Shown here: piece by piece, positions 1 to 64,000 of the stretch | Numbering within the stretch: position 1 is the stretch's first letter | Layout: each line of letters opens with the position of its first letter | NCBI GenBank assembly: GCA_050084515.1 | Contig: CM114271.1 | Coordinates: 27,156,001 to 27,220,000 of the forward strand | Source of the DNA: Blasia pusilla | Lineage: Eukaryota | Reading direction: 5' to 3' | DNA: 64,000 nucleotides | The notes under the pieces: model-generated | The model's input: only the letters and a program-made list of their open reading frames with translations | The model's database searches: none | Told to the model about the DNA's origin: nothing | Position numbers and translations under genes: made by a program

Positions 1-1822
1 TTATTCTCCTTGATGCAAGATTTGGTGTACCGGGTCACAGACTGTTGCCAATGGAAAACATCTGACCTTTCCCTCTCCGGTTGAACCACTCCACCCGAGA
101 ACACTTCCCGGATAGCAATCCACCTAGGTTGTGCATTGTCCGCCATGAACCCATAAATTTTCGGAGGTGGCCTTTTGTTTTCCTTCACCACCTCTAATAA
201 GAGTAACCATCACATCTTCAAACTACCAATGTCTTCTGCCTTTACTTCATAGACAAATGTAGTTTTGAGTCCCTTCTCCACATGGTCATAAACGTGAGCA
301 CCCATCGTCAACCATCCGTTCAGCACTCTGTAGCAAATATCAAAGCTTACCCAACTCCCGTAAAGATCTTCCCCTTCCCTCATTCGATCTATAAGATCGA
401 GGCCACTCGACGGACCTGTGGTTGACATTTTGAAGACATAGGCCCTGGATCCCTCGCCTCCTTGGCCCATGAACTACCATCTCTGAATGAATGGAAATCT
501 GGAGTTGGCCTTGATTCTGGTGATGGCATCCATTTCGGCCGTCTTTCCATCCAGAACTCGTATTTGACGTAGCAAATTCCGGAAGCATTCAGGATCAGCG
601 AGAAATGCGAGATTTTCCCAGAGTTGTTTCTCCTCAACCGCCGTGATCTCGCCCTGTCCAAGGATTCCAAGCAATTGTTCACAAATTTGTGATGCCGTTG
701 TGAGCTTGATCACTCCGGGCTTTGAACCCGAAGAGTTTCTGTAGACCTCGGCTACTTTCTTCGCCACATCCTCCTTGATGTGTCTTTGAATTGCATCGGT
801 CACAGGATGAGTGTGGGAGCCAACATGGACTGCCAGCCTTGTATACTCTGACTTGGAGCCCAAGTCGTGGACAATGAAAAATATGTATGCAGGACACGCT
901 CCAACACAGAAGGGCGATGCCTGACAATGAGGACATTGATGGCCTCCCGTCGGTATGGTGGCATCGACCTCATATGGAGTTTCTGCATTCTTGGGAGGGA
1001 ATTGTGACGTATTGACTCGCCCGTTGCGCTCTAGATACGGGCATGCTGGACTTCTACACTCCAAGGCTCCCACGCATTGGCGGCGGGAGACAATCCAAGG
1101 ACCATCTGGAATTGAAGACCTTTGGTCCGTTGAAGCTGCACCATCGATGACAATCAGACTTTCTATCCATACCCTTCAAGCGTCCTCCATCCTTCTTTTG
1201 AGCAGGAGCAGCAAGTGGAGGCAACTCAAAAATGCAATTACCATCGTACGTGGGCGGAAGCTCGTCGACAAGAATGTGCTTGAACATTTTCAAGGCCAGA
1301 GACATAAGCAAACTATTGCCGGACACTCGCAAGAGGAACGAGTAGGCGGACAGAGGGCCCGATTGGTGTCCGATAGATCCACTGAGGTTGATAACATCCG
1401 GAATCTCTTGAGGAAGAACAACATTGTTACAAGCGTGCGAAGTTGGAGTCGAAGCCGGATCTGCAGAGCTTGGAGTTGCAAACGTAGAGCTCGGAGCACT
1501 AGGAAATTCTAGATCGTCTACTTGGGAAACAGACGAATTCAGGGGCAGGCCGTAAACTCTGTATTGACCATTTGGTAGAGGTAGGAGATTCCATACTTTA
1601 CGGTCAGAGGTCACTGGCTGGACCGTCTTACCTATTATGTCTTCAGACTGCGTCCACCTAACATCTTTGGATACAAAGATGGTTCCAATTGGAAAAGAAA
1701 TCGAGCAGATGAAAATTTTCATCCACTGCTATGAAAGACTCACGAGCTTGGGGTCGAATGATTTTTGATTGAGGAAAGGCCGCCAGATGACTGCCACAAG
1801 TGAGCTTAACATAATTATCCAT
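1..1822 (-). pseudogene. MULE transposase, N-terminal and DDE part (frameshifts, in-frame stops; runs off window)
   Basis: ATG at 1822 (MDNYVKLTCGSH). Cys/His zinc-finger-like region (ECRSPACPYL...CPHC...CVGACPA...HVGSHTHP). Core WVSFDICYRV..GWLTMGAHVYD...YGFMADNAQ...DVFHWQQS matches the two Asp motifs and the (C/D)xxH motif of Mutator transposases. Confidence 0.8.
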
Positions 1823-2092
1823 TCCAAGAAGATTCCAACGGGAGGAGACTGAGAATGAGAATGAGAATGAGAATATTTAATTTATAGTGAATAGGGAACA
1901 GATACTCCTGACAGATTTTTACTGACAAGATGAATTCGGTGGGTGACATTGTCTGACACAATCGATCCAATTCTGTAACACATTCAATTCTGTTGCAATA
2001 TGTTACCGGATTTGGGAAGCAGAGGGTTGCGCATCACATTTGGAACCCACCAAAGTCCTGGTAACTCAAAAATTACCCGAAGCTAACCGAAG

Positions 2093-2612
2093 CCTGCAAC
2101 CCGTCAGCATCGAACGGGTTGCACGCTTCTGCGAAACATTGTCGAAGCGAGCAACCCGTCGCTCTCCGACGAGTTGCTCGGATATGGCTCCTTCTTGCCC
2201 GAAGATGCCGGAGGCGTGCAAACCGTATGTTCCCAATGAGTTCAGCGGGTGCCTCACCTTTTTGCCCAAAGATGGCGAGGCGTGCAACCCGTCGCCCTCC
2301 AACGGGTTGCGCAAGGGCCTTGCCTTGTGGTGCAGCCAGCCGGACTCTGACGACTTGCACAGGAACCCTTGATGAGGGAAGCGTGCAACCCAATGGTCTC
2401 CGACGGATTGCCCAAGATACGTCCCGTTCCCGTCCCAAACACAGCGGAGGCGCGCAACATGTCGGTCTCCAACGGGTTGCGTGGGTACCTCGCGTTCTTT
2501 TCCGAAGACGACGGAGGTGCTCAACCCGTCGGTCTCCGACGGGTTGCTCGCGCACGTGGCGACGTACCCAGGATGGCGGAGCCCGCAACCTGTCGGACTC
2601 GACGGATTGCCA
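2093..2612. repeat. Diverged tandem array (~65-70 bp units), each with the GCAACCCGTCGG-N-CCGACGGGTTGC palindrome
   Basis: Repeated GCGTGCAACCCGTC...ACGGGTTGC units between the two divergent genes; same array at 50995-51399, 57070-57482 and 61297-61800. Confidence 0.9.
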
Positions 2613-2699
2613 TTTTTCACGTCCGGACTTCCGTAACATCCGGCACGTCGCCGTCGAAAGGACGACGGGACCCAACGGTCAGCCCAACGGCTAGAAAAG

Positions 2700-2707
2700 T
2701 ATAAATA
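2700..2707 (+). promoter_or_regulatory. TATA box of MULE cargo gene
   Basis: GAAAAGTATAAATAGG, conserved in the other copies (57989 TATAAAAG; 61887 TATAAATA), ~300 bp upstream of the cargo ATG. Confidence 0.7.
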
Positions 2708-4180
2708 GGGCAGAAATTGCTCATTTCCGGTTTCTCATTTTGGGATCTTCATTCCTCACTCTCCCGCGCAGTAGTTGATCAGATACAAAGGGGCATTTCA
2801 CACGGCAACACATCGCGAGTTGATAGGAGGGAACGAGAGCGAGACGATTCGACCGAACGACGGCAAGACGGTTCGACTGAGCGATAGCGGGACGATTCGA
2901 GCTACCCATCAAGGCGATTCGAGCTCCCCATCTCGACATCAGCAAGGCGACTGATCAAGGGATTTGTCGTGGACATAGTTGGAGGCATTTTCGGAAAAAA
3001 TGACGAGGAAAAAATCACAAGCCAACAAGTCTGGGAGCTTCACTCCGAAGTCCATTATGACTCCTGCGTCAGCTTCTCCTGGGCCTCGTTCGGCGAATGA
3101 AATTAGGCAGCAGGAAATTGAGGAGCGGGAAAGGGAAGCGGAGATGCACAACCAAGTGCTTCTCGCGAGACTTGTTCAAGAGGCGCTAGATAAACAGAAC
3201 GCAGAGGCTGAGACGTTGCAGGCCTTGAAGAAAAGGATCGCCGACGAAAAGAGAGAAAAGAAGCGTCTGGACGCGTCGGTGAGGAGGGCAGAATTGGCTA
3301 AAGCGAGGAGGGAAAAAGCGATAGCCATTGATGATAGCCCAGCCTGTCCAACCGCAAGTGTTGAGATGCGGAAATGTCCCCACGAAGTCGGGGACACAAT
3401 CAACATAGTGGAAACGCCGAAGTTGAAATCGATGGACGCGAGGTCATGAGGACCGCCGGCGTGGAGATGGTGGACATGGCCGAAGAAGCCGGAGAGCGGT
3501 CATTCGACTCCAAGCCCGGCGGAGGACATCGACCTCTATCGGATCGACGAGTTCCCGGTCGATCTGCGGCTCTGTCTCGAGACAAGTTAGGCTGGTCAAG
3601 AAACCGACCCCATTTTCGAAAGCGGGTAAGAGAGGATCTGGGTTTTTGAATTATGTGAATTGCAATTCATTGGGAATTCAGTGTAGCTTATTGATCTTGT
3701 CCCGTTCGATAGGTGGTAAAGAAGATGGCACTCATGGAGGGCCCAACGCCCGAGGATTCCACTCTGCCGATTGCGGACAATGGAATACGTCTGCGAAATT
3801 CATCCCGGCGAGGACATCGCGAAAGCTTAAACAATCGCGGCGGAAAGATCCACGTCGACAGCTTTCCTCCCTTCTATGTTTAGCCTTACGGCGAGCATGG
3901 AACCCAAGCTCAGTTACGGAGGAGGACTTGGAAAAGCTCGACACATTCGGAGGATGCGAGACCAGGATTTCAGAAGGCAAGTTGAGGGCACGGAATTCAG
4001 CTGGATGAGGAATCTGCATTTCTTCATCTGGGATGGAAATCACAGGTTCATGGCCTGGACCAAGTTTGCGGAGGAGCGGCCCAACTCATTGGAGGCACAT
4101 TTCTGCGTGAAGGCAGTGGTCCTTCACCCATTCCCTCATCACATGGCAACGGTGGAGATGGCAATGCATGCCATGAACAC

Positions 4181-4940
4181 GTGAGTATCTTTAACACTTG
4201 CGCAACTCGTCAGGACAGTTGTTGGGATGCTTTAACACTTACGCAACTCGTCGGACTCCGACGAGTTGCTCGATTGATGAATGGGTTAGGTTTGTTTTTG
4301 CCGAAAGCAACTCGTCGGACTCCGACGGGTTGCTCGACTGCACGCTATTTCGGATGTTTTTTTAAGAATGCAACTCGTCGGACTCCAACGAGTTGTTTGA
4401 TTGACCACAGATTTAATTAGTTTTTGGCGCAAAGCAAAACGTCGGAGTCCGACGGGTTGCTCGACTCGCCGCCTTGTCAAGATGTTTTTTGAAGAATGCA
4501 ACTCGTCGGACTCCGACGAGTTGTTCGACTGACTGCAGGTTTAGAAGGTTTTTTCCCCAAAGCAACCCATCATAGTACAACGGGTTGCTTGCCTCAAAGA
4601 TGTTTTTGGCCGATATCAACCCGTCGGAGTCCGACGGGTTGCATTCGGAAGTTGGTTTCCCAAATTTTGTGTCAAATTGCAAGTTTACATTCAATTACGC
4701 AGCCTGTCGGACTCCGACGGGTTGCTATGTTCACGTTAGTATGTTCAGTTGCACAACCCGTTGGAGTCCGACGGGTTGAAACCAGGCATTAGCAAATCTG
4801 AATGCAATCCGTCGGACTCCGACGGGTTGCATCATTTAGCTCGTTGCTAGAATTCGACCTTGAGCTGTGACGACCCGTCGAAGTCCGACGGGTTGCAGGA
4901 ACCCATGTAATTTCTTGACGGGTTGAGTTTGGATGTGCAG
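4181..4940 (+). repeat. Cargo-gene intron filled with dispersed 27-bp palindromes
   Basis: GTGAGT...TGTGCAG boundaries; about ten copies, e.g. CAACCCGTCGGAGTCCGACGGGTTG at 4617-4641. Confidence 0.8.
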
Positions 4941-6946
4941 GATTGTATCGGAGGGGAATGTCACCCACCACGGATCCAGGACTGCGATCGGGTGAGGAGG
5001 GTGCTTACGACGTACCCGGGAGAGTACAGGGGGTTCTTGGGCGATGCCCTTGTCAATTAGATGCTTGCAAAGGGTGCTCAGATTAAAAAGAAAACTTGGG
5101 CAAATAAGTTTATTTCCCAAGATGCAGCCGTAACCATCCTTTGCTGATCAAGATACAGCGCAAGAAAAGCGCGCTTTGGAGCTAGAGCGGAGGGAGAAGG
5201 TATCTGCGTCTGAGCGCGCCAAATTCATCCAAGCTGCAATATCTACAGCAACGAAATACACGGCGAGCAAGATGCAGCGATACATCAGCATTCTCAACCC
5301 CGAACTTGGTCCGGAGTTCTACAAGGAGCTGAAGGCGATTATCAAGCGCCAACGGAAAAGGGATGAAGAACCGCATGGTCGGATTGGGGAGAAAGTGTCC
5401 CTGGATCGCGTGCATCGGTTTGCGTTGTCCGGGATAAGCGAGTTTAGGAGGATCCGACTGATGAAAATCAGTCTCGAGGGCTCAGAGGCCCAGAAGAGGG
5501 CGGCACACCATCCTCCGGGTGTGTCCGATCCAGTGATCTCGCATTGGCTACGCGAATGGTCGTTCTGGGACGCGTTGCGGGTAATCAGGAAGTCCGTGCT
5601 GGACGGTCTGCAAGTAGAGCTCAGAAGATTAGAGCCCATCCCGCCGGAAGCAAACCTTGAAAGTTCTAGAGATTTCGAGGTTTGGCTCGACGACATCCGG
5701 GACAAGCCAACCAAAAACCCAAGATTCAAGACCATGTTCAAGGTTTGCGTCCTCCCTCAGGTAGAGCTTGACGAAGAAGTAGAGGGGAACAAACGGGATC
5801 AAGCGAAGAAGAAGCGAGATCTACAGGAGCAGACGGCCGATTTTGTTCAACTAAAAGCTGCCCAACGGATGGTCTTCAGGTACCTCGTCCAATGTAAGAA
5901 TGCAGTACGTGGGGAAAAGTACCGTGAGCCTTGAAATTGTGGGCCGCCGCGGATGCGAGACATTCTCCATGTACGACATGGAGATGGGGCAGCACATGTC
6001 CGATTGGGAGGTGGAGAATTGCCCCATTTGGCTCAACGTCAACGACCCTGAAGACATCACCGATAAGGATTTACGAGTGCTTCATGATATAGTGGCCTCA
6101 GGACAAGACGACATCCCCAATTTCGTCCAGCCTGAAGACTTCTTCGGAGGAGATCTGAAGAGCAGGCCACGAGGCGGCTAAGTTGGCTTCCAAGGTCCGC
6201 TGACCAAAGACAAATCCACAAATGGTCTCAAATGCAAGGCGAGGGGAGGGAAAAATTCAGAGGCCGAGTCTTCCCAAAGAGAGGCTGAAGATTCAAGGCC
6301 AGAGGCGGAATCGTCCGGACGAGCAAGGAGAGAGGGTCGGACCAGGTCCTCGGCAAAAAAAACGCCACCAGAGTCCGAGGTCATAGAAACCCCGACAAGC
6401 CGTCCCGAGGACTAGGAGAAGCGGAAGCGAGAGGTGCCGGGTTGTCCCAAGGAGAATACGATCCATCATCCTTGGGAAGACACGGAGACAAACAACGACC
6501 GCTCAAGCGTCCTCCTTGATTCACTCCTTTCTTGGATGAGTGAAGAGCTTGATTCTCAAGCGTCGACACCAGCCATCGAAAATTTGACAACGCTGGGACG
6601 GAAGCTCCAACAAAACGGGCACGCTGCCTGGACGGTGAATGGAGTGGTCGAAGAGGTTGCGGTGGATCTCTTGATCTCCGATCTGCCCTCGGGGTTGCGA
6701 CTTTGGGGCGAGAATCCGTCGGACGAAGTACCTGAGTGGAATGTGCGCTCTCTTATCACCGATTGCGCTTTTGTTCTCCTTTGCGACGCCTATCCGAGTG
6801 CAGGGCTGCTTCTTGGTGTTGGATCGGAGGGAGCGAGGCGAGCTCTTCAACCTCCGTGTGTCAAGAGGTCGCTAAAGTGGAGGACGGCGCAATCATGGAT
6901 CATCAAAAACGAGTACCCACTCCGATCCGCGACGAGTCAGATTCGG

Positions 6947-7464
6947 GTAAGGCTCAATTCCTGTACTATAATTTCAATTATATTTTAATGATGTGTATAA
7001 TGAGAGTCAATCTGGGTTTTTTTGTCGTGAGCAACCCGTCGGAAGGCGGACGGGTTCTTCGGGTTTAGAGCACCCATGCTCGGTGAGAGCAACCCATCGG
7101 TTTCCGGCGGGTTACATCTTTCCCCATACACAAGGAAAACGCGGTGTACGCAACCCGTCGGAATCAACAAGGTTGCGATTGCTTTTGGTTTTTCGTTGAT
7201 TTTGGTTTTGGATGCAACCCGCCGATAGCGGCGGGTTGCTCTCGGCAAGCATGGGCTGCTCTAGGAGAGCAACCGTCGCCTTCCGACGGGTTGGTCATTT
7301 AACAAAAAACAGAGCCCGGCGGGTTGTTTTAGTCACGACCAACCCGTCCGAAGCGCGACGGGTAGGTCGGGACAAAACAACCCGTTGGACTCGGCGAGTT
7401 GATCCAAAGTCGATTATTGAAAATGTTCTCAAGCCGACTTCTTTAGTTTCGACATTGTTTCCAG
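6947..7464 (+). repeat. Cargo-gene intron with degenerate palindrome copies
   Basis: GTAAGG...TTTCCAG boundaries; several GCAACCCGTCGG...CGGGTT variants. Confidence 0.65.
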
Positions 7465-8472
7465 CGTCTTTGATTCTGAGATGGACCACTCCCTCACGTC
7501 TCTTCGCCCGTTCGCCCGAGCACAATTTCCAGGTGTTCAAGATCCAGGATCCTCTGGATCCATGCTCGATGGGTACAGCTTAGATAGTTTGTACAATTCC
7601 CCCCCCCCCCCGGGAATTTACATGCAAGACAGTACCCCATACGGGGAGGAAGGAAAAGTCGCCCGACCACGATGCAAGCGCTCATCGAGCTCTGCTCAAG
7701 GCCGGGTGACTTGGTGTTCGACTTAGTGGGACTTTCAGGGCAAGTATCAAAGGCACTGGCAAAGTGGCAGAACATTCTGCCTCGAGGAAGGCGAAGCTGT
7801 TTGACCTTTGCAAGGAGGCAAAGCGAGAATCTGAAAGGCTCGTTGGGCGTACAACTCTCCACGGCCGAGAGCTCGGTTCGAGCCACCCTTGGTAGTGACT
7901 CCATCGTCACTTCCAACGATTCCAAAAATCGGGAGGGCAAGGCGAAAGTAATTTTGCAAGAGCTCGGACGATGACGAGTGAGTTCAAAGAACTCAACGAC
8001 CAGCAAATTTTGACCGGCAGTGTTTGGAGTAGGGAGTTTTTGATAATGAGGCAAAGATTTCATAGAATAGATCAAATGTCTGATTGAGCTTTTTGGATGA
8101 TATAAAGCGAGAAGATTTTTTGAACGATGGTGGTGCTTGTAAAAGTTTCTTTGATCATTTTTGTCTTTTCGAATGTGATCGTCTATGTTCTCCACGGACT
8201 TCTATTTTGCAACCCGTCGGATTTCTCCTGCTTGCAACTTTTCACTTTATGACCACTGCAACGCGTCGGATTTCTCCTGCTTGCAACTTTTCACTTTTTG
8301 ACCACTGCACCCTTTTTACCACTTCCAGGCAACCTGTCTGATTCCGACAAGTTTCCTGATCGGACTCTTCCCCTGTTGGTCCAACTTAAGAGGCAGTCTG
8401 GCGGGCTTCTTCCCTTGGCACCTTCCCCTCAACTCGTAAAGGTAGGTGTAGGCTTCTTTTCTTCTCTCAGAC

Positions 8473-8793
8473 GTGTTGGATTCCTTCTACCTGTGCGATT
8501 GCCATAATGGTATTACCGGGGACGGAGCAGATATTGATACTGGATGGGTGTCACATTGCAGAGCATACAAGGTATACTGCCGAGGAAGGCGGTGGGACTC
8601 GAGACAGGTTACATGGGACCGTTATGGTGTACCTAGGGGGGGGCCAAGGCTCTTGAATTCGCCAACATTTTCGATCTCCGTCTACAATCGGCCAGAGGAG
8701 CCACTTGTATCCCAGGACATTCCTTTGGTACTATCACCGAGGAGAGTTAGGAGTAAATTTGTAGATGACGAGGCTGAAGAAATCATAGACTAG
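8473..8793 (+). CDS. Possible small additional cargo ORF (unknown)
   Basis: 106-aa ORF ending RSKFVDDEAEEIID; its 5' region is duplicated at ~8985-9205; no recognisable domain. Confidence 0.25.
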   Translation: MLDSFYLCDCHNGITGDGADIDTGWVSHCRAYKVYCRGRRWDSRQVTWDRYGVPRGGPRLLNSPTFSISVYNRPEEPLVSQDIPLVLSPRRVRSKFVDDEAEEIID

Positions 8794-9822
8794 GTGAAAT
8801 GTACATTTTCGAGGTTCCTTCGGAGGTAATAAAGGACGAGATTTTTCCAACCCATAATCGTGTTTGTAAAATTTTGCTGGAATATTTTTAATTTTTGGAC
8901 TTGTGGATTGTGTTCTTTTAGCTACTCAGAATTACAATTCTGCAACCCGTATGATTCCGACGGGTTGGAACTTTTTGCTTTTTGCCCACTGCAACTTTTT
9001 AACCATTTCCAAGCAACTTTGTCGGATTCGGACGGGTTATTTCGCTTGAGTGATCGGACTCTATCCCGGTGAGACCAACTTCTGACGCATTGTGGCGGGC
9101 TTCTTGACTTTTGGCTCGTTCCCCTTCATTCGTCCAACCAGTTGTAGGCTTCTTTTCTTGTCTAAGATGTGCAGGATTCCTACTACCTGTCGAATTGCCA
9201 TTTCGGATTCCCAACCTGTTAGATCGTCGTGGGTGCAGGGTGGAAGAAAATCACTTCTAAAAATCTTTCCTTTCTTATGGTGAGCTTTCTTAAGGGTTGG
9301 GAGGGGTGCAGCTTCTCGGTTTCTCAGCCTTAGGATCTGATTTGTTCACATTTCACAAAGTTGGTCTTGAGCAGACACCATTCATAACCAACAGAAAGTT
9401 GGTTATGGGGCAATTTAGGGGAGGCCATGATGCAGGCAACAATCCCTGCAAAAAGAGAGGTACCCATCCGGGTGGTCCTCCAACAAAAATACCAAGGGCA
9501 CTGGTTTTTGTTGACAGAGACAGGGAATGTTAAGAAACTTAGGCTCACATGGAGAGTGATGGAAAAATGTTTAGGGTGGTCTTATGATGTCTCCTTTTTT
9601 CTCGCCCCCAGGAAAGAGGAGAGGAAGAGAGGGCCAAATGTGGACCACTAAATACTCTCTTCTAAAGATTTCCTGAATTTTAAAGCAAACAAAAATTTCA
9701 AATATGTCAAAAAGTTTTGAAGAGAGGAGGCGGACTTGGCCTTTTTTTTTTTAAGAGAGACTCTCCTCTCTTCCTCTCTTCCTCTCCTCTCTTACTCTCT
9801 CCTGTCAGAATACCAGCCCCCC

Positions 9823-11171
9823 AGCATTGCGAGCACCGTGGATGCTAGAGAGCGGGATCGGATCCTACAGCGGGCCAGACGGTTTCGTTGGGAGGGGACA
9901 CATGTTTTGAGGGTTTGGGAGGATGGCAGAGTACGCGTAGTGCCGCATCCTTTGCAGAGAGCACGACTAGTGCAGCATGCCCACGAGGAGTTTGGTCACT
10001 TTGGGGTGAAGCGGACATACAACTTGCTCCAGATTCAGTATTGGTGGCAAGGCATGCAGACTGACGTTCAACAGTTTGTTGCCAGGTGCATGGTGTGTGA
10101 TCCGGTCCGAGCATCGTTCAATGCTCCGACTCCACAGTTGCATCTATTACCAATCATGGGCTTAGGGTATAGATGGAGTTTGGATTTTGCAGGACCTTTG
10201 CCTTTGATGAAGCGTCACAGTCGTTAAGTGTTGGTGATGATCGAGTACTTCTCGAAGTGGATCAGGTTGGTTGCATTGCCTGACAAAGTGAGTGAGGGAG
10301 TAGCTTATGCCTTCCTTGACAGAGTGCTGAGTCATTATCGCGCACCGGCTGAGGTGTTGACAGACCAAGGTACCGAGTTTCGCGGTGAGTTCCAAGCCTT
10401 GTGTGATCAGGCACTGATCGACCACCGCATGACTTCGCGAGATCATCCTGAGGCGGATGGATTAGCGGAGAGAGTTGTGCAGACGGTGAAGAGGGATTTA
10501 GGCAAGTATGGCTTGCATACAAATTCAGCAGGGAGACATCCTTAGCGTCTTTTTCATTGTACTTGCTACTTTATGGCCGAGAGCCAGATTTACCTACGGC
10601 CGTTCGTCGAGATGCTGGTGAGGTGCTAGACCTTGATGACCCAGATGTATGGGTGCGAGCATGTTCTCAAAGGGCTGAGTTGTTTTGGAGAGTGATGCCC
10701 ATGGCGTTCGAGAACTTGGCGATTGCGCAGCATCGAGATACGTTGAGGTATGCGACTATTCGGGGTGGTGGTGGTTATCGACCAACTATCCGGAGGTTTC
10801 ATCAGGGAGATTATGTCTACTTGCAGCAGATGGCACCGACGACGTTGGATGTGACTGTAGGGCGCACTATCTAGAGAGTGCGTGATGTTTTGCCATCCGG
10901 TGTTCTCTTGCTAGAGGGACGCGATGGTATGGTATGGAAGGACCATGAGCGTAATTGTGCGCCATGTCCACTTCCTAACATTGATGGTACAGTAGATCCG
11001 AGCTTAGCAATAGTTCCTGTAGGCTTGCATTGTATGTTGTGTGGTTCAACCCGTGGTGTGGCCACGATGCTAGTCTGTGATGGATGTTGGAGAGGTTGGC
11101 ATATGGCATGTCTAATGCCACCTCTCACTAGGGTTCCTCTAGGATGATGGATGTGTCCCAGATGTACATAG
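9823..11171 (+). mobile_element. Gypsy-type LTR retrotransposon fragment: integrase with C-terminal PHD finger (degenerate)
   Basis: HHCC (HEEFGH...CMVC), WSLDFAGP, LTDQGTEF and ADGLAERVVQT integrase motifs, then CMLC...CDGC...HMAC...WMCPRC; stops and frameshifts present. Truncated on the left by the MULE end. Confidence 0.9.
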
Positions 11172-11290
11172 AGGAGATACTAGGTAGGTTTCGATTCCAA
11201 CTTTTTCTGTGACATGGATGATAGAAAGGCGACTAACGATGGGGCCACATGAGCATCCGGCCTTTATGCTCTTAGCGTCCTAGAGATTTA

Positions 11291-11485
11291 TGTCGTGGTA
11301 GGTAGGGATAGATGGATATCTGGAGTTAGAGGGACCTAACCACAAACTAGGGGGGCGATTGGAGATATTTTGGTACTTCTCGCCTTTTTGCATGGATGCC
11401 ATGAGTAAGCATGGGATCGTGTGTGTTTGTGTGTGTGTTCGATGACAACGATGTATGTTGTGTAGCGATGTGTATGCGCACGACA
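11291..11485. repeat. Candidate LTR
   Basis: TGTCGTG...CACGACA terminal inverted repeat just downstream of the integrase-PHD frame; no TSD and no clear PPT. Confidence 0.4.
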
Positions 11486-11639
11486 ACTGTCACAACTTTT
11501 AGGATAGATCAGTGGAATCTAGCAGAGCGTCTTCACGAGTAGTGGAGGACATGCCCAAGAGGTCGAGAATGACCTGTTGAGGCCTTGGGAAACCTGAGAG
11601 AGTAGGGGCTACGATGTTATCATTGTATCACCAAGAAAA

Positions 11640-14600
11640 ATGTAGACCTACCAAGATCCTATCCATGACCCTCTAAAACTTTTCCAAGGCGTTCTTTAAC
11701 CCAAATGGTAAGAACCTCCATCGGCTCAAGAAATCCTCTGTGTGAGGATTAATGTCCCAAAATCTGGTCTTCTACATGTCCTCCAATATGATAGGAAATT
11801 GATGGTATCCAACTTGAAGATCTAAAGACCTTTGCATGCCCAATAGTATCAAAGATCCCCTCAAGATTGGTAGGCATGGCATACCAATCGGACCTCGTTT
11901 ATGGATTGAAAGCTCAGTAATCTTCACAAATTCCCCTATCCGTTGAGTTGCCATATATGCACATACTTCTTTGTGGGCATGACAATGGCATATGCATACT
12001 CTCCATACAACATCTCCACTAGTCTTATGTTAACCAAGTTCTAGCTCTCGCTCTGAATTAGGGCCCTCTCCATATTATTGGTCATATAGGTCGTCGAAAG
12101 ATTGACGTGTCACTAGAAAACTCGATGCGGATCCTTGGACCCTTGGGTTTATCCAAATCATGCATAACGAATGCAAAACACCTTCTTTGACTTCTAAGGA
12201 ATTAATGTATCTGGCACCGATCTCCTCTTATCAACTTCGGGCCCATATCTAACTCCCAAGTCTCCATCGTGATTACTGAAGGACTCTCTAGTGTGGGTGG
12301 TTTTGGTTGTTATATCCATCTCAAATAATAGATCTCGGTTGCTCCTTTGTAGCCAACTTCGACATCTCACCTCCTAATGCTCTTCCATGTGTAGGACCAT
12401 GAACCACACTCATTTTTGTGGCTACCATCTTCGGACGTACCTGCAACACATCCCAATAAGTCCAAGGATGTCTCTCTCAATTACCTCCAACACGTTGATC
12501 TCCCCGGATCTAGTGTCTAGTCACTACTCAAACTGTCTCGGTAGTCATGGGTCTAACAAGTGCATTCTCCGCTTAATATGGACTAAGCTGAGAATCCATA
12601 TTAAGCAGTTTAGGTTCATCACCTCATCCAAGACATGGCGTTAGAACGCCTCTCATAGTAACAGTTCTACCATCACTCCTTTGGGAAACACCATCGTCTG
12701 CTCTCTCTCATCAACATTGGGCTCCACCAATTATTGTGTTTGTTTATCCTAAACTAAGCCAAAACCAGCCTACTTATATGCATGGGAACTGGGAAAACTC
12801 ACAAAAGTGGGAAATATTGCTCGTGGCATGCGAAGCCTATAAGTAACCATCAATAGAGGTCAATCATTGTACCTCATTTCTTATGATCAAGGTTTGGGAT
12901 CCAAAGTGGAATCACCCAAAAAATGGGATGGACGCTCCATGTACTCTCGCATATGTTCTCCTCAAAACCTCGTATGGCACCAAATTGGTCCACAACATAT
13001 GCGGGAGGTCTACTCATGAACCTATATTGCATCCAAAAAAATTTTTGGCCGATCTATGCAAGAGCTTGATCTGCAGTTGTCACCACTCATCATCTAGAAT
13101 TTTCCAAGGATAATACATTCTCTAGAATGTAAGATGGAAAATGGGATTGATGTTCTTGCAAATGCTGCAAGATCCTCATAATCTCCCAAAAAAACTTTGA
13201 TCGAGAGTCTTCTAAACCACCATCTCATCCAACACTCAATTGACCCTGACATGGCCAATACGAAATAACCAAATCAATGGTCCCGATCCAATCCAAGTTC
13301 TGCGCCTCTAACAATGAAATATCCCTTAGCAAGAAACTCTAGAAACCTTGTACAGCTAACGCAAGTAACATATGAGAGTGACATGGGCCTTCCAACCTTA
13401 TCACACTCCACATACAAATATTGTTGTTCACATCCTCTTTCATTGAAAACAACAACAAAACGAGTGTTGATCCCTCCAAAGAAATCCAACACTCTAATAC
13501 CCTCATCTAGGATGCACCACATAATTAGTGTGGTGTCCAAGCATGACATCGTTGCAGTCCCTGCTATCTTGGGCTTCTCTGACTTGTCGTGAATTAGTGC
13601 AAAGGTCTCACTCCACACCATGTGCATGTGCTTATCGACTAAGCGTTGAAGCTTCTGGCTCAAGCCCCACAAAAGCTCCTCTCCTCCAGGGAATGAGGTT
13701 GCTACCATAAAACTCCTCTCTATAAATGTGTCAATGACAGTTGTGTCCTCTACATAGATATTCCCCTCAATAAAATCCTCAAGCTTATTAAGTGATTGTG
13801 CAACTTAATAGTGCCAAATTCACCACCTCTCTTGGTTTTCGCTCAATCACTCGTGAATTGAACTCGTAACAAACTAAGTCACTCATCACTTTATTGCCAT
13901 CCTAGTTTGTAGAACATTGACTCTTCCCAGTAATCCAAGGTAAACTCCATTGGGTATAACAATACTCCGCATTATATGAGTCGGCTATGGTCACAATCAC
14001 CTTGGCTTGCATCATGGACTCATCTGATGGATATCCTAGTTGAATCCTCACCATGATTTCATATCAAGTGATAAACTGTGTCGTATTTACTCCACCCAAG
14101 GATGTCTATAACATGAATGGGCAACGCTCCACATCAGGAAAAGTCTTAAAAACGTCGCCCTCCCTAACATCAAGACCCCAAAAGACACACTATAGACAAA
14201 ACACTTTACCTTATGGATTCACCAAATGGAAAATCTCTCCCTGGCTGTCTAGCAAGACAAAATATGGAGAAACCATGACACACTCTATCGTGGGTTTAGC
14301 GGGTATTTGTGCTATCATAGCAGCTGCAATTTGTCATGAATCTGATGTGGACGACCTTTGCATAAGCTCCAAGGACATATTTATCATCTTGTTTATAACT
14401 ACCTATGAACATAAGGCCTATGTGATAATACCATCTCCGTGCTCACATAACATAGCGGCCAATCAAAACACCTCGGCAAGTCCCCCTCCCAGTGTCTTAA
14501 CATCAAAAGAGAAAAACAATGAGTGCGATACATGGCAATGGCCATCCCCAACAACCTTCTTCATATGTGCTCCACCTAAGCATTACCAATAGGAATCGTT

Positions 14601-16050
14601 GGGCTTGCCTCTCCCACCGCCAATCGTGTCTGCACACCAACCATATCCAACCTTTGGGAACTTGTTTAAGGCAATGAGGATCCCATTGATGGGTACATCA
14701 ATGGGATCCTCATTGCCTTAAACAAAGTAAGAAATTGAGGAAGCTACGTCTATTTTTTGGCTTTCCCTTTCTGTGGGTCCAACTCTATGACTACTCTACG
14801 AGTAACGAAAACCAGTGCCTCCATGTGTGAAGCCCCGCACATACAAACAAGATCCTCCTTATCTTTGATTTCTCTGTATAAGGTCGATGCCACTAACCCA
14901 ACATCAGGTAACCTCAACGCCTTCACGGAAATTTGCTACTCTAACTGCTCTAACAAGTCAGCCATTCTAGCCTGGCCGCTAGAGTTCCCCTTAACTTTTC
15001 TAGGTTGTGGACCTCTACCTCCTCGTCGAGCATATCCATCTCTCCTATGGGTGTATCCAACTCCTCGACCTCCTACTTGATCACTTGGAGGATGACTTTT
15101 GGCCCCATCTGGACTGCCAACTTGCTCTAGAACCCTCTTTCGCACTCAATTTGGACATAGCTTAAGGTGTAGGCTAAAATATCTAACGCATTTATGACCA
15201 TACTGCTCACAATGGTCAAAATATATTATGTCTAGTGCGAATATCCCAAGACCAATACATGGACGTCATAGAGTGTGACCTCTACTTCTCCTAGCTTTGC
15301 CTTAAGGCACTCTCAACCTTGAGCTTTGCAAACGGAAGACTCAGGTTGAGTTCCAAAGACTCAACCGATTGCATGTTCTGTAGAAAGTGAGAAACTGCCA
15401 AGGCCTAATCATATCAAGTCATTGCAAATGCGTGTTGTCTCCATATGAAGCCTCTTCCCCAAGCCTCAACCATTATCCCCAAATTGCTTCCTTATACCAG
15501 AGTACGTCATTGAATTCCTCAAGGTATGTCCCCTAGCTTAAACTTGAAACTCAGCCGAATACATATGGTTTTTGGTTCAAGGACTTAAACTTATAGGGTG
15601 GAGGAAGAGTACTCCACCCTATAGGTACTTCTAGGGTTCTTTTGGGAATCCCATCTTCTCAAAATCTCCATTGTCTCCCTAGACCCTTCATTTTGGCCTT
15701 GAATCCAAACGTAGTCTAGAACTCATAGATTGGCGTTTGACTAGTTATCCATCAAGATGCCTTGTAAAGGCTTCATGTAGATAATGCAACTCTCATATCC
15801 CCAAACACATCTTGAAGATTAGACTCACATTTCATGTGTCCCATGGATGGTTCGTGTCTAGAATTCCCATTTGGTGTCTCATGGTTGTCTTTCACCCTTC
15901 ACACTTTAGGATTAGTCTCCCCTATTATGATTACACTAAACCCTTGGAGGTATTCATTTCCGTGGAAAGGACAGGATCTGTTCGCCATCTTAAATCCCAC
16001 CTAAGACGCAACCCTTGCTAGGTCAAGTGAAAACCTCCTCTGACCACTTT
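11640..16050 (-). mobile_element. Heavily decayed Gypsy-type retrotransposon (gag - protease - C5 DNMT - RT)
   Basis: RT remnants DLQVGYHQ (~11800-11823) and FLPFGLKNA (~11690-11715); protease-region remnant CPFML*TSLGG (~14090-14125); possible tRNA-Met-like PBS at ~16485-16495. Boundaries approximate. Confidence 0.7.
12570..13520 (-). pseudogene. C5-cytosine DNA methyltransferase domain inside Gypsy pol
   Basis: Motifs in canonical order: I IRVLDFFGGI (~13470-13500), IV DLVISYWPCQG (PCQ 13246-13254), VI YILENV (ENV 13114-13122), VIII-like LWTNL (~12981-12995), IX EPNVDEREQTMVFP (~12690-12728), X-like RHVLDEVMNLNCL; many stops and frameshifts. Confidence 0.8.
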
Positions 16051-17613
16051 CACACCAAGGATCCATGAGATGAGAATGTTAAGGACATCCTGCTATATCA
16101 CTCAAGCTTGGCTCAAGTACTTCTGGCCAATCTCTTGAATGAAGAATCCACACCCTACCACTTAACTCATGCTTAAGGTTCATGCACAAGACCTTTTCGC
16201 AGTTAGAATGCACAGGTTACACGTGTTACACGTCATCATCATTGATGACAAAGGTCTCTGCCCGCCCGGATGGGCCTTCCTCAGTTTTCTTGTACACCGA
16301 CATATCCATGGATTTATCTTGAAAGAGATTTTTTCCTTGAAGAACTTTCAAGAAATGTGTGTTTTGTATCAAACGTTATCTTTCAAGCCAACCTCTATAA
16401 CTACCCTACATCCACTCTGACTTAGAAAGGGGGAAAATCTGAATTGAGTCCAAGTTCCACTTTCACCCATTTGTCCACATTGCTTCCAGATACCATGTAG
16501 TCAAAAACTTCACAATCATTAACCTATTTGTTCCTGACCCATGGTATTCTGTGCCATCTCCCTCCTATTTTAAGCAAGCCAAAGGATACTTCAGGCAAGT
16601 ACACTCTCTTCTTATCTAAGAACTGAAAAGATAAGTTCGAGGACATTCAGCTGCCGTGTCCCTAGCCGCTTTTGGTATGGGAACGCTGTGCAGAGCAATG
16701 TGGACATTCACCATGAGAGACAAGTGGTAGATTGCTCAAAGATTGAAGGACAAAACGCCCTTTGAGACATCCAAGTAAGAAATTCATGTATAAAATGAAA
16801 ACCTAGATCCACTGGGGAGAGGAGAATTGACAATAACTCAAATCAGACTTTACATCCACCAGGCAAATATGCTCCGCTGTACAGAAAAATACTCTACGCG
16901 GCAGCAAGTTGACATTGAAAAAGTTAATCAACCTAATAGTGGCCGCTGTGTGGAGTCAACTATGACTAAGAGACGGCCCTTCTCAGGGAAGGAGCAATCA
17001 CATAAAGCTCTGCATTAAAATAACATGACAACTTGCTCTCCCGCGGGTACTGTCGTAGGAGAGTTTGGCAAGTATCATAAGTCCAGCTGTACAGCGCACT
17101 GTGCCATCAAGAAGGCAAACATTGGCAGGACGTTGCTCAGCAACCAGACCCATTAGCTACTCTCATTACAGCCCCTCTATCAACGCAGCATGCTAGGCAG
17201 AGCAGAAACGCATTATTTACCAAGCTACTGACGAAACAATATACGCTCAAGGGAGATCTGCTCCTAGTTCCATAACCTGCCACAGACGTGGGTGGCAATC
17301 TACAGTAATTAGGGAACGTGAAACAAGAATAACAAACAACTCCCTAAGAATTTGACAACACAAGCTGGACGTGGTGCGACACACTATTGTAAAGAAATAC
17401 GCACCATGCCCTAGATGCTTGTCCCCCGAGAATGCCACCTGATCTCTAAAAGATGACATGACATCTTGAAAAGGGCGAGTCCGCAGTAAACTAAAGTTGC
17501 AGAGTTCTGGCCGAAAGACATGGCCAAGCAAAAGAGAGCAGCTAAAAGGTGTCTAACCACATCTTCTCCTTGCACTGTGGAGGAGGCCACCAGTTCTTTG
17601 TGATCCACTGAAC

Positions 17614-20600
17614 TCAGTCTTCATAGTCGCCTGCATGCTCCAATAAGTAGTTGGCAGCCAATTCCTCATTCTTGTCACACGCCAGAAAGGCCTCGATGAC
17701 GAGATTGCGCTCAAAACCCATTGCCTCGAGCTGCAATGTGGAAGGACAGCAGAGGCAGTCAATTAGCTCATAGCTGCAAATAACAACTGCTATTGCGGTC
17801 TGAATACCAGGAGACATAAATAAACTCTAAGTGTGGGCGAGGGGATAGTCCTACCCTCTCAATAGCTTCCCTCTCTTCTTGAGTAACATTTATAGATTGT
17901 GGCATAGCTCCTGCTAGTTGGCCAAGTAAGTCGCTGCAAAATTCAAATGGGAATCCCATTAGCATAGACAACTGTCTTCATCCAATCTAACTGTAGATGA
18001 CAACCATCAGGAACTTCAAAAGAACTTCATAATGTTTCAGCAGACAGAAAAAAATACAACCATACTCACCCTTCAGCAGCTTCACCACCTGGCTCATTGA
18101 TAAGGCGTAAAAATTCTGGCTGATTCTCATTAATAAGGCGCAAAAGTTGAGGATTTTGTTTTCCAAGCTCTTGCAGCATAGGCTGAAACCGACAGAAAAA
18201 GAAAGGTGTTCAGAATTTCCCAAACCGATGACAACTTTCATTCAACACAACAGTGATTGCTGTGCCAAGATAAGAATCTCAATTAAAATAACGGTCCAAC
18301 TGGTGATAAATCTTGAGCAAATTAGACTGAGATCCAGTTCCACATTCAAAAGGACTTTCACAAACCACTTGATACCACTAATATGTAAATGCTTCCAGCA
18401 CTGCACATACTGGTTACAAGAGGTAATTCACCAACCCAGTACAAAGTTCCACAAGTAAAATGACTCATAGTCAACCTAAACACAGAAATACTTGTTGTAA
18501 GTGCACTAAAACTGGAATCTGTAAACTGTCTTGACAATTTGGCACTCTTGTTCCTAGACAATTACTAATCTACTCACATGCAAACAGGTTAACACATGGC
18601 CATCTTCAACAGTGACCTTCATGTGTGTCTGAGCGTACCTGCAAGATTTGAGGATTGGCTTGTACCATTGTCCTTAGCGCTTGAAACTACACATGCACAA
18701 ACCAGGCATCGCCCACTGGTAAGTCTGGCGAATGTGGGTAAACTTGATTCCATCCAATCATCAAGTGCATAGAGTGAAAGAATCACAAGATAAAAATGGT
18801 GAGGAAGCAGCCATTCTCTGGCATGACCAACCCAAAGAACATTCGGATTGGTATGCAGAACTAATATATAAACATACCTGGGCATTGGTCCGTAAGAAAT
18901 CAAGAGCACCTGCGCCAGCACCTGGGCCACCAATGCCAGGAATGCCCTGCAGAGTTCAACTCTTTCTCATTAAAGTTTAATCACAACTTGTAGGATGTAG
19001 GCTTTCTCTACTACCGCCAATTATACATCCAATCAAAGTTCAGACAACAAATGGTTAAGAACGAACTCAAATAGAATTCTCTTGCATACCTGGGGGAAGA
19101 GGTCCAAGGGGGCTGCATTTGGTCCACCTAGAGGGGGGGCTGGTTGGGCAGGAGCAGCAGGAGCTGGCACAGCTACAGGCGCAGATCCAGTTCCTTGAGG
19201 GGGGGGGGGAGCACGTGCCACGGGGGCCGCAACTTCAGCTGCCTCTGGGATGCCCTGCCAAATTGCAAGAGCACTTCAGGTTTAACTTTTGGGAAGATTG
19301 CTGATTAGCTGTGTTACCCCTGAACATGATAATAGAAACTGAGATGACAAAAGCACAACCCACATCCTGGGAAAGACATAATCTAGTGTCAAATTCCATC
19401 TGCAGAACAAGAGTATATCACAAAGCAAGTATACACCAATGCCCACAGTATGTTCTCCATGTGTACAAAATTCAAACCACGGGCTTTAGAGTACTTACAG
19501 AGTACAGGTATTCAACAGCCCGCTCAGGGTTGTTGTACGCAGCTCGCAGGGCTCTGACAACTGTATCTCGATCCCAGCTTCCACCACCCATGTCAATAAT
19601 CTGTTGAATGGTTTGCTCCAAGTTTGTCCCAGCAACAAGATTTGATGCAGCTTGGCCATAAGGATCCGCAGGAGCACTGTACAATCCACCTCAAGTTCAA
19701 AACGTCCCATTTATCAGTCTTTAACCTCGCAGGTCTCGTACACTTTCCCAACAGATTCTTAGAATCGGGGATGTCCAACTTGAGGTATTGAATCCTAGAT
19801 TGTTATCTTTCATTCAGTGCTGTTGTTAGAGTCTATTACACACAAGAAATAATGATAGCCACAATCAGCTAATTGATGTAACTTGCAGGTGAATTAATCA
19901 GATCACGATATGGATCCCAGATCCAAAGGTGGAGAGCACCGACAGAGACTTGCACGTTAAGACAGAGAGACCACATTGCGCACTCCATGAAAAGCAACCA
20001 CAGTTACACCCCCCCCCCCCAAGAAGTATATGCAGAAATGTCTGTTGAGTTAAAGTTTTGTCAAGAGGGTTTGCTACTTTCTCATGAGATTCAACATGAC
20101 ATCCGTCCGAAGACTTATGTTGGACATTCATCTGGAAACTAGTGAAAATTGACATATACAGTCTATATTCACAAAACCGTAATAGTATAGGCTTGAGAGC
20201 CAAGATTCCACGTACGCAGCGGTGGCTGATCCAGGGGCTGGAGGTGTGGCACCCGTCAATGCTACAGGTAAGGTAGATCTGAAGACAACCATTGCAGGAA
20301 TCCGATGAATATCAATCACAGGAGTATTCAAATAACCTAAAGAAACTACACAGGAATACCCTATCGCATTGTCAACTGTCATACATATCACTCCTGGAGA
20401 GCATCATATAGAGCTATACTCAGCATTTCATATATATACCTTGACCATATATGACACATTAACAACTACTTATGCACATCGTAAACAGACTCACGGAGCA
20501 GGAGCAGTTCCAGCTGTGGGAGCAGGTGCAGGCGTAGGAGTAGGGACAGGAGTAGGAGCTGTGGGGGTTGGGGCAGCTACAGCTGCAGGAGCTGCCGGTG

Positions 20601-23541
20601 CCACAACAGCCTGCATAAAACATACCCAACATACTCACGCCCTCAAAGATTTCTTCAAAAGACTATGCATTACACATGTGTGAAATTAATTTTTGGCAAT
20701 ACAGGAATAGAGACTGTAAAAAAATTGTAATAATTCTGCGATTGAGTAGCACGCTGTATGCATAATAGTCAATGTCACTGCATATTTACTTTGTGTGATA
20801 AGATTCTCCACTCTCCATCATTAGATTAGAAAGAAATCCAAAGAATGGGAACAATTAATCAATTTTCACCAACATGGGCCAATTTCCTGCAACAAGATAG
20901 TAGTCTGAACTACTCACACAATTGATCATAGACCTTACAACACACCATTATGAGATTAAGAAGCCTGGGAATTGTACACATAGCAATCCTAGATCTGTTC
21001 TGTGCCAGAACTTCAGGGCTTTGAATATAAGTACTATCACCACTGTGGGGAATATAAGTACTATCCCCACTTTGTGGACCTTCTTGCCAGCAGAATCACA
21101 TTCCTTTTAAAAGCCTGGAAGAACAACTTGCCTGCGCAGCAGGAGTAGAAGACGATGAAGGAGGTGCAGCTGCTGGTGTCTTTGTCTGCAGAATAAGAGA
21201 AAAGTGAAATGGTCAGCAATGTACCATTCATAACTAAAATTTTACTGATGCTTAAAACTCTTCCTTCAAGGAACTCCGTGGGTAGAGAAACCTACTTTCG
21301 GTGTTAAGGGTTACCTGTACAGGATTCATGTGTCCGTAAGATTCACTAGTTTAGGGTTTCAGCTGAGCACCCAGAATCAGGGGACTACTGCCATCCACTG
21401 TCTATGCAACACTGCTACTAAGAGGAAGGTGAGGTCAAAGTTGAAAACTCATCCCTTATAGTGTCGTGTGAGTACTATTACTTCCACTTTTGTGTGTACT
21501 ATTACTTCCACTTGTGTGTGCAGCTGCATGGGTGCACGAAGTTCTCTATTAACTATATTAGCCTAATGCCATACACTGTTATTAGTCACCGTGAGCCAAA
21601 AATATTAAACCTCAAATCTTCTACTCAAATTTTTGCTAAAATATCGGAGGTCCAAAACACTTATGTCTATATGGGAGGAAGGTGGGATGCATCTCTTTCC
21701 ATTCGAGTGACAGTTTGCCTGCTTCGTCCCACCATCCAAATATACGAACTCTCCAACCAAAGGACAATTCTGTGACTAGCACTAAAGTAACAATGCTGTC
21801 GCTGGTACTAAAATATGGAGGCATCTTGAATTGAGAGAAAATTCCACAGGAAAACAGTCTGGTACTAAAAGAGAATAACCTGACGGTTCACTGTTGGCCC
21901 AATCTAGCTCTGACAGGCACTGCTTGAAACCCAGATATTCTTTGGTCTCTCTCTAGATGTGTGCTATTTAGTGTCTGAACTTACACCTGAAAAAAGGTCA
22001 CGAATTCTTTGCTGTTCAAGAACTCCCAGTCCACTCTCACTTCATACGTCAGAAATGTTGATTGTTCCTACAGGCGACTCACCTTTGTAAGCATGACCAC
22101 AAGGAATCCATTTTCAGAAACCTTATTGTCATCCATTGTCGTTTCATCCTTCAGCACTTTCCCTTGGTGAATAAGGAGTTGTTGAGCACAAGGGAAAAGC
22201 TCCCTACCCTGGGTGTCTTCTATCTGCTTCTTCACAGCTATGACCTACACACGCACCGTTTCATGGATTGAGATTTCCCTGCCAAGTGAAGTTCGACCTT
22301 CACCATTACCTAGATTATTCCAGTCAGAATAGTCCAAAACAAGTAACTTGTTCTAACAAGTCTAAATAAAATGTTGGACGTTGATGGACACAGTAACGAA
22401 TACTAAAGAGGCAAAGGGAGACTTAGGACCAGAAAACAACACCCAGGTGCAAAAGTCATAAAATATGTGTCGAAGGACCATGAAATACAATCGAAAAACA
22501 TACCAAGACGAGACTTCCCATCTTGTCCAATTTAGAACCTCCTGTTCTTGCTGAAGCGGTTTGCCCAAACCAGAAATAACCTCTACAAATTTGAAAGGGA
22601 CAAACCCGTCTTGCCTCGCTAACTTTGAACTCAGAGAACAAGTTGACTACCCCAAGAATTTCCCCACCAACCAAACAGCAAGAAGCGATCCACACTCGTA
22701 CCAGCTAATGTTTGCCTAGAGATCTCGAATCCACATTGGACATCCAACTCGATGCCAAATACCTTGCAACTGTGTCCTTTTAAAAGCGAATCAGTCTCTA
22801 CTATTCATTAAATGCGTCGCTTCACGCTTGAGGGGAGGGGAGACTCGGCCAGTGGCAAACAAAGCATCCAGAAGGACATGCTCTCCAGAAGACGAGGGGT
22901 TAAGGTAGAGCAACAAGGGCTACACAGAGAAAAAAGCGCTATCATTTAGTAGCGTAGAGAGTCCACTAGCGCAAGGAAACGTAAGTCTCAACAAGGCCAG
23001 TCAACGTCCTCATCCAAGTGGATGCAAGACGCAAATGCCACCATGTCATAACGAACATCCATGCCAGGAGAGCGGCATCATCTCGCAACATTAACCATAT
23101 CTCCACCGGCAAGAAACCCCACAACTCTTCAAAGCAACACTCATGCGTAAGAGGTTCACTTCCAGGGACAAGCAGAGAAAACATGGTGAAATAGGTCTTC
23201 ACAGATCATTCGCGGACACAGTGCTACGTTGAGACAGGCACCGAGAAGCATACAATCGCAACTTCCAAACGGAAGAGGCGGCGCAGAACCCGACAGCACC
23301 CGAATTGAATGAAACCAAGCCTACACACCCGGACGGACAAGAAGAACAAAAACCTAAACGAACCGGACCGTAACGAAGAACAAACGGAAATAACTCCAAC
23401 AGCTTCCGAAATCTACACAGCGACACTCTCCCAACGTGCATGAACAGACCACGGGGACAAAGGGATGATACATACTGTATCCGACGGGCTGACATCGAGA
23501 TCAAAGTGGTTGCCCTTAAGAGTCTTCACCGAAATCTTCAT
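17614..23541 (-). CDS. RAD23: Ubiquitin receptor RAD23 (UBL-UBA-STI1-UBA), 12 coding exons
   Basis: Exons 23541-23476, 22244-22083, 21185-21132, 20610-20495, 20278-20216, 19676-19499, 19254-19090, 18946-18878, 18686-18639, 18182-18070, 17933-17855 and 17730-17614 join in frame: [10 protein letters not shown]..., [35 protein letters not shown]. Confidence 0.97.
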
Positions 23542-26500
23542 CCTGCTCTACCGCCAACAAGCAGAAACCAAGCAACCAGTGCGCTGCTTGAGCCGCGCTG
23601 CGCTGCTCCAATAAATGGAGGCACTATATTCCCGTCGCCACGACGATCACACCGCTATACGAAAGAAAACGCGGATCACAGCGTTCCTCCCACACGCACG
23701 CACAGACGAAAGCCTCCCACCTCTCACCTCATACGCGCACACAATCGAATCAGAGACGACGGACCCTTCTGAAGTCACGAAGGAAGGAAAGAGAAAGGAA
23801 TGGACAACAGCGCAGTCCGTAGCTCAGAGCACGGGAAGAAGAAAGGGCTATGCTCCCACAGACAGACGAATATTGCGCATGAACTATTGCATCGCCTCTC
23901 ACAGGCGAAGAAACCACACCACCATCTCTCTCGTCTGTCCGCCGGTCCATCCGCCCGTTGCCCTACCGACGGACGGCGCCACTACGGTAATCTCATCACT
24001 AAAACAGGATGGGGCGTGTCAAAGCACACTCAGAAATTGCTGGTTCTAATTTATTCCCATATGCGGTTTAAGAAATGGTTTCAGAGTGTCTCCTTATTTG
24101 CAAATATCTGTATGTTTGACATGTGGATAGAAATTTTTTTCCATATGGATAGAATTTTTTTTAGTTTATGTGTAACATCGTTATTAGACGAGCCATGGAC
24201 GAACTCTATATACCGGTGGTTATGAGTACGAAGTAACTTTCCATGCACGAATAGTATAGAAACCATTTTTTCACCATATTTGAAAATAGATTTTTAATAT
24301 TTGGGGTGTCCTAAAGTTTGGTCGAAAATGAAAGATGCGGTAGAATGATAACATCATGACTGTAAAGGTAAGGGGAAAAGTGGGCAGAAGTTGTGAGAGT
24401 TTAGATAAACATAATTTTTTTTATATAGAGAGTGGAAAAACATTTAAAAGGTGCAACAACTTTTCTTTGACACCAACAAGTACTTCATTTCATGCATGGA
24501 ATTCAACAAGTACTTCATTCCATACGGGGGGACACCCTAGTTGATTAGTAGGAAAACGTTGAAAAGTGGGGCGGAAAAATATCATTACAATGTAGGGAGT
24601 ATTTCTTTCCACATTGAATTTGAAATCTACCAGTAATAAGAGGATAGAGAACGCATCTTCCAAGGCATTAAGGGGCAAAACTCTTATTCCAAAATTACCT
24701 CCAAATTCATATCATTTGTGTTCCATCTCTTTATGAAAAAGCCCAAAAGAAAATTTTCCAATCATCATCGCACACATTTAACACGTATCATCATATACGA
24801 GAGATTATTTAAATCATAAACTAGGGGTTTTTATTGACAATATATTCGTGCAACTACTGTTTTCCCAAGGCAAATAAATTGATTTCCTGAGAAAAATTAT
24901 AACACATGGTAACATGGACGTTGGAAACATTTCTCTTTATTTGGGATTTTTTTAAAAACAATTGAATAGAGTTTTTCTGCCATTTTTTAATCGGGTAAAA
25001 TTCCTTTGTGAAAATTTTGTCATGTTAAATTAAAAACTACTTTTCTTTGCCGATCCACATTTCGTTTTCTTACTATTATAAACCGATGGGAAAACGACAC
25101 GGGAAACATGAAGATCCACACACGGGATCGTCGCCTTATGGACTCCGTCTGAGACGCACTCTTCGCCCTATTATTATGGCTTATCCATCGATCTGAAATC
25201 GTCGGCTGAAAGGCACCTACTTACGGACGAGGAACTGGCATCCGCGGTACGCATACCGGACGGCCGCGGACCCGCACAACGACAAGTGATGGGATAGAAA
25301 CGGAACGAAGCAAGTTTTTCTCGGGCCGCACCGGAACACCGGAACGAGTGCGCCGTTAGGGAGACTTCCGGGATTGCCGTCCGCGTGGTCCAGGGCAGTG
25401 GACGGAACGAAGAACGGAACGAATCGTTAACAGATAGAAGACGAGCTACTGTACGAGCGGAGGATCTAGCAGCACACGACAGCAAACGAGGCAAATTCCT
25501 ATAATGTAGGGTAGACAGCAATGTAAGCGCAGGCTTGCCCTAGACTTCACCTTACCGGTATATGCATGGATCCTCTGTCGGAAATCCATGTAAGCGATCT
25601 ATCTTCTATAGCATGAGAGGAGAGGTATTTTGTAGTTTAATTGTTTTATAGAATTATAAAAAGATAGAGAAGTTAGATTCACGGACTCTTGCACTTAACT
25701 CTGCAAGTCACACTTACCTTAACACTAAACACTTACGGACAAGAATAAAAATTTTAGTGTGGGGAAATAATACTGGGGAGAGGATGGGGTTATAAAAGGA
25801 AAGAAGATGAACCTCATTAAATATGCATGAAAGTTATAAGGGGAGCGGTTCTTTTGAGTGATGGGAGAGTTTAGGTCTTCTTTCACTAAATCCAAAACTA
25901 CTGACTTTTGTGAAGTTCAATTACTATATTAGGAAGAAGCAGGGGCTTCGGTTCATCTTCATTATTTTGAGACTCGGGGGTGATTGAGGAGAATAAAACA
26001 CCCGACATGTGCAGGTCCTTCACTTGAATACAGTAGCAAAGCGCATCCATGAGGAAATATTCAGCAAAGAGAGCAATGGACTTGGTCGTATAACGCACAA
26101 ACGCTTCTGCCGGTCTCTAATGTCATACCAAAGTGAATATTTTCATGCTGCAGGACTATATCTATGGGTTATTCCCAGTCTCACAAAAGCATTATCTAAC
26201 ATGAAGGGTTCTAACATCAACACAATTGTAAGTACCCACACACGGGTGACTACCCGTACCACAAACAAACACTTGAAACAAATCACATTGGTTAGGAACC
26301 AACATTTTCCCCCACCCCTGTTCAAACTCCACTTGAAATGTCATAAAAAACTCATGCTATATATTGTGAAAAGCTTTAAAAACTATCATGTTCTATTGGC
26401 ATCCATATTCAATGCAATTTGCTCGTGATGGACTGAAACCGTCAGGCAATTACTCCCAAAAGTGATTACTTGGACGAGTTGGATCAACATCTCTCTTCTT

Positions 26501-27218
26501 CACATGAGTAACCCGTCTGAAGGGTCCAATGCATTCCTGGTTTTGACAATGAAAGCTCAAATTGAAAGCAGAACTAGAAACTGAATAACCCACATGCTCA
26601 ACACTTGCGACCACGGAGAACAAGGTTAGAATGTTCTCACATATGGGGTTCTAGAGTTTGGGAATCTTGCCCTTATTACAAAACAATTACCACCCCAACT
26701 ATGAGCTCTACCCTTGCTCCCTCTCTGCTCCCTCCTTGCTCTATCTGACACGTAACCTAAACTTATACACAGTATAATGTTAAATTCCCTACAACTTCAG
26801 ATCATGCTCTGCTACTCCACTCCCCCACTACCTCATACTTTAAATCAGGCGGGCACACTAGTTTCAGTTTAAATAATAGACCATTGATAGCTAGCACAAG
26901 GATCATATCCAGAAACCAAAACTCAATGTCTTCTTGACTGCAGATTCTCCTCATGCAATTCAATTTTCATCACTGTGCATGATATAAACCTATCGGGCTA
27001 AAACGAGATACTGTAACTGTTAGCTCACGAAGCATCACCAGAAGGTCTCTTAGTCTGACCATCACTGATTCCATTTCATTCTTCGCAGGGTTACCCATCT
27101 ACAACAATTGTCCCTCCAAATGTTTCTCTTTCTGTAAATGGCCATTTCTGGAACTGAGTTCTTCAAAAAAGGTAAATGAAACTAGTTGTTTTCCTTGCAG
27201 TAATTAGGAGTAGCCATC

Positions 27219-30200
27219 TTAGCGAGGGTTCAACAGATCATCAACAAGGGCCTTGTAACTGACCTTTTTCTTGGCGTTTGGAGAGTTGGCAACTTGACTC
27301 CCACTAGGGCCATTTTTTGTTGTTTCTATGCTAGAAGAATACAACCCTCCAGAGTGACCGTCCATTTGAGACAAACTTCGTGTGGAAATTTCTGAGTCAT
27401 TACAATAACTCAATCTGGGAGCTTGTAGGCTGAAGTTTAAGCTTGGCACCAGGTCACCTAGCAGATCATCGAGGCAATTATCCATGGCATTTCCAGTACT
27501 CTGTGGCATTTCATGGTCACTTGAAATGCTCCGTCTATTGGATATTTGGCAGATGTCTTCTGATTCCCTGGGTTTATATCTCCTCTCTGCCTCCGGAGCT
27601 CGATCTACTCTTGAACGGACAGATATCTCTTCTTCTCTCTGGGTACCAGTCAACCTGCGTTTCCCAATTGTATTTCTCCTCTGGTGAGATTCTTCTTGGT
27701 GATGACCATCTTCATTCCCTCGTTTCTTCCTGGACTTCAGAATTCTTGGCACTGTTACCATTCGGTTGGTCTGAGCTTCAGAAACTTTCTCTGGAACTGC
27801 AGTGCCCTCCTTTGTAGCCGCAATTTTCTCCTCCTCGTTTTTGACACCTCCTTCCTCAGTTTCCGCCATATCCAGCTGCTGCTCAACATATTGGAAGGAT
27901 CTATCCCTGTCAAGTTCAAACTAACCACTTAATTGTTAGAGATGACATAGGTTTTGTGCACATAGAACACCTAAACCTGTATCATGCATGACGAGATGCC
28001 TTGTCTTCCCATCTCCCACAAAAGTTGAGTTCAACTTTACAGTAAGAAAACTTTATCGTGAGTGATAAGGTGCGGGGGTAAACCAACCTGAGATCGTAGC
28101 CGTTGTCGGGAGGATGGTCACAGGTTCCTACCTCATGACCATCTATCCAGTAATGACTTAAAATCTTTAAATTGTCTGACATCAAAAACTTCCTGTCTTC
28201 ATGAGAAACACTGGCAGAATAATCAAAATTTCATGTCAGAAGAAAAACTGAAACTCCACATAAGAGAGCAGCTTAGCAACTAGACATGGCACAGATATTG
28301 TTCTTTTGACTTCATCTTGACATCTGTCTACATATGAGTGTGCCTGATGCTTTCTATGCATGATGAGGGATATAGGTATGAATAAAAAAGGGAACTCAAC
28401 ACGATGAAGAAAATCTTAGACAAGACCACCAGACTGTTAAGAATATCACTACTTGGACAATCTCTTGCACTCCTTTAGAGAACCAGTCAAAGAGTCTTGC
28501 TTTCACCTTTTAAATATACTCTTGAAAGGCAAGGACTGTCCAGGAGATACATAAATAATCATGTGCGTCACATCACTGCATAATCTCTGACTAATAGTCC
28601 CTCCATGCATGCTGACTTCCAGTTCCTGTCTTCGGAGAGTTGTCTCTGCGACCACTTGTGAATCACCATTTCTGCACATTGTCCACATTTTCAATCAATC
28701 AATCAAATGGTACTCTCAACACTCAGATCACAAAATAGCTATGACCACTGCACAGACATGATCATAAAGGGATAATGTTGAAAAAAGTAAAGGGATAATG
28801 TACATTAGTCACACCCTGACCTTGATCAGCTACACACTGATTTAGATCATCAACTTAGGGTTAGGACTGGTTAAGGGGATCTGAGGGTAACAAATAACCT
28901 CCCTCGTGTATATTAAACCTCAAGATTCTTTGGTGCTCTTGATGTGCTCTGCAGCACTGGCCCTGCTGTAGACTGATTTGAGAGGAGAGTGTGACATAGC
29001 TTCAAGCATGGAAAGCCTCACTGGAAGGTAGGTAGTTTTGTCCAGCTAGATGGTGGACAATGATTGTGCATGAGTGACAGGGAGTTATGTATTATCTCTG
29101 AAACTCTAGATGAGTGAGGGCCTCCGTAGTGAGATTTGGGGTGGTTCCATCTATACAAAGGAGGCGTGCTGTAAACTGATTTGCTGATTGTGCACTATGT
29201 TGCTACGTCTAATATTGCACCAGAAGCTAGGTCTACTGATCCAAATTCTACACATATACCATCATTAAGTAGGAGTTTGACCCATTGATGGCGGTATAGT
29301 AGTTGCTTTGGCACAAAAAATTCTTCTGTTGACATTGTCAGTTTTCTGCCAAGTCCATGTGGGCAGAACCTTCCTACATGTCAACACAGTAAAGGCAAAG
29401 AGTTCCTCATTGCTGGATTTTTCTTTTCTCATACTTCCATAATTTGAAACAATTCCTTCGTGGCATTAAGACCCAATATATTTACCACGTTCCTCACCTA
29501 TCATACATTACTAATGCTCGTCAGCAATATCTAAGATAGTCGTGCTTTCTTTCATGCACGGCGAAGGTAAGAGATTACTCTACCTTGAATGGATAGGCTT
29601 GTGAAAGAAGAAGTGGCAGTTGGCAAACTGACCAAAAGTTGAAGTTGGACAGTACTTCTTCTTGTAGTGTAGAAGTTCGTCCATGTCTTTCGCAAGTTTT
29701 GCAGGGTCAATACTCTCAAAAATCTGCACCGAGACAAAAATTTGGATTCTTAGGTTATGCAGACAATGAATGCAGCAATGGCTGCATAGAATAACAGAAA
29801 TCCAATGTGATGTATGACTGAAGTAGGTGAGAACTGTAGGCCATTTTCCTTTTATCTGTATCTCTAATCTAATTTGCCTACTTCAAGACTCACCCACCCT
29901 GAGAATATGATTGACCAGCAGAAGTATCTCCTTGTACAAAGTCAGAGCTAGCATCAGCTAGACCATCCATGATTTCAGCTTGTACACAATCAGCAAATCA
30001 GTCCCTATCTCTATTGCCAAATCAGAGCCCTACCATGATGTGACTCTTCTTACTATCTAAGAGATACTAAGAGGGATTCTACTCAGCCACACCTTGCACT
30101 CACACTACAGGTCCTCACATGTCACCAGCTCAGAGATCAGACATGGCTCACCATTGAGCACAAACAATCTCCATCAGCATACTAGACAAAACAACCTGCC

Positions 30201-33200
30201 TTCCAGTGAGGCTCTAGCAAGCACAGCAATTAGTCTCAATCTCCTCTTCCTACTCTCTGATCACTCTGCAGCAGGACCAAGAGCCTCAGGAGTCCTCACC
30301 AAAACTGTGCATGCTGTAGAATTGGCTTCTGCTCTCTAAACAGAGACATTATATACATCAGGGTGAGCACTTCTGGCCCTTAGATCTTCTTGAACAGATC
30401 CATACCCTAAATAACAGATGGTGGCTAACCCTAACTCGAGAATTGCCCTAATTCAAGGTTACCCTAAAAGATAGAGGAACACTAAGTTATCTCTAGCTAA
30501 CTAAATTAGTATCCAACTAAGTTAGTATTTGACTAACTATTTTTAGAGCATAACTAAACTAGATATTAACAAATTTCAACACACCCCAGGAAAGAAATAT
30601 CCCTTCAGGTCATTAAGCAACGGACTTCAAGTAAAGACACAATTAGATTCACCTAGTTCCTAAATAACTCGATTATAGCAAGGGCATCAAGATGGGCAGT
30701 TCTATAGCAGGGAAAGTTAATACGGGAACTGCCCATGCTCTGAGAAGTTATTCAAATTACCTGTGACAGATCATTGGTGTCGATATCCACAAAGTAGTAA
30801 TCACCATACTCATCAATATCCGCCTTCCTCTTCTCCTTTGTTTGAGCAGAAAGGTGAAGAAAATACCTGAGATTTCAATAGAAAAAAAATCTTTGCATCA
30901 TCAGTTCTCCACAACCAACCATCCTTTTGGACATCACCATAAGACAAATAGCTGTAAATAACATGCTTGGTACATTTACAATTCTCACCCCCTGGTGAGA
31001 ATTGTAAATGTCTCAAATCATTCCACACGACTGGCGTACTTTGGTCTCACGGGCAGCAAACTCTTTTCGGTGCAGCAATCGATTATCCATGAGTAGTGAA
31101 TAACATCTCCATTTGTTGCTGCTGCCAGATACTTGATTCCTGCAATTTGAGCCTAAACACTGGTTATTATCAAGCCATGCAGTAATGTATATTGTCATAC
31201 TCCTGGTCAAGGGAGCAACGTCTCCTCACTGCCTCACCCCAAACAAGGCAAGTCCTTTAAAAATGCAAAAATAGTTGTCATCTAAGTAGGATCATGTTAA
31301 TCAACTTCCTCACCTAATATCCTTAACCAAGACAGATTGCTTTGGAAAGAGACCGGATGCTTACTTTCTTCACATTATGTCCTATTGCAATAAAAGAATG
31401 AGAACTAAGAACTGAGAATCACACATACAACCTTTTTTCTCAAATGCTACAGCATGTGTAACATCAGAATTTAGATTCATCGAGAACAGACCACCGTTTT
31501 CCACAATTAGCTTGTGGAGATTCTCCTTTGAATAGTCCTCTGAAAAATTTACAAAATCTGATAATCATAATACATATTAAGGAATTTGTGGTTCAGAAAG
31601 CCTCTTCTATCCTTCCAGACGTAACAAGACAAGTTCACTGGGAAAACGGATTGATGATGATATTGTTTCAATATGTACACTACAAAAGTAAGTGCTTTTT
31701 AGAATAGCAGGATTCTAAAACCTCTTTCCAAAAAAAGGTGATCGTTCAAAGTTTATAGAGTGGATACAAAAGATTAATCCCGTGAATATCTGTGTCTCAC
31801 ATTTCACGTGGGAAACATCAGTAACACGCATGTGGGATGGCACAAGAGGTAGAAAGCGGACTGTACACTTTTTTTGCCTCCTATTTTTGTTTTCTTTCTT
31901 TCCAGAAAGATTAAGCTGCTTGAGATCCGATGTACTTCCAGCCTTAGAGTTGACCATTTCCACCAAAGCTGCACAATAACAGCAACAATGATAACTTTCA
32001 TATCAGAGATGTTAATAACAGAACTTCCTTTGAGTGAAAACAAAAATCCAAATGGATTCTGGATAGAAAGACACTCACGATGAACAAATGATAGTCTCAT
32101 TTTGGGTGGTCAAAGAACCTGGATTCCTATCTTAAGACGACTAGAAGAAATTTGAATTTTTCTTCTATTATTAGGCTTCTCAAAGAGGGAAAGGAGAGTG
32201 TTCTTATTTATACAACCAAAAATAATTTTTCTTTCTCCCTCTTCATCTTTGATTGGAGAAAATAGCTTCCATATGAAGGGGAAGAATGATATTGTACTTG
32301 CCAAAAAAACTTCAGCTTTCAAGTTCTGGTTCCGCTTTTATGTTGAGAGCCATCTGTATCTTTACTTCTTAAAATTCTCTTATTACTCTACCCCAACCGA
32401 AGAGAACGTTCCATTATTCCTTACCACTACAGCCAAAAGCATACACATAACATGACCAACTTGTCCAGATAGAAACAGATGGCATTCAGGAAAAATGGAA
32501 TAACTAATGGATGCTGTACTGCCAGATAAATTCATCTGTCTCTCAGCGCTCACAACATATCCTTGGAAAGCTCATGTTAAGATCTAGGAGAGCAAATGCT
32601 GTCACACACATGCCAGAATAGAGCTCATATGATGCTAGATACCTTACCCTGCACATTGAGACAGTCATACCAGGGCTTATCATAACGTACTTTGTGGACA
32701 CGAGGGAATCGCAGACCATAGGGTGCTGCAAAGACCTGCAAGACCAAAGAACCCCAAATCTTTAGAAAATACTCTGTCTGGAGATTTGATGCAGGGGTGT
32801 TGCTCCATGACCAGAGGACGAATCTTAACTACAAATACTTGAGTAAATTGAGAGCAAATAACAAAAACAATCTTCTGGATTTTTTTTATGCTAACAGAAA
32901 CTGATTAAACTCTTTCTTCCTGTAAACAACATTCATGAGACAAAACTTTGACAATACTCACCTCAGTCTTGATTGTTCGGATATCACTTGTGATTTCCAG
33001 AATCACAGACCTATGAAAGATTAAAACGTAGTTAGTTTGAGGGTTTCCCATGTAGCTTGTAACACTCTCTCAGGGCTCTTGTACTGTGAAGCTAAATTAA
33101 TGAGTAACCCCTTAAGTGCTATCTTTTGTTTGCTTAAGAAGTAGAATATTAGATCTTAAGAGAAGCAAGAGGTCCATGTTTCTCTGAATTTGCTTGAGAT

Positions 33201-36200
33201 GTTCAACGTGCTTCAACGTGACAGTTACACATACTTATCTGGCTGGTCAATCCAGACATCTGGACGTTCCTTTGAATGGTTTGTAACTGTATAATGGCTT
33301 GGTGGTTTGCTGTTCTTCTCATAGCGCCTGGTAAAAGATATGTCACGTGATAAACCATTAAATGATGGTAGCATCATCTTTTCTGTATATGCATTAGCAA
33401 CACAATGATTTCCAAGATAAAAATTAATGATCATCATCTTCCCACATGGTTGGTGGTCATTCATCTGTTGGCATTCATTATGTTTTCTCTATCCCTGCAT
33501 ACTGATTAGCTAATCGGGAGAAGATGAGTGAGAGAAAATCCACAGAATTGGACAAACATTGCTAAAAGACCTTCCAAGAAATTACACTGAGAGATTTAAA
33601 TACTACCTGAAATATGGTTTCAGCTTCTGAACAAGATGATCGCACTCCTCATCCGATAAACCAGATCCGACCTTGCAAAATGAGAGAAACCTGCAGACGA
33701 ACATGCACATTTATATTGACATTCATGTTGATAAAGAAACCTCAGAGGAGGCTGACTAGGATTATCGCACTTTATGGTGTCCATGATATCAATGACAGCA
33801 AATATGAATCACCGTAAAATTTTGTCATATTCCCTGTCCTTACTCACCTTGTGGGGTATTGACCTGCTTTTGGCGGTTCAGCAATTCCAAGTAAAAACTG
33901 TGCCACCTGACCACCCCAATACAACAACAAAAGAACTCAAGGAACTCAAGATTTCCACAAAAAGACTAAATCTGCAGCATATAGACTTACCATTGAACAA
34001 AGCCCTTCAGCAACAAACACTAAGTCTGTATAATCTCTTAGAAGAGTACACATCAACCTTATACATCATTTACCTGACCTCCGCGTCGCCCTGACCCAAA
34101 ATAACCACCTGTACAGCATGATTATGAACACAGGTGAGGATTTCAAAGTAAAAGAAGATTAATTCCAAATACGAGTTCTCCTCTGTGGCGTCAAGTCTTT
34201 TAATCTACAAACATTGGCTTGAATAATTTCATAGTCAAGGTCAAGAACTCCGAAGGGTGGAGTTCAGACTATTTACCATGTGAAATCCCTTCATAGGGTA
34301 AACCCAACCTCCATCCAGCCAACTTGTATCAAAATTCCATGTCTCAACTTGAAAATTCATCCTAGAACCACAAGCCTTTTCAGGGTTGTCTGAAGAGTCA
34401 GCATTCTAGCAGGCTTTTAAGCTTTTTAGGCAGTGTATGAGAAATAATTTACACAATCAAACCACTTGCCAGAGAAGAAGACTTATCATCACTGAAAAGG
34501 TCATTGGGCTCGTCTATCAAGCTCTTTCCTTAACACATTGCTTTGTCTGTCTTCTCAGGACTACATTACATCTCCACCAAAGTAAATATCGATCCATTAC
34601 AATAATGTGGAATGATTATGGAGATGGATAAAATACATTGACTAGTTTGTGTTAAACCTGGACATTAAGTTGTAGAGTCTTTAAAAATTACATTCTCAGG
34701 TGATGGGGTCCTGTGACAGCTATCACTTGCTGGATTGGGAAATATCCTGCACTTTTGCAAGTTACTAAGCAAATGATTTTTAGCAGGCATATTACTAACA
34801 TTGTCTTCAGCTTTTCTCTCGTCTAGCACTTGGCCAATGGCATTGCTAAGTGACTGGATTCAGGAGGTCGGATATCCACTGGACACTCTGAAGCCAACCA
34901 AGAAACCTCAACGTCAGTACTAGATTACCTCATTGGAGAAGTACACCAGCTCACAAATCTGTCACACCCATCTGATCATGAACCAATCTACTTTGACATC
35001 TGCGTCTCCAAAACCATTCCCCTGGAAGAGTGTAAGGTAATCCCATAGGTGAAATGTCAGTTCACTTTCCTTCAGGAAAAGAAAGAGCAACTAATCGATC
35101 ACTAGTGAAACAGAGCAATTGTGATCAGTTGCACTATTACTAGAATCTCCGATACTGCAGTTCCCCGAGGATTCCCACCAGAATGGCAAATGAATACTAT
35201 ACACCCACTCTTCATGGATGGAGATCCAATGTTACCCTCCGACTACAGAACTATCATGAAGAGTTCCTTCATGGCCAAACTCTCGAATCTACTGTTGGAA
35301 AGGAAACTAAGCGACTGGGCAGATGATATGAATGTCCGAGTCAGAGGACAAACTAGTTTCAGAAGATCACATAGCACCCTTGATCACCTTCTCACACTCA
35401 GGGTACTGATTGAAGAAACCTCCAAGACCAGAACTGGTCACAAACCCTGAAAACTATTCTGCTCCTTTTGTTGACTTCAAGAGGGCTGACACAGTACCAA
35501 GGTCACTTTTATGGAAAAGTCTTGAAAAGTTGGGGTTTCTTTCACACCAACTTACTGCAATCAAAGTCTTGTATGCTAAGGTGTTGGCAAAGATCATCAC
35601 GATGAGGGGTAGATCTGCTACATTGTCTTCCAACACCCGAGTCAAACAAGGCTGCTCCATGTCACCTACATTGCTTGGGCTCCACATTGATGAACTGGAG
35701 GAGGTACTCTATAAGGTAAATGGCAATCCACCTGAACTAGCACGTTGCTTTATACCACTGCTGCTGTAAACGGATGACATTGTTCTGATCTCTAGGACAG
35801 CAAAGGGACTCCAGCTCTATCTGAATGGAATCTCAAGCTTCTGCAACAAATCAAGAGTGGAAGTCAATCTGTTCAAAACCAAGATAATCATATTTGGATC
35901 TCAACTCCCAACTGCACAGAAGTTACACACCTTCACCTTCAGGCAGGGACTGAAAAAGGAGGCTATAGAGATTGTTGGCAGCTCAAACACAATAACCAAT
36001 GAAGAACTAATGGCAGCCACATCAAAATTAATGCAGGGCTGAGATGTCTACACATGCAGGAGTCAAATTAGAAAAGGAGTGTACAGTGGCATTTACTACA
36101 AATACTTCATCTTTTCAAAGCCATGGACATCCCGGCCATGCTTTATTCCTCTGAAGTTTGGGGCCCCAATGAATGGCCAAAGGGACTAGAGCTCCCTCAA

Positions 36201-39200
36201 AAGCTAATCATGGGACAGAGCTTGGGCATTAGGAGGACAACTTCCTCTGACTTGCTCCTGGCCAAGTTTGGTGAGGTGCCAATAGAGATTCATACTGTAA
36301 AGAATCTGAACACATTCCTTCAACACCTTCAAGATATCAGTGAAGAGGACCCAAATCGACTTTCTTCAACGGCTTTTAAAGCTTCTAGGAATAGTCCTGC
36401 TGCCGGGGCAAAGAACTGGTACTATGACTGAGCGAATGGCTCCAAAAATGGGGCATTTCAATCCACAACCTACTAACAAGCACTAAACAGGATCTGTGGG
36501 AGCAATACACAGCAATTATATCTCTATCAATTGGGGTTGGCACCAGAAGCTGTGGGAAAACAGAGGCAATAAATCTCCAAAGAATGGTAACAGGATGAGA
36601 TGCTTCCATACTTTCATGAATACTAGGAGATCCAGGAAGCAGACCTCTTGCATCTCTGCCTCCATTCCCACCAAGTTCCATCACACACTAGCTAGATTCA
36701 CATGCAGTTCAAGTGACCTCGAGATTGAAGAAGGGAAATTCTCATAGAAGAAAAGAGAGAATAGATTGTGTAGGCATTGCGTTTCCAGGTTCATTGACGA
36801 TGAACAACATTATCTCTTCCACTGCAGTTTCCGGGATCATGTAAGTGATGAATTTCCTGATCTCTTCTGAGACCCTGCCTTCGAGGCCGAGTTCATGGCT
36901 AGACAGAACCAGGTTCAGATTGCTAAATTGTTGCATAGGTGCGTGAAAACTAGAGAGCATCACCTTGCACAAAGATCTCTTAGGCCCTCACTGGTGATGC
37001 CTTTTCTCTTCTTTATTGTCAACTACTGTAAAACTTGCAAAATTAAGTCCCATAGCACTCTTCAGTTCCTGTGGACAAAAAATCTATCCACTCTTTCATT
37101 CCCTTGACCAAAAAATAGCTTCATACTCTAAAGAGCCAGAGACTTGCCCACTAGACAAATCTACGTTCTTGTAAACCATGCAAACATATTGAAAGGTGAG
37201 GGGGAGATACATACCAATGATCAGGACATCAAGATCCGAACCAGTGTGGACATAATCAGGCTTAAGCTTCAGCCACTTCCCGCTGCGATCAGTGGGCTCC
37301 CATTTAGAGTCCAGATCCTTCAAAATAATCCCCTCATCCCTGTAAGAAAGCAACAGTCCTTTGAGAAGACATCAAGTTCTTCAACCATCAATGAGGAAAG
37401 CACCTGAAAACTTTGTACACTTGCTATGATGTGGATAGCCCACAACCCAGCTTGCCTGGATACTAGCAAAACCAATCCTGGCTCTAGCATGAAGTAACTG
37501 AGGTATCACCAAGCTAAGGGGGTGGACAAATCAGATCTTACCTGTTCTCCACAGTTGCCTGGAAAAAACGATCCACTTCCTCAGCACTACTTGCCACAAA
37601 GGACCACTTTGGTTGCCCTGGCAAAAGCATCTAGAATCCTTGAGAACTCAGAATCACAGCAAATTCAACTTTAAACTGAATGATCAATTTTATAGTGGAA
37701 GCCATGTGAGAATATCATCCCTAAAGCCTAAGGCATGACCAATCTTAACAAATTTAGATATCCTTAAAGCACGATGTAAAGGAAGGTCCTACATGATTGC
37801 CATCAACATCTCTGAACTTACCCCTATAAAGCATGAACTTCCAAACAACTGTGAGCAGATCGTTTATTATCCAAGAACGCAACCTCACCTGTGGTGGGCT
37901 GAGAATTCACACCGTCCCTTGGTAGAAGAAGTTCTAAACGACCTTTCACCGGTTGTACAGCCTTGTACAAAAGCTCTTGCCGCTCTCGGAGAGGGAGATG
38001 AATCACACTACTATGTTCATTATATAGGATATCAAATGCCACATCTTCATCAGATAGTTAAGGTGACCAAATTTGTGCTGTCAAAACTTCATATGACCAC
38101 AATCATTCCTGCCAAGCCTTACATTGGAAAACAAAAAGCTTAACCTCCCATTCAGACATCAACAGTAGACTTCCAACTCTGTGACTAAAATTACAAAACA
38201 GCTTCAACTTTTGATCATTAGAAAACGCTGTCTCTTAACTGAAACCTAGAAGGAATTCAATAAATGTGAAAACTTACCCAAGTACAACTTTTCCAATAAT
38301 GATGGATGAATGAATAATATTAAATCCACCTACACCCTAAAGGATCAAATGCAAAAGTTTGCAGAGAATGACCATGCCATAACGGTAACCCAATTTGAGG
38401 TGGATACAGCAGAGCTGTGATACAAAAGCAACAACAATCTAGATGAGTTGAAAAACAAAATCAGGAATCAAGTATGAGGATGCTCTTTCATAACCATTTG
38501 GTTAGCTCTAGTCAAGACCTCTGACATGTCGGAGATCAAAGGCACATTTTCTAGCTGACTGCAATCAAAAAATCAACTAGATGCCCACATGTATCTGGTA
38601 GAAGCATCCTTTCACAATCATGCATTAAACAAGATGGACATCGAAGAGAAATGCACCTGCTGATTTGTTTCAAGACCATCTTTTGCCGCCTTCGCTGCAA
38701 AACACACGCCAAATGGTCACATCTGATAGAACAGGCCGGTGCACTACTAGTTTGTTTTATCAAAGTTAGAGAAGCAAAACGTTTCGGGAATAATAGATAC
38801 TGTACCTGCTTCACGATTGGTGCCAAAATCTGCAAAGCGCTTGGTCGTTTTATCCCACACCAACATTTCTCCATCCAGTATGCATCTGATTGATTGATAC
38901 AGCTTCAGTCACCAAAAACTTGAATGGAGAGCAGAAATCAAGCAGAGCTTTAGCAACACCCACATAGCTTTGGGTGCCACCAAAGATCAGGCAGTACGGT
39001 GGTAAATGGAAATTTTAGCATTCTACCTCCTACATTATAGTTTCAGGTTTGTGTCCATCACTTTGTGATAAAAGCAGTGCTCAGTCACTAGAACTTTAAA
39101 TCGCATACTTGTCTGGATGAACAGTCTCCACCACCAATTCAGCAATTCCGTCTTTGAATTCTTGGTGGTCAATGAAATTTCTGCAGGGAGAAGGGTACAA

Positions 39201-42200
39201 TATGCCATTGCTTTAGACATCTCATAGCATACTCCAAGGTCTTGGTCTTATGATTTAGACCTTTTAGATGGCATAATGTAGAAATCTGGCATGTTGCGGG
39301 AATTTTTTATTAGTGCCTATCCGCCTAACCTTGAATAGAAGTGTATCATGCTGCCATTTTTGTGAATCTGAATGCGATCACCATCAAATTTGCACTCCAC
39401 TACAACCTGCTTACCACGAAGCTGCAACCAAGAGAACACCAGTGGAACTGAGCCTTACAGGAACATTGAGTGGAGAGCACTGTAAACCTCAGGTTGTTAA
39501 CAAAGAGTGCACTGAGTACAAGTGAGGATCTAAGAAACCAGAGTGCCAAATCACAACCCCTTCAATATGTCATAATATGTTTGCAGAAAAAATTGTACCC
39601 GTGAAACAGAAAATTGACCAACAACTAGATGATTTTGAGAAGCTTGAGAGCTTTATTCAAAGAGGGGCTAAATGTTGAAATTGCAACTGTAAGATCAGGA
39701 GCAAAAAAATCTGTTTTTTTTTACTATGAAAAGTTACTTTTTCTATCTATAGGTAAAATTCTATTTTTAGGTTTACTACTTATAGGTTTTCGCAATAGCT
39801 TTTTTAGTCTTAGTTAAAAACCTTTAGGGTTTCATAATAGCCTCCTTTAGCCTTTAGTTAAAGACTTTTAGGGTTTAAGATAGCCAGGGGCTATCCTATA
39901 AGAGCAAGAGGCTTACCAGAGCACTCTTATTCTCTTCTCTACTATTCCCAGCTCCTGGACCTGCGAACTTCAGTATTGCTGCCCCTCAGCTTGGGTGACT
40001 GACCTATTGTGATAGAAGGAGTTGATGTTTTGGAGGACCTGCTGCTGGAGGAGATAGTGTGCTGCTTGAAAAGGCATCAATAGTGTAGAGAGTCTCTTCT
40101 TCCTATAGGGAGGAAGTTTATGAGTAGTAGATCAATCAGATCTCTCTCATGTTTTTGTAAGTACAGAGTTTCCCTTTCCTATTTGACGTCTGTGAAACTA
40201 TTCCATGTATCTGTAATCTGCTGTAACTTCTTGGAGCTTGGAGAAACAAATTAGCTCTGTAATCAAAGTCAGTATTTGTTTACTCCTGTTTTTCTTTTAC
40301 TAAATCTTTAAATGACCCTACGATGCCAACATATATCCAACAAAACTCAATCGTAAGACTGGAAATGGCCAACAGAAACTGTACTACAACCGCTAGCTAG
40401 ATTCACCCAAATCAAGTGCTACTCACTACTTTTTCTACATTGTAGAATTATTTAACACTTCAGGTCCCATCCAGGCCCAGCCATATTATTAAATGGACTT
40501 CCACAAGCAAATTTTCTAAGCCAGCAGAAGCTTCCAGACTGTAGTTTTTTTCGCTCAAACAAAATCCATTAAGTGTCTGATACACAACATTACCTTTTTC
40601 CATGCTTCATCCACGTTTGCAACCCTTGCTGCAAGTTGTGGTCTCACAGCTTTTCCAACCTCTATGTCCTGTAGAAACACAAAGCCATTCTTCAGCTGGT
40701 AGCTTGAGCTGAAGATGGAAGCAATTTATGATGCCATACTAGCTAAGTATGAAAAAATGAAAGGTTGACCCTTCTCAATTCAAATGATCAGCATTTTCCT
40801 CTGTCGCTTATCCACGTCTTGGTATTATTACTTCCATTTTACCACCACCACTGTTTTGACAACCACATCCCTTGCATGAAATAAATAACTGAAAGGATGC
40901 ACTTATTAGAACTTGAACTTAAACAGGACAGTTGTCAATTTGTCATTTCCTTGATGAAACAAAGTCCAACTACAAATAACGAACTTGTTGTCATACTAAA
41001 TTGACACGTCCACACATACATGCTTCAAGGAATTAATCCAAGAAGGTTGTACCTGTCTATCATATCGCTCATTTCGGTTGTGAAGTTTCTCGCAGACCAA
41101 TTTCAAGTCACAGGTGACATTGAATAGATCCTCCGCATCAGGATGAAATTCATTGAAAACTGTCTTTTCACTGATTCCCAGCTTCAAGTCTGTTGCTCGT
41201 CCAAAAATATTCCATTAATATTTTCATATAAAAATTTGATCCAAAGGATCAAAGAAGCTCTGCTCACAAGTTAGACTAACTTGAAGGAACTCACTTGTTC
41301 TACCACAGCTAGAATCAGTCATACAAACAATGTGAAGAACCCAGCAGCCCCTCCACTTTGTCTCCACAAATAACTGCTCTCATTAATTCAACAAAACAAG
41401 GGATCAAAGCAAAGCTTCATGGTTTAGGGGCATCCAAACTTCAATTTAAGGCTGAATACCAATTGTCCTGCTAAAATTGTCTCTATGGCATAGTTTTCTT
41501 CTTAAATGCGTTGTGTATCACATAAATACATAGTTTGTCATGAGGAGCTTACTAATGTGATAGGAAACCCCTCCAAGATTTGGTTCTTTCTGTCATTATG
41601 ATTATAAGGACTTCTCAAGACAAATGTGACTGAATGAATGAATGAATAAAATGATTTTTTGTCCACGGGGCTCCATAGAGGGACCAAGGGACTTTGATTT
41701 GCAAATTTTGCAAGAATTGAGCTGTGAGAATCCAAACAAAGAGGACCTAAGAGGTTCTCTGGTCCAGGTGGTGTTCCCTAGCCTTCACACACCTATGTAT
41801 GAATTTGGCAATCTTAACAGAGAGCTAGCATGTTCATACCATTACCTTCTTGAAGTAGAGAAAAGTCTAAATGCTTACAAGAGCTTCCAAACTGGCGAGG
41901 TCTGTCAACAGGTTGTTGTGGTTTACCTTTCAATATGATCATAATAATCCAGCGCATTTCTTGAGCATTTGTCTTATTGATCATGTCGGCAAGAACTGCA
42001 ACCTTCTCCTCTCTTTCCATTCCAACACAAACTCACATCACAAGCAGAGTAGACACTCTGAGTCAACCAGAAGTAATTGAAGGCACAGCAGCATTCTTGT
42101 TCACAAGTTTAAAGTTAGAACTTCATAATTAACAGTACAAAATGTAAAAAGAATCTATAAACAGAGCTGACTTCTGCCAGCCGCTCTCAAAGTTTAGTTT

Positions 42201-43506
42201 AAATGCTCGCAAAGGGATGTACAGACAAATAGATTGAAGGGCTGAGCTTACCTGCGCTCTGCTGCAGCTAACTTGTTCAAAAGATCGTTGATATCCTTGA
42301 TCTTGAGACCCATTGATGTGACTCGTTGACGGCGGAGCAGAATCTAGTTCAAACATGCTCTTGTGAGAAGTTTAGTGATCACCTCAGACCAACGAAAAAT
42401 TCAAGCCCACCGTGATTGTAGTTCAGCTACTGAATATGACCGTATGCATCCAATCTACATAAAAGATGACTCAAGAAAATGGATAAGTAAACGCCATGGA
42501 AGATGGAATTTTCTCTTGGTTACTCATCTTTATTTGTCAGTGGCAGGACTCATCTTCATTTTACATACAAATCGCACCTTGACATGAACTGCTCTACAAT
42601 CCTAACGATGACTGTAGTTCTGTGATTGAACTTCATACGCTAGGTTAAGCTCAGAATTTTATTGCTGACAATGTCACACTATTGTGTACACTTTGACTCA
42701 CAAAACGCTCAGATACGAGTTCGTACAACTTAATTGGCTCAGAGGTAACTGTTACAAGCGTAACCAACCTAGCCCGTCAGACAGGAAGCACTCGCTACTG
42801 GCTATCATTCAGAAGTAAGTAAGACGTTTTCGATGAAGAAAAGCTCAAATAATGAAAAAAACTTTGCAGGAGATTGTGCCGTGACTCGAAGGATTAACGC
42901 AAACAATGTTACGCAAGCGCAGCAAAATCACGAGGCAAATTGAGCAAAATGAGAAATACCATAACTCAAGGCTTCAGTGGAAAATGGGTGTGCGGGCGGG
43001 GAGGGAGCTGCAATAAAACTTGCACACAGTAGAGGCATTCCTAGGAATCATTCTTGATCTGCTCGAAGAAAAAGTTTCTCAGAATTATAAAGACCAATCG
43101 TCCGATCGTTCTGCGCGCATCATTACGAACATTATGAACAAAATCAAAAAAGGTGTAAAAGAAAATTCACCTCGGTGGCGACGAAAGAGAAGTTCCCAGC
43201 ATTGCTACCAGCTCGATTCCCTCCTTTCCTCCAATTCAAAAACTTTTGTGCATCCTCTGATTTCTCTGACAAGCACAACGCCTCGGCGAGCGACTTTGCA
43301 AGCACTGCCTCCCGGAGACCATAATTACCCCGATCTTTATCAAGGTTAGGTAACATCAGGCGCATAGCGCTGAAAAAATCGTGACCCGTGTACACATGAG
43401 TTAAAAACGTGCGCACGTGCTTACGCTTCACTGGACCCTTTTTTGCCCGCACCACGGCATCCAGCATGCTACAGAGCACTGAAAATTCAACAGTTGCATC
43501 GCACAT
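27219..43506 (-). CDS. LIG4: DNA ligase IV (multi-exon; DBD, adenylation, OB, BRCT domains)
   Basis: ATG 43506 (MCDATVEFSVLCSM); exons encode LKLGISEKTVFNEFHPDAEDLFNVTCDL, catalytic ECKFDGDRIQIHK (~39350-39400), CILDGEMLVWD, EGIILKDLDSKWEP..KWLKLKPDY, GYFGSGRRGG, LRFPRVHKVRYDKPW and BRCT segments; last exon ends VDDLLNPR* at 27219. Not every exon boundary was resolved. Confidence 0.95.
29900..30581. mobile_element. Solo LTR in LIG4 intron
   Basis: TGAGAA...TTCAACA flanked by 5-bp TSD CACCC (29895-29899 and 30582-30586). Confidence 0.75.
35050..36970 (+). mobile_element. 5'-truncated decayed LINE (RT + C-terminal CCHC) in LIG4 intron, antisense to the gene
   Basis: FVDFKRA, VKQGCSMSPTLL, LL*TDDIVL (YADD-equivalent) and RLCRHC...DDEQHYLFHC motifs across frameshifted ORFs. 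Confidence 0.9.
39673..40331 (+). mobile_element. Probable solo LTR in LIG4 intron
   Basis: TGTTGAAA...GCCAACA termini and an internal TATA-like CTATAAGAG; no convincing TSD. Confidence 0.45.
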
Positions 43507-46090
43507 CTTTACGAGGGGACTGCAGTCTGCACGCGACAGCGATAACACCAATTTCGAATTTTCACCACACACAAAATTTCCCAAGGTTTGGAATTCCTCA
43601 ATTTGAACACCTCTCTTTCCAGTATTTCACCGCATTCGGGCCTCTTTAAACTGAATGATCGCACATTTTACGAGTAGATTGCACACTGGGAGCCAGAATA
43701 GTAACACCAATTTCGACTCCACAGCAGTTCGAAATTTCCAAACGTTTCCAATTCCAAAATTTGATCACCGATCTCTTCCCACTCTTCCACCGCATTTGGC
43801 CCTCTTTGACCTGAACGATGTAGGTGAAGAAAATCTTTCCGCTACCCAAATTGCCACATTCGGACACGCCGTGCGAGGTTGACGGATCTGGAGCGCCTTC
43901 CTCGTACACGTCAGTGATGGACAAGCGTTCAAAATTTGTGCTGTATGATAATCAAATCGTTTGTGATTTCGTTCGCCACTGCGCGTAAAATCATCAACCT
44001 CATGACGATACGATAACGCAAAGATATGTATCATCTGCACGTCATGGACAAATCACAGGAAAGTGAAATGTGCACACCTACGTCTCCATTCGATAACACA
44101 AACCTTCCATGACACGTAACAAAGAAACGCTGGGGCTGACCCGCTTCGTTCGCTAGAGAATCGCTACAGCGTAAGAAGGGCAAACTCACCTGCTGCACTC
44201 ATCTTTGGTACATCGTACACTTCCGCTTCTGCTCACGACTGTGATGGACTCCTATAATGTAACGGGGCCAAAAGGAATCCCTCTTGTGTATACACATGTG
44301 GACGTTCATCACCGGTGTGCGCTGGGTATAGTTTACATTTAAGAACAAAATATTTATAGATTTTAATTATTTTATTATAATAAATTAAAAATTAATTTTA
44401 TATTATTAAAAGAGGATAGGTTTAAAAAACACTTCTTCATATAAATTTATTTTGACACATGTAATATTTAGGCATATTTAGGCATAACAAAGGTAATATC
44501 CTCTCAAAATAGAATCCTCTTTCCGCAATCATGGCTTAAATGAACTAGTAAGAATACTAGTGCCCCTTATTAATTTCTTTTTACATATAGCACGGGAGAC
44601 ATAAAATCTTGGAGTAAAAATAATTTATAGTCCTATTTTCCTTTCTTTTCTTCGTTATATTTAATTATCTACTGTTGATATGTGTCAACATCACGAAAGC
44701 CCTCGGAGGACATGCGTCGAGAGGAGGAGGAGGGATTCTCTAAACCCATCCTCTGTAAATAGTATAAATTACATATTTACGGCCCCAAATATCATCGGCT
44801 TAATTTGGCCCAAGATTGTCGTGGCGGCATGTTTGTCACGAGTGCAAACGTAGCACAATGTGTCCACGTGTCAAAATGATGGTCGTGTCGATCTAAGAGC
44901 CGCTAGATACATGTGAAGATATTAGGTTGGTCTCAAGATTTGTCAAGGCAAGGCTCATATGTGGCATTCAAGAAAGCGATTTCACAGCAAAGTTCTAAAA
45001 GTAGGAAGGCCTAAGTGTTTGTGCGTATCCTATCGAAAACTCATCAACACCATGTTGCTCCTTTGCTGATAATTGATTGTTGGGCCACAACACCCCGCAA
45101 TATGTTTCTACATTCTTCGTGCCAAAAGGAGTACATGCCTGCCAATTTCTTATGTGTATAGGATTTTGCAGGCACTCTGCACAATGCGGGTGCCGGGAGT
45201 AATGGCATTAGGGGTAAATACTGGATGTCACGGCGTTCTACGTGAATTCAGCTACTTGTTACTATATCACGATCCTATTGCTATCCATTCTTAACATGCA
45301 AAAGGCAAAATTTTATCTCCAAAAAAGGAGATTCGGTTGCATATTTGTGTGACGATTATTGTTCACACAAGTTGAGATTCACTCTCATTGTTGGTCCACA
45401 GATTACTTGTTGTTTTACAGCATACTCTGTGCCTGCCTACTACTCATCTTATCTCTATCAAGTTGTTAGAATTCAAAGGCTAGTTCTTTCCCACGAGTCA
45501 GAAATTAGTGTGCTACTATTGGATCCGCCTTATGCAATATCAAGGATGCTTGGATTTTTTCCTGCACTATCTCACGGTCTGCCAAATATATTGGTTGCGT
45601 GTCCCATAGCATTAATTTTCTTCCTCCACCAAATTTCACATGTATCGGATTTTGTTGCATGCAAAGGAGACCCTCAAGGACAATCGTTCCTTTTCCATCC
45701 CTATTTGCAACTCCCACTCGTCATTGTGTTGTAGGCACGAAGGATTGTTTGTTGCTCTTCGTATCTTTGTGTCACTTTGTACATATGTTGTAATCTCACT
45801 TTCTTGCTTAGTACTTCAGGACTTGAAAAGCTATGCCCTCCCTCAGTGCATTGAGGCACCACTGAGCTTACACACATGAAAAATTCTTCCACTCTTCCAC
45901 ATTTAGGCAACCCATCTGAATCCGACGGGTTGCAATTTGCACAAAATTTTTAAAAACAGGAAAATTGTTCGAATCATAAATGTGGAACAAATCTCTTTTT
46001 CCATCCAAGGTCTCGAAAAAATCTATCATTTCCCCTGGGCTGAATAGAGTTCAAGCTCAAAGTGAAGGTTCTGGCAAATGAAAGTACAAT

Positions 46091-49000
46091 CTAAGACCTC
46101 ATTTTGCATCCGCAAAGTGGTTTGTTTAGAATACTTTGCACTTCTTTGAGGGACAGAATTGGTTGGTGGATTCCAACTCCTACCTCCAACTCTCTTAAAA
46201 CTACAAGCAACACATAGTTCATGTGCTTACAAGGGAAATACCTTTTCCCACTTGTCTCTCTTTGGACAAAGTCATCATAGGAACATGTGGGAAAGGAAGC
46301 AGATGTGCACCACATACCCCTGTGACACTTGAATTTACAGTGTTGTTCCTGACCCAATACATCCTTCCTATTCCATTGCCACTCAGGTTATCTTTTATGG
46401 CGATGATTTCTATGTTTGCCTCTTGAGCTTATGCGATTCGCTTTGCTCTCTCCACCATTGGCCTACACATTATGTTTCTCTTCACCCCATTTCTAGACTC
46501 AAACAGAAATAGTGGATTGAGATCATCCACCTTCTCTGGGTACATGTTGACATCAATCTTGGGTTGAATACGAAATGCAAAGGTCTCTGTAATGCAAACA
46601 TGCTCCGAACTTCCTCCGTCTATGAGTCTAAAACCGGCACTTGTAAGATTTTCCACTTCATCCTGAGTGCAATTCATACTTGTGGCAATGGGCCAAATCG
46701 TGGGGGTTCCTGGAGCTCCAATGGTAGCCGGATAAGACTTTCGGAAACCGCACGATTCATTTGGGCGGAAGAAGTACTTCAATTGATCCCCGATCCTCCT
46801 AAAATGATCAAAGTTTTTGAGTCCCCAAAATCCAGGCAATGGTCATCCAGTCCTTGTACAGTTCTTATCTAGGAAAGTGCCGCATGCTCTCCTAATGCCA
46901 TCAGATCCTGCCCTGCAAGTGGGTTCACGTCTAGGGTTGCTCCGAGATATATGCCAGCTTTTGAGGTTGCAATCCACCTCAATGACTGGAATCCCATATA
47001 GTTGAACTACCCCAGAGACCAGATGTTGCGAACTTCCAGCAACGGAGGGCTTTTGAAATAAAAATTCATTGATTTTGGAGAAGTTACTGCATCTTGGATT
47101 TGGGAGCAATTCGGGCTCTCCGGATACTTGGGCGGCATAATTTTTTCATCCAAATCAATCATTGGGTTTGTTCCTCGATGCTGCCTCTTCACTTGCATGA
47201 TGTTAAGATACTTATCTGGTCTCCACGAGTCTCGCTTGGACTGCTCTACCACCATATGTATAGGACGTCTTGAAACACGCCCACGAATATCCTCACCAAT
47301 GTGGACATGTTGCTCGAGGGAAGTTCCTGCTACGCATCAATTGAAGGCTTCCACATAGAGTTTCTCATCACCAGATCTCACAGCCGCCTTGACATAGAGC
47401 TCGTAAATCGGAGGCCCCTTTCCTTTTGTTATGCCTTTTGTGAGGAAGATATGAGATGTTGCAGACTATACCATTGCTCTTGCCTAATCTTGTTGGCATG
47501 CCTCCACGAGTGAAATTCTTTGGCATGCTTATGACGACCTCGAGGAAGAATGACCACTTCCTGCTCCACTTGTGTTGGGGCAGAGGGCATTTTCATGAAT
47601 GTTCAATCCCTGCAACGACGACAATGTGAGAAGGGAACAAAAATAGCTCTATGAGCAAAGAAAAAATAAACCTATTGGAACGAGACGGGTTGCAAGTCAG
47701 AGGCATCCCATGAATGACTCTGCAACCCGTCGGTTTCCGACGTGTTGCAACATCCAAGAACCATCTAGTGCAACCCGTCGGATTCAAACGGGTTACAAGT
47801 AACTTTGGCCACTCCGGGCTGGAAGATCCAAGTGCGAGTCATCGGAATCCGACGGGTCGCACATGGATTTTCCAGCCTCCGACTTGAAACAGGTTGCAAG
47901 TCGAAGACATCCCTGGAATGTCCCAGTACCCTTTTACTGCAACCTAGCATCCAAGAACCTACTACTATAACCTGTCGGAAATCGGACGGATTGTGAGAAG
48001 CAGGTCGGTCCGGTCTCGAAAATCCTTGTGCAACTTGTCGGATTCTGTTGGTTAGCAAGAAGTGTCCACACACGAAGCTTTGCATATATTGGAACTCGAC
48101 GGGCTCCAGTTATCTTGCACTGATGAAATGTGTCTGGATGCGAGGACTTGGAGACAGCGGCAACGTGTCTAAATACGAGGAGTCGCATACAGACGCAACT
48201 TGTCAGAATCCGACAGATTGCAGACAAACGCAACTTGTCGAAATCTAATGGGTTGTAGACCGATTTAACTCGCAGCCTCAGCCTTGCGGCTTGCAACCCA
48301 TCCGGATCGAACTATTTGCAGGCCTTATATACATGCAACTTGCAACCTGTCGGGATTCGACAAGTTGCACACTTATGCAACTAGTCGGGTTCTGACGGGT
48401 TGCACAAACATTCCTCGTGCATCCTGTCGCGCTCCGACATGTGTGACACTCATGCAACCAATCGAGTTTTGACAGGTTGCACAAACATTCTTGATGCAAC
48501 CTGTCGGTTTCCGAAAGGTTGCACACTCAGGCAACCCGTCGCATCATATGGGTTGCTTGGTTTTTGCGGTTTGAAATCACTACATTGCCCACACTTCTCA
48601 ACTTGAGCTGCAACTTTCCAACTGCACAATTCTCAGCATGAGCTCGAAAGGATGAAATACTCAACTCACCTGCCGCATGAAGTTTCCTCATTGTCTCATT
48701 CGTACAGTCCACCAACTGAGCCAAGAGCACAACTCTTTGTACTTCCCCTCAATCGCATGCTTTCTCCACCACCCATGAAGTTCTTCTAGGCACTCCATGG
48801 CCTGTTTCAAGGTTTTGCTATCCTTGCAGCGTTGGAAAGGACTGCCAACGCTGCAAGGATCCAAACTGCCAACGTCTTCTACTTTTACCTCATAGACAAA
48901 TATAGTTTTGAGTCCTTTCTCCACATAGTTGTAAACGTGAGCACCCATGGTCAACTATCCATTCAGCACTCTATAGCAAATATCAAAGCTTACCTAGCTG

Positions 49001-50453
49001 CCGTAGAGATCTTCCCCTTCCCTCATTTGATCTATAAGATTGAAGCCTCTGAACGACCCTGTAGTTGACATTTTGAAGACATGAACCCTGGATCCTGTGC
49101 CTCCCTGGCCCATGAACTATCATCTCTGAATAAATGGAAATATGGAGTTGGCCTTGATTCTGGCAATGGCATCCATTTCGGCCGTCTTTCCATCAAGTAC
49201 CCAGATTTGACGCAGCAAATTCCGGAAGCAGTCAAGATCATTGAGAAAGGCAAGATTTTCCCACAGTTGTTTCTCCTCACCAGCCGTGACCTCGCCTTGC
49301 CCAGGGATTCCAAGCAGTTGTTCACAAATTTGTGATGTTGTTGTTAATTTGATCACTCCGGGCTTTGATCGCGGAGAGTTTGTATATACCTCGGCGACTT
49401 TCTTTGCCACATCCTCCTTGATGTATCTCTGAATTACACCGATAACAGGATGAATGTGAACATGAACTTCCAGCCTAGTGTATTTGGACATAGAACTGAA
49501 GTCATGCACAATGAAAAATATGTATGCATGACACGCTCCAACGCAAAAAGGGGATGCCTGACAATGAGGACATCGATGGCCTCCCGACGGTATGGTCGCA
49601 CCAACCTCATATGGAGTTTCTGCATTCTTTGGGGAGAATTGCGACGTATTGACTCGCCCATTGCGCTCTAGATACGGGCAGCTTGGACTTTTACACTCCA
49701 GGTCTCCAACGCATTAGCGGCGAGAAACAATCCAAGGACCATCTGGAATTGAAGCACTAGTCCGTTGAAGCGTGCACCATCGATGACAATCAGACTTTCT
49801 ATCCATACCCTTCAAGCGTCCTCCATCTTTCTTTTGAGCAGGACGAGCAAGTGGAGGCAACTAAAAAATGCAATTATCATCATACGTGGGCGGCAGCTCG
49901 TCGACAAGAATGTGCTTGAATATTTTAAAGGGCAGAGATGACATCAAAATATTGCCTGATACTCGCAAGAGGAACAAGTAGGCAGACACAGGGCCTGGTT
50001 GGTGTCTGATAGATCCATTGAGGTTGACGACATCCAAAATGTCTTCAGGAAGTACAACATTGTGTGAAATTGGATGTAGATGCCGGATCTACTGACATGG
50101 GAGTGGCAAACGTAGAGCTCGGTGCACTAGGAAATTCTGGACCGTCTACTTGGGAAACAGAGGAATTTAGAGGCAAGCCAAAAAACTCTGTATTGACCAT
50201 TTTTTTGAGGTAGGAGATTCCATACTTTACAATCTGCTATCACTGGCTGGACTATCTCACCTACAACGTCCTCCATACCGTCCACCCTAACATCCTTGGA
50301 AACAAAGATTGTTCCAATTTGGAGAAGAAATCGCACTAAGAGGAAATTTTCATGCATTGGTATGTAAAACTCATGAGCTTGCGGTCGAATTATTTTTGAT
50401 TGAGGAAGGGCCACTAGATGACTGCCACAAGTGAGTTTTACATAATTATCCAT
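46091..50453 (-). pseudogene. MULE transposase copy B with C-terminal SWIM zinc finger; internal deletion in DDE core
   Basis: Colinear with copy A from ATG 50453; predicted intron 48669-47610 (GTGAGT...GTTGCAG); LSWWTVRMRQ, then PNTSGAGSGH (third catalytic E position reads G), and FPTCSYDDF...PCKHMNYV SWIM remnant near the stop at 46091. Many stops. Confidence 0.85.
47610..48669 (-). repeat. Transposase intron packed with the 27-bp palindrome
   Basis: More than ten degenerate GCAACCCGTCGG...CGACGGGTTGC copies between the predicted splice sites. Confidence 0.8.
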
Positions 50454-50994
50454 TCCCAAATTACTCCACCGGGTGGAGAATGAGCATAAGAATAAGAATA
50501 AGAATAAGAATGGAAATGAGAATGAGAATGTTTAATTTATAGTGAATAGTAACCGTTATTCTCCTGACAAGATGTTGTTTGGTGGGTGAGATTGTCTGAC
50601 ATAATGGATTCAATCTTGTTGCAACCTGTCGGAGTCCGACGGGTTGCAAATTTTGGGACTCGACCACGTGGGTTGCAAAGCCACGGAGTATCTTCTTCTA
50701 AGTGCAACTTGCAACCCGTCGGAGTCCGTTGGATTGAACGCACTTTCTTATCGGTTACCCCTGCCTATGTGATCAGTCTGATTGGAGACGGGATCCACGA
50801 GACCTCACATGGATTTCCTACAGCAACGTGTTGGGGACTACAATGGGTTGGAAAGGTACCTTACCTCACTTTCCCTTTTGGAGGTAACTGAGTTTCAAGG
50901 GGATCTCACGTCGATTTCTCTTGTCCACTGAACCGTGCAAACCGTGAGGGCAGTTTTGCTGTATGGTGGGAAGTGTCCAGCCCATGGTAGACCT

Positions 50995-51399
50995 TGTAAC
51001 CCGTCGGAGGTCAACGGGTTGCCTCGGGACGATGCTTTGTCACCTTGCTACCCGAGGACGAGGGAAGCGTGCAATCCGTCGGTCTAAGACGGGTTGCCTG
51101 ACTACCTCGCCTTGTTATCGCAAGATGAGGGAAGCGTGCAACCTGTCGGTTTTTGAGGGGTTGCCCGTGTACCTCACCTTGTTACCCGAAGATGAGGGAA
51201 GTGTGCAACCCGTCGGACTCCAACAGGTTGTCTGGATACCTCGCCTTGTTCCTCGAGGACGAGGGAAGCGTGCAACCCATCGATCTCGGACAAGTTGAAT
51301 GGGTACCTCGCCTTTTTATCCCAAGACGAGGGAAGCGTGCAACCCGTCGGCCTTTGACGGGTTGCGCGAATACCTCGCCTTGTTACCCCAAGACGAGGG
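50995..51399. repeat. 67-bp palindrome-containing tandem array (MULE copy B)
   Basis: Unit approx. GAGGGAAGCGTGCAACCCGTCGGTCTCCGACGGGTTGCCTGGGTACCTCGCCTTGTTACCCGAAGAT. Confidence 0.9.
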
Positions 51400-54300
51400 T
51401 GTGGAAAAGTGCTAAACAAGCATAACAGATGGAAAACGGATCTCATACACACACACAACCATGGAGAACGAAATTTGCAATGAGAGAATGAGTGGAGGCT
51501 GATCCTCTTCTCAATTATATAGGGTATGTACAAGCAACCCTAACCCTACCCTTAACCATAGTCTCGAGTTAGACTAACTTGGATTAACTAACCCTAGTTA
51601 AGATAATCGTGCTTAACTGACTAACCAAGATTAAGCTTCCCTACTTCGTGTGAGTACCAAATGTAGCAGTTTGTGTGTCTCATGAGCTTGATTGTAACTC
51701 ACTCTTCAATACTCCCCCTCAAGCTCATATCGATATGTCTAATGCCTAAATCCTTTCTAAACATCTCAAACTTATCTCTAGATAATGCTTTTGTAAAGAT
51801 GTCACCAATTTGCTGATCTGTACCTATATACACAAGATCAATTTCTCCTACAAGCACTTTCTCTCTGATTAAATGATAGTGCACCTCAACATGCGTTGTA
51901 CGAGCATGAAACACATGGTTATTAGCAAGCTTGATGCTACTAATATTGTCTCGCATATATTATACTAGGTCCTAAGTTATTAACACCAATCTCAACAAGT
52001 AATCAATGAAGCCACACCGCCTCACATGTTGCATTAGTTGCTACTTTGTACTCAGCCTCTGTTGAAGATAAAACAACTTTAGGTTGCTTCTTTGAAACCC
52101 AACTTATAGTTGCGCTTCCCAAAGTAAATGAATAACCAGGTGTGGAGTGTCGATCAGACACGCTTCTTGCCCAATCAACATCTGCAAATCCTTGTAATTG
52201 AAAACTCGGAGAAGGTTCAAATTGAAGCCCAAAATTGAATAGAGAATTTCACATACCGCATAATCCTCCTCACAACATGAAGGTGAGGTTTTCAAGGTGC
52301 TTGCATAAACTGGCTCACTAGGCCAACAACATAGCTCAAATCTTGTCTGGTTATAGTTAGATAGATCAAACTTCCAACCATGCACTTGTACATATTAGAA
52401 TCTGCAACCATCTCTCCTTCATCCACTCTTAGCTTCACGCTCTGATCCAACGGTGTAGAGATTGGCTTACAAGCTGTCATACCATATTTTGAAAGCATAT
52501 GAAGAGCATATTGTTGTTGCAGTAACCACATGCTCTCTCCAACCTTGATAAATTCAATACCAAGGAAGTATTTGAGTTCTCCCAAGTCCTTCATATCAAA
52601 TTCTGCTTGTAACTTAAGCTTGATTTGTTGTACCATTTATTCAGTATTCCCAATAATCAAGAGATTGTCAACATACAACACAATGAAAATTGTATGATCT
52701 TTTCCTCTCAAGACATATAACGAGGAGTTAGAATCACATACCCTAAAACCCAAGTCTTGTAGGACGTATATAATCTTGCCATACCAAGCTCTTAGAGCTT
52801 GTTTGAGCCCGTATAGAGCTTTCTTCAACTTGCATTTGCTAAATGGAAACTTGGGATGCTCGTATCCAGGTGGTTAAGGCATATATACCTCCTCGTATAG
52901 ATCTCCATTCAAGAAGGGATTCTTAACGTCCATGTGATGTAATCTCCACTTCTTACTTATTCCAACTGCAACCACTATTCTCGTAGTCGCCATCTTTGCA
53001 GCATGGCTAAATATTTCCTTATAATCAATACCATATTTTTTTCATAGCCCTTAGCCACCAATCTTGCTTTGTATCTGTTAATTGTACCATCTTGATTGCG
53101 CTTGATTTTGTAAACCCATTTACAACCAATAGCTTCCTTATCGGAAGGTATATCAACCAGCTTCCATGTTTGTTGATGTCTTAATGCAACAAGCTCTTCC
53201 TCCATAGTTTCAATCCATTCGACATTACTCGCAGCTTCTTCAAAATAACTTGGCTCCTGCTCTTGAAGGATAGTCATCATATATGCATGATGTGTTCCAA
53301 GGAAACCTTTATTTATGAATCTATGAACTAGATGTGTAACTCTACTTTATCTACGAAGTTGTTGTTTAGAGGTAGACACCTCTGACACATGACTCGAGCT
53401 CTGACTAGTGTCAACAAACTAAATACGTACTCTTTCCGTCCATGGACTCACAGATTTAACTGATGAATCTAGGACCTCTCCTAATCCTGCACTAGTACTT
53501 GGGGAAGTTGAAGACAATATCTGTTGGTTTACAATCATATTCTCCCCCTCAACAGACAAGTTTAGAGGTGGAATAGGCTCATATGGAGCATACCATGACT
53601 TTAGCTCATCAAAGATAACACCCCGACTAATTATAAGCTGCCTAGAGGATGGAATGTAGCACTTATATCCCTTAGTTCTATCAGCATAGCCAATGAAGAT
53701 ACATCTTTCAAACTTGGGATCTAATTTCTGACGTCTCTCAGAAGGAACATGAGCATAACAAATACAACCAAATACTTTCAAGAAGGAAAAATCAGGTTTA
53801 CTTCCGGTGAAGACTTTGAATGGAGTTTTATCATGAACTCGTGTTGTTGGAGTTCGGTTGATTAAGAAGACTGCACATGCTACAGCCTCTGCCCAATACA
53901 CCTGAGGCATGTTCTTCTCATTTAGTATAGCTCGTGCCGCTTCAGCAATATGTCGATTCTTCCTCTCAGCCACTCCATTTTGTTGTGGAGTGTAACGGTA
54001 AGTCACTTGACGTTGGATGCCATTCTAACGTAAATAATCATCAAACTCTTGAAAGATACTCTCCTCCTCCTCCATCACAACGTAATTTTAGAATGTGTTG
54101 TCCAATCTGCTTCTCTACTACAACTCTGAATGTTTGGAACACTAAGAATACCTCTGACTTGGCTTTCAGAAAGTATACCCATATATACCTAGAGAAGTCA
54201 TCAATAAATGAAATAAAGTACTGGCAACCACTAAGGCTATGTTCTGGTGTTGTCCACACATCACTGTGGATCAACTCCAATATCTTGGATGCTCTTCTAC

Positions 54301-55630
54301 CTTGCTTTGGAAAAGGAACTCTAGCTTGTTTTCTAAATTGACAAGCAGGACATACGTCTAACGTAGCCGGACTCGCTAATTTAGGGAGTTCTATTACTAT
54401 ATTAGATGATGAAAGACTCTGTTATCTTTGAAAATTTATATGTCCAATTCTTTTATGCCACACATTTATATCTGTGACTTGTTGGCCGATTTGACCATAC
54501 ATTGTTGTTTGAATCTCTAGCATAGAAATATCTAATTTGAATATTCTGTCAAATCTAGTTCCTTTGGCTATTGTATTCTGGTCGTCCATTGTTTTAATGA
54601 AACAACCATCTACATTAAACTTCACTTGACAATCCTTTTCTACTATCTGTCCTACAAAGATCAAATTTCTTGCAATGGTAGGAACATAGAGAACATTTCC
54701 AAGAGCACAAACACTATATGATGCTATTGGAACTTTACCGGTATACGTGATATGATGTAGAATGTCATCTATTGTGAGCATAATTGTAGGGTCTTTCACA
54801 TGCTCCAAACTACTAAACCATTTAGCTTGTGAGGTCATATGATTTGATGCACCAGAGTCAATGTACCAATCTGTTGTCGAGTCTTTCTTGACCATTGCTC
54901 CCATATAATGAGTCATGACCAAGAGATTCTCCGTTTGTGAATGTTGTTGTTCTTGGTACTGCTCTTGGTGTTGTTGCTCCACATAGTTTTGTTGCTGTAA
55001 GGCTTCTGTTCTCATATCTGACTTCTTCTTGAAGCAAAACTTTGCATAGTGACCCTTTACCCACAGTAATTACAAGATCTAGGGATCCTCTGCTGCTGAC
55101 CTCGACCCCAACGGTTTCCACTATTACCACCTTATGATTGTGTCTGGTATGGTTCGTAGTTGATTGAGTGACGTTATATTGAGTGTCTCTTCCTCCATAT
55201 GCTTGATATCCACCATGACCACAGAAGTTTCCGCCACGACCCTTGCCTCTGTTTGATCCATAACCTGCAAATAGTGCACTCTCTTACAGACTATACAAGC
55301 TACCGACGCCTACTAGGCGCATCTCTTGACTGATCAACAGAGGAACTAACTCTTGAAAGTTTGGATACTTCTCTCTCGCAGAGATAGAGGTCTCAAAGGA
55401 CTTATAATCCTTTGGAAGGCCTTGAAGAGTGAATAAAATCAGATCATCATCTTCTACTGTCACTCCAATGCTATTCAACTGATCAACAATATGTCCAATA
55501 TTCAAAATATAATCATTGATGTTCTGCGATCCTTTCCTCACTTCGTTCAATTGTTGTTCCAATTGAAGCTTTCTGGCCTTTGTAGATGTTTGGAACAGCT
55601 TTTCCAATGCATCCCAGGTCTGCTTTGGAG

Positions 55631-56249
55631 GGGGGCTGGTATTCTGGCAGGAGAGAGGAAGAGAGGAGAGTCTCTCTTAAAAAAAAGGCACAAAAGGGAA
55701 AAAAAAAAATTTGAAACTCTCTTCAAAAAATATGGTACTCACTTATGGATAATAAGTGAGTAATTTTTTTGGAGAATTTTTTTGAAGAGAGGAAACTTAG
55801 TGCAAGCCGTCAGAATCCGACGGGTTGCAATTTTTTAGTTTTTTTTTTTTGGGGTTAAGGAAAAATGGGGTTTTTAACATTTGCAACCCGACGGGTTGCT
55901 TTCTAGGCATCATGGCGACCTGTCAGACTCCGACGGGTTGCAAACGTTAAAAAAACCCCAATTTTTCCTTAACCATAAAATTAAAAAGACCAACAAAATT
56001 TGCAACCCGTCGGATTTCTGACGGGTTGAAAAAGGTGAAAAAAAAAAGAATAAAAACAATTTCAAAATTTTTTTTCACCACCAAATTTTTTTGGAAAAAA
56101 TTTTCCTTTTCAACTTGTCAAAACTTTCCTCTCTCCAACCTGTCGGAAACTCTCTTCAACCTGTCGGAAACTCACTTCAAGCCAAAAGAGCCTTAGGGAT
56201 TGCCAATATATTCCTCTCTCCTCTCTTCCTCTCCTCTTACCGCTCCTCC
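55631..56249. mobile_element. Non-autonomous 0.6-kb derivative of the palindrome MULE, inserted in Copia gag
   Basis: TSD CTTTGGAG (55623-55630, 56250-56257); removing the insert restores gag frame MIGYIQDVDTPKQTWDALEKLF; left end matches the copy A terminus; four palindrome copies inside. Confidence 0.9.
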
Positions 56250-57069
56250 CTTTGGAGTATCAACATCTTGGATGTAACCTATCATTGGGAACTGATCGTT
56301 ATTGAAATGTAGTGGATTACTTGTCTTGCGCGTTTGTTCCAAGCGCGAACATTCAAGTCTGTTGAGCCACCTTGTGGTTTGTCACCTTTGATAAGCTCCC
56401 ATAGTTCTTGACCCATGAGAAATTGTTTCGTGTGAAACTTCCAGACATTGTAATTATGCTTGTCTAGCTTCTCGCGTATTATTGCTGCTGAGGAATACTC
56501 CATGATAAACGATTTCACTCACAAAAATATAATTTCACGCTTTCTACTGCTCCAATTGAAGCATAAACCACTCCTACAGAAAAATCAACATGAAATTTGC
56601 CAAAATTGATCAATTGTATGAAAGAACTAGTCGAAATTATAGAGAGCAAACTTTGCAACTTTTCTTCACTAATTGCACTTTCCTACACAGAAATTGCTAA
56701 TGCAGAAGCTCAGAGTGTCAGAATCAAGCAATTTTGGGTGTGTTGGAAAGCTCTCGACGAGCTCTACAAGACAGGTAGAACTAGCCTTTGGCACCATTCT
56801 AGACAAAGCGGAACCAGACGGATGAATCGACCGGGAAAGCCCTCAAAAACACCTCTAAAGTTTTATCACCGTCAAAGCTCCACATGAAATCTGCACCCAC
56901 TGAGCTCAGAATAAAATTTCCTTCTCCCAAACTTAAATTTTGTCTTCTCTTGCCTCTCTTCTCTCTTCAAACACCAAGAATTTCAAGTGATGTTCTCCTC
57001 CCGCTCTGATACCATGTGGAAAATTGCTAAACAAGCATAATTGGTGGAAAATGGCTCTCACACACACAA

Positions 57070-57482
57070 GAGAAGCGTGCGACCCATCGGAGGTCAACGG
57101 GTTGCCTTGGGACGATGCTTTGTCACCTTGTTAACCGAGGATGAGGGAAGCGTGCAACCCGTCGGTCTAAGACGGGTTGCCTGGGTACCTCGCCTTGTTA
57201 TCGCAAGACGAGGGAAGCGTGCAACCCGTCGGTTTCCGAGGGGTCGCCCGTGTACCTCACCTTGTTACCCCAAGATGAGGGAAGCGTGGAACCCATCAAT
57301 CTCCGACAGGTTGCGCAGGTACCTCACCTTGTTATCCCAAGATGAGGGAAGCGTGCAATCCGTCGGTTTCCGACAGGTTGCCTGGGTACCTCGCCTTGTT
57401 ACCTGAGGACGAGGGAAGCGTGCAACCCGTCAGTCTCGGACAAGTTGCATGGGTACCTCGTCTTGTTACCCCAAGACGAGGG
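57070..57482. repeat. Second copy of 67-bp palindrome array, between a truncated LTR (57015-57069) and a full LTR
   Basis: Period 67 bp (GAGGGAAG at 57143 and 57210); begins with the same unit sequence as 50995. Confidence 0.9.
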
Positions 57483-58326
57483 TGTGGAAAATTGCTAAAC
57501 AAGCATAACAGATGGAAAACGGATCTTATACACACACACCACCATGGAGAACGAAATCTGCGATGAGAGAATGAGTGGAGGCTGATCCTCTTCTCAATTA
57601 TATAGGGTATGTACAAGCAACCCTAACCCTACCCTTAACCATAGTCTCGAGTTAGACTAACTTGGATTAACTAACCCTAGTTAAGATAATCGTGCTTAAC
57701 TGACTAACCAAGATTAAGCTTCCCTACTTCGTGTGAGTACCAAATGTAGCAGTTTGTGTGTCTCATGAGCTTGATTGTAACTCACTCTTCAATAGAGGGA
57801 TGCATGCAATCCGTCGATCTTGGATAGGTTGCCTCGCTACCTCACCTTGTATGTCCAAGACAAGGAAAGCGTGAAACTCATCGGTCTCCGACGGGTTGCC
57901 TGGATTCCCACGTGCAAAGTTCCATAACGGCCGACGTCGTCGTCGGTACGATCCAACAACCCAACGGTCAACTCAATGGCTCGAAAAGTATAAAAGGCTG
58001 AGATTTCGCTCATTTCTCTTTTTCGTCTCGCGATTTCATATGCTCTTCCTCGCAGCAGCTGAGGTTACCTTTCCGCTGCCAAAGTCTGTTATATTGACCC
58101 CTTTGCTGGAAGGTTACGACAATCCAACACCCGACGCTTTAAGGTAAGCCCATCTACTTGAAGGGCTCCACCGTGACCTTCAAGTAGATGGGCTTGAAGG
58201 TCACGGTGCTTCATCACAAAACGCTTGCAAAGATGGGTTTAGGCACTCCATTGAAGCTTCGAGGGATCTATTGTGCACAAAAGCATATTAGACTGTCAAG
58301 GAGAAAGAATTGACCCAACGTGCACC

Positions 58327-59532
58327 ATAACGAGAAAGAAAACACAAGCAACCAAGGTAGCGAGCATCACTTCCAAGTCCATAAGGACACCATAACGAGG
58401 ACCTTATCTTCAGGTCCTCGTTCGGCGAATGAGATAAGGCAACAAGAAATAAAGGAGCGGGAAAAGGAAGCAGATATACACATGCAAGAGGTTCTAGCAA
58501 AACGTGCCCCGGAGGAGCTTGCAAAGCAAAATGTTGAGGCTGAGGCATCGAAGGCCTTGAAGAAAAGAATCGCGAACAAGAAACGCGAGAAGGAGCGTCT
58601 TGACGCCTCCATCAGGAGAGCATAATTAGCAAAAGCTCAAAGAGAAAAAGCAATCGCCATTGAAGAAAGACCTGCTCGTCCAATAGAAAGTGTAAAGATG
58701 CAGGAAATATCTCCGATGAGGTATAGGGACACTATGAATCTAAAATCGACTAAGGAAACGGCCGAAGTTCAAGTGACGGAGGATGAGGTCATGAGGACAG
58801 TAAGTGTGGAGATGGTGGACATCTCCGAAGAAGCAAGAGAAGAGTCTTCATCATCTTTGAGCCCAATGGAAGAAATTGACCTTTATCGGATCGATAAGTT
58901 TCCCGTGGACTTGCCAACTGTTGTCCCAGAGCAGCTAGCGGGCCTGGACACCGACCCAATCTTTGAACGGATAAGAAAATTTTGGGTTATGTGAAAGCTC
59001 ATTATGCAATACATTACCAAAACACAGTATTTTAGTGACTTTGTCCCCATTGTGGCAAGTTGTAAAGCAGATTGCACTGATGGAGGGCCAAAAGGCCCCA
59101 AGAATTCCACTTTGTCGATTGCGGACAATGAAGTACGTCCGCAAAATTCAATCGGAGTAGGACATTGTCAAAGCTCAAACAGTCGGCAGCGACTGCATCC
59201 TACTTCAACAACTTCCCTCCGTTCTATGTTCAGCCTTACAATGAGCATGGAACCCAAGCTCTGGTGATGGAAGAGGACTTGGAGGCTTTGGATACATTCT
59301 AGAGGATGAGAGATCGGGAGTTCAGATGAGCGATTGAAGGAACCCAATTTAGCTGGATGCCGAACCTCTACTTCTTCATCTCGGATGGCAGCTACAAGTA
59401 CATGGCGTGGACGCACTTTGCAGAGGAGCGCCCAAATTCATTGGAGGTGCATTTTTGCGTGAGGGGAGTCGTGCTCCATCCATTTCCTCATCACATGGCA
59501 ACAATGGAAATGGCTATGCATCCGATGAATAC
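58327..59532 (+). pseudogene. MULE cargo gene copy B, exons 1-2 (coiled coil + ParB-like), degenerate
   Basis: Homologous to 3000-4180; start reads ATA; motif decayed to ISDGSYKYMAW; donor GTAAGT at 59533 followed by palindrome-rich intron sequence to ~60540. Confidence 0.85.
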
Positions 59533-60570
59533 GTAAGTTTCCTCATCCTTAAGTTTGATTGCGTCAACCCGTCAAGGTCCAACGGGTTGCATAATTGGAA
59601 AGCTAGCAAATGGGCAAGAATGATTTGAGACTCCTGCCACCATCTTGTTTGTGGTCAAGGTCATAGTCAAGCAAACCGTCAGAGTCCGACGGGTTGCCTG
59701 ATGGCCAAGCACACGAGATTAATCCAGGATATTGAAACCAATCGAACATCAACGGGTGGAAAAATGACTGCATGATTTATTTTTCTACAATCCGTTGGAC
59801 TCCGACGAGTTGCACAATGAGGGGTAACAAATCATCAGATGCCTACAAGAAACTCGTCGGAGTTCGACGAGTTGCTGGACTGTCTATTATTTTTTGGATA
59901 CTTTTGGCCGTAAGCAACTCATTGGACTCCGACAAGTTGCATTTCCCCCCCAGGGTACGTGGTCAGAGTCCCATAGCTTGCTTTTAGGCGTCCAATTCCA
60001 GCTTTACTAGGCCATTGCGCAACCCGTCGGACTCCAACGGGTTGATATGGGCAATTTTTATCCGGAAACCTATCTTCGAATGGAAGTCATTCGACAACCC
60101 GTCGGAGTCCGACGGGTTGAAACCAAGGAATAAGAGGAACCGATGGGTTGGACCACAGAGTCACAAACAGAGAGTGCAACCCATCGGACTCCGATGGGTG
60201 GCAATTCTCTCTAAAAATTTCAAGAGTGTTGCAATAAGTATAACACAAAGATAAGTGTTGCGACCCGTCAAAATCTTACGGGTTGCAACACTTATCTCTG
60301 TGTTACGATTTGGATCCAAATGGGTTGACAGAATTGCAACCCGTCGGAGTCTAACGAGTTGCAATACTTATCTCTATGCCGCAATTTGGATCCCCATGGG
60401 TTGACAGAATTGCAACTTGTTGGAGTTCGACAGGTTGCAACACTTCTCTCTATCCTACGATTTGGATCCCGATGGGTTGACAGAATAGCGACCCGTTGGA
60501 GTCAAACTGGTTGCAGGAACCCGATAGGTTGCAGTATTCTAACCTTATGTTTGGATTTGAATATCCCCAT

Positions 60571-61296
60571 CATTGGTGGGGATATTCATGGGCGCGTTTC
60601 AAGACGTCCCATACACATGGTGGTAGAGCAATCAGAGCGAGACTCGTGGAGACCTGATAATTATCTTGACTTCAGGCAGGTGAAGAGGCATCATCGAGGA
60701 ACGAATCCTGTGATTGATTTGGATAAGGAAATTACGCCGCCTAGATATTCGAGAACCCTGGATTGCTCCCAAATCCGTGATGGAGTAACTTCTCCAAAAT
60801 CAGTGAATGTTTTATTTCAAAAGCCCTCCGTTGCTAGAAGTTCGCAACATTCGCTCGCTGGGGTGGTTCAACAATATGGGATTCCAGTCATGGAGGTGGA
60901 TTGCAGCCTAAAACGGTGGCATATATCTCGGAGCAACCCTGGACTAGGACCCGCTTGCAGGGCAGGATTTGATGGCATTAGGAGAGCATGCGGCACTTTC
61001 CTAAATAAGAACTGTACAAGGACTGGACAACCATTGCCTGGGTTTTGGGGACTCAAAACCTTTGATCTTTTCACAATGACCGGGGATCAATTGAAGTACT
61101 TCTTCTGCCCAAATGGATCTTGCGCTTTTCGGAAGTCTTATCCGGCTGCCATTGGAGCTCCGGGGAATACCCCCACGATTTGGCCCATCGCCGCAAGAAC
61201 AAATTCCACTCAAGACGAAGTGGACAATCTTACAAGTGTCAGTTTCAGATTCCTAGATGGAAGAAATTCAGAGAATGTTCGCATTATAGAGACCTT
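60571..61296 (+). pseudogene. Inverted fragment of MULE transposase C-terminal exon
   Basis: Reverse-complement homolog of ~46580-47302 (RRPIHMVVEQS...CRAGFDGIRRACGTFLNKNC...PTIWPIA). Confidence 0.9.
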
Positions 61297-61800
61297 GACA
61301 AAGAGGGGTTGCCCAAATACCTCGCCATTTACCCCAAGATGAGGGAAGCGTGCAACGCGTCAGCCTCTGACGGGTTGCGCAAGCGCCTCGCCTTGCAATG
61401 CTTACATGAAGGAAGCGTGCAACCCATCGGCCTTCGACAAGTTGCGCGGGTACTCCGCCTTGTTATCCCAAGATGAGGGAAGCTTGCAACCCGTTGGCCT
61501 CAGATGGGTTGCGCAAGTGCCTCGCCTTGTAATGCTTACATGAAGGAAGCGTGCAACCCATCGGCCTCCGACTTATTGCGCGGATACGCCGCCTTCTTAT
61601 CCCAAGATGAGGGAAGCGTGCAACCCCCGGTCTCCAACGGGTTGCGCGGTTACCTCGCGTTCTTGCCCGACGACAACGGAGGCGCGCAACCTGTCGGTCT
61701 CTGACAGGTTGCCAAGATAGCTTGGCATCTTTACCCGAGGAGGACGGATTCTTGCAACCTGTGGGAAGCATGCAACCCGTCGGAGCCGTCGGGTTGGTGG
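61297..61800. repeat. Palindrome tandem array, MULE copy C
   Basis: Same ~67-bp units, followed by TATA (61887) and 24-bp tandem repeats (~61990-62085). Confidence 0.85.
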
Positions 61801-62177
61801 TTTCTATGTCCAAACTTCCATAACGGCCGACACGTCGCCATCGGAACAACCGTGCGACCCAACGGTCTGCCCAACGGCTCGAAAAGTATAAATAGGCGAG
61901 GGTTCGCTCATTTTCGGTTTTTTGTTTTGGGATCTTGATTGCTCTTCCGCGCAATTGCTGACCAGAACCAAGGGGTGCTTTACACGGCGACTCATCGCGA
62001 GACGATTCCAACGAATGATCGCGAGACGATTCGAGCAAACGATCGCGAGACGATTCAAGCGAACGATCATGAGACGATTCAAGATACTCATCACGGCGAC
62101 TCATTGCGACATCAGCAAGGCAACTCATCCTGCCAGAAAGTAACTTCGTTGTCGAGGAGGAGGCATTTTCAGGAACA

Positions 62178-63382
62178 ATGACGAGTAAAAAATCTCAAGA
62201 AAACAAGGCTGGGAGCTTCACTCCCAAGTCCATGAGGACTCATGCCTCACCATCTCCAGGGCCTCGTTCGGCCAATGAGATAAGGCAACAAGAGATTGAG
62301 GAGCGGGAAAGGGAAGGGGATATGCGTTGGCAGGAGCTTCTTGCAAAACGTGTTAAGGAGGCGCTCGAAAAATAGAACTGAGAGGCTGAGGCGTCGCAGG
62401 CCTTGAAGAAAAGAATAGCCGAGGAAAAGCGTGAAAAGAAGCGTCTAGACGCCTTGGTGAGTAGAGCAGAATTGGCAAAAGCTTGAAGGTAAAAAGAGAT
62501 TGCCATTGAAGCCCGGCCCGTCCAACCAAAAGTGTTGAGATGCAGGAAATATCCCCGATGAAGTACGGGGACACAATCAATATAAAATTGGCTGAGGAAA
62601 CCGCCGAAGTTCAAGTGACGGATGATGAGGTCATGAGGACCGCCAGCGTGGATATGGTGGACATCTCTGAAGAAGCAAGAGAGCGGTCTTCCTCGTCTCT
62701 GAGCCTGGCGGAAGAAATCGACCTCTATCAGATCGACGAGTTTCTAGTGGACTTGCCAACTGTTGTCCCAGAGGAGTTGGCGGGCCAAGACATCGACACA
62801 ATCTTTGAGCGGGTAAGAAATTATCTTTGATCTTTGAGTTATGTGAAGGCCCATGTTGCAATTCATTGGCAATTCAATGTAGTTTATTGACTTTGTCCCC
62901 GTTGTGACAGGTTGTAAAGCAGATGGCACTAATGGAGGGCCAGAACGCCCCGAGAATTCCACTTTGCCTATTGCAGACAATGGAGTACGTACGTAAAATC
63001 AGTCTGACGAGGATATTGCAAAGCTGAAATAGTCGGCAGCGACAGCATCCTACGTTGACAACTTCCCTCCATTCTATGTTGAGCCTTACGATCAACATGG
63101 AATCCAAGCGTTGGTGACGAAGGAGGACTTGGAAGCGCTCAACACATTCTCGAGGATGAGAGATCAGGAATTCAGAAGGGCGATTGAGGGGACTAAATTC
63201 AGCTGGATGCGGAACCTCTATTTTTTCATCTGGGATGTAAACCATAGGTTCATGGCGTGGACCTTGTTTGCAGAGGAGCGCCAAAATTCATTGGAGGCGC
63301 ATTTTTGCGTGAAGTCAGTCGTGCTAAATCCATACCCTCATCACATGGCGATGGTGGAAATGGCCATGCATGCCATGAACAT
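62178..63382 (+). pseudogene. MULE cargo gene copy C, exons 1-2 (coiled coil + ParB-like)
   Basis: MTSKKSQENKAGSF...; exon 2 reads IADNGVRT*NQSDEDIAKLK*SAATASYVDNFPPFYVEP...YFFIWDVNHRFMAW...AMHAMN; stops are CAA/CAG-to-TAA/TAG type. Confidence 0.85.
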
Positions 63383-64000
63383 GTAAGTTTCCTCTTCCTT
63401 TTTTTTTATTGCTGCAAACCATCGGACTCCGACGAGTTGTTTAACGAGTGGTAAAAAAACATCGGATGCCTTAAAGCAAGTTTTTGGAGTCGGACGAGTT
63501 GCTTGACTGGCCATTGTTTTTAGGATGTTTTTGGCCGAAAGCAACTCGTCGGACTCCGACGGGTTGCATTCGCCGCCACGGGTAGGTGATGGGAGTAAGG
63601 GAGCTTGATTTTTGGCATCAAATTGTTGCTTTACTTGAAATTGCGCAACCTGTCGGACTCTGACGGTTTGATATGTTCACTTTTTCCGCGGAGACCACTC
63701 TCTGAATACAAATTATCTGACAACCCGTCGGAGTTCGACGGGTTGTAACCAGGCAATCATAAATCTGAATGCAATCCGTTGGACTCTGATGGGTTGCAAT
63801 ATTTAGCTCTTAGCTATCATTTCGACCATGAGGTATAGCGACCTGTCAGAGTCCGACGGGTTGTGGGAATTTTGTCTGATATGTATGTACTACACTGACA
63901 TATATGTCATGTGTAGACTATGTGCAGGATGGATTCTGCAACTACACCAAGGGACCCTATCATGCGATGCCAAATAATCAAGATCGGTTTAGAATTATCC

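Follow-up and report, generated by a model that had tools for sequence, protein, structure and literature searches.

Partial copies of a candidate DNA transposon with a ParB-methylase-like cargo gene and element-specific palindrome arrays

The window (the whole stretch of DNA analysed, 64 kb) begins inside a degenerate element, copy 1 (within 1–9822), in which a DDE-type transposase reading frame on the minus strand and a multi-exon cargo gene on the plus strand are divergently arranged and interspersed with palindromes. Parts of two further copies lie between 48862 and 64000. The features are as follows.

3–1728, minus strand: DDE-type transposase gene, 5′ part, from ORFs and tblastn to nine metagenome loci; leaves the window at its left end.
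2096–2547, no strand: palindrome array A, in the spacer of the divergent transposase–cargo pair; six copies with ≤6 mismatches.
3000–3625, plus strand: cargo exon 1, charged, coiled N-terminal region starting MTRKKSQ; frameshifted; donor GTAAG at 3626.
3722–4180, plus strand: ParB/Srx-like exon, from phmmer, tblastn and the family model; in-frame TAA at 3828; donor GTGAGT at 4181.
4243–4896, no strand: palindrome array B, in the intron 3′ of the ParB-like exon; 11 copies, period ~64 bp.
5134–6181, plus strand: cargo middle part, mostly helical, in two overlapping frames (5134–5934 and 5855–6181).
6590–6820, plus strand: methylase-like exon with the motif IV region VDLLISDLPSGL (6662–6697) and VPEWN (6728–6742); alignment A2.
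7089–7176, no strand: palindrome cluster C, in the gap separating the methylase-like exons; two copies with ≤6 mismatches.
7421–7974, plus strand: methylase-like exon with PIRGGRKSRP (7636–7665) and the motif I region GDLVFDLVGLSGQ (7705–7743).
8205–8968, no strand: 3′ non-coding region with palindrome cluster D (8209–8968), from the repeat and palindrome census.
48862–50614, minus strand: copy 2, transposase 5′ part, 83% identity to 219–1971; 3′ side truncated.
58327–60514, plus strand: copy 2, cargo 5′ part (ending at 59541) and the palindrome array after it.
61329–64000, plus strand: copy 3, cargo 5′ part flanked by two palindrome arrays; extends past the window end.

The original prediction of one layout recurring in three copies is overstated, all three being partial and broken. 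Copy 1 has decayed to a pseudogene: in-frame stops interrupt the ParB exon at 3828 and the transposase at 474–476 and 210–212, and the cargo gene is frameshifted near 3430–3600 and 7590–7720. The right junction of copy 1 with an LTR retroelement, placed from loose ends in RNA, is near 9522. Copy 2 is split, a Copia insertion separating its transposase 5′ part from its cargo 5′ part (58327–59541), and copy 3 has no transposase or any gene piece other than the cargo 5′ part, with a frameshifted ParB-like exon (62938–63383), before it exits the window. Cargo sequence past 4900 has no second copy in the 64 kb. No termini or target-site duplications were found for the window copies, so the proposed element size of about 13 kb or more is not confirmed.

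The transposase frame covers a Cys-rich (Cys/His-rich) N-terminal region (477–1175) and the first part of the catalytic domain (WVSFD near 353, FMADNAQ near 149), inside which the window begins. It is DDE-type and divergent, as first proposed, but assignment to the MULE/SWIM type was not upheld: a Pfam search of the frame matched neither MULE nor any other transposase, even with a read-through (X) translation, the 5′ part inside the window shows no SWIM finger, and the sole fold lead, a weak one, is towards hAT-like RNase-H folds. The predicted divergence from the cargo gene is seen in window copies 1 and 2 and at nine distant metagenome loci, where tblastn placed the transposase on the strand opposite the ParB-like gene in 9/9 and upstream of it in 8/9, and RNA reads of family members have the orientation expected for divergent transcription. 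Linkage of the cargo to a divergently oriented transposase gene is supported.

Cargo exon 1, defined by ORFs, its donor site and comparison with the copies at 58314–58994 and 62073–62830, and the ParB/Srx-like exon (PRIPLCRL, 3750–3773; IWDGNHRFMAW, 4026–4058) both terminate at canonical donors; RNA gave no clean GT-AG splice joints. The ParB/Srx-like exon has 27 relatives by phmmer. With the family model (pLDDT 89.2, pTM 0.83) as query, Foldseek placed ParB, sulfiredoxin (Srx), Noc and KorB at the top of the PDB matches, nearly all of the top 49 listed being ParB, Srx, Noc, KorB, PadC, SbnI or SerK, and the viral matches were headed by a phage protein annotated as DNA methylase, with many ParB/Srx entries ranking after it; all E-values were >0.001. 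Pfam ParBc matched neither the window exon nor 10 relatives (the sole Pfam match was DUF1015, E 0.0056, in one protein), and the ParB-like alignment retrieved no ParB in a PDB profile search. The model, with its weak E-values, supports a ParB/Srx fold of NTP-binding type for the predicted N-terminal domain, in agreement with the original prediction of a spliced cargo gene containing such a domain. The middle part resembles exons 3–5 of locus L084, as judged by eye only, and tblastn with it returned nothing at E<1e-3. No helix-turn-helix or other DNA-binding domain was identified in the cargo, and no ParA partner was seen.

The two methylase-like halves fall separately on the right parts of the N6_N4 methylase profile: hhalign gave 84% probability (E 7e-6) for the motif IV exon family (A2) and, for the motif I exon, 39% alone and 85% as a family alignment. 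The latter exon is frameshifted between 7421–7726 and 7588–7974; its ORF ranks best of 1697 with a methylase HMM, but at E 1.2, and PF01555 occurs in 24 of its 30 nearest Atlas clusters. Family alignment A3, compared with 42 YhdJ-like PF01555 proteins, reached 94.9–95.6% (E 4e-9 to 4.5e-8) over 182–208 collinear columns, with controls at 0.1% (reversed alignment), ≤0.5% (20 column shuffles) and 0.2% (unrelated family). PF01555 was also the sole Pfam match of the L084 exon (E 0.021). The window methylase-like ORFs alone had no Pfam, PDB or phage tblastn matches, a PDB profile search with this part found no methylase, and its structure model was poor (pLDDT 58.5), making a fold search of it meaningless. 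The ParB/Srx-like assignment is based on the fold search and the methylase-like one on profile-profile comparison. A predicted C-terminal domain collinear with N6_N4 methylases in the beta order is supported, as is a product built like phage ParB-methylase fusions (ParB/Srx N-terminal domain, long helical middle, beta-order N6_N4-methylase-like domain).

The overall motif order is kept. Every family member examined has [DN][ILV]Px[NG]L as motif IV, compared with (D/N/S)PP(Y/F/W), and because this replaces DPPY, canonical methylation by the cargo appears doubtful; the predicted N4/N6 methyltransferase-like domain stands by profile-profile comparison (95%, E 4e-9), while its activity is put in question by motif IV. 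We consider it unlikely that the cargo is an active N6-adenine/N4-cytosine methyltransferase directed to the palindromes by its ParB-like domain and laying a protective mark on the element, which is the epigenetic reading of the original prediction and also the one put forward for the algal elements. The collinearity, which includes HP(T)xKP-like and motif I regions, and conservation of the first (D/N) and third (P) residues of motif IV are in favour, as are the fusions of ParB folds to PF01555 described as common in phages in the accessible part of one report (PMC12704722), but motif IV is without the second proline and the stacking aromatic, which canonical amino-methyl transfer requires, in every member examined and motif I is altered (NASTG / VGLSG). 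Since motif IV is non-canonical yet conserved, we think it likelier that the cargo binds or scaffolds, or performs non-standard chemistry, than that it writes ordinary 6mA/4mC.

The palindrome, GCAACCCGTCGG-NNN-CCGACGGGTTGC, is 27 bp long (12-bp arms, 3-bp spacer). At ≤6 mismatches of 27, 22 copies were counted in 1–9822 and 68 in the whole window, against 0 in five shuffles of the window, and the ‘dozens of copies’ of the original prediction are borne out; none lies between 8969 and 45906 at this threshold. All are inside the three element copies and between homology-supported coding pieces, none within these, in line with the predicted confinement to introns and intergenic DNA. Copy 1 has four clusters with spacings mostly of 51–69 bp. 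Weaker copies surround cluster C (7027–7294), and the 3′ non-coding region also contains a 49-bp tandem repeat (8208–8309) and an internal duplication of ~690 bp.

Liverwort (Riccia) proteins are the closest named relatives, together with AT-rich metagenome contigs of eukaryotic appearance. ParB-like and methylase-like exons occur together on the same strand in 28 of the 33 related metagenome loci with ≥4 kb of downstream flank, and none of 61 such methylase-like ORFs lies on the opposite strand, counts that are not independent because many of the 80 metagenome loci are one element assembled several times. The gene fusion is stable. Each of three lineages has a palindrome array of its own, in corresponding positions relative to the cargo gene (68 copies in the window type, 51 in a moss-like type from 10 loci, 13 in the L080 type); the arrays are supported as an integral, lineage-specific feature of the cargo genes. 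By HMM, the transposase was detected upstream at no more than 6 of the 26 loci with sufficient flank.

Several features would suit hairpin-forming minisatellites that have no protein partner and were expanded by slippage or unequal exchange in non-coding DNA: the regular tandem arrays with periods of 51–67 bp, RNA read depth over the palindrome-bearing intron (bins 4252–4905) at least equal to that of exons, and palindrome decay chiefly by CpG transitions (83/212 differences). Such hairpins could even yield small RNAs silencing the element. However, the arrays of three diverged lineages differ in sequence yet are of similar size and similarly placed at the same gene, so selection for a gene-tied function is hard to avoid, and we regard this explanation as very unlikely. 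The palindromes could instead be binding sites of the transposase (e.g. of its Cys-rich N-terminal domain), comparable to the sub-terminal or internal motif arrays of CACTA (TNPA) or Ac/Ds, with the cargo acting on something else. DNA transposases commonly bind repeated motifs within their own elements, array A lies exactly between the divergent genes and adjoins the transposase 5′ end, and a Cys/His-rich region is found in the transposase and no DNA-binding domain in the cargo. This too seems improbable to us: arrays in relatives track the accessory gene (upstream and in introns), even at loci without a detected transposase, and extend throughout the element interior rather than at ends alone (the ends were not located here).

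The explanation that we find reasonably probable, taken as a whole and including the interpretation of this region as decayed copies of one plant-type DNA transposon family, is a transposon with a ParB-methylase-like cargo recognising its own palindromes. The element has a DDE-type transposase gene and a divergent multi-exon accessory gene with a common palindrome-filled spacer, and arrays of an element-specific palindrome of ~27 bp are found 5′ of the accessory gene and within its introns. The accessory protein of an intact copy would recognise these palindromes as ParB does parS, a binding that we purely infer. Once bound, it may mark or occupy the element, most likely as a defence against host silencing or as an organiser of the transposition complex.

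Phage and prophage fusions of a ParB-CTPase fold to an N6_N4 methylase share the domain order and the two folds (PMC12704722, accessible part). The window gene differs in being spliced and eukaryotic, with a long inserted helical region and an altered motif IV. The phage fusions are prokaryotic and intron-less and, as far as is known, have canonical catalytic motifs. ParB-parS partition and Noc/KorB-type systems likewise combine a ParB/Srx-fold N-terminal domain with clustered palindromic sites on one replicon; in the window system, by comparison, neither a ParA partner nor a helix-turn-helix was found, and the palindrome, at 27 bp, is presumably unrelated in sequence to parS. VANDAL/VANC of Arabidopsis MULEs is similar in the proposal that an accessory protein of the transposon acts on the element's own non-coding motif arrays. 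This resemblance is one of analogy only, a relation in sequence or fold not being expected; to our knowledge VANC has no ParB or methylase domains.

Algal transposons offer parallels too. Sola1-1_Ec32 of the brown alga Ectocarpus is a 21.5 kb transposon with a ParB-like and DNA-methyltransferase accessory gene, whose protein was proposed to bind and modify its own element (PMC12477816, accessible text). As there described, a single protein with ParB-like and N4C/N6A-type methylase domains is encoded on the strand opposite the transposase in a large DNA transposon, as here, although the element is brown algal with a Sola1 transposase, the accessible text makes no mention of palindrome arrays, and the comparison is by description, not sequence. 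Red algal Plavaka elements, according to the available portion of their description (bioRxiv 10.1101/2025.02.11.637652, later cited as Curr Biol 2025), are likewise giant DNA transposons whose cargo includes ParB-like and N6_N4-methylase-like domains, with tandem inverted-repeat arrays adjoining the ParB-type gene. Their two domains are in separate genes with other partners (PAG2, PF01555 plus SET; PAG3, ParB-like plus 2OG oxygenase), whereas in the window element a single gene combines them and arrays also occupy its introns; the transposase there is EnSpm/Plavaka (also Mutator or Zisupton). The best HHpred match of the red algal ParB part, 7BNR_B as printed, is also among the Foldseek matches of our model, and those authors put forward a VANDAL-like self-binding hypothesis. 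The suggestion of a possibly undescribed system is weakened by these 2025 reports from brown and red algae (PMC12477816; bioRxiv 10.1101/2025.02.11.637652), and, as far as the accessible texts go, giant transposons of brown, red and green algae have already been described with the same parts and the self-binding or anti-silencing idea. The window apparently contains this known algal kind of element in a bryophyte-like genome.

The original prediction of a transposon carrying a transposase, a ParB-like/methylase-like gene and its own palindromic sites appears largely right in what it observed, and its domain calls gain support from profile comparison and predicted folds. The window is eukaryotic DNA dense in transposable elements, including three copies of the repeated element (copies 1 to 3):

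1-9822: copy 1 of the repeated element
2096-2547, 4243-4896, 7089-7176 and 8209-8968: palindrome clusters of copy 1
9721-11147, + strand: LTR-retroelement integrase (Integrase_H2C2, rve), then a PHD finger (E 3.9e-7)
46-61 kb and 61.3-64 kb: further, partial copies of the element
52292-55676, - strand: Copia-type retroelement (RVT_2, Pol_BBD and gag_pre-integrs at 52292-55069; SH3_retrovirus), splitting the transposase part of copy 2 from its cargo part

The LTR retroelement at 9721-11147 has lost all of its pol gene but the 3′ part and adjoins the transposon near 9522; the 330 bp preceding this junction have no match anywhere else in the window. Copy 2 is flanked by a ~600 bp inverted duplication (46570-47300, - strand, and 60329-61342, + strand; arms 83-90% complementary), which may represent a terminal region, a separate gene or a separate element. 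The 337-aa ORF of its right arm (60329-61342) has no Pfam match and no relatives among the fetched loci. An ORF at 43144-43626 (- strand) has a match to PF04675, the N-terminal domain of DNA ligase (E 1.4e-13), and probably belongs to a host gene as one of its exons.

The palindrome of the element, GCAACCCGTCGG-NNN-CCGACGGGTTGC, is real: with ≤6 mismatches of 27 allowed, 1-9822 has 22 copies and the whole window 68, whereas five shuffles contain none. The stretch from 8969 to 45906 is free of it. Spacing in copy 1 is mostly 51-69 bp, and every cluster falls between homology-supported coding pieces. The window-type palindrome was not found in any of 80 metagenome loci collected with the ParB-like alignment, which are mostly AT-rich, decayed, eukaryotic-looking contigs, and other palindromes are found there instead. 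A second lineage has a 26-nt palindrome (TTCAACTTTCGA..TTGAAAGTTGAA; 51 copies across 10 loci) in arrays of 6-8 copies with a 51-bp period, placed between the ParB-like and methylase-like exons, and a third has a 24-nt palindrome (TGAGGTGCC-GGTAAA-GGCACCTCA), of which one locus, L080, carries 13 copies, located both upstream of the gene and within an intron; shuffles gave 0 copies of each. This co-variation of palindrome with lineage is the best argument that the arrays may be functional partners of the element-encoded protein. Two further loci have repeat arrays of another kind (AATTAATTATGG-type units) and long inverted repeats close to their ParB-like genes (L151:8135-9572; L144:955-4973 and 14964-17913).

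The cargo gene (+ strand) begins with an exon that stops at a GTAAG donor (3626), followed by the ParB-like exon, which stops at a GTGAGT donor (4181), where most relatives end at the same residue. The shared end residue and the two donors indicate that the gene is spliced, as predicted, but several of what look like exon breaks in copy 1 reflect damage, not introns: a TAA interrupts the frame at 3828, and the frame shifts near 3430-3600 and 7590-7720. A phmmer search of 1.84 billion representatives with ORF 3831-4184 returned 27 relatives (best E 4.9e-8, none <1e-10); among the ten looked up, four are hypothetical proteins from a liverwort, Riccia sorocarpa, and six come from contigs.

Neither the window exon nor these ten relatives match ParBc (PF02195) in Pfam, the sole match among them being DUF1015 on one relative, P0017 (E 0.0056; 16.1 bits against a cut-off of 25.8), a family of the ParB clan. 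A PDB profile search with the ParB-like alignment found no ParB, and the following exon (HVKTNLV...) has no Pfam match in proteins containing it. An AlphaFold model of another relative, P0003, from the 29-sequence family alignment (A1) reached pLDDT 89.2 and pTM 0.83. Its best PDB fold match is ParB-CDP (6sdk, E 0.022, prob 1.00), the other top matches are sulfiredoxin, Noc, PadC, KorB, SbnI and SerK, and almost all of the best matches have the ParB/Srx fold; in a viral library a phage protein bearing the name DNA methylase ranks first, ahead of many ParB/Srx entries. Query-normalised TM-scores were 0.22-0.47 and no match had E ≤0.001; because no E-value fell below 0.001, the predicted fold gives consistent but modest support for a ParB/Srx fold in the N-terminal domain. 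The ParB call draws on the fold search of the family model, but not on any significant Pfam or PDB profile match. Within the 29 sequences a DGNHR box has invariant D and H, G and N in at least 90%, and R in some but not all members; its equivalence to the ParB arginine box (GxxR type) was judged by position only.

Direct searches with the methylase-like part of the cargo gave little. The window ORFs alone have no significant Pfam match, 5134-5934 and 7588-7974 found no homologous proteins, PDB sequence searches with 7588-7974 and 6416-6988 returned nothing relevant, and tblastn gave no match of ORF 7588-7974 to phage records and nothing at E<1e-3 for exons 5134-7974 against the 80 metagenome loci. 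ORF 7588-7971 ranks first of 1697 ORFs against an HMM built from 42 YhdJ-like PF01555 proteins, but with E 1.2, and 24 of the 30 nearest Atlas clusters are PF01555, which serves as a lead only. The window segment 5134-7974 was tied to its relatives by profile alignment and similarity judged by eye. Downstream of the ParB-like exon, on the same strand, the loci share a conserved domain (vDLVIaDIPxNLxVP...IPxWN...FL..G.llFHxdD..VLKEI.SyLe...KWvvvN), to which window VDLLISDLPSGL...VPEWN (6662-6742) aligns, and a second conserved exon (PWRGPREK...GDIIxxWNASTG), with PIRGGRKSRP...GDLVFDLVGLSGQ as its window counterpart. L084, the best-preserved relative with about eight exons, has PF01555 as the only Pfam match of its own second exon (3136-3504) (E 0.021; 15.2 bits against a gathering cut-off of 26.7); neither the window ORFs nor the relative P0028 match PF01555 in Pfam.

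Profile-profile comparison was more informative. The methylase-like family alignment (A3) matches the PF01555 alignment in hhalign with 94.9-95.6% probability (E 4e-9 to 4.5e-8) over 182-208 collinear columns; the controls stayed at 0.1% (reversed alignment), ≤0.5% (20 column shuffles) and 0.2% (an unrelated family). The two methylase-like exons map separately to methylase columns 4-127 (84%) and 103-231 (85%), and the collinear match bears out the motif order IV ... X/I (beta order). On this basis we trace the domain to a beta-order N6_N4 methylase. PDB profile searches with the family alignments A1, A3 and A4 gave spurious matches only (HIV gp120, spidroin, Lmo1076). P0028, the only usable single chain for a methylase-like model, includes a read-through intron and lacks its C-terminal end; its model (pLDDT 58.5, pTM 0.35) gave meaningless Foldseek matches.

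The predicted N4/N6 methyltransferase is recognisable by its collinear match to N6_N4_Mtase, but the canonical catalytic motif IV is absent and the Pfam score is below threshold. In place of (D/N/S)PP(Y/F/W), every member seen has [DN][ILV]Px[NG]L (SDLPSG in the window; DIPENL, DVPRNL, NVPGNL, NIPRNL, DIPEGL, NVPSNL and DIPSNL in relatives). LDWNASTG, FEWNASTG and FDLVGLSGQ align to motif I (DPFxGSgTT), with the glycine loop kept only in part. Since the variant motif IV is conserved across deep divergence, the domain is probably functional and probably not a canonical adenine-N6 or cytosine-N4 methyltransferase. Whether it acts as an enzyme, or is a methylase fold put to a new use in binding, is a separate question.

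The transposase is represented in 1-9822 by its 5′ part only and shows the pattern D...D...(C/x)xFHW, like an RNase-H-fold DDE enzyme. It had been assigned to Mutator-like elements (MULEs) with a SWIM finger, an identity that would show in matches to MULE, DBD_Tnp_Mut or SWIM models and in long terminal inverted repeats with 9-11 bp target-site duplications. Pfam gave no match at all for the window pieces, a 391-aa X-read-through or two relatives (L114, L130), and no SWIM finger lies within the window, where only the 5′ part is present. The Atlas lead is instead towards hAT-type RNase-H-like families (0.80-0.83, below the 0.9 level), weak as it is, and the MULE/SWIM identity is not supported. 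No inverted repeats bracket the genes in seven long relatives and the left end of the element falls outside the window; no termini were found to uphold the proposed size of about 13 kb or more.

The divergent arrangement of cargo and transposase stood up, the two being on opposite strands in the window and in all nine loci where tblastn matched the window transposase (30-38% protein identity). Counts of linkage, which overstate independence since one and the same element, assembled more than once, accounts for several loci, place the transposase upstream of the ParB-like gene in eight of these nine loci (~240 bp away in L114) and, by HMM, in 6 of the 26 loci with enough flank; a methylase-like ORF is on the same strand in 28 of the 33 loci whose downstream flank, counted from the ParB-like exon, is 4 kb or longer, and of 61 such ORFs none is on the opposite strand. 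In one DNA run 95,762 contig pieces matched the stretch, so the family is highly repeated. A host gene family, as opposed to transposon cargo, was rejected because of this high repetition, the several decayed copies in the window and the repeated adjacency to the same transposase. Intactness of the copies is likewise not supported; those in the window are broken, and are dead elements without direct function of their own.

RNA runs of the same organism place few reads on the stretch, mostly 85-95% alike, the majority below 90%, and so derived from other copies. First mates are mostly + over the transposase and mostly - over the cargo, which fits divergent transcription. These few reads from other copies contain no clean GT-AG splice joints; an RNA joint at 7990->8520 was ruled out as an intron, as it is also present in a DNA contig and is therefore a deletion variant. 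An extra G after 7844 (7 of 7 reads of one RNA run; about a third of DNA contig depth) indicates a 1-base deletion in the last methylase-like exon of the window copy compared with expressed copies. A 40-base stretch of the ParB-like exon (3761-3802) attracts 37, 35 and 51 RNA reads in three runs, with four fixed differences, unrelated sequence on both sides and a strand opposite to that of other cargo reads; the reads probably stem from a related piece that forms part of a different transcript with higher expression.

Counted over the arms, the palindromes depart from their consensus 212 times, and 83 of these changes are CpG transitions, which fits palindrome decay driven by cytosine methylation. 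CpG observed/expected is 0.9-1.28 in copy 1 (2000-8000), 0.48 in the rest of the window (12000-45000) and 0.68 in the adjacent LTR retroelement. Copy 1 may have its high CpG because it is young, or because it is protected from cytosine methylation or has escaped it.

That the protein may recognise its own element through the palindromes is reasonable to suppose, and is common to the algal literature. A more specific proposal, which we regard as rather unlikely, is that a ParB-parS-like system is functional in bryophyte transposons. Its ParB-fold protein, switched by NTP and joined to a methylase-derived module that has lost canonical catalysis, would be loaded at the 27-bp palindromes specific to its element, in the promoter and introns of the gene encoding it. 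From there it would spread along the element, either shielding it from silencing based on cytosine methylation or assembling a transposition complex. The CpG content of copy 1, near unity although the genome is CpG-poor, would then be a footprint of such protection. If intact, expressed bryophyte members exist, a hypothesis put forward for algae in 2025, that transposons recognise and modify or protect themselves via a prokaryote-derived ParB/methylase protein, becomes testable; some bryophytes have good genetics and are easily grown, and, with lineage-specific palindromes, each protein already comes with a candidate site on which its binding could be assayed.

Several known systems resemble the window family, as far as the available descriptions go. 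Ectocarpus Sola1-1_Ec32 (21.5 kb) encodes a 1104-aa protein with ParB-like and N4C/N6A methylase domains, opposite the transposase (PMC12477816). Accessory genes of red-algal Plavaka elements include PAG2 (PF01555 plus SET) and PAG3 (ParB-like plus 2OG oxygenase); tandem inverted-repeat arrays adjoin PAG3, and the authors draw the VANDAL analogy (bioRxiv 10.1101/2025.02.11.637652). Fusions of ParB-CTPase folds to PF01555 are described as enriched in phages (PMC12704722), and other eukaryotic ParB-linked methylases have been listed (PMC4738411). A limited literature search of main texts found no land-plant report of such elements, the relevant papers being algal only. Like the algal accessory proteins, as the latter are described (PMC12477816), the window family combines ParB-like and PF01555-like domains in a DNA transposon, opposite the transposase. 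It is apparently a land-plant-lineage member of this recently described kind of transposon, with two interesting distinctive features, the conserved non-canonical motif IV and the lineage-specific palindrome arrays inside the gene's own introns.
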